From positions 84,816,001-84,880,000 of the forward strand of contig OZ076411.1 in the NCBI GenBank assembly GCA_964187785.1: 64,000 nucleotides of DNA, given 5' to 3'. Position 1 is the stretch's first letter; the number at the start of each line of letters is the position of its first letter. The notes under the pieces are model-generated. The model was given only the letters and a program-made list of their open reading frames with translations. It had not been told where the DNA came from and did not search any database. Source of the stretch: Amphiscolops sp. MND2022. Its lineage: Eukaryota. The position numbers and the translations under genes were made by a program. Below are positions 1 through 64,000 of this stretch, in pieces.

Positions 1-1759
1 GACTTGGGCCGTTCCCGGCTTGTTCTTCGGTGATCTGAGATGGAAGAACTTAAACGAGAGACCAGAAGAAATATATTTTTGTTTACCCAAAGTTCGTGAA
101 CAAGCAGAAGTATTTTCACCGAAATTGTTAAAACCGAATACATTGTATCCGACTTCCAAAAGTTATATTCGAAAAACGATAATGCTGAATCATATCGAGA
201 AAAATCTAGACCCGGTGTGATTCGATCCCACGACTCTCAGTTTGTTTTATAAACACGCTGATTCACTATTTGATCTAATGGATACGGTGTATACACTCTC
301 GATATGGAGTTATTTCAGTGAGTTTTCATAAAATTTCACAGTATAAAATCATAGAAAAGCTTCAGACACGATCAATTGTTCAAGACTTAGTCTAGAAACT
401 TACATCGCCAAAGTTTTTTTACGAATTCATTTTTGATGAAGAAGTTCTAGATTGAGGGGAAAATTAATTGAGGATTTATTTCCGATTGTGCTTACGAAAT
501 TATCAAAACACGAAATTCAGCCTAACCTGTTCCAAACTTATTGGTTACTTACAGTATAAAGACGTCCGAAAAACTTGAGTAAGTTTCTAAAGGCTAGACA
601 GTGAAAAGATACTGAAAGTTTTGTTGGGTTTTAGATGGGTTTTACTTCAGGATTTTTCCCATTATCGTCTTTGAAACTCTCAGATTAATTTGGGGCTACT
701 ATCAAGTCAACGCATTACAATTTACAATGTCAGGCACACGCCGCTAAAAACTGTGAAATCCAAAAACTGCAAAGTCCGGTATAGTGAAAGATATTTTTGG
801 CACGTTCCGATACACAGAGATGAGGTTCCCAGATCATCAAAAATTGACGAAGGAATCGGCTGGTCTAATTTCATTATGACGACTGAGTGTTCAAAACTTT
901 GACGCACAACAAACTAATTGAAGTGTTCACTCATCACGCTAATTAATGAAACCATGATACTTCTAGTCAAAGACACAGAACGCAGAGCTTACAACGAGTA
1001 AGTACACGTACAGAAGACTCTTGTTTCAAAAACTGTGTAAAGCATACGATTTAATAAATTGGTCTAAAATATAGTAGCATCGATAAAGCGTTTCAAAGCT
1101 ACAGAACTTTTTACTCAAACCATTTTCAGTTTACGACAAAGCTGGATTTAGAAATATAGTAGCTGGCTGTTTAGAAACAAAAAGCTGTCGTTAAAGCAAT
1201 AATCAATATATCAATGGAGAAATTTGAACTGAAAAGTTTTTTCATAGAAAAGTGCTTATTATGGCGAAAATTCGAACGTCAAAATTGGAAAAAACGGTAA
1301 ACTCATATGGATCTTGAATGAAAAAGTTTCACATAAAATACTTCTTCGATTATTTTTGTGGACCCGAGCGTTAAAATTGAAAATCTTTTGCACGAGTCAG
1401 AAGCACAAATCCTAATTTTTGCCGCCTGTTTTGATACTCATTTTTTTTATAAAAGAAACTTTTTTATAGTCAAAGCGAAAATTCTTTTTTTACCGCCCTA
1501 ACCTCCAAAACGTCAAACAACCGAATTTTAACCCTATTAGAAATTTTTGAAACTCTTTTACGAATTAGAATTACGAAACAAATATTAGTTTTTACTTTGA
1601 TGACTTTAATTTTTGATCACAAAAATTAACTCAATCAGCTACTAATTTCAGCTTATCTTCCTATCTTTATTTAAACAACTTTGGACAAGTTATCTACAGA
1701 TTAGTATCGGGTATTGGAAGGAGTGACTATTGTGAGCAGTAGCAACATAAAGTGTGGCA

Positions 1760-1869
1760 ATGGCGGATATCCCGGAAGCAGAACTGGCCAACATCAAGGA
1801 TATTTTCGACAACTGGGATGGCAACAAAGACGGGGTCATCCAGAAAGAGGAGATCGGTGACGCAATCAG
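1760..1869 (+). CDS. Calmodulin-like EF-hand protein, coding exon 1
   Basis: Translates MADIPEAELANIKDIFDNWDGNKDGVIQKEEIGDAI(R), containing EF-loop DGNKDGVIQKEE. An in-frame TAA lies upstream at 1748-1750, and a phase-2 donor AG|GTGAGA is at 1870. Confidence 0.92.
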
Positions 1870-2483
1870 GTGAGACTGATATATATATATATATATTTAC
1901 TATTTTCTGTTTGTTGTAGTTTTAATGAGAATTTAATCATCAATGATTATTGATCATTGGATGATGTTTTTGGAGGAAAGCGCTGACTAAAGAACGGGGT
2001 TCTCGCTTCTGAATTGAAAATCATCGAAAACAACCGGTTTATCGAACGATCGATAAAGTGATGAAGTGATTTTGGGAAAGTCAAGTCATAAAAAACTGCA
2101 ACGTCATAAACCAAACCACCTTCCATCAAAACAAAAAATATTTTTCTGGTTGTTAAAGCCAATTTGTTTACCAATTGTTCAGCAAATTCGTTACTGGTAT
2201 TCGACTAATTCGACTGATATGACCGGAATACGGAAGTTATTTTGGCAGCCAATAAAGTTGTGTTTTTGCAGCTGTGATCAAATTTTAAAAGAGGAAATGT
2301 TTTTGTTTATTTCGGTAAGCATTGAAGGTGAACTTTTCAAATGACACAGCTAAAGCCACAACAAGCCGGGAACGGCCCCAGTCGGCGCCCCGCTGAAGGT
2401 TCAAAAAAATAAAGTTTCTTTTACATTAGCAAAAGTACACTTTTGATAAAATTCCATCAATTATACAGTGCCAAATTGTACCT

Positions 2484-4280
2484 GACCTTCAAAAAATCAT
2501 GATTAACCTCTCTGCCAAGTGGCAGTGGAAGGTATAAGTTTAGTGTGGCAATTAATGGAAGCAGCAGCTCATGATGCTTATGAAATCTGTCACTTCGTCG
2601 GCCTTAAAAAAGCCAATGCTATAGTCTGCGTTTTCTACGAAAAGAGCCGACTAAAAAACTAAAATTATCCGATGTTCTGACATGGGTTCTTAAACAATTT
2701 TGACTTCCCGACGTCAAGACTTCTAGGCAGGAGGAGAAGGAGTTTATATTATTTCAATAAAAAATTAAAACAATACATAGTTAACTAAAATCTTCAATAA
2801 GGACATTCAAATCAATAAGGACAGAGAATAAAGTATTTGCACATCTTCGAACCTCTACACAAGAAATCAAGTAAGTAACCTATGCTTGTAACTAATACAC
2901 CCCAGAGAGGACTGGAGTTGAAGATTAGTTTACAGCAAACTTTCTCGAAATGAAGTCACGAATAAAACTAAAATTTGCAATTCCTTCGATGTCAGAAACA
3001 TTGGATCCCGTTGAAGACGAATTGATGAAAAAGACTTACTTCGCATAACTATTCCGGTCAACAAACTTTTCATCGTTGTCCCGAAACTAAGGTGTCAGAT
3101 ACCTTTTTAGGCCCAATTTTTACTGGCTGTTTTGATAAATCATGAAATAGGAGTAAGCATTATGATGGATTCTAATGACAGCGGGACGATGTGGAGAGAT
3201 AGCAGAGATGCTAGATACTACATCCGACAAAGTCGAATTTTTATTATCTTTGAATTTGATCCTCAAAATTTCGATCAAGATAGCAGCTTGTCACACGAGT
3301 TTCAAGTCGTCGCTCCGAACCCACCTCCTTCTGCTTTGCTTCGCAGACCTCAAAAAATCCTGATTAACAGCTCTGCCAATTGGCAGTAGTAGTTATACGT
3401 TCAGTGTGGCAGTTAGTGTTAGCAACAGCTCATAAAGCCTAATAAATCTGTCACTTCGTCGGTATTAGAAAAAACCAATGCTACAATTTGCGTTTTCTAC
3501 GAAAACCACCGAACAAAAAAGAGAAAATTTCGATATTCGAACATGGGTTCTCAAACTATTTTGACTTGTCGACGTCAAGCCTTCTAGACAATAGGAGAAG
3601 CAGAGTTAAATTAATTCATTACAAACTTAATACAATACAATGTTAATTATATCTTCATGTTGAATTTATTCGAATAGGACAAAGAATGAGGTATTCGCAC
3701 ATCTTCGAGCCTCTGCACTGAGAAAACATTAAGTAGCCTATGCTTGTAACTAATCGACCCCAGAAAAACCTAGAACTGAAGATTAGTTCACAGAGATCTT
3801 TCACGTCACGAATAAAGCTGAAAACTGCATTACCTTCGATGTGAGAAACATTGGACCCCGTTGAAGGCGAATTGACGAAAAAGATTCACTTCGCATGACT
3901 ATTCCAGATAACAAATTTCCGCCGTCGTTGTCCCGCCGAGTTAGATATATCTTGGATATTCCTTGAAATTGGCATGAAGTCGTTGCAAGAGTTTTCTCAA
4001 TTAGTAGACTGATGACTGCCAAGGAGCGTTCAGAGTTCAGGTCTATTCAGTAGAGGAGGAACGCCGATGATGAAGACCTAACTTGATAACTCCTTCAAAA
4101 GTTCAGCATGTTCACTGAGTGTGTCAGTCGCACGTTGGGGAGAAACATTGGGAAGTCTTTAGAACTCGTAAAGGAGGTTTCCTACCTAAGGTGTCTAAGG
4201 TGTCAGATATCTTTTTAGGCCAAATGTTCACGGGCTGTTTTCATAGGACTAGATGAAATAGGAGTAAGCAAAATGATGGA
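2484..4280. repeat. Diverged direct duplication, unit about 860 bp
   Basis: gaccttcaaaaaatcatgattaac...tctgccaa at 2484 recurs at about 3345 and stays colinear for over 500 bp. The taaggtgtcagata block at about 3090 recurs at about 4200. Confidence 0.7.
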
Positions 4281-5622
4281 TACAGATGTCTCATTTATAA
4301 ATCAGGCCACTGAACTGATTCGTTTTCTTGACTACGTGCTCGACATGATTTCTGAATGTCTTTTCACTATCCACATGGAGTCTCAATACTTTACAGCAAA
4401 CTTTTCGGTTTTTTCAATCCATATGCGTGATACAATGATGCCTTTTATGCTCAAAATTCAATACTTGGCCTTTTGAAGCATTCACCCTCAATCTGTTTGA
4501 TGAAAACCAAACAACCATTTTACCTGAATTTCTTTGTATTTTTCATTTTTTGCCGATTCTATCGAGAGTTGTGTGATCAGCAAACAATACGATTTGATTG
4601 TTGTTTTTTGCATATTCAGGCAAATCATTGGCATCAGTCATTACGATACATATGCCGAAACGAACTAGCAAGATCTTGCTAGTTCGATTAACAGCAACCA
4701 AAAGCGCGTTCTTATGTCGGATACGCGTAACAAGTTTTGCTCGTTACACAGTGTGATTTCGCGTTACGCGTTGTGATCAAATCACAGTAAATGACTACTT
4801 TACACTCTCTACAATTACGTACTTTGACTGGTTTCCACTTCACCCACGAACGGAAGCATTGTTCGATGTTTTTTTTTACTCACGGTGTGTACCAAAATGT
4901 GACTGGTTTCTGCTTTTCTCTATTTACGCTCAAGGATCGTAATCCCCAATTGCTGATCACACTGTGCATCATAATCCGCGATGAACACGATGAACTGTTA
5001 GACTAGAATACGGTTCGCTCTCGTTTATTTTAAAAAATCACTTTACACTTGATGACAAATTCCACTTTTGCGCCATATGTATTTTAATGATTAAAAACAA
5101 GAAAAGTTCGAAAATTGACACTTGCGATACACCTGTTGTAATTTTTAAGCATGCTTATCTTTTCTCTTCCCAGAATGTGCATTGCATTTTATCTTCCATA
5201 TTTTCATCGATGAAATCATAACTTGATCGTCGAATTAAGAAGCAAATAATTTCTGAAGGACAAACATATGATCAAGCGAGTAAGAGCTTTTTCCAATCCG
5301 TGAAAAAGTTTTACCACTGAAGTTTTTTGTCAATTTGCGTTCTAATAAATTCTGTGGTTGTTTAGATTGAAAGAGTGCATAAACGCTTAGATTTGAAATC
5401 AATCTCCATGGGTGAAAACAATTTGTTCTTCTGGCAAAAACCTAATTCTCCTTCATGAGTTTGGAAACCTCACTTTCATCTGTTTCCGTCGAAACCATTG
5501 TTATTTTTAAATGTCAGTATGAAACATTTATACTCCGATTTGGGTAGAGCTTCGAAATATTTCGATCTGACTGTTGCTTAGGTTTTATTCAGTGTTTTAT
5601 TCATCCTGCGGCGGAACACTAT

Positions 5623-6087
5623 CAGAGGTGTAAACATTTATTTGTATTGCAATATATTGCCATAAAATACAATTAATATATTTATTTAGTTGGAGCAAAA
5701 ATACATTATATTTATTGAAATAAAGCAAATATTGTCAGAGCTCTGCAATATATTGCGCAAAAAATTATTGCAAAATAGAAATAAAATTTCATTTAATATG
5801 CATTTTGAGCGGACTATAGAAGTGAAAGACTATTAAGAGAGAAATTCACCAAGCTTTTCGCTTCCTATTAATTTGGAGAGTGTGGTCATTCTCTATACAA
5901 ATAAACAACATTGGGATGTTTGCCTTGTAAAAGAATGTTTCTCTGCCCAATAAAATATTTCACAATCTATTGTTTTTCTAAAATATTGCAGGACAATAAA
6001 TACAATATATTTATTGCTGAAATTGAATCAAACAATATATTTATTATTTTGAAAAAATATATTTAAATACAATATTTCACACCCCTG
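5623..6087. mobile_element. hAT-type MITE (465 bp)
   Basis: Imperfect TIRs (CAGAGGTGTAAACATT vs reverse complement CAGGGGTGTGAAATATT). Perfect 8-bp TSD AACACTAT at 5615-5622 and 6088-6095. Non-coding, with AT-rich tattgcaatatatt-like subrepeats. Confidence 0.85.
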
Positions 6088-6190
6088 AACACTATTCTCA
6101 CTTTTAGCTAAGTGGGTCTTCACAGTTTTGTATATAGTTTTGACGGTAAGGTTTAGGCCTAAGTTTTGGCAATCACACAACATTTTGCGT

Positions 6191-6354
6191 TGGAAATCAA
6201 GGACGTGACTAAGATTCTTTGGCGTCTATTATCGTATTATGATATAGTTGTCAATTGCTTGATGGTTTATTGCTATAAACCATCAAGCAATTGACAACTA
6301 TATCATAATATGATATTAGACGCCAAAGAAATTTAGTCACGTCCTTGATTTCCA
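6191..6354. repeat. Long near-perfect palindrome (about 80-bp arms, 4-nt loop)
   Basis: tggaaatcaaggacgtgac...ggtttat-tgct-ataaacc...gtcacgtccttgatttcca. Confidence 0.9.
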
Positions 6355-6422
6355 TGGACACCTAAAAATTTGTGTTAAGAGAAACCATGGTTTCTCTTAA
6401 TACAAATTTTTAGGTGTCCATG
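6353..6422. repeat. Second palindrome abutting the first
   Basis: catggacacctaaaaatttg...aaaccatggttt...caaatttttaggtgtccatg, centred on CCATGG. Confidence 0.9.
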
Positions 6423-7064
6423 CAACTCCAATACAGACAACCAGATTATCAACATAATTTGATGCGATTTTATCCTTTTGAACCAAGATGTTCATGCTTT
6501 TCATGGGTTTTCATACAGGGAATCAAATTGTGTTTCGTATGTACACACTTGTTATGACAACGTTGCAAAAAAAACTATTTTTTTGTCGAAAATGAAAATT
6601 TATCCTGTTTTCAACGGTTTTTCCCGAAACAAAACATCTGTACAATCAGTAAAATTTTGAGCGGCTCAATTTCAAACTCTTAATCATGTATTCAATATGA
6701 ATGAGTTATTTGTTCTCCCACTAAATATGTGAGCCGTGGTTAAAATATCCAGTCACTGGAACGACGTATAAAGATACTCTTCCAGACGTTTCTGATCCAG
6801 AGTTTGCATTTTCCAGATTGTTCTTTGCTCAATGACTGAGAGTTTAGATTAACCAGTTGAATTAATATCTGGTCGTCCCATGAAGTCAACATTAAGTGCA
6901 CAAAGTCTTATGTGACTGAAATGTGATGTTTGCCTTGAAGCGTCTTTGTGTCAATTATAAAACTTTCTGAATAATCAAAAACAATTTTTTAATGTAAACA
7001 TAAAGGGACTGTCAAATCCAAACCGTTCTGTTCGTAGAACAAGTTCTGTGTCTAAATTGCACTC

Positions 7065-8070
7065 ATACCCGGATCCAAATTCATAAGGCGTCCATGCAAT
7101 TCCATGCATGGAGGTATATGATCCGTATGATTCCATACGATTCCATGCATGGAACCATGACCTAAAGACCTTCCATACAATTCCACGCATGGAATCATAT
7201 GATTCATACATGGAAGTGCATGGAACCATATGATTCCATGCATGGAAAGGTATGGAACGAAAAGCAAATATTCGAAATTCTCAAAATTTCAAATTTTAGT
7301 TCTACTAGAGTGTCACTTTCAGGAAACAACTGGAAAACAACTGAAAACGGAAAACGATACAATTAAACCGGAAAATCGGAGTGCTTCCAAACTGTTGGGT
7401 ATAAAGACTTGGGTTTTCAGCTTCTGCAAACTATGTTTGCAGTTTGGAACCGAGTCCGACATTTTCTGATGTGATATCGGTTTTTTCTCAGATCTTGTTC
7501 CAGTGGTTCTTTCAGTGATTTTAGATGTTATTTTAGTGGTTCTTCCTGTAATTGTAGATGTTTTTTGAATGTTTTCAATATTTTCAGATGTCATTACAGT
7601 GGTTTCTTTCGTTTTCCATATGATTCAATCCGATTTCATGCCTACAATTATATAATTCCATGCGATTCCATGCATGGAACCATATAATTCCATGCGATTC
7701 CATGCATGGAACCATATGATTCCATGCGATTCCATGCATGGAAACGGCATGAAATTATCCATGCATGGAACCATATGGTTCCATGCAGGGAATTGCAAGA
7801 GGTCATGGCATCATTCATGCAAAATCATCATAGCTACCCGGATCCAAATTCATAAGTCTTCCATGCGATTCCATGCATGGAACCATATGGTTCCATGAAT
7901 AGATAATTTCACACCGTTCCATGGAATCGCATGGAAGACTTATGAATTTGGATCCGGGTAACTATAATGATTTTGCATAAATGATGCTATGACCTCTTGC
8001 AATTTCCTGCATGGAACCATATGGTTCCTCCATATGATTCCATACATGGAAACGGCATGACCTAATTGTA
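7065..8070. repeat. CATG-rich palindromic satellite / foldback repeat
   Basis: Many units of ttccatgcatggaa(c/t)catatga at about 7095-7260 and 7620-8060. An inverted pair of about 110 bp containing cccggatccaaattcataag lies at about 7770-7880 and 7915-8025. Confidence 0.8.
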
Positions 8071-8383
8071 TGGAACTACATGTTTTTGAAACCGAAGGCC
8101 GTTTAGTTGCAGTAATCTTCACTTTTTTAGGCATATTGGTGATAAATTTGAAATCAAATGTAGATATATCAGCTTACGATGCCAAAAATTGATGATTGTA
8201 ATAAGGTTACAAGTTTCGTAGTGACAATGGAAATGGTCACTTTGGTTGTGAATATTCAAAATTAAATCATTGTCTGCGCTAATTGACTAGGTTATGCTGG
8301 CTAGGTTATTGACTAGGTTATACCCTCCTTCATTGTATGTGGGCAGAAAATACCAAGTTATGAACCGAGGAGTGTTTTATCAG

Positions 8384-8537
8384 GGCGGCTGGAAGGAATC
8401 CCTCGGAAGCGGAGATTTCTCAGTTCATGCAGGAGGTGGACGAGAACAAAGATGGGGTCGTTGACCTAGACGAGTTCATCCGAATGATCACAGTCCTCGG
8501 CAAAGACAACGAAGCCGCACTTAAGGAAGCTTTCTCA
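8384..8537 (+). CDS. Calmodulin-like EF-hand protein, coding exon 2
   Basis: Acceptor ttttatcag| completes the phase-2 codon. Translates (R)AAGRNPSEAEISQFMQEVDENKDGVVDLDEFIRMITVLGKDNEAALKEAFS. Phase-0 donor GTGAGT at 8538. Confidence 0.92.
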
Positions 8538-9627
8538 GTGAGTTTGCTCCCTTATTAACTTAAATATGACTTCAACCTCGAAGTAACCTCTAAAACGTTT
8601 TAATTCTCCAAAAAACATTTCAAACAACTTGAAAACATTCAATTAGTTAGATATGACTTCAACCCGAAAATGACCTGTAAAAACATTGTAAACCTCTAAA
8701 AAATTTGAAACCTCTAAAAAACTTCTTTTTCACTTAGATCAACCCCAAAATCATCTCTGAAAGGCAGCCCCATTCTATGTCCAATTGAATTTTCACCAAT
8801 TTCTAATGATGGCAGTTGATTTTAAAAGATGCGAATTGAACGTTGTATATGACAAAAAAATGAGAGATCCATTACAATAATTCAAGGTTTTGAGCGAAGA
8901 GTTTTGTTTGGTTCTGATTAACTCTGATTCAACTGATTCAGAAGAATACCGGTCTCATCGCAGCGGACGGTTAATCTGCGTGTTGGTGAGAAGTTTTTTG
9001 AGTTGGGACCGTTCAAAAGGCGCAAAAGGAACCAATATCTGACGTGCTACTGTCTTTACTTTTTTCCAAAACTTAACTTCGAAGAAAATTTCAATGTACT
9101 CGAAGTTTTTTCAGCAATATAAGATTAGTCATAATTTTTCTGAAAACAGCTTCTGTTCACGTTCATAATACCTGTGTTTTTTGGAGTATGGAGATGGAAG
9201 CCACTCCCGTTTTTCTCATCCGCCGTCTACTTGCTTCTGATTTTCTGCAGAAACTTACGTTAGGCACTCCTTTAAATTCCACAGTCAAACTTCCATACAT
9301 TTTCTGCGAGAATCTGTCAGATTTCACTTCCAAGGTCTTGGAAGACAATGCATTTTTCTTGGTATCTTGGAAGATCTTGAAGGCTGTCGCTTGAAGAAGT
9401 AGCTGTCGCTTGCAAACTAAAAGCTTTTTCGGTTTATCTGGCGTTCTCGTAAAGTTCACATGTGCTAAATGCAGGAGCGACGCGACCCAAAATGTTTGCC
9501 CTTAACTTTGGTCAATCTATTTTAGTTGTTAATTGAGTGGTTGACGTTTTCGTAACTTTTGTGAATCTTTCTTATCAATTTCTCCAGAGCTCAAAAGATA
9601 ATCCTCTCCCAGCGTCCTCAACTATTA

Positions 9628-10302
9628 TCAGTGATAACTATAACTGTCCTGAGATATAATTGTGTCGCGATTTTGCTCGCTTGTGTATGAATCTATTGAA
9701 CTGTCTCTAGATCTATGTCTATCGTTTTCCCGTGCAAAACACGTTTTGGGGCGATTTTCCCATGTTTTCTGCTGATTTTCAACTTCGGGGTCCTGGTGTA
9801 GTTCACTGGACCTTAGGTCCTCCATGGTGGACTTCGTCGTCCTTGGGCCTGGGTGTAGCCCGTTGGACCCTCGGTCCACTACGGTGAAATTAGGCCTCCC
9901 CTGTGTGTCTAACATATTTTGGATAGACGGAAGCACCGAGCTTGTTATTGCGGTCGTAATCGCATCCTGAATTTGCAAATTCATACTATCTTTGATTTCA
10001 TTGAACTTTCTAGACATTTGGGCCGAAATTTCATCATTTATCAACCTGGTCGTCTCAATAGTGATTTCACTATTTTCTCTACTATTAGTTAACAATGATC
10101 TAAAATCTTCACCCGTTGCATGAGAATTTCTTCCTGGCCTGCTAGACCCTGAGACTAAATTCATTTCATCGTCACTAATATTATTCTGATCAAAATTACC
10201 AGAATAGTTCCCTAACATAACATCAGCATTTTCCACATCAGACATGATGTCTAATTGTCTAGAGCGTCTTTCCTTAGCTTTCTGTTTCCTAGAAGAAGGC
10301 AT
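9628..10302 (-). CDS. gag: Truncated Gag N-terminus encoded by the A 3' LTR, reading 11 codons into the flank
   Basis: MPSSRKQKAK...EQNRD matches the gag start in the 5' LTR. The sequence diverges exactly at LTR end 9663. Expression is unknown. Confidence 0.6.
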   Translation of the reverse strand: MPSSRKQKAKERRSRQLDIMSDVENADVMLGNYSGNFDQNNISDDEMNLVSGSSRPGRNSHATGEDFRSLLTNSRENSEITIETTRLINDEISAQMSRKFNEIKDSMNLQIQDAITTAITSSVLPSIQNMLDTQGRPNFTVVDRGSNGLHPGPRTTKSTMEDLRSSELHQDPEVENQQKTWENRPKTCFARENDRHRSRDSSIDSYTSEQNRDTIISQDSYSYH

Positions 10303-11295
10303 CGAAGGAAATTTAGCTAATGTAACAGTGAATTGACTAAAGGTTTGATTTCAGAATGTGGCAAATAGAAACAACAATGTAAGTAACTGATAACTTTGCA
10401 GTGTGAGATCGAATGATTGAATCGTCCTGGTGACAGTGGGTCCCAGCTATTTATACTCCACAGGGCATGACAAGCAGAATTATGGTTGTCATGATTCTAA
10501 TAATAGCATCTAGTTAAAAATAGGGTACATGACGTCAACATTACCTCATCAATTGTAACTAAAAATAGCTTCAAGGTAATTGGGATATAGACCAATGGTC
10601 TGTAAGTATGAAATTGATCCCAGAATATGAATGGCAAAATATATAATTACATGTTCATGTTAATTTTACATATTCGAATAATACCATATTGTGCTAATCA
10701 TCCTTTAATAGCGCACAGATAGACTTAAAGTCCGATCAACTGCATCAAATTACATGTACAGCACTTCTGAATAATAATAGCCGTCGTGGACTGAGTGTCC
10801 ACGTGGCTACATCAAATATGATAGCAACGACTGATTGGCAGCTAATAACACCGCGGTAGACCTTTGGTCCACGTGGCTACTGCAATAATAATGATAAGAA
10901 TGTACAGCACTCTGATTGGTTCATTTAAATAAGGCCGGTACGTACGCCGGACGTCAACAAGCGTTCATTTGAACACGTTTCCTACTATTCAGCAAGCATT
11001 ACTTTACATTCAATTGATTATATTACAAATTCATCTAATCAATCAAACAGGCACAGAACTCATCAATTAAGTATATTCTCGTAAGGTAAAAATGAAATTT
11101 GAGGTGTAGCCGTGTGGACCACAGGTCCATCACGGTAAAAATATAAAATAGTACTATTGGGCTAAGGTTAAGCATAGTTTTGTATTGTTTTACCGTAAGT
11201 TTTTCAAATTGGCAATACTCCGGGTGGGGGGTTAGATTCTGCATTTTCTTGGGGAATTTGATAATAATTCCCGTCACAGGCGGCAGCCTGCGACA
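9663..11295 (-). repeat. Element A 3' LTR (1633 bp)
   Basis: About 99% identical to 23856-25498 (about a dozen substitutions and one 10-bp indel seen by eye). TATAAATA at 10455-10448, CRE-like TGACGTCA and CCAAT boxes. Confidence 0.97.
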
Positions 11296-12025
11296 CTCCC
11301 CTAGGGACCAAAAGTACTGTTCTTTGATTCATTCCAGCTAGGTAGGCATCTCTCCGCCTCTGTTGATCGTAATGCGTCTCGCCTCGTCTTGAAGTCAACT
11401 CAAGGTACGTCAGGACTGCAGTCTCGCGGATTTGCTCGTATGATCTGCCACACACAATACAATCTCCATAAGCTGCGGCGTTCGGTTCACCACAGTTCGC
11501 CCCCATTCGCACACTAATTCCCTGGATGTGGGAGTTTACGGGCACAGCAAAATCTGTCACATTTGGTCCAGCATAATCATAACGACCATAGCTGGGCCCT
11601 TGCTCGCACAAAGGTGGAGAAAGCGGCGTATCCACCTGAGGGACAAGTTTTGAGCATTGGTTGATTGGACAATTGTTCTCCCTGCCGATTGCGTCTGGGC
11701 CAGTTCCTAATTCGACTATTGCTGTTTCGAAATCTTCAGGCCAGAAGTCCGAAAAGTCGTCCCAAGGAAATTCGGGCAACCCGTCGTTTACACAGCTAGA
11801 GAGGTCCGTAGTCATTTTGCGTGTGGCATTCTGTTCCGTTGGGGCAATAGGCACGTGGCGATAACAGGCGATGACTTCTATGTCACTGTCGTCTGAGTGA
11901 CGTTCGGTCCCTTGCGCTGACACAGACAGAATGTCTACTTCCATATCCTCCTCTTCCTCTGAAGAGAAGTAGGCTGGGCTGACCAAAGAATTGGCCAATT
12001 CATCTATTGTGAATTGAGTTTCCAT
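11204..12025 (-). CDS. Element A accessory sense ORF (273 aa; acidic N-terminus, SIM-like motifs, CxxC)
   Basis: Open ATG ORF containing EEEEDMEVDILSV, SDDSDIEVI and CIVCGRS. It crosses the PPT and ends 92 bp inside the 3' LTR. The tail SQAAA.DG...PG.LP is conserved in the related solo LTR at 62194-62282. Confidence 0.75.
   Translation of the reverse strand: METQFTIDELANSLVSPAYFSSEEEEDMEVDILSVSAQGTERHSDDSDIEVIACYRHVPIAPTEQNATRKMTTDLSSCVNDGLPEFPWDDFSDFWPEDFETAIVELGTGPDAIGRENNCPINQCSKLVPQVDTPLSPPLCEQGPSYGRYDYAGPNVTDFAVPVNSHIQGISVRMGANCGEPNAAAYGDCIVCGRSYEQIRETAVLTYLELTSRRGETHYDQQRRRDAYLAGMNQRTVLLVPRGVSQAAACDGNYYQIPQENAESNPPPGVLPI
11296..11303 (-). other. Element A polypurine tract
   Basis: TAGGGGAG lies immediately before the 3' LTR TGTCGC on the minus strand. 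It is short. Confidence 0.6.
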
Positions 12026-13209
12026 CTGAGATTTATATTTTCTAAGAAAGATCTTCTTGGCAATTTTGAGGTTTGCTAGTAATCGACTGGTTTGGCTTTT
12101 GAAACTTGACAGAATGATTTTCTTCTAGTTATTCGGACTAGTGGTTTCACCCTTTTCGCGGGAATCCCCAGCGGGAAAACCGTTTTCATCTTTCCTAAAT
12201 TCTTGCCAAACATTCCATATTTGTAATTTTACAGAATTTCTAGAAGTAATAACTAAGGTAAATTTCATGTTAATTGGCCCTTGATGTGCTTGTAAGTTGT
12301 TTACTCAAACACTTAACGGCAGTTAGTAAGTGAGTTAAGTGCTAACTCAAGTAAACTGTCAGTAAATAAATCCACCATCAAAGACCTTCGGTCCGCTCGG
12401 CTACATCAATTAAATTAGCCAATCAGGTCCTGATGATAAATGAATAATGAAAATTGATGGAAAATGAATAAAATGGCGATTTTCTAATCTAATACTAATC
12501 TAAACGATGAAATACTTTCTAAAATGAAATAAAACATGAATATCACTGGCAGGGTCAATCCATGCTGGTAGAGATTAAGGTTGAATAAAGGTACTAAAGG
12601 GACATGATATTAAAGCTACGTAATGGTAGATGAAAGAATAAGTAGGCCACGACGTCCTTGTAAGATGTAAAGTAATTGACCGTCTCTAATTGTTAACGCT
12701 TTGTGTGGATTAGTCATTAGTCTTGTAGAGTCGGGAGGTACAAATAACAGTAAAATATAGTAATTCATTTTCTGTGTCTGTGCTCCCGCATTTCTCTTTC
12801 AACATTCGAATTGTTACATTATTCCATTGAGCATTGAAATTCTCCAACGAATAGTACGGACTATAAGTCTCAACAGCCACAGAAACAACAATTTTCATCA
12901 ACTCCAAACGGCTGACAGGTTGATTCATCACTTCGTGGAAAAAGGAAAATCCCCTTCTCGTCCAAGCAAGGAAAAGGCAAATCTTCGTCCTCTTGTCCAG
13001 CTAGTCCTTCATAACAGCATTTGCCGCTAAAATTCCGTCTTCCGTCGTGGAAATAACGTCAGGTTGGTTCTTTTGAATTTTGTCAAAACTAAACTTGATC
13101 AGGGCTTAGGTTCGACTATTAGTACTTCCTCCATCATGAAATAATTTCACTTAGGCGTGAACAAACTAAATTTCGAACTTGCTTCCGGAAGTCTTTCAAA
13201 AGCGGTAAG
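12026..13209. promoter_or_regulatory. Putative internal bidirectional promoter of element A
   Basis: AT-rich non-coding gap between two divergent ORFs. AGCCAATCAG at about 12418 and a copy of the element-A palindrome at 12382-12394. Confidence 0.5.
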
Positions 13210-16200
13210 ATGGATAATTTTGCAGGAAGTGAACCGCGTGAGTTTATTCCTTTCCATTTAAGTAAAGGACCAAACGGCCAACCACGACAAGCTATGTCAG
13301 AAGGTAACCAGACTGAAGACCTACATATCAATCCTTCTCCAGATGCGGCCGAACAGACCACTAGTCCTGGTGTGTCAGAAAATTTGCTATCAACTGCACC
13401 AGAATCTCGACCTGCTTCTCCGCCTCTGCTTCCTAGTGCAATCGAGATTGTGGAAGGCACTCCTTCTCAGAGTTCGACCGAAGCAGATTGTAGTGAGAGA
13501 GCAAATTCCGCAAATGCTGTCAATGAAGCCTCTGCGTCTCACGTTTCTCAGTCTCCAGATTATTCTCCGTCAATGATTAACTTGCTTGCATCAGATAATA
13601 GTAGCTCAGCGGAAAGTCTCCAAACATACTTTGGCCGGAAGGTGTCAATTATGGAAGCAACCGGGACTGAAAGTCCAGTTGGCCTCAACCTGCCCGTTCC
13701 ACCAAAAGAGAGTGTTAGTGAGCCCATTACTATCACCCCAGTTCGACCCGGTACAACTGCTGAGGGCCATGAGGTCCCAACGCCAGCTGGAGAAACCACT
13801 GCAAGTGCCCCTGCTTCATTGGAAGACGAGGCAGGACCAGAGAGTGAGAGCAGGGCCAGCAAGAGGCCCAGAATAGGAAGCGTCACCGCCTCCCTTCATC
13901 CTCCAATAACCGAATTCCGGACCATTTTGTCCTCCTCACAGAAAGAGCCATCAGTGCAATCGTCTGATGAAATGGAGCAGGAAGTAACCCCAGCACATGT
14001 GGTGTTAAGCAGTTCTGAATTTGCGGCAGACACTGACCATGACTCTACTACCAATCCCGCCGGGTCGACTATTGGTCAAGCTCTAAGCGCCAGGGCTAAA
14101 ACTCACGTTCCGAGGTCTGATGATGCTGATAGTGCCTTCTTTCCAGTAGGATTGCCCAGTACATCCCGTAGCAGCTCATTGGGGCCTAGTAGTCGAGCAC
14201 TCATCAAAGAATTCTTTGATAACTCAGAAAGATTCGACTTTCCGAAAGGCCATCCTACAGTTGCCTTCACTGAGGATCAGATCAGTTCTGTCCTCAAGGT
14301 TGTTGCTGACGAGACTGTCCGGGTTTCCCTTGATGCCATAGAGAAACTCATCCAAAAGGCGAGCCAGCTGAGAATTGGGCCTGAAGAAACTCTAGAGGAA
14401 ACTCCTAGCAGATCGGGGAGACGGTGCCCAAGAAGAGCGGGAAGTGCGACATCAGGTCTGCAGAGCGACACGAGTGGTGGCATCCGTAGCGATGACGATT
14501 TTTCTAGCATCGGTTACTCTTACGAGCATTTGGACGCCCCTAGCATTAATGCTCCTCCTTGCACTAGCAGTGAAATTCCTTGTGGCTCGCGGGACCTCCG
14601 TCCAACATGGGTGTTCCTGTAGCTGACAGCCCCGAGACTCAAACTTTTACTGCGCTGAAGGCTGAAGCTCTTGGTGACCTCAGTAAGCGTCCCCGCAGTA
14701 AACGCGGAAAGTTTGTCCCTGCTACCCGTGGAGCCGGCACCAGACGTAAGATCACTCGTTCATGCAAAATAATGAAAGAGGCATATTTCCAGGGTATGGA
14801 ATGGAACTGAACCTTCGTCTCTGGCCCCATGGACCCAAGGTGGAACCCTTATAAATTCTACTGCCAAATTTGCAAGGCAAACGTTTCGATTTATGGGAAG
14901 GGAGCTAGAGAAATTTTACGTCATCACTCTCGAGAAACCCATCTCCGTAAAGACCAACGTTGGAGATACGAATATTTATATTCTGTCGATCCAGTCAAAA
15001 GAGTGAAAGTCCACCAGGTACGTGGAAAAGATGGGAAATTGCTGACCCCATACCAATTAGAGTTCGAGCTTCCTCTCTTTATTAATGCACCACTTGTTGA
15101 GATCGGACAGAAACTCCCGTTTTACGACGAGTATATGGCTGGCACAGACTATATGTCCTCTAGTTCAAGTAACCGTGCTCGAGTACAGCTCTCAGTCTTG
15201 GCAAAGTTTCTCCCTTCCAGCGGCGACATCGAGGTCCTAAAGTCCTTCTGGAGCGATGTGGGCGTGATAGTGAACCATCAGTCCTTGTTCACTGATTTCA
15301 ATTGGGGAAAGGAGCGACTAAGTGTAAGTTTTAAATTTTTGATAGAGGAGTCATTTAACGTAGGCGTCATGATCTTAGGGTCCCAGATACCCATAAACTC
15401 TGGTGTGTTTTGTTTTAGTTGTTATTCCATCACATGTTCATCGAACTCATGTCTGACATTGCTACCCATGTCAATCTCAACCGTGAGTACGCTGTGGAAT
15501 TTGCCGTCGACGGGGTCTTCCTCCTCATCTTCATCAGATTCTGGAGGGTCGATGAATTATGCAGAGTCTTCATCAAACGTACTAGCCGTCTTCAGGGCCT
15601 AACCAGCGCCGAGATGTGTCTCCTTTCGTACTTGATGGGTACGTTGTCGACAACCCCCAAATTGATTTGTGCTACTGGTTGCAGTGCCCGAACGGTCCAA
15701 CTCCTCGACCATAGTCCTTATGCTAGCTTTAGTATCCAAAGTCCACCTCGATTTGAGGAGCTCAATCTGCCCAATCTCATGCACAAGAAGTGTAGCAGTG
15801 TCTTTGGCAAGATAGACTTCTTTTCTGTCTTGAGATATTTGATCATCTCACTGGGAGGATGCCTCGAACTTGATTGGGTTCTACTATCGCCAGAGTTGTC
15901 AAAGGTACGTGTCGTCCTTTTAGCTAGACCACATTGTACATATCAGTTTCGTAATTATACAGTTTGTGTCCCTGACCTTCTTGAGTTTTGATTTTGTTTC
16001 CTCCTGATAGGCTATCCGCACAGGCCAACTTGACATCTGTGGACTTCCAGCACTTTGCCAGGAACTCATGGACAATTGGGTCAAAGTCATTGCCTTCCTT
16101 AGTAAGCACGCCCCCACACAAGAAAACCAAGGAGTTCGAAAGCAGGTAAATCATTAAGCGCTTGGTCTGGCCATTTGTACTCCCGGTCCTTGCTGATTTG

Positions 16201-17448
16201 AAATTTTCATTTTAGCCTCAGAATTTAGAATGGTCCATCGTGTACGATGACTTGTTCCTCAGCAAATTAGAGTTGTTCTGCCGTCTGATTCGGGATTGTT
16301 AGTTGCTTTCTTCATGGTTTATCTTGGATTCCGACAGTAGGTCTTTAAGGTTCTTGTCTCCTATTTTAGATACTGCCAGTTTCTCTCTGAACTTGAAGAC
16401 TAGAAGGGACAGAGGATTCCACGTATACAAGGAACTCTGCCAATTTCTTTTTAAGCTTGGGCGACGGTGTGTAAAACCCAGCAGTCTTCCGGCCGAGAAC
16501 GATTTCCAGGCAGTCCTCCAACTTTCTTTCCCTGATGCTAAAGCTCTGAGTGTGGAAGATTTCATCAGTCGTTCTAAACTCGGAGCAAGACTAGCTGCTG
16601 GCTCGAAATCAAAAGCAGAGAAGGAGATGAGCGAGGAGAAGAACAGGGGTTTAGCCCTTACTGACGTCGCTGCTTCCATTCGAGAAGAATTTGGCCGCCT
16701 AGCCCGAGGGTACGTAGCCAATCTGCTGAACGCCACACAATCCCTCACTCGCTTTACCTCTGACATCGTCAGGGGTTTAGGCTCTTTCGACCTTGAGATC
16801 TTGTTGCTAGATCCAATTGAACAGGCTACTTACTGCTTCAAACAGCTTTTCATGAGCTTCAGGCTACGTGGGGTTTTTCGAGCTGACGAGGAGACGGTGT
16901 ATCTGGAAGAATATCTTTCTTTCATCGACGAATTGCGCCGTGCACACCCCGAAGTCCAACAGCCCAAGCTCTTGATTAATGACGCCATAGATTTCATTTC
17001 TCGCCAGGGCCTTTTGAAGTCAAGACAACACCTGAGTCGTATTTTCCGGCTTAGTTGCCTTTGCCTCGATGAGCCACGTTTTACCTTCCCTGCAGTACGA
17101 TTTGGATCAGTGCGGACAGATGAGCCCACTTGCAGCATGTTTGATATCGTCGCACCAATTCAGTCTTATTTTGGGAGTGTTGCTCGAGGACTGGACAATC
17201 TTGTCTGCGAGGCGTCAATTGAGCGCTTACTGAATTTGGAATTGACCTTTGGTACTACCGGCCTCAGCAGTACTTACAGTCCTTGGGATGGAATAGACCA
17301 CTTTGGCCGAGATCGTATACGAGATGCCATCCATACTCAAACGCCAGAGCGACGCAGAGTCACAATTGCCACTGAAGTTTCTTCCGATCAGCCGGGAAGT
17401 AGTAGAGGTACGAAGTCGTCAAGTCCAAAGAAGTCTGTTAAGTTCTAA
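13210..17448 (+). pseudogene. Element A antisense spliced accessory gene: zinc finger plus hAT-transposase-like protein, damaged copy
   Basis: Predicted exons 13210?-15323, 15419-15904, 16011-16145, 16216-16297, 16370-17448. Introns are GT-AG, 72-106 bp, and phase-compatible. The first exon has a frameshift near 14590 and an in-frame TGA at 14808-14810. Contains CQIC-X16-H-X5-H and is colinear with 48695-52570. Confidence 0.8.
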
Positions 17449-17627
17449 TTGTACAAATTGTACAATTGTATGGTAAACATCTTGTTGTGTAAACTTCTGC
17501 TGTTCTTTCTAGTTTCATTTTGTTATTTATTTCTTTCATTGTATTGTTGATATATCAGTCAGCCAAGTCCCGAAAAGATACTTGTATTATTATTCATTAG
17601 AAGAGGGACCGTAATTCAATTGTCTGG

Positions 17628-20600
17628 CTAGTATCTGTATTCATCAGTGAAGTTGGGGGTGGGGTTAGGACGAAGGTTATATTTTCCTCCCCTAGGGCTT
17701 TCATTGTTTACAATCACATCATTATTTTCATCATCTAATACTTCGGGCACGATAGTATCGCTCCCTCCTGATGATTTTTGATCATCGATCTGTTCATTTG
17801 AGCGATCTGAGCATGTTGTTTCAGTCCGGTCTGAATTGCCACTTTGGTGTGGCCCGGTGGACCCAAGGTCCGCGTCGGTGAAATTTACGTCGGGTGGCTC
17901 CGCGCCCTCATTAGGGTGAGGCCCGGTGGACCTAAGGTCCTCGTCGGTGAAAATTTCGTCTGGCGACCTGTCATTACTCACAGGGCTATTGGAAGTATTT
18001 TTGTGGTCTAAATTTGTAGGAATCATAGTTTTTTCTGCGGAATTAGGAAATTCTCCAAAATCGGTTTCCCACGTAATTACATATAGGTCATCTTGCGGAA
18101 TGATAATTTCATCATCCGGCTGTAAATTGCCTTCCGGTCTAATGTCTTGTAGGACAGTATTTGGTTCATATTTGCGTAATCTAATCCTGTGAAAAATTTG
18201 CGTTTTGTTGGAATTGAGTTTTCTGACTATATAATTTTCATTCGGTAAGACCTGTTCTACGACATATGGTCCCGTCCATCTATATTCTCGAAACGGTATT
18301 TTTGATCCTTGGTGGTCAGCTATAGGCTGTAGTATGAAACAATAGTCGTTTTGCTTTAATGGAGCTGCTTTGGCCTTTCGGTCATAATATTCTTTATATT
18401 TCAAGTAGGATTGTATGATGTTTTTCTTCGTTGAGTCGAGTAAAATTTACGTACGTCGCTGAAATTCATCTGCAAAATCTGTAGTCGGAAGGACCTTCGG
18501 GTTCGGATTAAGGCCCAATTTATGATCCAGAATATTATAGGGAATGCGTCCATGAAAAATTCTGGACGGTTCACAGCCCAGGGTGGCGTGATAAGTCGTG
18601 TTGTAGTTTAAAACAGCTAGAGGCAGATATTTATGCCATTGTCGCCTGTAGTCCCCTGAGGCCATTTTCAAATTGGTTTTGAGACTAGCATGTGTTCGTT
18701 CAAGTTTACCAATTGTTTGTGGGTGTTTTGTAGTAGCGCATTTTATTTGAATTCCCAAAATTTGAGCGATTTCAGCTACCAGTTTGGACGTAAAGGCCGT
18801 ACCTTTGTCTGTAATCAGAGTAGTTGGCAAGTAGGTGTGCTTGGTCATTATATCAATAATAACCTTTGCCGTATTTGTGGCCGTTGCGTCTGTAACTGGG
18901 TATGCAAAAAGATATCTTGAAAATACGTCCATTGCGGTGATGATGTTTTCGTATCCGCCACTTGGTGGTAAATTCGGTAGCAAATCAATTTGCATTGCGT
19001 CTTCTGGTCCTAAGTCCCATTCAGGCAAATTAAGGAGTTCAGGGGTAATAGATGAGTTGGGAATTCTCTTGTCTTTGATGCAGATTTCACATCCCTGAAC
19101 CCATTTTTTGACAATTTTTGCAATTCCCGGATAGTAATATTTTTGGCGAATTTCTATGAGCATCTTGGATATTCCGGGGTGTTTATTAGCTTTTCCATGT
19201 AAAGATTCGAGTAGTTCTTGGACTAGATGTTTTGGTAATAGCACTTGATTGTATTTAACAGCTCCCGTTTCATCAAAATACTGTCTGGTAATAATTTCGT
19301 CCGTAACGGACAGTCTGTCCATCTGGCGACAGTAATGTTGGTAGCGGGAATCTTGCAGAAGGATGGTTTCCGAATAACTTTCTTTCAGTATTTTGAGGCG
19401 CAGTTGTTGTAAAATGACGTCGTTATTCTGCTCTACTGCTATAGAGTTCGTATAGGATAATTTTTGGAACGTTGAAAGTTTGTGGTAGTCACTTTTGTGT
19501 GTAGAAAATTTTTCGAACGAAATGTCTGGTAATTGATTGGTTGGGTGAGACCTAGCGTCTTTTTTGCGCTGTAAAATTTGTTCTTCCGTCTCGTCATCAT
19601 CCTCGGTATAAAAGATTTGTTCCTCTTCCGAAACTCCGGCCGATTGGACATGGAGTTCGATCGGTGTTGTGGGAATATCTTCTCTGATTCTGAGGATTAA
19701 TTTCTCTTTCGGAGAGATTTCTAGACGTGACAGGTAGTCTGCCGCTGTGTTATTTTTTCCTGGGATATGTGCTATTGTGAAGTTGAACTGGATCACATAA
19801 TCACAGGCATTCCATAATGTTGGTGGAATGATTTTCGTCTGAAAAAAGCGTGTAACGGATTTGTTGTCTGTAAGTATGATTACCGGTTTAGGGGTTCCCC
19901 AAAAGATATGTCCAAATTCCTTGAATGCAAAGAAAATTGCTAAGAATTCCTTGGCATAGATGGACATTTTCAATTGGGTAGGACTAAAGGTCTTGGATCC
20001 ATAAGCTACTGGTGCGAAAGCTTTCCTCGTGGAGGTGTACTTCTCGAGTGGATCGTCTTCGATGAGAACTGCGTACCCCGCGGCCGAAAAGCTGGCATCA
20101 GTCTTGAGGGCTATTTGCTTGTTCGATAAGGGTTGTTTGAGTGCCAGTTCGCAACATCGATCAAGAGCCTTGTTTATCTCGGTAAATTTTTCCAATAGGT
20201 CCGGTGTTACCAGGACTTTTTCATCCTTGGTGAGCAGTTTGAAAAACGGTGTTAGTTTTTCTGATAGTCTTGGAATGTAGTTCCGATAGTAATTCAAAAA
20301 GCCCAAGTAACGCTGTAGTGCTTTCTTGGATTTCGGGAATTTCGTATTTTCTAGGAAATTTTGGACCCGAGGTCTCTGCGGCTTCACTCCGGCAGGAGTG
20401 ATGGTACGTCCTAGAAAGTCGATTTCCGTTGCTCCAAAATGGCATTTGTGCATGGTAAGTTTGAGACCAGCTTGTTGTATGCATTGGAATGTGGCCCTCA
20501 AGTTGTTGATGAGTTGTTCAGCGTCGTTGGCAGCGATGCCAATATCATCAACATATTGGGCGCATTGGTCTGCTTTAATGACCTTGTCTAAATATTCTCG

Positions 20601-22730
20601 CATAAAGCTGGAGAAGGCCGATAGGGCTCTACTGAGTCCTTGTGCCAACCTTCTGTACGCGAATGTTCTACTGGCAAAGTTGAAGGCAAGCATTTCGATG
20701 GACCTTTGGTCCGCCATTTGTAGGCAATGGTAAGCTTGCGAACAGTCCAACTTACAGAATAGCTTTTTCCCAGCCATGTGTTGGGCTGCATCAGTAAGCG
20801 TACTTACTGGGTGGTTATTGTTGATGTAATCATCCGATATCAAGTTATTTATTTTACGTAAGTCGACTAAAAGTCGCAATTTGCCATTGGGTTTCTTTTG
20901 TGCAAAAATGGGACTTGCGTATTTGGAAAAAGGGAGTGTTGTAATGATGCCATAGCGATGTAGGAGAGCTAACTCTACAAGTATATCTTCCTTGAGGTTT
21001 ATTGGCGTTGGCAAACTCTGACTATAGGCCGGGGAATCATCTTTCGGTGTCAGTTTGACCTTGAAGTCCTCGTTCATGCCTATGTCGAAGCGATGCCTAG
21101 CAAAGATATCATGAAACTCGACAAGTAAGTCCTCTATACGAGCTATTTCGGTAGGTTGGAGCATAGAGTCTGTCCAGTCAAAGTTGGATAAGAATTGTCG
21201 TCTGGACTCAGGGTCATCCTGAGGATTGAGTTTCTCTAATTCCTGAAGGTTGATAAGTTCGGAGAAAATCCTTTTCTGGATTGGCGTGTGGTGCTGAGGG
21301 TCCCCCGGGTCTTCCGGTGTTGCAAACCAGTAGTTTTCCTTGAGGTCCTCAGGTTTCGTAGATTTGATCAAGCTACTTGCATAATGAGCAGCGTTTTCAG
21401 GGTTATCTTGTAGGAGGTGCCATGTGGTCACCGGGTCATTGGGCTTTACGTATTTCATCTGTTCTGGCGTGAGGACAGTGAAATTAGCCACCTGTGTACC
21501 TCTCTTGAGGGTGTACGGACTATCGGTAAAATTGTTGAAATGAAGCGATACCTGACCATTGGTCAGCGTGACTAGAGCAGCGCAGAAGGCAATATCGCCG
21601 TCATCTGTAAGATTGTTGTTCGGTTGGAGGATCCCAGTAACTGTAGTGTTCTCGTACAGTTGTGAAGCCATAAGGACCGATTGTCTGCCATTAGGGGGAA
21701 TGGTTGCATCCTCTCTAATGCAGATGGGTTCCATAACGTTAGTATACTTTTGATCAGCAGTTTTCAACTGCATTGAAAAGAAAGGAAAATTCAGGACACC
21801 TTGTCTCATGTCCAAGATGGTATTGTTCCTTTGGAGGAACGAAAGACCGATCAACGGGCTGGTGAGTTATTCCATAACGATGAATATTTCGTGAAATTCT
21901 ATGTCGCCGACTTCAAACTTCAGTTCGACTGTGCTCTTAGGAGTCTCCAGCTGTCCATTAGCAACCATAATTTGGAAGCCAGGAGCCGGGCCCTCTTTGA
22001 CAATTGACTGAGGGGCTAGTAATCGGATTTTACGTAGATCAGCTTCTGGGATTGCGCTAGATAGGGCTCCCGTGTCTACAAGGCCATCTAATGTTAGTTC
22101 GCCAAAATCCATCGGAAAATAGAGCATTCGTCTCTTGTATTTGAGGCCAAGATTAGTTGTCAGCGGTACATAGTCTGGTTCACCTGTTCTTGTGATTAGG
22201 GTGTTCACAAAACGGGCAGCAACTGTTGTGGCCAGTGAGACCGGTGGTCCCGCACGGTGAAATTCAGCGTCGGGCTCAGCCTGAGTGACTTGAGATCTCT
22301 GTGGTATGTCATGTTGCCATGGATCGACCTTGGCCTTTGCAAGAACCATATTCAAGGCTCGATCAATTTCATAGGAATCTGGTTCTCTGATGTGATTTGG
22401 TTTGTGGAAATTACGGTAGAAGTATAGATGATGTTGATTGTAGCAATTAGCGTCCCAATAGGGATCAAAACCATAGTCCGGGTCCGGGTAATTTGGGTTA
22501 TAGTCATCCACAAGGGGTATGAGACGTATAGTCGAAGTATCATTTTGTAGTCTGTTGGACATAGGGTCCCGATTGGTAGAAAAGTTGGGTGGAGTCTTCA
22601 TCTGCTGCTGCCAGTCAGCTGATGATGTTTCTTTACGAGCAGTATAATATTCAGTGTAGTATATATTTGAAGGGTCAGATATTATATATTGTCTGACACG
22701 GAGTTTTTCATTTATTTGGAGTCGTGGCAA
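17628..22730 (-). pseudogene. pol: Element A pol (PR, dUTPase-like segment, RT, RNase H, IN)
   Basis: LVDTGA protease, YVDD, TDAS, H..H/CEIC, integrase core (QIDLL, MDVFSRY, TDKGT, KLERTH) and WTGPY. One reading frame interrupted by TAA at 21867-21869 and 18447-18449. Confidence 0.95.
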
Positions 22731-22731
22731 C

Positions 22732-22741
22732 CTAGTTTTTT
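22732..22741 (-). other. Candidate -1 ribosomal frameshift site at the end of gag (A_AAA_AAC followed by TAG)
   Basis: gag ends CCA AAA AAC TAG. The heptamer fits X_XXY_YYZ. This copy also needs a 1-nt loss just downstream to reach the pol frame. Confidence 0.6.
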
Positions 22742-23843
22742 GGATTTTTCAAAATGGAAGTGGTTTGTTTGTTGTTGGCGTCGTTGTGACTTGTGGACGC
22801 CTCATCAGTTTTAGAATCCTCGAGTTTGAGATTCTTAGGCTTGAGATGGGCTCCCGCGCCTTTCCAACACCGTTCCGCCGGGTGATTTGTTTTGTCGCAC
22901 GTTGGACATTTGGGATACTCTTTCTTAGTATCCTGTCCGTCGTTGCGTCGTTGTTCCTCCTTTCGTTTGAGTTTCCGGCAGTCATCTTTGACGTGGCCGG
23001 GTTTTTTTCAATAGTTGCAAGTGACGTTTGGGTCAATACCCGATGAAAGAAGGCCAGTTCCCGGTCGTGTTGCTGTCGGGGCAGTTGACATTGTTGGGAC
23101 TGGAATGTCGTCACCCTCCTCAAGTCCATTTAATTCTAATTCAAATTCCAAATGAGTGACGATTTCCTCATAAGTGGCATTCTCTAGTCTAGCCATGTTG
23201 ACTGAGCGTTTCAGTTTTGGCGGCAACTTGGCATATAGGAGACTATCAATCATGGCCTGGGCGTGCTCGCCAAACGCTTTTTCAGCTTCTTGATTTAGTT
23301 CTTCAAGGAAGTCGGGCAGTTTCATGGTATTTGGGTCAAACACCAATTTGTGCCATTTGTGTTTGGCGGTCGCCTGGGGCTCAGGTTTGACATATTTCCT
23401 TCGAAATACTGCCAGGATGTCCTCCAAGGTTTGCCTGTTTGCCGTGTTGATATTACGGAAAGTTTGAAGGGCATTCTTTCGTAACAGCGAATGAAAATGG
23501 TTTATTTTCATAGTTTCAGTCATATCAGGCTGCATTTTTATCATTGTGTGGAACAAATCCTCGAAAAGTTCAAATTTCTCGGATTTGCCATCAAACGTCA
23601 GTGTGGTCGTACTGACTGGGCGTACCATCAGTGTCTGAGCTGAAGGTCGACTGTGTATACCGGCTATTGCCTCTGCAAGACGGTTTATGGGGTCTGAAGG
23701 AGTATTTTGGCTTGGAGTTTCCTGGACATGTGGGCCTTGGTCCGGAGACTCATGCAGATTGGAATGTTGATGTTGCAGGGGAGTACGGGGCTGCATGGGC
23801 CGTCCAGTGAGAAACTCAGGAACCATAGGGGGGGTAAGTTTGG

Positions 23844-23855
23844 CTCCTGTCACCA
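23844..23855 (-). other. Element A primer-binding site TGGTGACAGGAG
   Basis: Directly abuts the 5' LTR end. The same 12-mer occurs in element C. tRNA identity not established (resembles Leu-type PBSs). Confidence 0.8.
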
Positions 23856-25498
23856 TGTCGCGATTTTGCTCGCTTGTGTATGAATCTATTGAACTGTCTC
23901 TAGATCTATGTCTATCGTTTTCCCGTGCAAAACACGTTTTGGGGCGATTTTCCCATGTTTTCTGCTGATTTTCAACTTCGGGGTCCTGGTGTAGCTCACT
24001 GGACCTTAGGTCCACCATGGTGGACTTCGTCGTCCTTGGGCCTGGGTGTAGCCCGTTGGACCCTCGGTCCACTACGGTGAAATTAGGCCTCCCCTGTGTG
24101 TCTAACATATTTTGGGTAGACGGAAGCACCGAGCTTGTTATTGCGGTCGTAATCGCATCCTGAATTTGCAAATTCATACTATCTTTGATTTCATTGAACT
24201 TTCTAGACATTTGGGCCGAAATTTCATCATTTATCAACCTGGTCGTCTCAATAGTGATTTCACTATTTTCTCTACTATTAGTTATCAATGATCTAAAATC
24301 TTCACCCGTTGCATGAGAATTTCTTCCTGGCCTGCTAGACCCTGAGACCCTGAGACCCTAAATTCATTTCATCGTCACTAATATTATTCTGATCAATATT
24401 ACCAGAATAGTTCCCTAACATAACATCAGCATTTTCCACATCAGACATGATGTCTAATTGTCTAGAGCGTCTTTCCTTAGCTTTCTGTTTCCTAGTAGAA
24501 GGCATCGAAGGAAATTTAGCTAATGTAACAGTGAATTGACTAAAGGTTTGATTTCAGAATGTGGCAAATAGAAACAACAATGTAAGTAACTGATAACTTT
24601 GCAGTGTGAGATCGAATGATTGAATCGTCCTGGTGACAGTGGGTCCCAGCTATTTATACTCCACAGGGCATGACAAGCAGAATTATGGTTGTCATGATTC
24701 TAATAATAGCATCTAGTTAAAAATAGGCTACATGACGTCAACATTACCTCATCAATTGTAACTAAAAATAGCTTCAAGGTAATTGGGATATAGACCAATG
24801 GTCTGTAAGTATGAAATTGATCCCAGAATATGAATGGCAAAATATATAATTACATGTTCATGTTAATTTTACATATTCGAATAATACCATATTGTGCTAA
24901 TCATCCTTTAATAGCGCACAGATAGACTTAAAGTCCGATCAACTGCATCAAATTACATGTACAGCACTTCTGAATAATAATAGCCGTCGTGGACTGAGTG
25001 TCCACGTGGCTACATCAAATATGATAGCAACGACTGATTGGCAGCTAATAACACCGCGGTAGACCTTCGGTCCACGTGGCTACAGCAATAATAATGATAA
25101 GAATGTACAGCACTCTGATTGGTTCATTTAAATAAGGCCGGTACGTACGCCGGACGTCAACAAGCGTTCATTTGAACACGTTTCCTACTATTCAGCAAGC
25201 ATTACTTTACATTCAATTGATTATATTAAAAATTCATCTAATCAATCAAACAGGCACAGAACTCATCAATTAAGTATATTCTCGTGAGGTAAAAATGAAA
25301 TTTGAGGTGTAGCCGTGTGGACCACAGGTCCATCACGGTAAAAATATAAAATAGTACTATTGGGCTAAGGTTAAGCATAGTTTTGTATTGTTTTACCGTA
25401 AGTTTTTCAAATTGGCAATACTCCGGGTGGGGGGTTGGATTCTGCATTTTCTTGGGGAATTTGATAATAATTCCCGTCACAGGCGGCAGCCTGCGACA
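23856..25498 (-). repeat. Element A 5' LTR (1643 bp)
   Basis: Direct repeat of 9663-11295. TATAAATA at 24658-24651. Contains the gag ATG. Confidence 0.97.
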
Positions 25499-25878
25499 AA
25501 TTGGCTGAAATTTTGAGATGAGATGACTGCTCGGTAGAGATCATTCCAAGAACTAACCTAATCAAATAGCTTCGTAATTTGCACTACTATAGCAATTTGA
25601 CAGTGAAGAACTTTATGTAGAGTCAAACTTTTGGAAGTACTAAAAGCGCCGAAAAAATTCAAACTATTCATTGCCCCGGAAAATTCCATATCAGCGATTA
25701 GTCTCATATCAACTGTTTCACGAGGTTTTCATTCTTCCGGGGCGCTTAGGTCAAGCAACTGATCAAGTAATGGCACGTCGCTCTGCTTCGCTTCTCTGAT
25801 TGAACTGCCTGAACTTTTTACAAGTTTTTGTAGGTTACCCAGGTTTTCATAAATTCATGAACATCTAAAGCAAAAGAC

Positions 25879-27691
25879 TGTCGCACGGAATGACTTGTGG
25901 TTGCAAACGAACTGGAATTGGGCGAGATCCCGGGTACGCAGCGAGACTTAAATAAATGTACTTTGGATATGAGACTTAGTTTCGATAAAGTGAGTAAACT
26001 GCGACTGACCTAGAATCTTAAATGGAAAGACTACCAAAATGAACAGATAAAATGATTTCACACATTTCGGTCAAGACGTTTAAGCTTAATAAGATCATGC
26101 GCCAGCTGAAAACTAGATTAGACACTATTTCTCGGTCAAAATTTACTACGTCCACCACTAAGGCTATATAGGTCTGATACCAAATTTTTGTCCGCACTAC
26201 GTCGCAAATTTATAAAATTAAGTAGTCTAGGTAATTTTGAACTCTGCAATAATGCTCTTGTGGTAAAAAAATATCGCCTGAAAGTTTTCTTTAATCTACG
26301 TCACGACTTCGTCTATTTTTGCATTCATTAGCCAAACAGTGGGGGAATTGCATTTTTACGTCGTACTTGCGTCAACCAGGATCAAAACTGCTAGAGATAA
26401 GGATTTGAGACCATTTTTTAAGGAAAATAATGTAAAAGTGCTTTGCTGAATTTGAAAGGAAAGTAACAGTTTACGATTGATTTATAAATTGCTTCAATGG
26501 TTCATAATAATCGTGTTAATTATTGTATGTTCGCGGTTTGTCTCAGTGTATATTGATTACTTGGCCTGGCGTCAACAAGTAAGTAATAGCTATCGTTGAA
26601 AACCATTATGAAGGTTTTGAACGAAATCAATGGTGCTTTTTGATGAGTTGTTTTAGTGATTGACGTTGTTTCCTGTTGGCCTTAATGTTGCATAATTTGT
26701 TGGAAAGTATTTAGTCGGATTAAATATTTAAACCGCCCGTTAGTCAAAATAGAAATTTACTTTCCTAGCATCAAACAACTGTACATTTATTTGTTGGGAA
26801 ATAGTCATATTTTCCCTAACTTGAAAGTCAAAATCAGGTATTTCACGTCAGCGTTAGCTTTGCCTCACCCATTTCCCGCTAATTCTAGTGAGACTCAACA
26901 AAAATCGGTAAAAAATTGAGACTTCCAGTCTGCTAGGACGAAATTAAATCGACTTCCTGGATTTAAGAAAATGTACTGACGCCGGAGTGAAATCATATGA
27001 GCACGGTTGATGACTATAATCGGGTTAAGAACAAAAAGAATACGAGTTTGACAAAATGTCGACGTATGTCGATTTCCTAAAACGGACTTTGACTATGAAA
27101 AACGGAAATGACTAATTTTTCGAAGAAAACTAGGATTCGCAAGTATGATCAAATGATGCTAGGAGGGTATATATACTCATATTTTTGTCCCAAATATGTA
27201 CAAATGGCTGTCTTCCAAAATGTTTACTTCGACCCTGTCAAAACAAGCATTTAGTTCAAATCTTTTGAATGAAGCAATTCAAAAAATCTTCAAGATGTCT
27301 ATGAGAAGCCAAAAGAGAAAGAACAATGATCAGGAGCGCGTCCAAAACGTAAAGAAACTATAGTGTCTCCAACTTTGGTAGAAAAGTGTGAACTATGTGA
27401 TCAGGATGTCATGGTAGCGAGTCCGTCTAAACCCAAGTCGCTGAGGATCGAAAATAGTGTCTTGGAGAGTTTGAGTGCTTCTTTGAAGGAAGAAATAACC
27501 TAGAAAGGTAAAATGTTTACTCTTGGAGTCCCAAAAGAAATTGCTGAAGTTGCTAAAACCTAAAAGTAGAGAAAATGAGAATGGAGAAAATGAACCGGAT
27601 CAAGAAAACGAATCTACCAATCTCTATGCGCCAACGAAATCAGTTAGGATTAATAATCTGCAAGAAATTGACCCAAACGCCAGTCGTAACA
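25879..27691 (+). mobile_element. Degraded solo LTR of a family related to element C (left boundary uncertain)
   Basis: TATATATA at 27168 and ATG at 27295. Broken ORF MSMRSQKRK...SKPKSLRIENSVLESLSASLKEEI...ESQKKLLKLLKP...NASRN resembles the LTR-borne Gag of C and ends AGTCGTAACA as the C LTR does. Flanks AAGAC/AAGTC match 4/5. Confidence 0.7.
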
Positions 27692-30600
27692 AAGTCCACG
27701 CCCTAAAATTTCACTGATTCAATTTAAATTTATCAAACTGCATTGAATATGCATCGTAAATTTGGCGTCAATTCCGAGCCGCGAAGTTTTGCAGGTTTCA
27801 TTAGGTCGTACTTCTAATTTTGAAAGCAACTGAGACCTTCATCAATTTTACCGCAATTTCAATGCTATCAACTTCAGTCACAAAGTAGCGAAAAGGCATG
27901 TTCAGCCTGCAATTTGGCTAACGGTGATATCATAAGGCACTTACTCGAGAAACTTACTCGTGGAAACAAAGTGATTGCGACGGTGAAGAAGTGGAAAAGT
28001 TTTCAGTTTTCTTTCAAATAATGGACGCTACATTATATTGTTACAAAATGTCTCCAAGAATGTAAAAAGTTCGAGCAATTTCGACTAAGGTCCGCGCCTA
28101 CGTTTAGGCACTAGGGTATGTGAGAATAGCTGATTACATTAGCACACAAATTCAACAGTTTAATTCTTTCCTGTTTCAATTGTCAACCAATCAAAAAGTT
28201 TTTTTTCGGCGCAATGAAAAGCTTGCAAAATTTGGACGCTTTTAATATTCGACGCTTTGGGAATCCGCCTAATTTTATGAGGGGATTTCATGAAAAAGTC
28301 TCTCTATTGTTTGAATTGACTCAAGTAATCAGCTCCGTATTCACACAGCCGCCTCATTCAAAGCAAGCTGTGATTAGTGGAGTGAACACGCTTTGATATT
28401 TTTGCAGATTTTCCACTTCTATTGCAGAGAAGTTCCTGCCAAGAACAATTTGCGTGTGGAAGCAATTATTGCGCAAATGGATAGTCGAAGCAGATAATTT
28501 TCAAAACACCTGAATAAATTAGATGGAAATTATTCAGGTGATCTGAAAACTAACTCCTTCGGCTCTTCATTCGCGCAACTTAAAACTTGAGTGTTCATTA
28601 TATAACCAATTGTTTAAATCGTCAATGGTGTCCTCTGTTCGTCTTTGCTATTTGATGCATTTCAGTACTCTCCTTCAAATTTCATCGAACATAGTATTAT
28701 CAAGTCTAGTTCTGTATATTGATTCTTTTTTCAACTTTTGGCGTCTTCAAAATTGTATTATTTGTAAACCAGGCATTGAAAATCATCAATTTTTCTGTCA
28801 ATCATTTTGACTGAAGCTAATAATATGTAATTAATCAGATCTCCGTCTAAAATGGCTGGAATCTTTGAAAGTTTTCTAGACGCCTTAATCAGTTATTACG
28901 TTTTAACTTTTTATGTGTGAAAGTATTTGCTTTTCTGAAAAATGTTAAATTGAATCAAAGTAGTTTTCAAACGTTTGCTGTCACATTTGATTATTTGAGA
29001 GAGCACCAAAATTTTTATGCGTACCGTTTCTTACTCGGCGCATTTTTTTTCGATACACCTGAACCAGTCAAAAAATAGTTCTATAAGTCCTTCAATTTTT
29101 GGCAAAGTTAGTGGCTTCTAATTACCTTTTGGCCTAGTAGTTACCGCGGATTTCCTGGCGTGGTGGCGAGGTTTCAGAAGCAGGAAAACGGGGTACGAGT
29201 TTCGCACTATACCAAATTTTAAATAACTTTTGCAAAAATAGAAGGGAGACTAAAGAGTCTCCTCTTTCAATTTATTTCCGGCACTATGCGACTTTTTTCC
29301 TTAATTTTTTTCAAACTGAAGGCTCCTTCCTTGAGTTTCAGCAGACACAAAGAAGTCTCCTATGTTTTGCGAGCATAGAAGGCCACTTCATGTTTTTCGG
29401 GACTATGAGACTCACCGAACTAAACAAAAGTTTGAAAAAAAATTGAAAAACATCGAATTTTTGTTCCACAATTTTTGATTTCTTGAGGGTTTCTGTAAAG
29501 AAAAAATGTTCCCCGAGTCTTGAGGGTGACCTCTTTGTTAAGTTTTGATCGTGTGGAACTGATGAGTTTTCTTATTGATTGTGGAAAAGACCTGTTTCCT
29601 CGAAGTCTGCCAGTTCGGCGAGAAACGATGTTTTTAAAACAAGACACTCGCTAAGCACGGGGATATTTTCCGTTGAAAATGTAACGCATCAGCGCGGGTT
29701 CGAGCTCACGATCTGAAGAAGTTTGGCAGAATTTAAAAAAAAAAACGCAACACAGATTACGATTTTTCACACCCATTGTATGTGGGCGGAAAATAATAAC
29801 AATTGATTTCGAATTAACTTGGTCTAAATAAAATGCTAAGGCTGTATGAGATTCAGTCATAAACAGAAAACGGATAGGCATTTGAGCCTGCAACGGTTTA
29901 GTGAACAGAAAATGGCAGCTATACTAAAAAGAGTACATGAACTTTAGCGCCGATTATGCTATGTTTATCAATATTGCGTACAGTTAATTGTCAATTATTA
30001 AATTAAATATGTTAGAACTCAATGTCAATATTTTAGAACAAATGTCAGCTGTCAATCAAAAGTGATATGTCAGTCATTTTAGTCATTTTACATGTCAAAT
30101 AGTTTCAGAGGACAAAAGTTTTTTGTTTATGTTTCATGGTAATTCAAAAAAAGGAAATCGGTTCGCCCGAACCGTCCTTTGACCGCCAAACCGCGGCGGT
30201 TTCGAAACTCAATCGATAGCGTGAAAGTCAACGTTCGTACCGTAAAACATTGGTGTTTCAATTAGCTGGCCCAAGAATTTCATTTTTTGACAATCAATCG
30301 TTAACAAGACATTTTTTTCGGCTCTGTGTATCTTTTTTCCGAAACTTTCTTTTGGTCAAAGGGGACTACTTTCACAGCTGATTTCGGCATGAAATAAACA
30401 GTTTGCTAGCTGAAACATCGATTTTCCGCGCTATGAGACGTTTCCGAAAAGAAATGAAAAATATCTTCAAAAAATTTTTTCTGTGGTCTTATGCGTATCC
30501 CTTGGGGTATTTTTTGTCCCTGAGAAATTGATAAAATTTCAACAATAGTGTCCTTTGCAGAATTAAGAATCTTGAGAGAAAGCTTGAGTTTTTTGAAACT

Positions 30601-31134
30601 TGAGAGGGGCGCCGACTTGGGTCGGTCCCAGCTTGTTTATATATTCACCTAGCAGTCACAATTCACTTCGAAAGTCATTCTGATGTTTTGTTCACTAATA
30701 CTTGGTTCTTAATTTTGATCTTAATTTGACAAATTTTGACCATGGCAATCATTTGAAAACGGAAAAAGTCCTAGGTTTCTACTGTTGATCCATTTGAACT
30801 GTAAAATATAAACGATTCTTTAATAAATGTCCAAAGGGTCACCTTTGAATTAGTTCCAAGTCATAGCACTACTTAAGCCTTCGTACAGACGCATTCTCAA
30901 CAATTTGATGTCCCTTCATTCTTTGATTTTTTTTTGGGTTTTGTTAGATAATTCCAGAGTCTGGCCTATGGAGATCCAAAAACCCAAAAACATTGAGGTT
31001 TGAATGAAAACAGTCTCTTATTAATTCAATTTCAAACCCCTTCTTCGGTTTTCAAAGCCTTAATTAACATTTTTTGGACAATTTGATTCACAAGTTCGGT
31101 CCAAGAAAATATTCATATCTCGTTTTTTTTTCAG

Positions 31135-31314
31135 TTTTTTGACAAAGACAAGAACGGGAAAATTTCAGCCAAGGAGTTGCAGCAAGTTTTGACCTCTTAC
31201 GGGGAAGTGCTGAGCGAAGAAGAAGCGGCTGAGATTGTCACTTTGGGAGACATGGACGGCGACGGACTTCTCAATATCGACGAGTTTGTTCGAGTGCTAC
31301 AATCATTCGACTGA
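31135..31314 (+). CDS. Calmodulin-like EF-hand protein, coding exon 3 (last)
   Basis: Acceptor tttttttttcag|, phase 0. Translates FFDKDKNGKISAKELQQVLTSYGEVLSEEEAAEIVTLGDMDGDGLLNIDEFVRVLQSFD*, with EF-loops 3 and 4. The joined product is 147 aa with four canonical loops: calmodulin-like but not identical to calmodulin. Confidence 0.9.
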   Translation, partial: FFDKDKNGKISAKELQQVLTSYGEVLSEEEAAEIVTLGDMDGDGLLNIDEFVRVLQSFD

Positions 31315-31630
31315 ACAAAATTTCTGAAAAACTTCTTTTGATGATATTTTCTTATTTTCACGGAATGACCTAAATACAAGTAACAGAGAGAGCTTCTACT
31401 TTTGTATCCTAAAATTCATAAAGCATAAAACTTGAAAAATTATATCTATAAATTGTTGATCAGGCATTTAGTAGGGACCAAACTCATATGACGTAACTTA
31501 CTTTTATGGAAAGTAGAATATGTGACAATTAAGAAAAGTCATTTCTTTGAAACCACCGTGTTTCTCTGCATTGTCCATGTAAATTCTATGCATTGTCCAT
31601 GCACATAGCCATGCTCATTATTCGCATGTA

Positions 31631-31720
31631 ATGTTGCATGCATGTTGCATGCATGTTGCATGCATGTTGCATACATGTTGCATGCATGTTGCATGCATGT
31701 TGCATGCATGTTCCATACAT
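31631..31720. repeat. Minisatellite (ATGTTGCATGC)n, about 8 copies
   Basis: Direct reading of the tandem 11-mer downstream of the calmodulin-like stop codon. Confidence 0.9.
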
Positions 31721-32134
31721 GATGTAAGCATTACATTCAAATCCTCAGAAGCTGAATTAGCTGAGAAACAAGTTTAACAGAAGCATTGGAGTATTGAAAA
31801 AAATTACCTCTTTTGTCAAATTCCGGTGAAGGAGACATTGACGGATTCTCGAAACACGGATTTCTAGTTTATTTTTCCGTTTTGAGACTGTTGGAACTTT
31901 TTACATGCTGCAGGCCTGTATGCCGGGTCATTTTTTATAAAACCTAGAAAATTCGGTGGGGTTCCGGTGGTAAATCTTGTAGAATTACACTGCATTTTCC
32001 ACTACTGCAATTAAATTTGAAAATATTTCCCATTTCTTTTACGGACACGATCACGATGTATTCACACATTGATTTCTCAAATACTCATCTGATTTAATCA
32101 CCGCTTCTCAAATAGGACGCTGAAGATGACGCGG

Positions 32135-32690
32135 TATATGCCCTCTTTGCCGAATCCCATTTTGCCGAATCCCATTTTGCCGAATCCCACTTTGCCGAAA
32201 GCATGGGACCTTTTGCCGATTTTTTTTCGGCAAAGTGGGCATCGAAATTCGGCAAAGAGGGCAAGGCAGTTGTCTACATCTGCAAAAACAGACTTTTAAA
32301 GCTATAAAGTGATGTGATTCAAAGTATAAAACGTGTCTCGGATATGTCCCCATTTCCTCTAGTGCCCCGCGGCCCCTTGGGGCCGCTTATGTTCCCATCT
32401 TGCTAAGCGAGGTCGAACAGGAGCAAAGACCTAGCGGGAACGGAGATCGCGAAGCGATCGTAGTGGGAGCTGGTCTTTGCGACGGAGAGGGTGAGCGTGC
32501 ATATACCGATTATGTCCCACATTATATCTTCGCTTTCAAAAAGTCTGTTTTTGCAGATGTAGACAACTGCCTTGCCCACTTTGCCTAATTTCGATGCCCA
32601 CTTTGCCGAAAATTAATTCGGCAAAATGGGCAAGGTAGGGACACCTTGCCGAATTCGGCAAAATGGGTTTCGGCAAACTTTCCCATATTC
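32135..32690. repeat. Foldback/MITE-like element with long inverted arms and tttgccgaatccc subrepeats
   Basis: gggcaaggcagttgtctacatctgcaaaaacagacttt (about 32260-32300) is inverted at about 32540-32580. cggtatatgc and gcatataccg form an inverted pair. The centre is GC-rich with hairpins. No TSD was resolved. Confidence 0.6.
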
Positions 32691-33449
32691 GATGACGCTA
32701 GTTTGCTGTTTACATTGTGAGTGAAGTTAATTTGCATTAAAATGGTGGCAAAAATGCCGACCTCGCAGCTGCATTTAAAATTAGAACTGATGCATATTGA
32801 AACCTGCAAAACTTCAAGGATTAAAAATTCCGCCAAAATTTTGATGATTCTTTAAAGCAGCTTCATAAAAGTTGGCAACAACAGGGAAATACTAACGCAT
32901 CAAAGTTTCCGTAAGATATTTAGAAGATCATAATAAAAGTTGCTGGCAACATTAAAGTACTTGTAAAAAGTTCAAGCATGTTTAACAAGGGAATGAATGA
33001 TAATCCATTTTGTCTCCGTCTTAAACTTGTATAAGTTTGCCCTACAGCAAATTGTTCCTGCCACTTGGCCTAATGGCTAGCGCGGGAGTGACAGTGGCTA
33101 ACTTTCCAAAATGTTTTCGGTTAGAAAATGCGGTTTGCAGGCAATAATGGGCTTATGTTTTTCGGCACTACGCGACGTTTTTGGTGCAGAATAAAAATAA
33201 AAAATAAAAATTTTATCAAAAAATTGGGGTTTTTGGTCGGCACCTTTATCAATAAAAGAGCCCGACTATTACAGTCACTCGTTTTTTTTAAGACAGACTC
33301 GAAGCGACGAACGCTAGTTAACGTTTTGATCAGTTTGCTCAACTAAAGGAAACTAAACGAATAGCCGGGAAACGCATCTTAGTTATTCGAAAATGTCCCC
33401 CTTTGGTTTTTTACGTTTTAAACGTAACCTACAAAACCGGATGAGTGTA

Positions 33450-33604
33450 AAGGGTCCCCCTTTCAGTTTTTTTTCGCCACTGTGCGATTTTTTCTCGAAA
33501 TTGTTTTGTCTCTAAAGGGTTTATTGGAGGTCTCCAAAGGGTCCCCCTTTCGATTTTATTTGAGCCTTAGATATAGCGCCGACTTGAGACGTTCCCGTCT
33601 TGTT
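33450..33604 (+). repeat. Dispersed repeat ending ggcgccgactt...gccgttcccggcttgtt (Helitron/Helentron-like non-autonomous family, tentative)
   Basis: The same terminus occurs at 1-24, 2360-2389 (-), 30608-30637, 63771-63800 and 63943-63990 (-). Internal ggtcccctttc subrepeats, and a short GCCG-TTCC-CGGC hairpin near the end. Confidence 0.55.
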
Positions 33605-36600
33605 GGTGTTTCCAGTTACTGAAAAGGCGAGTTTCGAGTCTCAAAGGTACTCCTTTGGCTACAACCAAGCAAAACATAAACTAAATGTTGCAACCAGCCA
33701 AGTTACAACTCTTTTCATTTTGAAAGCTTCATTTATGTAGAAGTAGGCTTTCTCTGAATCATTTAATTCACCCGTAGGCGTTACAAGTAAATTCTACTTC
33801 TCAAAGAAAAAAATAAATTCACATTAAACTTGGGTGATGTCGGAAACGAACACTCATGCTAATTTTAGACCAAAAAACCAAAATATTTCTGTGTATTGCA
33901 AGCGATGCGGACATTAAATTCAAATTTACAGATTCATTCTGATATATATCACGCTTTTTCAGCGCTAAGAAACCTTTTTAAAAAAGGTGGCCGTGGGTTC
34001 AATAGAGAGCTCTACGTTTTTGCCTAGTAAGATGGAAGAAATTAGGGTGCTATACTCTAACTTTCGACCTTTAAAATATATAACGACCTGTAACGTCCGA
34101 CCTGTAACACTTAAGATGCGTTTTTATTCAATATTTAATTGTTGGAAACGTGAATATTAGTCCTGCTCGGGTGTTGATCCGACAACCTTTTGCCTTTCAA
34201 AAACTAACCTACGGACTACGTCCTAATGTACGGACTACTAAACACAAAAGCCGTTTCCTCGAGAAACATAGAACTCAGCAACGTGTGTGAGCCGGGAACA
34301 TCTCAAGTCGTCGCCGGGCTCAAAGCTCGAAATCGCTCAAAAGTTTTCCAAATATTCTCAGGGCGCTTTGAGCAACCTCTATCGATCATAGGGGGACCAA
34401 ACAAGTAGCAGCTAGATTTTACTAAGCACCTTAAAGAAATTCTTATAGAACCTATCAGATCCTGGTCTTGAAAATAGGCCCCTCCGGGGCTCAGTACTAT
34501 TTCTGCTTTAATCTTTATTTTTTTAAAACAAAAAATCATTAATAAAAGAATCATATCTGGAATACCAATACACTCCTGTTTAATCATTACTTAGAGCACA
34601 ATTAATCACTGTACAAGTTTACACCGCCTTTAATTCTTCTCGGACTAAAGAAAATATAACTAAGCGTAGACGAAGTTTCGCATTCGCATTTGAATGCAGG
34701 CGAAGCTCTCAACGAACGAATAATTAACACTCATTCGCTTCATCTCAATGACGTCAGCATACGAATGGATAATTACCACTCGCTCGTTCTATCGCACTAG
34801 AATTGAATTGTTGTCGGCAGCTTTCCCACGCTTACACTCACTGCCGAACAAAATATCTGAATTATTCAGTAGGACGAAATTTGACGACTGAAAAAAAAAA
34901 AAGGACCAACTTTGAGGTTACAATAACATTCCTGCTAAAGCAGAAATATTAAAAAGCCAAAATCAGGATATAGCGCAACATTTTCGAGCCTCCGCTTTCT
35001 CCTTAGCAGAACGCAATTTACTTCGGAAATAACGTAAAGTGTTCGGAAATAGTGTGCTGTTGGGTATACTACTGTAAGACAAACAAGGCACTGTGTGCTC
35101 AAATATGAGCGTGTTCAAAACGTAGACAGATCAATGTGAGGCTGCCGAAAAAGAAGACAAAACTTCTCAGTGTAATTGCCGCGTCTTTTCGCTAAAGCAA
35201 AAAGCGCTAAGTAATAAATTGTTGTCTCAAATTAGGGTGGTAATTACCACCTTAAGGATTTAAGCAGAGCCGGAATTTCAAGACGCAACGGAAGTAGACG
35301 TACTTCTTGAAGTACTGTATCGAACAACTTCATTGAGGAACTTGTTTCGTGACAATTTTGAAAAAAAACCTTAAGATGTAAATTTCTAAATTTCACAAGT
35401 TTCTGTAAAAATCTATCACGCTCTTGACAATTTTATCGAACTTGTCACTGGCTGACAAATGTGTTTGCGACCTGCACTCAATAAAACAAACCAATCAGAA
35501 GGCTCTCCCAGAAACTATCCCCATGAGCCAAACAATGAGTACAGAGGATAGACAACCAAAACTAAAACTGCTTCATATCCTACTCGCTTTATATTTGAAG
35601 CTTCAAATTTGAAGGCACTTTAAAATATTGGACATCAAATACAGAGCAGAGCAACGGACATTAAACGAGTTCTAGTATTTGTCTGTATTGTATGGACAAG
35701 GGCACTGGCAAAGAAGCCATTAACTAATCGAGATCGCGCTGAGAAACACAGGGAAAAGACCACTCTCTTGAGCAATAGGCTATATGATGGTGAAAGACCG
35801 AGTATGGCTTTGTATACTGTGCACATGCTACTTGTTTGAGTGATGAGGCTATAAAATATGAGGAGAAAGATTTTTACAAACGTTCTGACCTGTTATTGAT
35901 TGATATAATTGTATATTAGAGGGATGTAGCTGGCAATAGTGCTTATTATTTAGAAGTGGACAAGACTACCAAATCATGAAGCGTTTAGGAATAAAAGTTG
36001 CATAAGTGCTGGACTCAAGAATGAATATGTGTTTCGTATTTATTATATACGTGACTGTTATTCAATTTCAATTTCACTAAAAGGTACGTATATCATAGAC
36101 AAGGGATAGGTATGTCCATCAACCAAATATAATGTTGAAGTTTGTTATGCATGTTATAGTTCTTGAATTTATGTGAAATGCTTCATGTTTGAGGGATCAA
36201 TCCAATTTCTTACTTGTGTCCATTTGATGAATTGAGTTTTTCATTGTAAAAAAAAACATTCACTTGAAGCTATCTCTAGCTATGTGATGCAATCAATGTT
36301 GCTATTTATAGATGAAAGGCGCTGTATATAGTATCATGATAGCCCTAAAGATGCTTTTCACTCTGATGAGGGTACATATCCACAATATCTGCATTGATGA
36401 GACCAAATTTTGCCGTTAAGCGTCAAATTGGCGGGTTAAAAAATTTTACATATTGCGCAGACTATTTATTCAAATGTCTTGTATATGAAATGTCTTCAAA
36501 TGTGTTCATACATTCAAATGTCTTTGTTATATGAAAATCAGTCCGATTAGAAGAAAATAGACATTGAACTAGGACAAATCAATTTAAACTCTATAGAGGG

Positions 36601-37540
36601 AGTAAAAATGTAATTATTCGACATGATTCTTCTGAAACAAAACCCACAGATAGGAACGTTTCCTCGCAGGAAAACGAAATCAAGAACATTGGTGATAAAA
36701 TGGAGATATTAGACCAGATAAGCTCTTATAAAAGATTTATGAGGAAAATAGCTTCTGAATCTGTCAAAAAGCGAATTCTAGTTAAAGTTGGACTGATTTA
36801 CACTTGACGCAATTTCTTGACTAGAATACATTTTTACGAATTACACTTGATGGCTGAATATTGCGATTCTGCATTACACTGCTTGACTGAAAGACGCGAT
36901 AAAATAGCTAATACGCGTTACACTCCTTGCCTAAAATACGGTTCAAGGTTGCTTTACACCGAAAAGGTATTACAACTGATGATAAAAAATCACTTTTGCA
37001 GCTCATGAATCGTAATGAACATATTCGGGAAGAATGAATCTCGTGATATCTCCAAAAATGGACAGACTAATGAACGTCATGCAGAAGCAGAAAAACACAG
37101 TTATCTGTCGTGCGATAAAAAGCAAGTTTACTCCTAAAATGAAATGTTGAGAAGAAAGTTTGCTTATGCCAAGACAGTATTCAAGAGACAGGTCCGTTCA
37201 ATTGCTGTCAAAATCTTGGTGATCAGTTGGATGGGTCCCAAACGAATTTAACAAAGACATTCCAGCTGTTTCCATTCCAAAATCACAGTTACTTTATTGA
37301 AACATTCCTGTCAAAACTTTTAGAAAGTTCATAGGGAGTCATCTATTTGGTCATAATCTGCTACGACAGAATGATCTTCCTGATATTTTTAGAAAATTTC
37401 GATCTTCGCGCATTGTATAAAGTTTCCGTAGTCTGCGCACCACCCAATAGTAAGGTGAAGATTGAAATTGTGTGTACAATACGTTCCTTTTGCATGTCCA
37501 AAACTTCATCATCAAATAAGGTTTTGCCCATGTTCGACGG

Positions 37541-40500
37541 TGTGACATGAATACAGTTGAAGGTCAATAGTAACGCAATGTTACATAATTCTTACTTACT
37601 CTATGACCTTTTATGTTAATTACATAACATACCTGCTAGTAACTTTAATGTCATCTGTAGTACGATATAGTGGACACTATAACTTAATCTTACGTACAAT
37701 ACAGTATTACATTCCCAAACTTCTTTATTCCATTGGTATACAACATGGCGCAGTCAGAATGAGTCAAAAGAACGAAAACAACTCCGCGGAATCCAATAGC
37801 AGAAACTCTTCAAGTGAAGAATCTGGAGACAAAAAAGGACGGACAACAACACACCAAAAAATAACACTACCAATATTCGAGAAGAAAACCATACAAGAAG
37901 CGAAGCTATGGTGGCGACGATTTACTCAGTATGTCAAAAGGACCCAGAAAATAGACTTGAATACAATGACAACAGACAAAGAGACATTGGAAGAATATCG
38001 AGAAGAACTGGAGATAAAAATAAAAGACATTTTTATCTGGGCATTGGGAGAAGAAGCCGTTACAGAAATGACAAAAACGGTGAGAGACAACGATCCAAAC
38101 AAAATGAACATCAACCAACTCTACATATTATTCCGCCTCCACTTCATACCAGAAAGAAACAAATTCCACAGCCGGGCAGATTTTTTCGGAATAACGAGAG
38201 AACCGAATGAAACGGCTGAAGACGTTTGGACACGAATATTGCAGACCGAGAAAACTGCGAATTTGACAACGTTACCCCAGCCGAACTTATTGCATCGAAA
38301 TTCCTATCTTTAATCGGGAGATCAACGGGAGACTACGAACTCAAAAAGAAAATCCGGAAAAGTAACATGACCATTGAAACGATAACCGATCTAATACATG
38401 AATATATGTATGACCGGTTAAATGACTCAAACAATTCCAATGACGGAAGGAACATAAAACATGTACAAGAAAGGTCGAAAAAAAAAAGAAAATGGTCAGA
38501 GAGGACCAGTTACGACAAAAACAAAAAACGACCGGAGTATCAAAAACCAAGATACAAAGATAACCGGTGCGGACAATGCGGAGCACCTAACTGGTCCAGA
38601 CAACACATATGCCCAGCCAAATCGGTAGATTGCAGAAATTGTAAAAAGAGGGGGCATTACAAAAAAATGTGTAGACTTCCGAAAAGAATACAACATGTGG
38701 ACAAAGTATCATCATCAGCAGAAGAAGACAACTGGGACTACAATAAAATACAAAGAAAAAACAACAACAAAAAGAACGGAGAGTACCTACACACAACACT
38801 ATTGGTTAACAACGCACCAATAAAATTTATAATAGACAGCGGGTCCCCAGTAACTTTGATACCACAACGCTTATTTAACAAAATTACTGAAGTGGAAGAA
38901 CTCAAAACCAATTACAAAGACGTAAACGACAACAAGATCGATTTCCTGGGACAAACAAAAGCACTGGTGAAAACCAACAGTACAACACATCAGCTGTCAC
39001 TATTAATTACTAAAACAAACATTACACCGTTAATGGGACTAGATTGGATAAAACGGCTTGGAATAACAGTAAACACAACAACTGACGATATCAAAACACA
39101 CAACATCAAAATGGACGAAACCGAAAAGAAGATCCTCAAACTGAAGAACGAATTTAAAGATCTGTTTTACAACAACACGGAAATAAAAAACTTGGAAGTA
39201 AAAATCGACCTGAAAGAAGACGCAAAAATAATACAACAAAAGGGATCAGTACCAATTCACCTTCAAAATCAAGTAGCGGAAGAAATAAAAAGACTAATCA
39301 AAAACGGATACTTGGAAAGGGCCACAGAAATAACCGAAGATTGTTTTGTGAGCCCGGCAGTCATCACGGTGAAGAAAGACAAATCAATAAAAATTGCACT
39401 GGATTCAAGAAAATTGAACGAAGCAACAATTAAAAAGAAAGCACAAATGCCGAACATGGAAGAGCTAATATCCAGAATATCACGGAAGATATCGGAAGAA
39501 CAAGAAGGAGAAATATGGATAACAAAACTAGATTTCGATTATGCTTACGGTCAAATCAAATTGAACGAAAATACAAAAATCTATGTATTTTCACCGTTAC
39601 AGGCGGAGAATTTACGGGATACTACTGTTTCTTGAAAGGCTTTTACGGACTGGCGGACATCCCAACAATTTTCCAGGAACGGATAGACAGAACACTGGAA
39701 TTCAAACACCCCGCTTGGCTAGATGACATCATAATCGTAACCAAAGGAACAATAGAGAAACACGAGTCGGAAGTAAAAGAAACAATGAAAAAATTAGACG
39801 AAGCAGGATATAGACTACACCCGAAAAAATGCGAATTTTGCAAGAAAGAGGCTGAATGGGTGGGACACCAAATAAACCAAGACGGCATCAGACCACTACA
39901 AGACAAATTGGAAGCAATAACAAAAATAAACATACCAAAAACCGAAAAAGAACTAAAATCCTTCCTGGGAGCAATACAATATCTGTCAAAATACATCAAA
40001 AATCTATCAGCACAGACAGATATACTCAGAAAAATACGGAAAAAACAAAACGAATGGATCTGGACAGAAGAACTTACAGAAGCGTTCAACAATTTAAAGA
40101 AATTAATCACCCAATTGCCATGTCTAGCGCACTACAACTCGAATAAAGAAAATATCCTAACAACCGACGCAAGTACAAAGGGACTAGGCGCTACACTGTG
40201 GCAAAAACAAAAAGACGGAAATCTGAAACTGGTTGGCTTTGCAAGCAGATTTTTATCGGACACCGAAAAAAAATATGCGATAAACGAGCTAGAGCTATTA
40301 GCAGTAGTGTGGTGACTGGAGCATTTTCGCTTATATGTTTATGGAAAACCAATTGAGCTACTAACCGATCACCAAGCGCTGGAACCACTAATTAAACGAA
40401 ACAGATCAAATAAAACTTATAGCGCAAGATTAACAAGATGGTTGGATCGATTAGCACACTTTGATATAAACATAAAGCACATTGCTGGCAAGCATCTGAA

Positions 40501-43500
40501 ATTGACGGATTATTTGAGTAGAAACCCGATTTCAAAGCCGGAGCCAATTGAGAATTACGACGAAGAATACGTAATTAATTGCGTAATACCCTTACTGGAG
40601 TTCATTAACACACACGGTAGCATCACCAATGAAAGGAAAGTAGAAGCACAAACGGACGAAGTAGCAGCGTCAGCAAACAACCAATCACAAACAAAAAGCG
40701 TGAACAAAATACAGCTCAGCGAGTACGAACAAGACAAACAGTGGTCATCGAAATCCTCAAAAAGCAAAGTACGTTCAAATACAGCTGACACAAACCAACA
40801 AACCAAACCGTACAAAACAGAATGGATATTAAAACAATCGAATCTATCGAAAAGGACGACCCATCGGAAGAAACACTGAGATTAACAACAAGATGGAAGG
40901 AGATAACAAAACCAGGCGACTACAGATTCACGCAGGGACAATGGAAAAAATACAACCCATCCAGAGCACTGCGGGCAGAACAGAAACGAATCGAAGTTGA
41001 GCTGTGGCAGAAAAGAAACAGATTGTTATGGAAACGAATGGAAAATAACAGCAGAGAGACAGAAGAAGAACTAGAGAGAAAAAGAGAATTCCATAGAGTT
41101 ATCGAAAAAATTAGAGCGAAGCCAAAAAGGGACGACACCGGGACAAGCAGTAACACACAACAACCACAAGAACAAGACGAAATAGAAACAATGTCATCGG
41201 ACTCCGACCAAACAATCGCTGTACCGGCGATCAACTTCAAGAGATACCTGGGGGCGACCAGTGTACGATACATACAAATGGGAACGGCGAGCAAAGTGCA
41301 ATACAACGAAGAATGGGACTTAGAAGAAACCATTCGTCAGGCCGAACAAAAGATTTCAACCGATTTAAGAACAATCGCAGACGAAACAACAAACGACGAA
41401 AATTTAATCAAAACACTGGTATGCCTGGAGAGGAGAAGTTACGAACAAATACCAGACGAATACAAGGAACAACACAAAAACATGTCGACACGATTTGGAG
41501 TAGTGTTCTATAATGACAAAATAGTAATCCCGAAGCCACTACGAAAAACAGTCATCTTATTACTACACAAAGGCCACCCCGCCATCAACAAGATGACACA
41601 TGCAGCCAAACCCTTCTGGTGGTCAAAACTCAACAAGGACATTCAGACGAAATGCAACGACTGCATTCCCTGCAAAATGTCAGGTAAGAGTATAAAACCA
41701 CAAATACCAATGACGGAGATAAATTACTTACCTCCGGTAGAAAAACCAAACGAGGAAATCCAATTGGATTTCATCGGACCAATAAGATTCAAACACCGGC
41801 GATTTTATATACTGATATCTATTGACCGGTATAGCAGATGGCCGGCAGCATGCATATGTGAAGCTCCTACAGGCAAAACAGCGAAAATTTTTCTACAACA
41901 GTACATACTACTGAACGGTATCCCACAAGTAATTAGAACAGATAAAGGTACCGCCTTTACCGGAAAAGAGTTTAGACAAATGTGTAAAAACCTACACATT
42001 AAACTAATATATGGCACACCATATATACACACAGCTACGGGATTAGTAGAAAGGGGAATAAAAACACTGAAAGATTTATTGAGGACTAATTTAGAAGACA
42101 AATGCAACTTAAATGATGCTTCATACCAGTCCCTGATGGTAATGCGAATGACCATCCACTCAAAAACTAAAGAAACACCGTTCGAAAGACATTATGGTCG
42201 AAAGCCACGAACGGAATTAACCAGCTACTTAAACTTACCAACGGACAAAAATGATTTTGTTTCAGCACAACCGGAGACCCTACAAGTCTACTCGTTCAAC
42301 AACGGGCGAGGAGGATATGATCAACTTGTCATGAAAACCCCTCGAAAGCTGAAATGCGATGTTAGTAAAAACCTCCCATACAAATTCCTAGAGAAAAAAC
42401 AAAATAAAAACAAATTTGAAAGTGAATACGATACAAATCCACAAACAGCAGTGGTGAAACTAAACACACAATAACGACGGATACAAATAAAATAATACAC
42501 AAAAAACGGATAAGTAAACCATTACCAAACTCATTTCAGAACCCCCTATCAAGAAGAGGAGAAAACCGTCGAGGTGCAGACGGAAGATTTGTCCAGACAT
42601 CCATACAATCAGACTCAGAAGACGAAGAAGAGGAAGAACAAGAAACACAAACCGAGACCGATGAAAGGCGAGCAAGTACTCCAACGGCAGAAACATCAGT
42701 AGAGGGGATGGAAACCAGCTTCGATTTCACACCACCGATACAAATCGGAAAAGGAAGAAAAAAGACAATCAAGGAAAAAACCCCGGGAGAAAACAACCTA
42801 AAACTCCACGTGGACAGAATGAGCGAAGAACAACTAGAGCAAGCAATGGAGGCAATAGCCGAGGACCCGACAACAATCACCATCGTCGACAACAACAGTA
42901 ACGAAAATCAAAATCAAAACAACCAAAACTAAATAAAAACTGAAATAACGGAGTTACCAGATACAATTGAAACAAACAATACAAACATACAAACTAGAAA
43001 ATCTTCTAGAATGAGAACGAATAATCCGATAATAAGATACGGAAATCCAGTAACATTCTGATATTTACAGGAAACACCGTTAAACGAATAAACAGCCAAG
43101 CCAGCGGAAACACACAATCAGACTGAGGTGGACCGGAAGAGAAAACAGGAGGAACGTGAGGAAACCAGTAACATGGTATCGAGGCGAGAAGCACCGTCAA
43201 AATTAAACAAGAAACTGAACGGACTCATTATCAACAATTGAGTTGATACAACCTTTTTGTTTATACATGTAATCTAAATTTGTGTTATAAAATACAGTTA
43301 TCAATTATACTAGATAACTTCCTACCGGGGGGGAATGTGACATGAATACAGTTGAAGGTCAATAGTAACGCAATGTTACATAATTCTTACTTACTCTATG
43401 ACCTTTTATGTTAATTACATAACATACCTGCTAGTAACTTTAATGTCATCTGTAGTACGATATAGTGGACACTATAACTTAATCTTACGTACAATACAGT

Positions 43501-43540
43501 ATTACATTCCCAAACTTCTTTATTCCATTGGTATACAACA
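37541..43540 (+). mobile_element. Element B: Ty3/gypsy (Mag-like) LTR retrotransposon, 6.0 kb
   Basis: 205-bp LTRs at 37541-37745 and 43336-43540 that appear identical (TGTGAC...CAACA). TSD GACGG on both sides. PBS TGGCGCAGTC at 37746-37755 (Ser-like) and PPT GGGGGGGAA at 43327-43335. Confidence 0.95.
37759..43061 (+). pseudogene. Element B gag-pol with several frameshifts and stops
   Basis: MSQKNENN start, CRNCKKRGHYKKMC knuckle, IDSGS protease, RT with WLDD, TDAS RNase H, H/CNDC and LDFIGP...IDRYSRW...TDKGT...VERG integrase. Breaks near 38255, 39570, 40313 (TGA), 40810 and 42460. Confidence 0.92.
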
Positions 43541-44903
43541 GACGGTAATAGCAGTAGAAAGTAGTTTGAGCGTGGTTGTTTACTCTTAGTTGATCACTCA
43601 AAGAATGAAGTAGAAGAAATGACGGTTGAAGAACAAGTGGTCAGACAAAGTTAACAAACTCTTGAGTGATGTCAATATAATTGTTCAAATCTGTTAAGTC
43701 AGAGTTGAACTTTTGGCGCGAATTTTATTAAGTTTCTCCTTTGAGCGAAACTATTCCTAAATAGTAGCCTTTCGTGTATGTTTTCGGAACCCTGAGTTAT
43801 TCGTAAGGAAACACCGACCATATGTATATAAACCCCGAACGTTACGCTTACTCCACTTGTTTAATGTACGATCATGAAAACTTGTCTCAGATTGAGTAAA
43901 AGACATGAAAAGTACAGAAAACGATACATGGAAAGAGAACTTTTGTTTTGTTTCAAAAAGCAAAGAAGTATACGGGGTGGGATGCACGGCTTGGGTGGAA
44001 AAAATCATTTGACCTTGGCTTTTGCTATCGGAGGTAGTAGTCGATTGCTATCGTGAATTATTGAACAGTATTTGCCACCAAGAGGCAGCCGCCTTAGGTA
44101 AACAAAGGATCCAAAGGCGAAGACGTTTAACCATAGGAGTCTAATCCCAGAAACATGGAACATTGAATGACACGCGGAAGTTTCAATGTTACCGACAGGC
44201 ATCGAGGTTACCTCAAGGGCAACTCCTAAATATTGGAAACGTACATGAAAACATGTATATTAGCGTCATCTGAGTCATAATTTATGCTTTTCAGTTAGAC
44301 AACGAGGTTCAAGGAGAGCTATCAGAATGACGGAAAAGTACTTACCACGTGTAGAGTACATGTAAACCATGTATAATAAGGTCATAAGTATCTCGAGACT
44401 TGATTCATCAAAGAACTAGAAATTTGGATATGTTGTTAAAATATTGGTCATCGGCGGCAAGGAATGTTTATTCGAAGTATTACTATAGTGTAAGTATCAA
44501 TCCTTTTGCCATAAATAGATATGTAAACGCATGCAACCGCCAAACAATGGAAAATGCCAAACCTTAAGAATCGAGAGGATGGGATGACAAAAAACACCTG
44601 CCGGGAGGAATCGAAACAGAAGTAAAGAGACACAACTGAGTTAGAGAGGTAGGTGAAGTTGAGTCTTGCGGGTCAAGATACGTTTCTGGATGATTGTGTT
44701 GTCCAAAGCTGAGAGAGAGATTTTTAGCTTGATATTGATAATTGTGTTAAATTGGGTGCTTTATTAGGATTGAATTGTGCTGAATCAACTTACAAAACCA
44801 TTCGATTGTGGTCGTATCCTTTAATGGGAACAGCCGAAGATTGTATTTAGGAAAAATATTCGAATGAAGTTTACAATCATCCCCGTTAAACTCTCACCCT
44901 CTC

Positions 44904-45366
44904 TGTCACAAGTGTTGATGAAAACTTCTTTTATATTAAAGTCTCTGCTACACTCGTCTCTAGAGCTACTTCTGAATCTGCTGTTCAAAGCTTTTTCAGC
45001 ACTAAATCCCTGTCTTCTTGCCGGGACTTCCCATCTTCTTTCCGGCATTTGTCCTTGCCAGATCTCAGAGTTGCCTGAATCTGAGGCAGGAATTGATCAT
45101 TAATTCCCGTATCTTGGGAAAATATCTGATTTAACTCTACTAATAACCTGATATACTCGCTACGTCAACAACTTCAATAGCGCTGTGGACATTTTGAGCA
45201 TAACGTCTAATCTCTGCTTCTCGAGAATTAGATTATTACTGGCCATTTTGATTCAGTAAAATTCCATAACTTGGGCTTTCAGGCCTTCTGCCCAAGTTGC
45301 TAGATATACTTTCTTCTCTGTCTAAGCCATTCCCACCTAACATTATGTCAATACTTTCTATATCAG
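44904..45366 (-). mobile_element. Solo LTR of an element-A-related family, distal part (split by element C)
   Basis: Minus-strand translation (S)DIESIDIMLG...NSREAEI...NDQFLPQIQATL...SRDECSRD resembles A's LTR-borne Gag. Starts TGTCAC. Together with 61102-62282 it totals 1644 bp, matching the A LTR length. Confidence 0.7.
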
Positions 45367-45748
45367 TGTTACGACTGTTTATCGGGGTGGTTTTAGAAGC
45401 AGTCGCAGTAGTTTTATTTCTGATCGGTGTTGAGGTCACGTTTTCCGGAATGTTGTCGGGATCAGAATCAGACTCTTCTGCTGATCTTATTGCAGGTTGT
45501 TTTTTAGCGGTTGGGTCAATTAGTTTTAGCATTTCCTTCTGGTTTTCAGCTAAGATTTTAGTAAGATCAGACATTATTTCCTTTCTCAGTGATAATTTTA
45601 TTTCCTCTAAGTTATCCGCAGAGACTTTAGGAGATTTGCTTGTACCAGCTACAGGATTTACACTCGAAGTGTTTTCAGGTAGAGAAGTTTCTATTTCAGT
45701 TGAAATAAGCTCTTCAGCTGCTTTTCTCTTTTGACTTCTAGTGGTCAT
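45236..45748 (-). CDS. gag: Truncated Gag N-terminus from the C 3' LTR, fused in frame to the host solo-LTR Gag fragment
   Basis: MTTRSQKRK...INSRN comes from the LTR up to 45367 and continues TDIESIDIMLGG... Expression is unknown. Confidence 0.5.
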   Translation of the reverse strand: MTTRSQKRKAAEELISTEIETSLPENTSSVNPVAGTSKSPKVSADNLEEIKLSLRKEIMSDLTKILAENQKEMLKLIDPTAKKQPAIRSAEESDSDPDNIPENVTSTPIRNKTTATASKTTPINSRNTDIESIDIMLGGNGLDREESISSNLGRRPESPSYGILLNQNGQ

Positions 45749-47507
45749 TTTCAGAGTTCAAGAACAAGGTCTTCGGAAATATTTAAATTCGTCGAAGAGA
45801 TTGAGTTTTCGTTGTTATAACGGAACAAAGTTATTAGCAGTAGAACAAAAGATTGATTAAAACTTACAACAATTTTCTACATATATATACCTTCCAAGCA
45901 TCATTTGTTCCTCACCTAAAAATTCCTAGGAATCCCTAAAATCCGTTTTGTCCACTAAAAATGCTTAATCATCCATATCATTTCAGCCCTTTAATTAATT
46001 GTTCACATTTTTAAATTCCTAGTTACGATTCCCTTGCGGAGTACTTGTTGAAATCATTTTTGTTCAACACTCCCATTTCCGGTTTCATCACGGAAAAGGC
46101 GGCAAAAAAATGCCTAGTTTGAATTTCTATCGCAAAAGGCACGCTGACGTGAATAATGATTCACTCTCTGTCTAGCGAAGAACATCCGTTCGCAACAAAA
46201 GTATGACAAGCAAAAATGGTTACGGAAACATCGCGGATGAATTTTAGACTAAAGTGTTAAACATTTCAGAAAGAAACAAATGATGCTGGAGAGTAATTAG
46301 CACATATCGGGGATTGGGTTATTGTAACAAAACACAACTTCAGGTTGTAATTTACATGCAACAATTGGGCTAAATACTCTGACTGTAATTTACATGCATC
46401 GATTGGTTTAAATAATATAACAAACATAATTCATCACAAACTACAACAAACATAAAATACCGTTTCAACAACGGAGAGCACCTGTTTCACATATTTTCTT
46501 CTGTCCTGATCTGCAACACGAATGTTCTAGTTGATCACGAAACGGGACAAATCCGGATGGAAAAAGTGAAAACTTGTAATGTTTTGAATGTTTTAGTGTG
46601 ATTCTACATGTTCTCAGGAATGTCCTGATGTATTAGAATATTCTCTAAGTCTTAGAATTTTCCACGGTTGTTTTACATGTATTAACATTAGGTATAGCTT
46701 CATCTATTACAATTTGCTCCGTAAACGCACCGTAAATGCTCCCTATGTATTGAGGTTGGCTATAACTTTCTCGGTTTATAATTCGCTCCGTAAGCGCTCC
46801 GTACGTATTAAGATTGAGTATAGCTTTCTTAGCTGCTAGCGGAGCAAGCTCGGAGTAAATTCGCCATCTTTAAATTCATTCTTAGTGACGTCATCGGAAT
46901 GGTTTCTTACTAGCGTGAGCGCAAATATACCGGTCTTAGCAGCGACGCTATTGGTCCGTAAAAATAGAAATACCTGTTACTCGTTTATCTGAGTGACGCT
47001 GTCATAGCGTTGTAAAAGTTTGCTCAGATTACTTGACTGTAATTTGAGAGGCTTTCTTACAACTACTTCAGATTCCAAATTGAATCTGCTATACTATTTT
47101 GATGTTCTTTTCATTTTAGATCGTATGAGTTCCGTTGGGATCGCGGAATTAAATAATTGTTTTAGTGTTTTCATTTCAGTGTGGAAAGGAGAAAAATGAT
47201 CCCAGTGTTATGAATGTCTTTCTTTCTTAATATTTAGATTGACATGGAATTTTCAGCCGTTGAAACCGGAAGTATCAAAAATGTCTACGTGTGAAAACTT
47301 TAAACCGGAAATCTTATTTTGCTTAAAGTCATTTTGGATATTTCACGTAGTGCTTCCGTAGATTTTAATTCGTGCTGCAGTCTAGACGAAAAGGTAAGTT
47401 ATTGTACAATACTTAACATTGCGTGGCTCTTCCGTGGCCTCTCCCCCTTGCGAATTTTGGGATTCCTCCACAACAGGAAAAATCCCGACCGCGAGCGGGT
47501 CGTGACA
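45367..47507 (-). repeat. Element C 3' LTR (2141 bp)
   Basis: About 99% identical to 58955-61096. A TATATATA element near 45880 lies about 130 nt upstream of the gag ATG. GCTCCGTA cluster at 46716-46860. Confidence 0.97.
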
Positions 47508-48141
47508 GGGCGCCTCTATAGCCTATTGACACGGGACGGGGGCAGTGCGGAATCTCTCTTGTGATGAGCACAGGCTGCTTGCGAGCTCTTGTCAGCTTTG
47601 TGGAGGTGAAACGGGCCCCACGTCCGCATAGTGAGTTGAACTCTGAGCTGCTCTGCAAACCGATGCCATAGACATTCTCTATATCTTCCATAGTAGGCTC
47701 CGTTAGATCGTCAAGCCGATCAATTTTTGTAGGCGGCTCGTTGAGCGAAAGTTCTCCGTTGGTCATATCCCGTAAGACTGGGGCAGGCTGTAATGGGGGC
47801 AGTTGACGGGGGGTATCCGGCTCTTCAAAGTAGCTTTCTTCAGACGTTTCAGTACTATGCCCTTCCACTATGAAAGCTTCGCCAGGGCTTGTAGTGTCGA
47901 AGTTTATTTTCCTTGGTGAACCGATAGTCTCAAATGTAGACGCTGAGATGCCGGATAGATTTAGACTATTGATGGAGTCCATCATCTTTTCTGCGCTGCC
48001 TTTTGTAGCTTCTAAGGAGGCTTCAGAGAGGCTCAGAACTGTGATCCCATTTAGTGGGAGGGTTTTGATGGGTGTGCTCTGCCTGACTTCGTTTTCTTCT
48101 TCATCAGAAGTGATGTCAATTACGAGTTCATAATTGCTCAT
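47413..48141 (-). CDS. Element C accessory sense ORF (242 aa; N-terminal SIM-like VIDITSDEEE, RG-rich tail)
   Basis: Open ATG ORF in the same position as A's 11204-12025. Ends 95 bp inside the 3' LTR. The tail reads ARGR...ARGRGHGR. Confidence 0.72.
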   Translation of the reverse strand: MSNYELVIDITSDEEENEVRQSTPIKTLPLNGITVLSLSEASLEATKGSAEKMMDSINSLNLSGISASTFETIGSPRKINFDTTSPGEAFIVEGHSTETSEESYFEEPDTPRQLPPLQPAPVLRDMTNGELSLNEPPTKIDRLDDLTEPTMEDIENVYGIGLQSSSEFNSLCGRGARFTSTKLTRARKQPVLITREIPHCPRPVSIGYRGALSRPARGRDFSCCGGIPKFARGRGHGRATQC

Positions 48142-48694
48142 TTTTGAATTTTGAAGATTTCAGCTAACTTAACTTCACGTTTGGGATGCGGCAAATGAAA
48201 AGGTCAACTTCCTTTTCGTTCGTAATTTCCCTGCATTCCTATTGGCTGTTATTTTTCTTTTATTCCGGTTCGTTTTTCTTCGGAAACGTTTCGTTTCCCT
48301 CTGCGCTGTGATTGGCTGAACCGTTATAAATAAAGTTTCTAATTTTGAACTTTATCATGGTGTCGTGAATTCTTTTCCGAGAGCGATCCGTGTGACGTCA
48401 TTAATTAGGAAAATAATCTTTTTCTTTTTAGGGCATTTGAGAGGTCAAATTTAATCTTTGGATTTTCTTTCTTTTTGGAAGCGATATACTTCCGTCAATG
48501 GTATGTTAGGCTGGATTACAAATGTGATGATCTATTTCTTTTCCGTGATAACATTCATTTGACGTGATTCTTTTGTGCAATGTTTTGAGCCGTGTGGACA
48601 TTTTCCTCATTCCCTGTCTCCGGGGCGTTTCCGTTGTTTTCTTCTATATCATTTTTTTTCTTTTTTAGATTGTTCTTGAAGATTTCAATGATTC
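48142..48694. promoter_or_regulatory. Putative internal bidirectional promoter of element C
   Basis: Gap between divergent ATGs. ATTGG (CCAAT) boxes at about 48241 and 48311, and TGACGTCA at about 48394. Confidence 0.5.
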
Positions 48695-51600
48695 ATGGAT
48701 GACCGTGTAGCCCCTCCTGGTACTTCTGCGGGCTTTGTCAGTGGCAATGAGACATCATTCAACTTCACTGATGATGATGTGGTCACTTCTGACGCGGAGG
48801 TGTTTCGTCCTACCACGGGTTGGTAAAATCTTTCTGACTTTCATGGGTAATTGGACTATTCTTTTTGGTGATCAGCCTTTTGTAGTCTTACCCGTAACTC
48901 TGACGCGTCAAACCAGATCTTGATTTTCAGTAACTCAACCCATTACTCTTCCCGGGTCCGACTCTGGTGTTCCTTCTGGGTTACCCGAGGTTTCCGGCGG
49001 ACTCCCGCCCATTCGTGATGTGCTCCCTGCAGCGACAATTGATGCTGTTCTGTCCTCCATACTTCCTGGGACTGGGTGCAGTTCATCTTCTGTTCTTCCT
49101 GGGGCCGACGCGGCTTCTCCTGCAGTATGTACTGCGCCTTTACAGGCCGGTGGAGATGTACCTTTGCCCACAGAGGATCCTGTTGTGAGCGAGCCTCGGG
49201 GAGCCGAGGTGGATCCGCCCTCCTCTAAAGATGGCGATGCTGAGGGGGAGGAGGACGAAGCCGTTCCAGAGACCCCCAAACGGAAAAAGCGCGCACGGAC
49301 ACTGAGCGTCGGTTTTACTGAGCCGGTAGTTCAGACTGATAACGAAACCCCGCCTTTTCACGACCTTTTGGAGGGGGCCTTTAGCAGTTAGTGTTTTTCT
49401 ATTGCAACTTTATTCGTTGATAGTTGATATTTTTACAGGGTTTTCGTCTTTCACATGATTGGGATGTTTATCGTAAAAAGTGATGTTTTATTGTAGGCGG
49501 TGAGGATGATCTTCCCCTGCTCCTTGGAGGCAGTCCGCTGAGCCCAGGTGATTTGGCGCGCTTTGGGCGACAACTTGTTGCGGAGGTGGGCAATCGTGCT
49601 ATGCAGGGCATCGAGACAGGTTTGTGTTATTCCATGTTCTATACGCTATTTGTCCGTTTTGTGCTGGTACTGGGGTGGGTAGTTTGGGGTTCTCGGTTGT
49701 GCTTCTTCAGGGTATGTGTTGTGTTGTAGGATTGTCCCAGCTTACCGAGAAGATTGGCGACCAGCGTCGTACTCGGACTTATGGCAGCCACAAGCATCTG
49801 CATAAACGAATGCTGCATTTGCATCCTGCCTATGCTGATTTTGTTAGTGGTGCAAAGTGCGGCAAACCTACGGTCTTCTTCTGTCGTGTTTGTCAGCGGG
49901 ACGTGAGGATGAAAGCCCAAGGTGCTGGCGAATTTAAGAGGCACTTTGCTTCGGACGGGCACTGGTATCGAGATGTGAGCTACCGGGTCCACATGGGTTT
50001 GCCAGTGTACAATAGGCTTCTAGAGCCTATGGAGCTGACAGAGAGCCAGGTTGCCGAATTCAAGCTGCGGGCATTCGTCGACTTAGCGGAAGTCTTTCCT
50101 TTTCCCGAAGATCTGCTCCCCAAGCACTCTCAGGTGGGATCAAAGGTTCCCTTCATGACATTTATTTCCTGTATCTGCGAGTGGCTCCGAAGTGGCGGCG
50201 ATTTCTCTCTGTTGCGGCGGTTATGGGCTAACTTCCGTGTTTCCTTGGGAGAGAGTGCTCCTGAGTACCAGATGAATTGGAGTCGAACCGAGACTGTTGT
50301 GAGTATTCTTCTGCGTTTCTTGTTCTTCGTAGTTTTTTTTTTCGGTTATATGGTTTTTTGGTGCGTGTTTTGGGTTTATCCATATAATTATATTCCTGAT
50401 GGTGTTTGTTTCAGGCTGCAATTTGCCAGGCGCTTGCTCCGCGTGTGTTACGGCTGGTTTTGAGTTGTGTTGGCTCCAGCAATGAGTATGGCTTGTGCTA
50501 TGAGAGGAATGCGGACGTTGAACGGTGTTTTGTTCTGTGCTGGCTAAACAACTCGCTGAAACGGATTTGTATCAGTGAAGAAACTTTGGATCAGCCAATG
50601 CCAAAGTCTGAACTTGTTCCTCTGGCACAATTCGTGCACAGTTTGCCTGAAGCCCGTCTGCCATTGTGTATCAGTGGTGGAAGTCCGTCTCTCATTCGGG
50701 TCATAGAGGACAATCGCAACGATGGTAAGCGATTTATCGTTTATGTGCAATTTTCAGAGGAAGTCTTTCTGCAGTGTGTGAGACAAGCCCACCAAGATGT
50801 CTTTGGGATGGTTGAGGTGACCAGCTTGGTCGATTATGTCATCCTGCGATTGAAGAGTGCCGTCTATGAAGATTGGACTGAAGGCAAGCATCTTTTGCGC
50901 AAGTGTATCCGTCAGGGATTCGTGGCCTTTGGAGATTTGCGTGAATTGTTGACTGATCTGATAGCCTTATGGCCAACAATTCGTCCCTACATTCGTTGCA
51001 CTGGATTGCCACATGTAAAAGACCAGCCTGATAGTGTTAGTTGTTTTCATTTTGCTTCATTTGTTTTGGGTATTGGTGATTTCTTTGTGTTGGTTCGTTG
51101 GTTACGTGGTGTTGACGTCATTGTATTGTTTCAGTTGCGGGGGATGGACCACACATTGATCTCGGACGGGTTGGTGACGTACCGCTTTGGGTTGTTGCAG
51201 TTGATGCTAGATACTTGTAAGTTGGATGCGTATATTGTATTTGTTGGTGTTTTTTTTGTGTAGGGTTGGGGGGGTGTGTAGTTCGTGTAGCCAGAGTGAG
51301 TTTTCCTTTTCCCTACTTGTAGTGATGGCGATTGTGTTCTGTTTCAGTTCATATCCATCTGGCTAAGTTGCGGGAGGAGCGTAGTGATTACGCATTTCAC
51401 AATTATGGCGAGATGTGTAACTTTGTCTATTGTCTCCTCATGAAAACACGAGATTTGTCTGGACTGCCTGGTATCCACGACTGGGACGAATACATGAGCG
51501 TTGATAAGATGTCTGATTTCCCCGCTATAGCTTCGGACGAGTTTCTAGGACAGTGTGCTTTTGGCAAGAGTCTGTTGTCTGTGAAGACAAGTGAAATGGC

Positions 51601-52570
51601 CAAATTTCGAACTCGATGTAAGGAGTTCATTGATCGTCTTGCTGTCCTGATTGTGGAGAGTGCCAGTGCCCAGTCTGTGGTGTCAAAGGGTTTATACAGT
51701 TTTTGTCCGGAGCTGATGTTAGAAGGTGACAATAACTCTGCATTCGAGCTGTTTTCCGAGCTGTGTCAGGTATTGGAGCGATGTAAGGCCGTTGTTAGTG
51801 ATGAAGCCAAAGCTGCGCAAGACGAGTACAAAGCATATGTTATTGAGAAGAGGAGGCAGCATTGTCGTTTGGAGCGGTCTGCTAGTGAGATCCCGGATGT
51901 GTGCCGTTATTTGCTCAACGATTTTGCTTTCCGGTCACGGTGTCATTTGCTGCGTATCTTTAAATTGTGCTGCCTGGTTGTGGGAGAACCTCATCGCGAC
52001 TACCCTTCGTTTACCATGGACTTGACTGGTTGTGGGCTCAAGAAGACAAGTGTGCTGCTGTGCTTCAGAATTATGCAGAGTTATATTCTGAGTGCTGACT
52101 ATTGTCATAAGTCTTTGTTTACGGAAAGTACTCTGGCTGTTCTTCGTTCTGCTATCACTAATGCTGGGTCTTTCTTCGTTGGGACAGAATTTGACGTGTG
52201 GGCTGACTTGAGTGGCCCTGGTGTGGATACTTTCCTCGATTCCTTTTGCCGTTTGTACGACCAGTTTGTAGAAACACGGCGACGAGCTAGTGGGGAGTAT
52301 TATTCGGAGTGCAACCGGATCAATCGTTTGGCACGTGCGGAGCAAGTTTCGCGATCTAGTTCCGAGGCACGGAGTACGAGTAGTTCCGTTGGAAAAAAGA
52401 AAGGTGACGTTAGCAAGACTGCGAGTGTGAAACGGCAATCATCGTCAGTTGTTGAGGGCGCATGTTCGTCGAAGGGGGCAGCTCCAAGATCATCGAAATC
52501 GAAAAAGAAGAATCAAGTTGTTGATAAAGACCCTGATGTCTTTCACAAGTTGAAGGTTTCGAAGAAATGA
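48695..52570 (+). CDS. Element C antisense spliced accessory gene, 1058 aa: disordered N-terminus, CX2CX16HX5H finger, hAT-transposase-like body lacking DDE
   Basis: Exons 48695-48818, 48931-49386, 49497-49619, 49730-50298, 50415-51014, 51135-51216, 51348-52570 total 3177 nt. Six GT-AG introns of 110-131 bp, all phase-compatible, with no internal stop. NLS-like PKRKKRAR. The 5' exons are less certain than the 3' exons. Confidence 0.85.
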
Positions 52571-52719
52571 CTTATGGATTTTGATATTTTGAGTTTATAT
52601 TTTGTTGTGATTTTTCTGTTGATGTATTGTTGGGGTACGTATAGTATCCGTGTAGTTTAGAACATTTCAAAAATTGACGTAGCCATCCCGGTTTGGCTTG
52701 GCCTGTCGAGTGTTTTCAT

Positions 52720-55700
52720 TCAATTTTGAGTCTGAGATGTTTCTTCCGTTGTGACTGCATCAAGCATCCGAAAATCGGGATGTGTATTGGGCTTAGGATT
52801 AGGACGTAAATTGTATCTTCCAGTTTTCCTCGGGTTGTATCCAACGACTATAGGCGGTAGTGTAGGCGGTATTGGGGGGCTTTCTGTAGGCGGTGGTGTC
52901 CTTATAAAAGGGTTATCGCTGACATCTAGATTAAGTGACGTTTCATTTCCGGAGGGAAGTTGCTCTGCCGTCGAGTTTTCATCTGCAGTTGTTATAACTG
53001 TATCTTGTTCCGTTGTTGCTCCGTAATCCGTTGGCAGTTCTGTGATGGTAGCTTCCTCTTTTTCTCTTTCCGGTGGGTTTCCGAACAGAACTTCTCCGAA
53101 TTCGGTTTCCCAAGCTTGCGCGTACCAATCGTCATGGGTTGTTTTAACCTCAGGATCTGGAAGCTGTTCTTCCGCTTTGACTGTTACGTCAGGTACTCGT
53201 TGATTGGGCGCATATAGCCTTAGGCGAATTCTATGGAGGGTTTGAGTGTATCTTGTTCCCGTTCGTCTTACGACGTAGTTGTTATTGGAAAGGACTTTGA
53301 CCACTATATATGGTCCCGTCCAAATGCAATCTTTGAAAGCGAATTTCATTGACTGGTTATCAGCCTTCGGATTCAGGACGTAGCAATAGTCATTGATTTT
53401 CAATGGCGTTGCTGTCGCTTTTTTATCGTAGTATCGCTTATATTTCGAATATGATTGCATAAGGTTGTCCTTGGCTGATTGATGTATCTCAGCTATTTGT
53501 TTCTGTAGTTCATCCGTTAGGTCTTCGTTGGCATCTTTTTTCCATTCTGGCTTGAGTCCTAGTTTGATGTCTAGGATGTTGTACGGGATGCGTCCGTGAA
53601 ACACTGTTGTTGGTTCGCAGCCTAGGCTCTCGTGATAGCTTGTATTGTAATTCATGACTGCTATTTGTACGTACTTATGTCACATTGAACGGCGTTCTCC
53701 CGTTGATATTTTAAGGGACGTTTTTAGAGATGCGTGCGTTCTCTCTAGTATTCCAATCGTTTGTGCATGTTTCGTCGATGCGTGGCTAATCGTTATGTCC
53801 AGTGTTTGTGCTATTTGGTTCACGACATCTGATCGAAATTGTGATCCTTTATCAGTCAGAATCACTGTGGGCAGGTAACAGTGGCGTGTCATAACGTCAA
53901 TTATGCATCGTCCGACGGTTCTGGCAGTCATGTCTTGTGTAGGGTATGCGAATAGGTAGCGAGAGAAAACGTCCATCATGGTTATGATGTGTTTGTAGCC
54001 ATTTGATGCGGGTAGGTTGGGTAGTATATCGACTTCTAGACAATCTTCTGGTCCAAATGTGAATTCTGTATTACTCAGCATTTTAGGACGTATTTGGCGC
54101 GTGTCGATTCGCTTGTTGGCTATGCAGTCTGGGCAGTTGATGACCCAGGCTCGGATTTTTCGCGCTAGTCCCGGATAGTAGTACTTTGCTCGGCTTTCCT
54201 GAATCATTTTGGTTATTCCTGGATGTTTGTTCATTTTTCCGTGTAGCGTCGATAAGAGCTCTGGTACGATGTGTTTCGGTATGAGAATTTGGTGATGTGT
54301 TACTGTGCCATCTTCTCCGTAGTATTTACGCATGAGTACTCCGTCTTTGACTATTATTCTTTCTTCGTGACGTAGTAGGTTCCGTCCTCTAGGTTCGGTC
54401 TTGAGGAGATGTTTGTCGTACTCTTCATGAAGCAGCCGTAGTTTCAATGCTTTCAATATCGGGTCCGCGTCCTGTTCGTTGCGAATGCGGGCATTTTCCT
54501 TGATGGCTCCAAAGGCGTATACTGCTGAGTTGAGGGGTATGTGCACTGTTTCTGTGACTTCCGTTGTCAAGTTCTGTTGTTCCTTTTCGTCTATTGCTCG
54601 TTGCTTGCTAAGGGCTTTCCTGGCGAAAAATTCTTGTTCTGATTCTTCTTCTTCGTCTGGCAGGAAGAAGAGTTGTTCTTCGTCCGCGACATCTGTAGAT
54701 TGTAGGTTAACCTCAATAGGCGCCGTTATGATGTCGTCTCGCAATTTGAGTTGGATTCTCTCTTTTGGAGTTAATTCGAGGCGAGACAGGAAGTCGGCTG
54801 CTGTATTTTGCGAGCCCGCTACGTGCATGATTCGGAATTTGAACTGAAGTACATAGTCACAGGCATTCCAGAGAGCTGGTGGCGTTGTTTTTGTCTGGAA
54901 AAATCTCGTTACTGATCTGTTGTCTGTCAGTACTAGTGTAGGTAGTGTTGTTTCCCAGAGAATGTGACTATATTCGAGGAATGCATGATATATTGCGAGG
55001 AATTCTTTACAGTATATCGACATCTTCAGTTGTGACGGAGAGAAGACGCGAGATCCGAAAGCTACGGGTGCGAAAGTTTTTCTTTTGGAGAGAAGTTTTT
55101 TGTCATCGTTTTCTTCTATCATGAGCGCGTATCCAGATGCTCTGAAACTAGCATCCGTCATGAGCACGTATTGTTTTCCTGCAATCGGCTGTCTGAGTGC
55201 AAGTCCGCAGGCTTCCGCTAGGCTTGCGTTGATAGCTTTGAAATTGTCAACTAGTTCTTCTGATATAGTGATTTTGGCGTCTGCTTTTAAGAGTTCGTAT
55301 ATACCGATCATTTTTTCTGACAGTCGTGGTATGTAGTTTCGGTAGTAGTTGATGAATCCAATGTATTTTTGGACTTGTTTCTTTGATCGGGGGAATCTGA
55401 TTTTGGACAAGAAATTGGTGATCTTGTGGTCTTGCGGGGCTATTCCGTTGGGCGTGATGGTTCTTCCGAGGAATTCAACTTGAGTGACCCCGAAGTGGCA
55501 TTTCTCGATTGTCAGTTTTAGGCCAGCTTTGCGGATGCATTTGAAAACTGCTCTGATGTTCTTGATTAGTTGTTCGTTGTGTTGGCGGCAATGCCGATGT
55601 CGTCAACATATTGGGCACACTGATCTGCTTTGATGACTGTGTCCAGATATTCTCGCATGAAGCTCGAGAATGCTGGCAGTGCTCTGCTGAGGCCTTGTGC

Positions 55701-58700
55701 CAACCTTCGGTAGGCGAACGTTCTGCTAGCAAAATTAAAAGCGAGAAGTTCTACTGACCTTTGATCTGCCATTTGGAGGCAGTGGTAGGCTTGGGAGCAG
55801 TCGAGCTTGCAAAACAGTTGTTTCCCCGCTAGGTGTTGTGCCGCATCTGAGAGGGTGCTGATGGGGTGGTTGTTGTTGATATAGTCATCTGAGATGAGTG
55901 CGTTGATCTTCCGCAAATCCACAAGAAGTCGTAATTTGCCGTTGGGTTTGCGTTGCGCGAAGATAGGGCTGGCGTATTTGGAGAAGGGGAGGGTGGTGAT
56001 GATCCCGTATTTGTGCATTAAAGCTAGTTCCACTGTGAGGTCGTCTTTGAGGTTGATTGGTACGGGCAAGCTTTGTGTGTATACCGGGTTGTCATTTTTG
56101 GGCGTCAGTGAGACTTTGAATTGCGTATTCATTCCGATGTCTAGCCGATGACGTGCAAAGATATCGTTGAATTCAACAAGTATGGATTCTAGGTTTTCAC
56201 GGTCTTCTCCTGTTATTAGTGAATCATTCCATTTGAATAGCGAAAGGAATTGTGTTCTGGATTTTTCGTCTCGTTTGGGGTCCAGTTCTTCTAGTCGTTG
56301 TAATTCGCGTAGTTCTCGTAGGATGCGTTGTTGGATAGGTGTGTGTTCCGATTCATCCCCGGGATTTTCGGGAGTTGGGAACCAGAATTTCTCTTCTGTT
56401 TGTTCTGCCGAATCAACTTGCATCAGTGCGTTAACGTACGCAACAACATCGTCGTGTTCGGTGAGTAGATTGAGGGCTGCTATATCTACTGCTCGTATCG
56501 ATTTCGTTTCTTCGGGTTTCAGTATTTGTAATTCTGCTAATTTTGTGTGGGGGGTTATGGTGTAGGGGAAGTCTGTTGTGTTCGCTATTTTAATAGGCAC
56601 GCGTTTATCCCGAGCTGTTGTAATTGCAGGGGCTATTATGAGTTTTGCGTTCTCATCATACTGTGGTAGGGGTTGTATAGTCCCAGTTATTGGGTGGTCA
56701 GTACTCACAGTTATGGACGCATGTATGATCCGTGTAGATTGTGCCGGGATGGTGTGTTTTTCTTCGGTTTTGACGGTGATAGGTTTGGGGTTACACTTCT
56801 GCTTTTCGTCTTTCAGGGCCAGGGTGATTTGTATTTGTGGGAAGTCGATTGTTCCTTGCGCTGTGTCTAAGATCGCGGAATGTTTCCGGAGAAATGCTAG
56901 ACCTATGATTGGGAATGATGCTTTTGTCATTATGATGAAGGTTTCTTCAAACGTGTAGTCTCCGATGTTGAACTTCATCGTGTATGTTGCGAGAGCTTTT
57001 TCAAGTTCGGTATTGGCGTATTGAATTTTAAAGGGTGGCGGCGGTGCTTTTGCGGTTATGGCCGCTTTAGTTTCCTTTTGTATTTTTTCTGCGTCTCTCT
57101 CGCTGATGACATTTATGTAGGCGCCTGAATCTACCAGGGCGTCTATTCTGACCTTTTCGAAGTCTAGGGATATGAAGAGCATTCTCCTTTTCTTCTTTAG
57201 GGTAATTGCTGACATCAGTGGAATGTAGTCGTCGTCCTTGTCGTGCTGTATGAATTCTTTTATGACTTTGAGGTCATAAGGTAGTTGTTGTGGACATTCC
57301 GTTATTTCGTCGTCTGCATTATTGTGATCCTGGGTTGGTAATTCGGTTGCTGTTGTTGGGAGTGATACTGTTTGGTCGGCTGCCTTGCGTTGTTCTTTTT
57401 CTTGTTTTGCCCATATTGTCCTATCCTCTATGCAGATAATGTTCTCTGCATCTATGGGAGTGGACGAGGCGGCGGCGGGTACTGTTGCGGACGGTTGTGT
57501 CTTTTTGAGGATTGGTGGTGGCGGTGGTGGTGGATTTGTGGTTTCCGTTGGTTGAGCTTGAGGGTTGTGTACCTGGATTTTGAAAGAGAGTTTATCTGTA
57601 TCGTAAATTGTTGGCTCGTCCCAGGGGTCACATCTGTAGTCTTTATCATATATATAGATACGTTCTGTTTTTGATTCGGGTAGAGGCCTCTTAAGTGTCG
57701 CGTAATTGTCAGGCGACTCTGTTATCCATTGGGGTAGTGGTGTCGGATCATCTGGATGTCTTGCATTGTGTCGAAGTATCATGCCTACGTTCCAGCGACG
57801 TTGCCAGTCTTGAGTTGGTTCCTCATTGCACTCTGTAAGGAAATCTTCTTCATATCTGTTTGGGGGATCCTGTATCGTGTATGCCCTTGCGTCTACCGTT
57901 TCCCCGAAGCGGAGGCGCGGCGTTTTTAGTTTTTTTGGCTGGATTTCAACTGTGGGGATCGGTTGTTCGCTGATTTGGCTGGTAGGTATGGTAAATTCAT
58001 GGCGTTTCTTTCTGGGGTCATTTGCCGCATTAGCTCCGTACCAGCAGTTTTCAGTTTTGTGAAGTTTTCCACAAGTGTCACATTTAGGTTTGGGCGGGTC
58101 ATTTGTATTGGTAGCACCGTTTTGCGCTTTAGTTTCGTAGTAGCGGTCTTTGCGGAGTTTTCTGCATTGGGCTTTGTAGTGGCCGTATTTTCCACAGTGG
58201 AAGCAATTTCCTCGTTGGGCGGGCTCTTTTTTCGGTTCCGGGGGAGCAACGTCGACCGTGTTTAGTGGGACTAATATTGTTTCGTCGGGGGCGCCTAGGC
58301 CATTGAGGCGCATCTCTCTTTCGAGATGGAGGACGATGTCGTTGTACGGCTTGTCCTCGAGGTAGGCATGATTGAGAATCTTTTTGACATGGTCCGGCAT
58401 TTTTGCGTATATTGCCTTGTCTATGAATTTTTGCGCCTCTGGACCGAACGCTTCTTTCGCGGTTTTTTGCAAGACATCCAGAAATTCATGTAATTTTTGT
58501 TTAGTGGGGTCGAAGTGTAGTGCGTCCCATTCACATCGCGCTTTTGCAGAGGATTGGAAGTCGCCAAAACGTCGTTTAAAAGCCGTTATGACTTCTTCCA
58601 AGTTGTCTTTTTTGGTATCGTCCAGATTACAGTACGCTTGAAGTGCGTTTCCCCTCAGGAGTGAGTGGAAATAATTTATTTTTTGGAGTTCAGTTAAGTG

Positions 58701-59336
58701 AGGATACATTTTGATATTGTTTCGGAAAAAGTCTTCGAAAAGTTCGAATTTTTCTGACTTACCATCGAACACGGGAAGTGAAGCTGTGAGTGCTTTCGGC
58801 ATTGGGAGTAGGTTTGTCGATGGGAATGTCTGCGGTTGTGGTGCGAACAGGATTTTTGATGTAGTTGGACGTTCTTTCGATTGGTCGTTAGGTGCGCGGT
58901 GTTTGGGCCTTTTGGTGGGTTGGTTTGTAGAGTCATTGAGGACTCCTGTCACCATGTTACGACTGTTTATCGGGGTGGTTTTAGAAGCAGTCGCAGTAGT
59001 TTTATTTCTGATCGGTGTTGAGGTCACGTTTTCCGGAATGTTGTCGAAATCAGAATCAGACTCTTCTGCTGATCTTATTGCAGGTTGTTTTTTAGCGGTT
59101 GGGTCAATTAGTTTTAACATTTCCTTCTGGTTTTCAGCTAAGATTTTAGTAAGATCAGACATTATTTCCTATCTCAGTGATAATTTTATTTCCTCTAAGT
59201 TATCCGCAGAGACTTTAGGAGATTTGCTTGTACCAGCTACAGGATTTACACTCGAAGTGTTTTCAGGTAGAGAAGTTTCTATTTCAGTTGAAATAAGCTC
59301 TTCAGCTGCTTTTCTCTTTTGACTTCTAGTGGTCAT
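52720..59336 (-). pseudogene. Element C gag-pol
   Basis: ATG at 59336 in the 5' LTR and TAG at 59169-59171. CFHCGKYGHYKAQC and CDTCGKLHKTENC knuckles, LVDSGA, YVDD, TDAS, integrase core and WTGPY. Frameshift near 55575 and TGG>TGA at 53680-53682. Confidence 0.95.
58943..58954 (-). other. Element C primer-binding site TGGTGACAGGAG
   Basis: Abuts the 5' LTR end. Identical to the element A PBS and translated as MVTG within gag. Confidence 0.8.
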
Positions 59337-61096
59337 TTTCAGAGTTCAAGAACAAGGTCTTCGGAAATATTTAAATTCGTCGAAGAGATTGAGTTTTCGT
59401 TGTTATAACGGAACAAAGTTATTAGCAGTAGAACAAAAGATTGATTAAAACTTACAACAATTTTCTACATATATATACCTTCCAAGCATCATTTGTTCCT
59501 CACCTAAAAATTCCTAGGAATCCCTAAAATCCGTTTTGTTCACTAAAAATGCTTAATCATCCATATCATTTCAGCCCTTTAATTAATTGTTCACAATTTT
59601 AAATTCCTAGTTACGATTCCCTTGCGGAGTACTTGTTGAAATCATTTTTGTTCAACACTCCCATTTCCGGTTTCATCACGGAAAAGGCGGCAAAATAAAT
59701 GCCTAGTTTGAATTCCTATCGCAAAAGGCACGCTGACGTGAACAATGATTCACTCTCTGTCTAGCGAAGAACATCCGTTCGCAACAAAAGTATGACAAGC
59801 AAAAATGGTTACGGAAACATCGCGGATGAATTTTAGACTAAAGTGTTAAACATTTCAGAAAGAAACAAATGATGCTGGAGAGTAATTAGCACATATCGGG
59901 GATTGGGTTATTGTAACAAAACACAACTTCAGGTTGTAATTTACATGCAACAATTGGGCTAAATACTCTGACTGTAATTTACATGCATCGATTGGTTTAA
60001 ATAATATAACAAACATAATTCATCACAAACTACAACAAACATAAAATACCGTTTCAACAACGGAGAGCACCTGTTTCACATATTTTCTTCTGTCCTGATC
60101 TGCAACACGAATGTTCTAGTTGATCACGAAACGGGACAAATCCGGATGGAAAAAGTGAAAACTTGTAATGTTTTGAATGTTTTAGTGTGATTCTACATGT
60201 TCTCAGGAATGTCCTGATGTATTAGAATATTCTCTAAGTCTTAGAATTTTCCACGGTTGTTTTACATGTATTAACATTAGGTATAGCTTCATCTATTACA
60301 ATTTGCTCCGTAAACGCACCGTAAATGCTCCCTATGTATTAAGGTTGGCTATAACTTTCTCGGTTTATAATTCGCTCCGTAAGCGCTCCGTACGTATTAA
60401 GATTGAGTATAGCTTTCTTAGCTGCTAGCGGAGCAAGCTCGGAGTAAATTCGCCATCTTTAAATTCATTCTTAGTGACGTCATCGGAATGGTTTCTTACT
60501 AGCGTGAGCGCAAATATACCGGTCTTAGCAGCGACGCTATTGGTCCGTAAAAATAGAAATACCTGTTACTCGTTTATCTGAGTGACGCTGTCATAGCGTT
60601 GTAAAAGTTTGCTCAGATTACTTGACTGTAATTTGAGAGGCTTTCTTACAACTACTTCAGATTCCAAATTGAATCTGCTATACTATTTTGATGTTCTTTT
60701 CATTTTAGATCGTATGAGTTCCGTTGGGATCGCGGAATTAAATAATTGTTTTAGTGTTTTCATTTCAGTGTGGAAAGGAGAAAAATGATCCCAGTGTTAT
60801 GAATGTCTTTCTTTCTTAATATTTAGATTGACATGGAATTTTCAGCCGTTGAAACCGGAAGTAACAAAAATGTCTACGTGTGAAAACTTTAAACCGGAAA
60901 TCTTATTTTGCTTAAAGTCATTTTGGATATTTCACGTAGTGCTTCCGTAGATTTTAATTCGTGCTGCAGTCTAGACAAAAAGGTAAGTTATTGTACAATA
61001 CTTAACATTGCGTGGCTCTTCCGTGGCCTCTCCCCCTTGCGAATTTTGGGATTCCTCCACAACAGGAAAAGTCCCGACCGGGAGCGGGTCGTGACA
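58955..61096 (-). repeat. Element C 5' LTR (2142 bp)
   Basis: Direct repeat of 45367-47507. Confidence 0.97.
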
Positions 61097-61101
61097 ATCA
61101 G

Positions 61102-62282
61102 ATAGCATATATTGCTCTCTAGAATTTCTAGCTTTCTTTGCTTTCTAGTAGTATGCATGAAGAAAGTCCGACTAATAATATTCGAATTGCTTCTGATCGG
61201 AAATTCATTTTGGGTAAGTTTAGAACATGTCTGATTTCAAACAAAGGTTTACAAATTGTGTCTGCCTTAAGAGAGTGATTAGTATTTATACCCTCTGAGG
61301 CATGACAATTGCATTTTTTACAAATCATCAGATCAATTTTTAACAAACACCAAACTCCATTATCACGAGACTGAGGGAGGGTACAGGAATTTGGACGGCA
61401 ATACATCTAAACCAATCACCTTGTTTACATATCAATATCAAATATCACCAAATACATCAAAGCTTTGCCGCACTTCAAATATCTTGAAATTGCAATCCAT
61501 GAAGGACACGTGCCTACTCGTGTGGCTGAGAAAATATCTAAGTCAACATAGCTTTACAACATCACGTTGAACAATCTTTCATGAAATTAGCCTAATCCGG
61601 CCATTTGACACATGAGCAACTTATGATACTTGTCCGATAAGTACATTATGAACTATTCTATCAAAATTAATCGTCAATGAATAGCAACTAATATAAGCAA
61701 GGGTAGTGGTTGGCCATGAATAATACTAAAATCATCATTAGCGGTTAATTAGGAGAGTGATTAGCATTACTTCAGTGCTTTACAATAAAATAGCCGGAAC
61801 CGGCCGTTCGACCAGCATTCCTTTCATGTATAGCGTAGCAGCGTCAAAAGGCCCTTTTCGGCCAATAATATGAAAGCATACAATTAGTACAGCAAATAGT
61901 GAAAAGTGATTGGTCCAAACGACGAGCGCAAGCATCGTTGCCGGAATAGCACTTTATCTCACTTGAACTCACTTCCTGTAATGTTGATCAGTTAGTTGCT
62001 TTTTACATCCTATTGTATCGTAAATTTATCACCATTTTGCTAATTCAAATTTTAGTTTGAGCAAATCAACTCCAATGTTAACAGACTAATAACAAAACAA
62101 TTTTAAATGAAGAATATCGTAACAAAGTATATCAATGTAAAAATAGGACAAATCCCAGTTTAGCTAAATGTTTATCGGTTTTTAATTTTAACTTTAGAAG
62201 TTCGGCAACCTGCCGGGTATATTTTCCTGTCCTTCAGCTGTGGTTGTTATTGACGTACCGTCATAGGCGGCAGCCTGCGACA
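61102..62282 (-). mobile_element. Solo LTR of an element-A-related family, proximal (U3) part
   Basis: Ends aggcggcagcctgcgaca exactly as A's LTR does. TATAAATA at 61290-61283. ATG at 61158 gives MHTTRKQ/KKARNSRE..MLSD, like MPSSRKQKAKERRSRQLDIMSD. Flanks CTCTC/CTCTG match 4/5. Confidence 0.75.
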
Positions 62283-63384
62283 CTCTGCAAATCAACAAAT
62301 TGGGCTTTTTGACAGAAAATACAATACCCTCGATAAACCGAGTTCAGATATACTTCGTCTTTTCGTCAAAACCAGCCACCAGACAAAAATAATAGATAAC
62401 TTAGTTAACTATCAAAAGAATCCTTTCTATAGTTAGAAGTCTGATTGAGCTAGTTCTTCTTTCAATAGAGTCAATTGCTAGCATCATCACCTGCAGTAAG
62501 GCGGCAGGTACAAAATGACAATCGAATTATTGTTTAAAAGGTGATTAACAAAAGCTGATTGACATTTTTTGATGTAGTCGCTTGATTTTCAGCGTCGCTT
62601 GCATTTTTTCGAGAATTACTGATCCTTGACCTTTATTTCCATGTTCGCCGAGCAAACTTGGTACTCTTAGTCTGAGAATTTCAGTTGGTACGTTCATAGA
62701 ACATGTTTAACTCAATTTTTCGGCATCTATTTTTCGCTCTCGAATCTAAAGATGTTTAATTGAATTTCTAGCGCATCAGAGAATCCTTTCTCTATGTAAT
62801 CACTTCTTTTCATTTGCAATGAAGAAAAGTTTACTATTGACTAGAAAATATATGCGTTAAATCATGCGTCACTAGAAAAAATTAATAACTTCACTAACTA
62901 GTCTACCACTTCAGACACGTCAAAAGGTTTAATCAGAGTTTATAACAGCTGAAACTTCAATCATGGGGACATCTGAGTTAACTGAGCAAGTATGCAAATT
63001 TTTCTCTAACTGTTTTTTTTTACAATCTTCAGTTTGAATTTTAACTGATCTAAGCTTCCACGTGAGAGATGAAACACTTTCAAAATTTTCGAAATTCGAA
63101 ATACTGAAAACTTTGAAATCATTGTTTTCACGAACTGATAATTTTCATGAAAACAGCTATGACGACATGACAATCACCATTTCACATGTAAGGAATTTTA
63201 GTGAAGGGCCCTTGCTTCGATTTCTTAGTCTTTTCAATAGTGACTTTTTTCCAATCCACACGAACTGACGAAAATAGTTCCACAAACTTCTAGAAAATTT
63301 TATGGTGTCAAATTGAACCATTTGCCCTATTGATCTGAACTAAAAAAGTTTTTTTTTCCGCGTAACATACAATTCCGTGCGAGA

Positions 63385-64000
63385 CTAAAAGGTCCCCCTT
63401 TCAGTTTTTTTTCGGGATTGTGAGACTTTTGTTTAAAAAAATCCCCAAAAGGCTCCCGGCTTCAATTTTTTGATGTTTTGCGACAGTATGGATGTTGCAA
63501 AATCCCAAAGAGTCCCCTTTCAGTTTTTTCGGCATTGTGATACTTCTGTTTTCGAAAAACAAATTTCCCCGAAGGGTTCCCCTTCATTTTTTGAAGTTTT
63601 GCTACAATGGATATTTAAAAAATCCGAGAGGGTCCCCCTTTTTAGCGGGACAGGGACCCGCGCTAGCGGGCCCCAGGCGCGTCGATTTGGTCCAACTTTT
63701 GGGTTTTCCGGGTACTGTAAAAAATACTTTCCACTTTGAAGTCCTTTTGCTTTTTTTGAGCCTTACATATGGCGCCGACTTATGCCGTTCCCGGCTTGTT
63801 CAATTATCTTATGTGATCTACGAAACTACTAGATACCAAACTCATTGAGTTTTTTCACCACTGTGCCTTGTTTCTTGAAAAAAAATTCTTAATTCCACCA
63901 AAGGTTAGTTGTCGACCTTGTGAGATTTCTCAGATTATCATAAACAAGCCGAGAACGGCCAAAGTCGGCACCATATCTAAGGCTCAAAATTGAAAAGGGG
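63385..64000. repeat. Two inverted copies of the ggtccccttt / gccgttcccggcttgtt dispersed repeat
   Basis: Terminus at 63771-63800 (+) faces 63943-63990 (-). The same family occurs at 33450-33604. Confidence 0.6.

Follow-up and report, generated by a model that had tools for sequence, protein, structure and literature searches.

The 64-kb window (the whole stretch of DNA that was analysed) contains a retrotransposon, element A, through which the palindrome RGACC-N3-GGTCY is dispersed, and the question it raises is what reads these sites. The sequence-only reading proposed the element's own accessory protein. Element A is a Ty3/gypsy LTR retrotransposon: its LTRs (1,633 and 1,643 bp, with 98.7% identity between the 3′ and 5′ copies) have TG...CA ends and a target duplication, and the pol domains followed the order RVT_1, RT_RNaseH, Integrase_H2C2, rve (Pfam). 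The gag frame started within the 5′ LTR, and gag-pro-pol was broken by stops in the present copy. The parts of the element were as follows:

9663..25498, (-) strand: element A, 15.8 kb, with TG...CA ends and the 5-bp target duplication AATTG
9663..11295, (-) strand: 3′ LTR, with 9 GAC-N5-GTC cores inside
11204..12061, (-) strand: small sense ORF preceding the 3′ LTR; its C-terminal CxxC...ACDG domain is conserved
13210..15323, (+) strand: accessory gene exon 1, encoding a long S/T/P/E-rich N-terminus, a basic stretch, a CCHH finger and then helices
about 14850-14940, (+) strand: the CCHH zinc finger
15419..15904, (+) strand: predicted accessory exon 2, with GT-AG sites conserved across families
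16011..16297, (+) strand: two short predicted accessory exons (16011-16145 and 16216-16297)
16370..17448, (+) strand: last predicted accessory exon, a helical domain
17628..23855, (-) strand: gag-pro-pol (RT, RNase H, integrase), with 17 GAC-N5-GTC cores in all three frames
23856..25498, (-) strand: 5′ LTR, where the LTR sites recur at 24001, 24058, 24792, 25061 and 25319

The perfect GGACC-N3-GGTCC copies reported earlier (9808, 9865, 11116, 17859, 17928, and 20700) and the AGACC/GGTCT variants (10858, 12382, and 20363) were all recovered, as were the LTR copies repeated in the 5′ LTR at 24001, 24058, and 25319; two R/Y variants, at 10589 and 22238, had been overlooked. All nine perfect copies in the window lay inside element A. 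When the spacer of GACC-Nk-GGTC was varied from 0 to 11, 17 copies were found at k = 3 and 0–2 at each other length. Outside the second LTR, six perfect and 11 R/Y copies were observed, compared with 0.013–0.037 and 0.06–0.07, respectively, in Markov simulations of element A (order 2 and 4, 300 each). The earlier estimate of fewer than 0.01 perfect copies per element was slightly low, and its conclusion of rarity stands. GAC-N5-GTC is a commoner core of which the 13-mer represents the strong form; element A had 37 copies of this core against 3.7 expected, with a sharp optimum at spacer 5. The GGCTAC extension described previously was present, but it is really a GTAGCC block that lies upstream, read as its reverse complement, and the full site is therefore asymmetric. 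This flank was exact in 4 of 11 sites, and 7 of 11 had at most one mismatch. The strong form is TGTRGYC-N5-GAC-N5-GTC, and sites occurred in either orientation (18 vs. 14 by strand). Sites were evenly spaced along the whole element, with a median gap of 320 bp, and 17 of the 37 cores were dispersed in gag-pol in both orientations. The principal sites were:

9808..9877, (+) strand: two strong LTR sites, 57 bp apart (9808 and 9865)
10788..11128: three strong LTR sites, at 10788 (-), 10858 (-) and 11116 (+)
12382..12394, (-) strand: intergenic strong site, with the small ORF and the accessory gene diverging on either side (putative promoter region)
17859..17940, (+) strand: pair of strong sites (17859 and 17928) in the pol tail, within a 49-bp local duplication
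19308..22570: coding-region sites with flank, at 19309 (-), 20364 (-), 21554 (-), 21675 (+), 22239 (+) and 22558 (+)
20700..20712, no strand assigned: perfect palindrome that lacks the flank and falls within QMADQRS, a conserved RT peptide

The suggestion that the constraint acts on DNA was borne out by synonymous shuffling and by the use of three reading frames and both strands. In pol of element A there were 14 cores against 1.9 under synonymous-codon shuffling, and none of 500 shuffles reached 14. The D-x-[RG]-S peptides to which the sequence-only reading drew attention do arise, but from merely one of the three frames in use (10, 6, and 3 of the 19 coding cores). Conservation at synonymous positions, which had been proposed as a check, pointed the same way: four-fold sites were invariant in 7 of 9 cases inside cores and in 99 of 465 outside (p = 0.003), with 0 of 10 for control patterns, and the result was borderline for C (p = 0.06) and for a broader sample of A (p = 0.054). 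The flanked coding-region sites kept their positions across subfamilies while their flank letters followed the subfamily motif (TGTCGCC, TGCCGTC, TGCAGTC or CTACGTC at homologous pol sites), partly through synonymous changes. Site 20700 may be partly protein-driven, since it has no flank and the RT peptide at this position is conserved.

Genome-wide, 5,413 perfect GGACC-N3-GGTCC sites were found, against 238 of the reversed pattern and 551 with a 4-base spacer. Among 50 genomic sites examined, 44 were within related elements, and no recognisable host context was seen for any of the 50. The motif was not specific to family A, as had been supposed, but clade-wide. It had also been described as missing from elements B and C; none was found in B, and the GAC-type was absent from C, but C has a different motif of its own:

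45367..61096, (-) strand: element C, laid out as in A, with its own dispersed motif CG-N9-CG
49552..52570, (+) strand: accessory gene of element C, with the finger exon and downstream exons

Element C contained 125 copies of CG-N9-CG (strong form ACG-N9-CGG) against a median of 31 at other spacings, an excess of roughly 95 CG pairs in 13.6 kb. Its pol retained this motif well above synonymous shuffles (13 vs. 3.1 and 16 vs. 3.1), and a cross-count of both motifs showed that neither element had the other's. In the three clades sampled, the motif was GAC-N5-GTC or GCC-N6-GGC in A, CG-N9-CG in C, and GGCC-N8-GGCC in D. With patterns chosen from the same elements in which copies were counted, enrichment at p < 1e-4 was observed in 35 of 50 (GAC-N5-GTC) and 10 of 50 (GCC-N6-GGC) elements of the A superclade, 11 of 11 in C and 8 of 10 in D, and no clade motif was enriched at this level in elements of another. 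When A elements were chosen by accessory protein alone, 35 of 40 were enriched. No comparable dyad was found in gypsy-type controls lacking a detected accessory gene, of which there were only three. The D motif was weak in coding DNA, where 0 of 100 shuffles reached the observed count in only 1 of 10 elements. Overall, a clade-specific motif occurs every few hundred bases and is kept by selection even inside gag-pol.

The antisense accessory gene with its CCHH zinc finger was present in all these motif-bearing elements and was under purifying selection (dN 0.07–0.36 across its exons, dS 1.7 or saturated). Its reading frame in element A was disrupted between about 14.6 and 14.8 kb and was open (826 codons) in other copies; in D it took an intronless open form of 781–923 codons, colinear with the A exons. 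The proteins of elements A and C shared about 25% identity, and the finger pattern C-x2-C...H-x5-H was common to all three clades. The presumed recognition helix was constant inside a clade and different between clades: GAREI(L/I/V)RH in nearly all A, GxGEFxRH in C, and G(P/A)RGIWRH in D. No Pfam family, including PF04195, exceeded the cut-off for any accessory exon or intronless form; the finger matched only C2H2 profiles, below threshold, and not zf-BED. The small sense ORF with the CxxC...ACDG domain was confined to the A superclade, and unrelated ORFs took its place in C and D. In these elements the antisense gene is conserved, and each clade has its own motif class.

Judged from these sequence patterns, the accessory zinc-finger protein is more likely than not the binder of the motif sites. 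The earlier idea of a self-encoded protein with its own target sites gained from the finding that sister clades with a diverged protein have different motifs, but motif class fitted the RT tree equally well. Across 53 elements, motif labels required eight changes on the RT tree (the minimum being eight) and nine on the accessory tree, and the phylogeny thus did not single out the accessory protein. In one recombinant family (L079, L153-L158), an accessory module 92% identical to that of a GAC-type family sat on a GCC-N6-GGC backbone, and no clear motif conversion had followed the swap. This objection is softened, not removed, since the GAC and GCC types have the same finger helix. In another element, L089, the motif was of A type and the accessory gene was divergent.

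The last accessory exon gave a weak fold match to residues 371-577 of the Hermes transposase (VIA Z 4.5, rmsd 4.8, 147 residues), the longest alignment of the 50 matches listed, yet ranked 14 and with Z below the tool's own noise level. Profile comparison with host hATs (HHalign) gave no significant match, and inspection by eye, guided by general hAT topology and not by an alignment, found no acidic residue common to the three clades at the strand ends expected for a catalytic D/D/E. On this one weak fold match, the accessory protein may be a hAT transposase descendant, and it would then have lost the catalytic acids. Silencing to be countered was not evident, because the elements showed no CpG depletion (o/e 0.82–1.05) and, when LTR pairs were compared, only a small excess of CpG transitions (0.0133 vs. 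0.0103, 1.3-fold). With no such methylation signature, VANC-style demethylation is unlikely, and so is the VANC analogy drawn earlier if taken as loss of CpG methylation.

We narrowly favor the explanation that the accessory protein binds its cognate sites in an activating or anti-silencing role, by which an integrated copy would stay transcriptionally active. Putatively descended from a hAT transposase whose catalytic acids were lost, it would act as an oligomer. Like hAT BED fingers, its fingers would each read a half-site of 2–4 bp, repeated at a fixed interval: 8 bp for the three G-N-C triplets of A, 11 bp for the CG pairs of C, and 12 bp for the GGCC pairs of D. It would coat the whole provirus, and its long disordered N-terminus may recruit host activators and keep chromatin open against histone-based silencing. 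Copies with a broken accessory gene, such as the present element A, could be served in trans.

Here, other explanations were weighed against this activating role. A neutral pattern from local duplications and protein constraints would suit 17859/17928, which form a 49-bp duplication, and 20700 in its conserved peptide; the sites nevertheless have unrelated surroundings and use both strands and three frames, and synonymous shuffles retain the protein and lose the motif. A neutral origin was largely refuted by these shuffles and the four-fold-site conservation, and is extremely improbable. It is very unlikely that the palindromes serve as RNA hairpins or DNA cruciforms in packaging, export or reverse transcription. 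GGACC-N3-GGTCC can fold, and core-adjacent bases were complementary above chance (0.43 vs. 0.31; non-majority letters 0.41 vs. 0.31), but this excess may stem from pooled subfamilies. Moreover, the spacer is fixed at N3 rather than N4, most cores offer only a 3-bp stem whose letters are never swapped for other pairs, the asymmetric flank lies at a fixed distance on both strands, and ACG-N9-CGG, the commonest form in C, pairs for two bases at most.

Su(Hw) is an insulator protein at Drosophila gypsy. Recruitment of host proteins that bind DNA, be they transcription factors or an insulator protein of this kind, with another job for the accessory gene, would agree with the motif class following the backbone in recombinants and fitting the RT tree, and with nine cores in a 1.6-kb LTR. 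However, four two-part motifs on one branch each would need several independent host-factor adoptions, the flanks drift by subfamily, and the genomic sites were concentrated in these elements, so we regard it as a minor possibility. Another element-encoded binder, either the small sense ORF or integrase or Gag on cDNA, is unlikely. The cysteine domain is conserved over the A superclade, the small ORF is replaced in C and D, and motif class tracks the RT tree; but dispersed dyads are present in every clade even though the small ORFs are non-homologous between clades, the sole extra gene common to all three is that for the finger protein, and integrases are not known to recognize dispersed sites within an element. 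Finally, the accessory protein may bind as a repressor, for copy-number control, or as a pre-integration cDNA coat. The same binding evidence applies, even spacing suits coating, and there is no methylation signature to counter. Yet known transposase-derived regulators activate cognate copies, and site gain at a coding cost is more easily explained by an expression benefit, which makes this quite unlikely.

Taken to its full extent, the activating explanation would mean that a gypsy lineage captured and disarmed a DNA-transposon transposase and made of it a self-recognition protein specific to that lineage, with each clade's target code written throughout the element, including synonymous gag-pol codons, as a private anti-silencing lock-and-key for thousands of copies. 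We consider this complete scenario possible but doubtful. Self-encoded sequence-specific regulators are established in plant DNA transposons and complex retroviruses. Since this one genome pairs at least four motif classes with diverged forms of the same protein, protein-to-motif swaps are directly testable. Fingers whose specificity may be set by a short helix merit attention as a natural DNA-binding protein family. The regulatory code atop coding DNA is dense (a site every 320 bp or so in A), and it affects dating and selection analyses that assume neutral synonymous sites in these elements.

Among known systems, plant Retand elements are also Ty3/gypsy and have a lineage-wide antisense ORF, TRP28, which separates pol from the 3′ LTR and is predicted to have a DNA-binding regulatory role (PMC11963269). 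The domain here is another one, and the accessible part of that source reports no cognate motif for TRP28. Foamy virus Tas/Bel1 is described as a retroelement-encoded DNA-binding activator that targets the LTR and an internal promoter (PMC517496, PMC4929722). Its gene likewise lies between pol and the 3′ LTR, and a DNA-binding activator is what the accessory gene putatively encodes; however, Tas is sense-strand with few promoter elements, whereas here the gene is antisense and tens of sites span the element. Hermes and other hAT transposases combine an N-terminal BED finger with subterminal repeats, and their oligomer sets fingers at strict spacing, three per DNA (PMC10368747). A finger reading a short motif and the strict multi-finger spacing proposed here would resemble this, as does the weak Hermes fold match; the differences are that the sites are not subterminal, that LTRs replace terminal inverted repeats, and that neither a conserved D/D/E nor sequence-level homology was detected.

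VANC of Arabidopsis VANDAL elements recognizes family-specific motifs, mainly in non-coding tandem repeats in one orientation, with loss of DNA methylation as the effect (PMC5735166). The likeness lies in an extra element-encoded protein, many copies of a family-specific short motif, and divergence of both between families. Unlike VANDALs, which are DNA transposons, element A is an LTR retrotransposon, and its two- or three-part motifs stand singly, in both orientations and through coding DNA; the methylation signature is lacking, and Pfam profiles revealed no sequence link to VANC. Spm TnpA and the AtMu1 transposase are sequence-specific activators (bioRxiv 10.64898/2026.08.24.746577), and share with the system proposed here a non-catalytic transposase-derived regulator, motif clusters in cognate copies and motif groups that mirror element phylogeny. 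The accessible text of that source contains neither the word retrotransposon nor LTR, and our literature searches found no retrotransposon system of this kind. TnpA and AtMu1 serve their own DNA transposon, whereas here a probable dead transposase would have moved to another element class. If true, a retrotransposon would possess a VANC/TnpA-like system, built across transposon classes and working without DNA methylation.

Every palindrome listed in the sequence-only reading was present in the window, and all nine perfect copies (GGACC-N3-GGTCC) and all 16 R/Y variants (RGACC-N3-GGTCY) were located inside element A. That observation was thus confirmed, and it was extended here to related elements elsewhere in the genome. 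The elements and reading frames concerned were as follows.

9663–25498, gag-pol on the minus strand: element A, Ty3/gypsy, 15.8 kb, LTRs 98.7% identical, 5-bp target duplication
9663–10350 and 23856–24357: gag N-terminus within the LTRs of element A; the gag frame starts inside the LTR, with ~240 codons in both LTRs
11204–12061, minus strand: small ORF in sense orientation; C-terminal CxxC...ACDG domain conserved in the A superclade
37541–43540: element B, 6-kb gypsy-type, with a pair of identical 205-bp LTRs and a frameshift in pol; it lacks both an accessory gene and a dispersed motif
45367–61096, minus strand: element C, same layout as element A

The gag start inside the LTR was also seen in clades C and D. 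At 6191–6428, 7066–8085 and 27729–32869 lie long palindromes, tandem copies of a 32-bp CATG-rich unit and inverted repeats, which are probably non-autonomous DNA elements.

Outside the second LTR, six perfect palindromes were observed, compared with 0.01–0.04 per simulated element. The genome contained 5,413 perfect sites; the reversed pattern gave 238 and a 4-base spacer 551. The core GAC-N5-GTC was found 37 times in the interior plus one LTR of element A (3.7 expected; other spacers 0–11), with a median gap of 320 bp. GYC-N5-GAC peaked at the same spacer (43 vs. 6–17), so the full site comprises three G-N-C triplets 8 bp apart. The oriented site was TGTRGYC-N5-GAC-N5-GTC, often with YGGTG 5–6 bases downstream, and its flanks were asymmetric. 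The GGCTAC extension described earlier is the upstream block read on the opposite strand. Flank scores under leave-one-out exceeded background in eight of nine seed sites, and the scored sites of element A were divided 18 and 14 between the strands. The bases adjoining the core were self-complementary somewhat above chance, which may leave some room for a structural role.

The claim that the constraint acts on the DNA was upheld by synonymous-codon shuffling, in which the protein was kept and the motif was lost, and by the use of three frames. The pol of element A contained 14 cores against 1.9 in the shuffles, and none of 500 shuffles reached 14; among 17 A-superclade elements, 11 were matched by 0 of 100 shuffles and three more by 1–2 of 100. 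The 19 coding cores were distributed over all three frames (10, 6, and 3). Conservation at synonymous positions was clear in nine A-type elements, where 7 of 9 four-fold degenerate positions within cores were invariant, compared with 99 of 465 elsewhere (p = 0.003), and control patterns treated in the same way gave 0 of 10; it was borderline in the wider A set (p = 0.054) and the C set (p = 0.06). At homologous pol sites, among the matches listed, the position was kept across subfamilies and the flank followed the subfamily motif, partly by synonymous change.

The 50 perfect sites listed by the genome search, which lie within the initial 15 Mb of contig C1, were all followed up. Twenty-seven of them formed nine clusters, all of which were related elements with the accessory gene, an antisense gene encoding a CCHH zinc-finger protein. 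Another 17, in 14 of 20 further loci, aligned to sampled elements. Of the last six, a relic of a further clade accounted for one and solo-LTR-like repeats for two; one lay near short LTR-like matches, and two were without explanation. The motif thus marks the whole related group and not family A alone. The solo-LTR-like repeats, 1.8 kb long and related to each other (L174–L175 and L178–L179), carry seven GAC-N5-GTC cores apiece, with flanks that are symmetric, and probably represent solo LTRs from a family outside the sample.

The sample comprised 71 elements (50 of the A superclade, 11 of clade C, and 10 of clade D), of which 61 were chosen via the accessory protein and one was element C of the window. 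False AAA dyads from N runs in a few loci were disregarded. At a Poisson threshold of p < 1e-4, 35 of the 50 A-superclade elements were enriched for GAC-N5-GTC and 10 for GCC-N6-GGC, all 11 C elements for ACG-N9-CGG, and 8 of the 10 D elements for GGCC-N8-GGCC; none of the 71 was enriched for the motif of another clade. This reciprocal absence is the safer result, because the patterns were learned from the same elements in which they were counted. Where the choice of A elements relied on the protein only (40 elements), 35 passed the threshold and the other five had p ≤ 3e-3. In unseeded counts, every one of the 11 C elements had 93–140 copies of the minimal core CG-N9-CG vs. 27–31 for the remaining spacings, and the core also exceeded synonymous shuffles (34 vs. 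13, and 30 vs. 11). Three gypsy-type stretches without a detected accessory gene, element B among them, gave no comparable spacing peak. In element C and its relatives (L051–L062 and L095–L102), the core places two CpGs one helical turn apart at ~4 times the frequency of other spacings, and this could make binding methylation-sensitive, if any methylation exists. The clade D motif (L188–L207) was mostly non-coding. An old element (L185–L186) combined an accessory gene resembling that of clade D with about nine GAC-N5-GTC cores, which may be the mark of an ancestral motif or of a further clade.

The accessory gene was located between pol and the 3′ LTR. Its exons were conserved and its introns diverged, with GT-AG sites at matching places across families; the copy in element A was broken, and long open frames existed in many other copies. 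The protein began with a long S/T/P/E-rich N-terminus, continued through a basic stretch to a C-x2-C...H-x5-H finger, and had ~700 residues beyond it. Its dN was 0.07–0.36 and its dS 1.7 or saturated, against a pol dS of 0.06–1.1 for the same pairs, indicating purifying selection and swapping between backbones. Between L025–L026 and L023–L024, pol dS was 0.06 but accessory dS ~3, the accessory modules having been exchanged between backbones. First-look genome searches gave ~7,000–7,800 candidates when the query came from clade A or C, and 2,259 when it came from clade D; these are not copy numbers. The clade D ORF (L188–L207) was intronless, with 781–923 codons, and colinear with the exons of A (HHalign probability >99). 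It offers the most suitable natural starting point for structural studies. A dimer prediction for residues 20–515 of its product scored 0.00, the fold of the chain itself being uncertain in that model, and speaks neither for nor against a dimer. A young element (L011–L012; LTRs 97–99.7% identical) had lost most of the accessory gene and retained 25 cores, and is a candidate dependent copy.

The relatives listed, 120 of 175 matches and 37 of 37, were all unnamed ENA proteins; the 10 looked up were likewise unnamed, and none of 764 cluster representatives at E ≤ 0.001 had a name. By eye, the finger is followed by helices, three strands, a helix, a strand, a tryptophan helix and a helical insertion, an order that would match the hAT topology; conserved catalytic acids were not seen at the positions expected from it. 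Descent from hAT transposases is slightly favored. The last-exon model (pLDDT 67.5) aligned with residues 371–577 of Hermes transposase over 147 residues (rmsd 4.8, Z 4.5, below the noise level of the tool); this alignment was the longest among the 50 matches listed, yet it ranked 14. Foldseek gave no match at E ≤ 0.001 for the last-exon and finger-exon models, and the best VIA match of the finger exon (Z 4.9) was to a small helical bundle. A PDB sequence search with four profiles returned nothing significant and an ESM Atlas search with two exons no usable match. Searching the genome for DUF4371 gave no signal at any locus, which carries no information on descent. With shallow template profiles, neither an HMMER/HHalign comparison with 11 host ORFs taken as hAT (at least 250 aa, 30 loci, two not hAT) nor a later comparison with six host hAT ORFs and six database proteins was significant.

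In the finger, the helix that precedes the first histidine was nearly constant within each clade and different between clades. The corresponding helix of the Hermes BED domain reads bases (PMC10368747), and by analogy we infer that it may be the recognition helix here. Recombination fails to single out the accessory protein as the putative motif setter. Mapping the motif labels required 8 changes with the RT phylogeny and 9 with that of the last exon, the minimum being 8 (FastTree; 53 elements, two dropped for short matches). In one family, the accessory module came from a GAC-type lineage (92% identity) and sat on a GCC-N6-GGC backbone, with no clear motif conversion; the reverse recombinant was mixed, its backbone having lost two GAC sites and gained one or two GCC sites. 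Linkage predicts such an outcome whichever protein binds, the finger helix is common to both types, and trans action would relax selection. The small sense ORF with its cysteine domain is a second candidate binder in A; it recombines separately from the accessory gene, and unrelated ORFs occupy its position in clades C and D.

The sites are gained and kept at a coding cost, which suggested that any binding would be of benefit to the element; under a host repressor, sites would tend to be lost. Removal of CpG methylation is an unlikely function, since CpG o/e was 0.82–1.05 in the elements and 1.00 in the flanks and CpG transitions between LTR pairs were only 1.3-fold raised. A self-encoded protein with cognate sites and an activating or anti-silencing role seems the best explanation, at somewhat better than even odds; the own-protein interpretation of the sequence-only reading is partly supported. 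On the simplest view, the fingers of an oligomer would each read short half-sites at fixed spacing, and on the favored reading the bound protein would act in trans, activating the whole provirus or shielding it from histone-based silencing. In Hermes, as far as the available text describes, three fingers engage each DNA with strict phasing (PMC10368747).

In the openly available full-text literature, no comparable system of a self-encoded protein and dispersed sites was found in a retrotransposon, and the accessible parts of reports on other accessory ORFs of LTR elements (PMC13547354, PMC5408684) describe none with cognate dispersed sites. As far as the available portions of the sources go, the proposed system would be comparable in mode of working to VANC (PMC5735166), to TnpA and AtMu1 (bioRxiv 10.64898/2026.08.24.746577) and to foamy-virus Tas, and the accessory gene occupies the same position as the antisense TRP28 ORF of Retand (PMC11963269). 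The system was not filed under any of these, since its motifs are dispersed through coding DNA rather than in non-coding tandem arrays and homology was not found.
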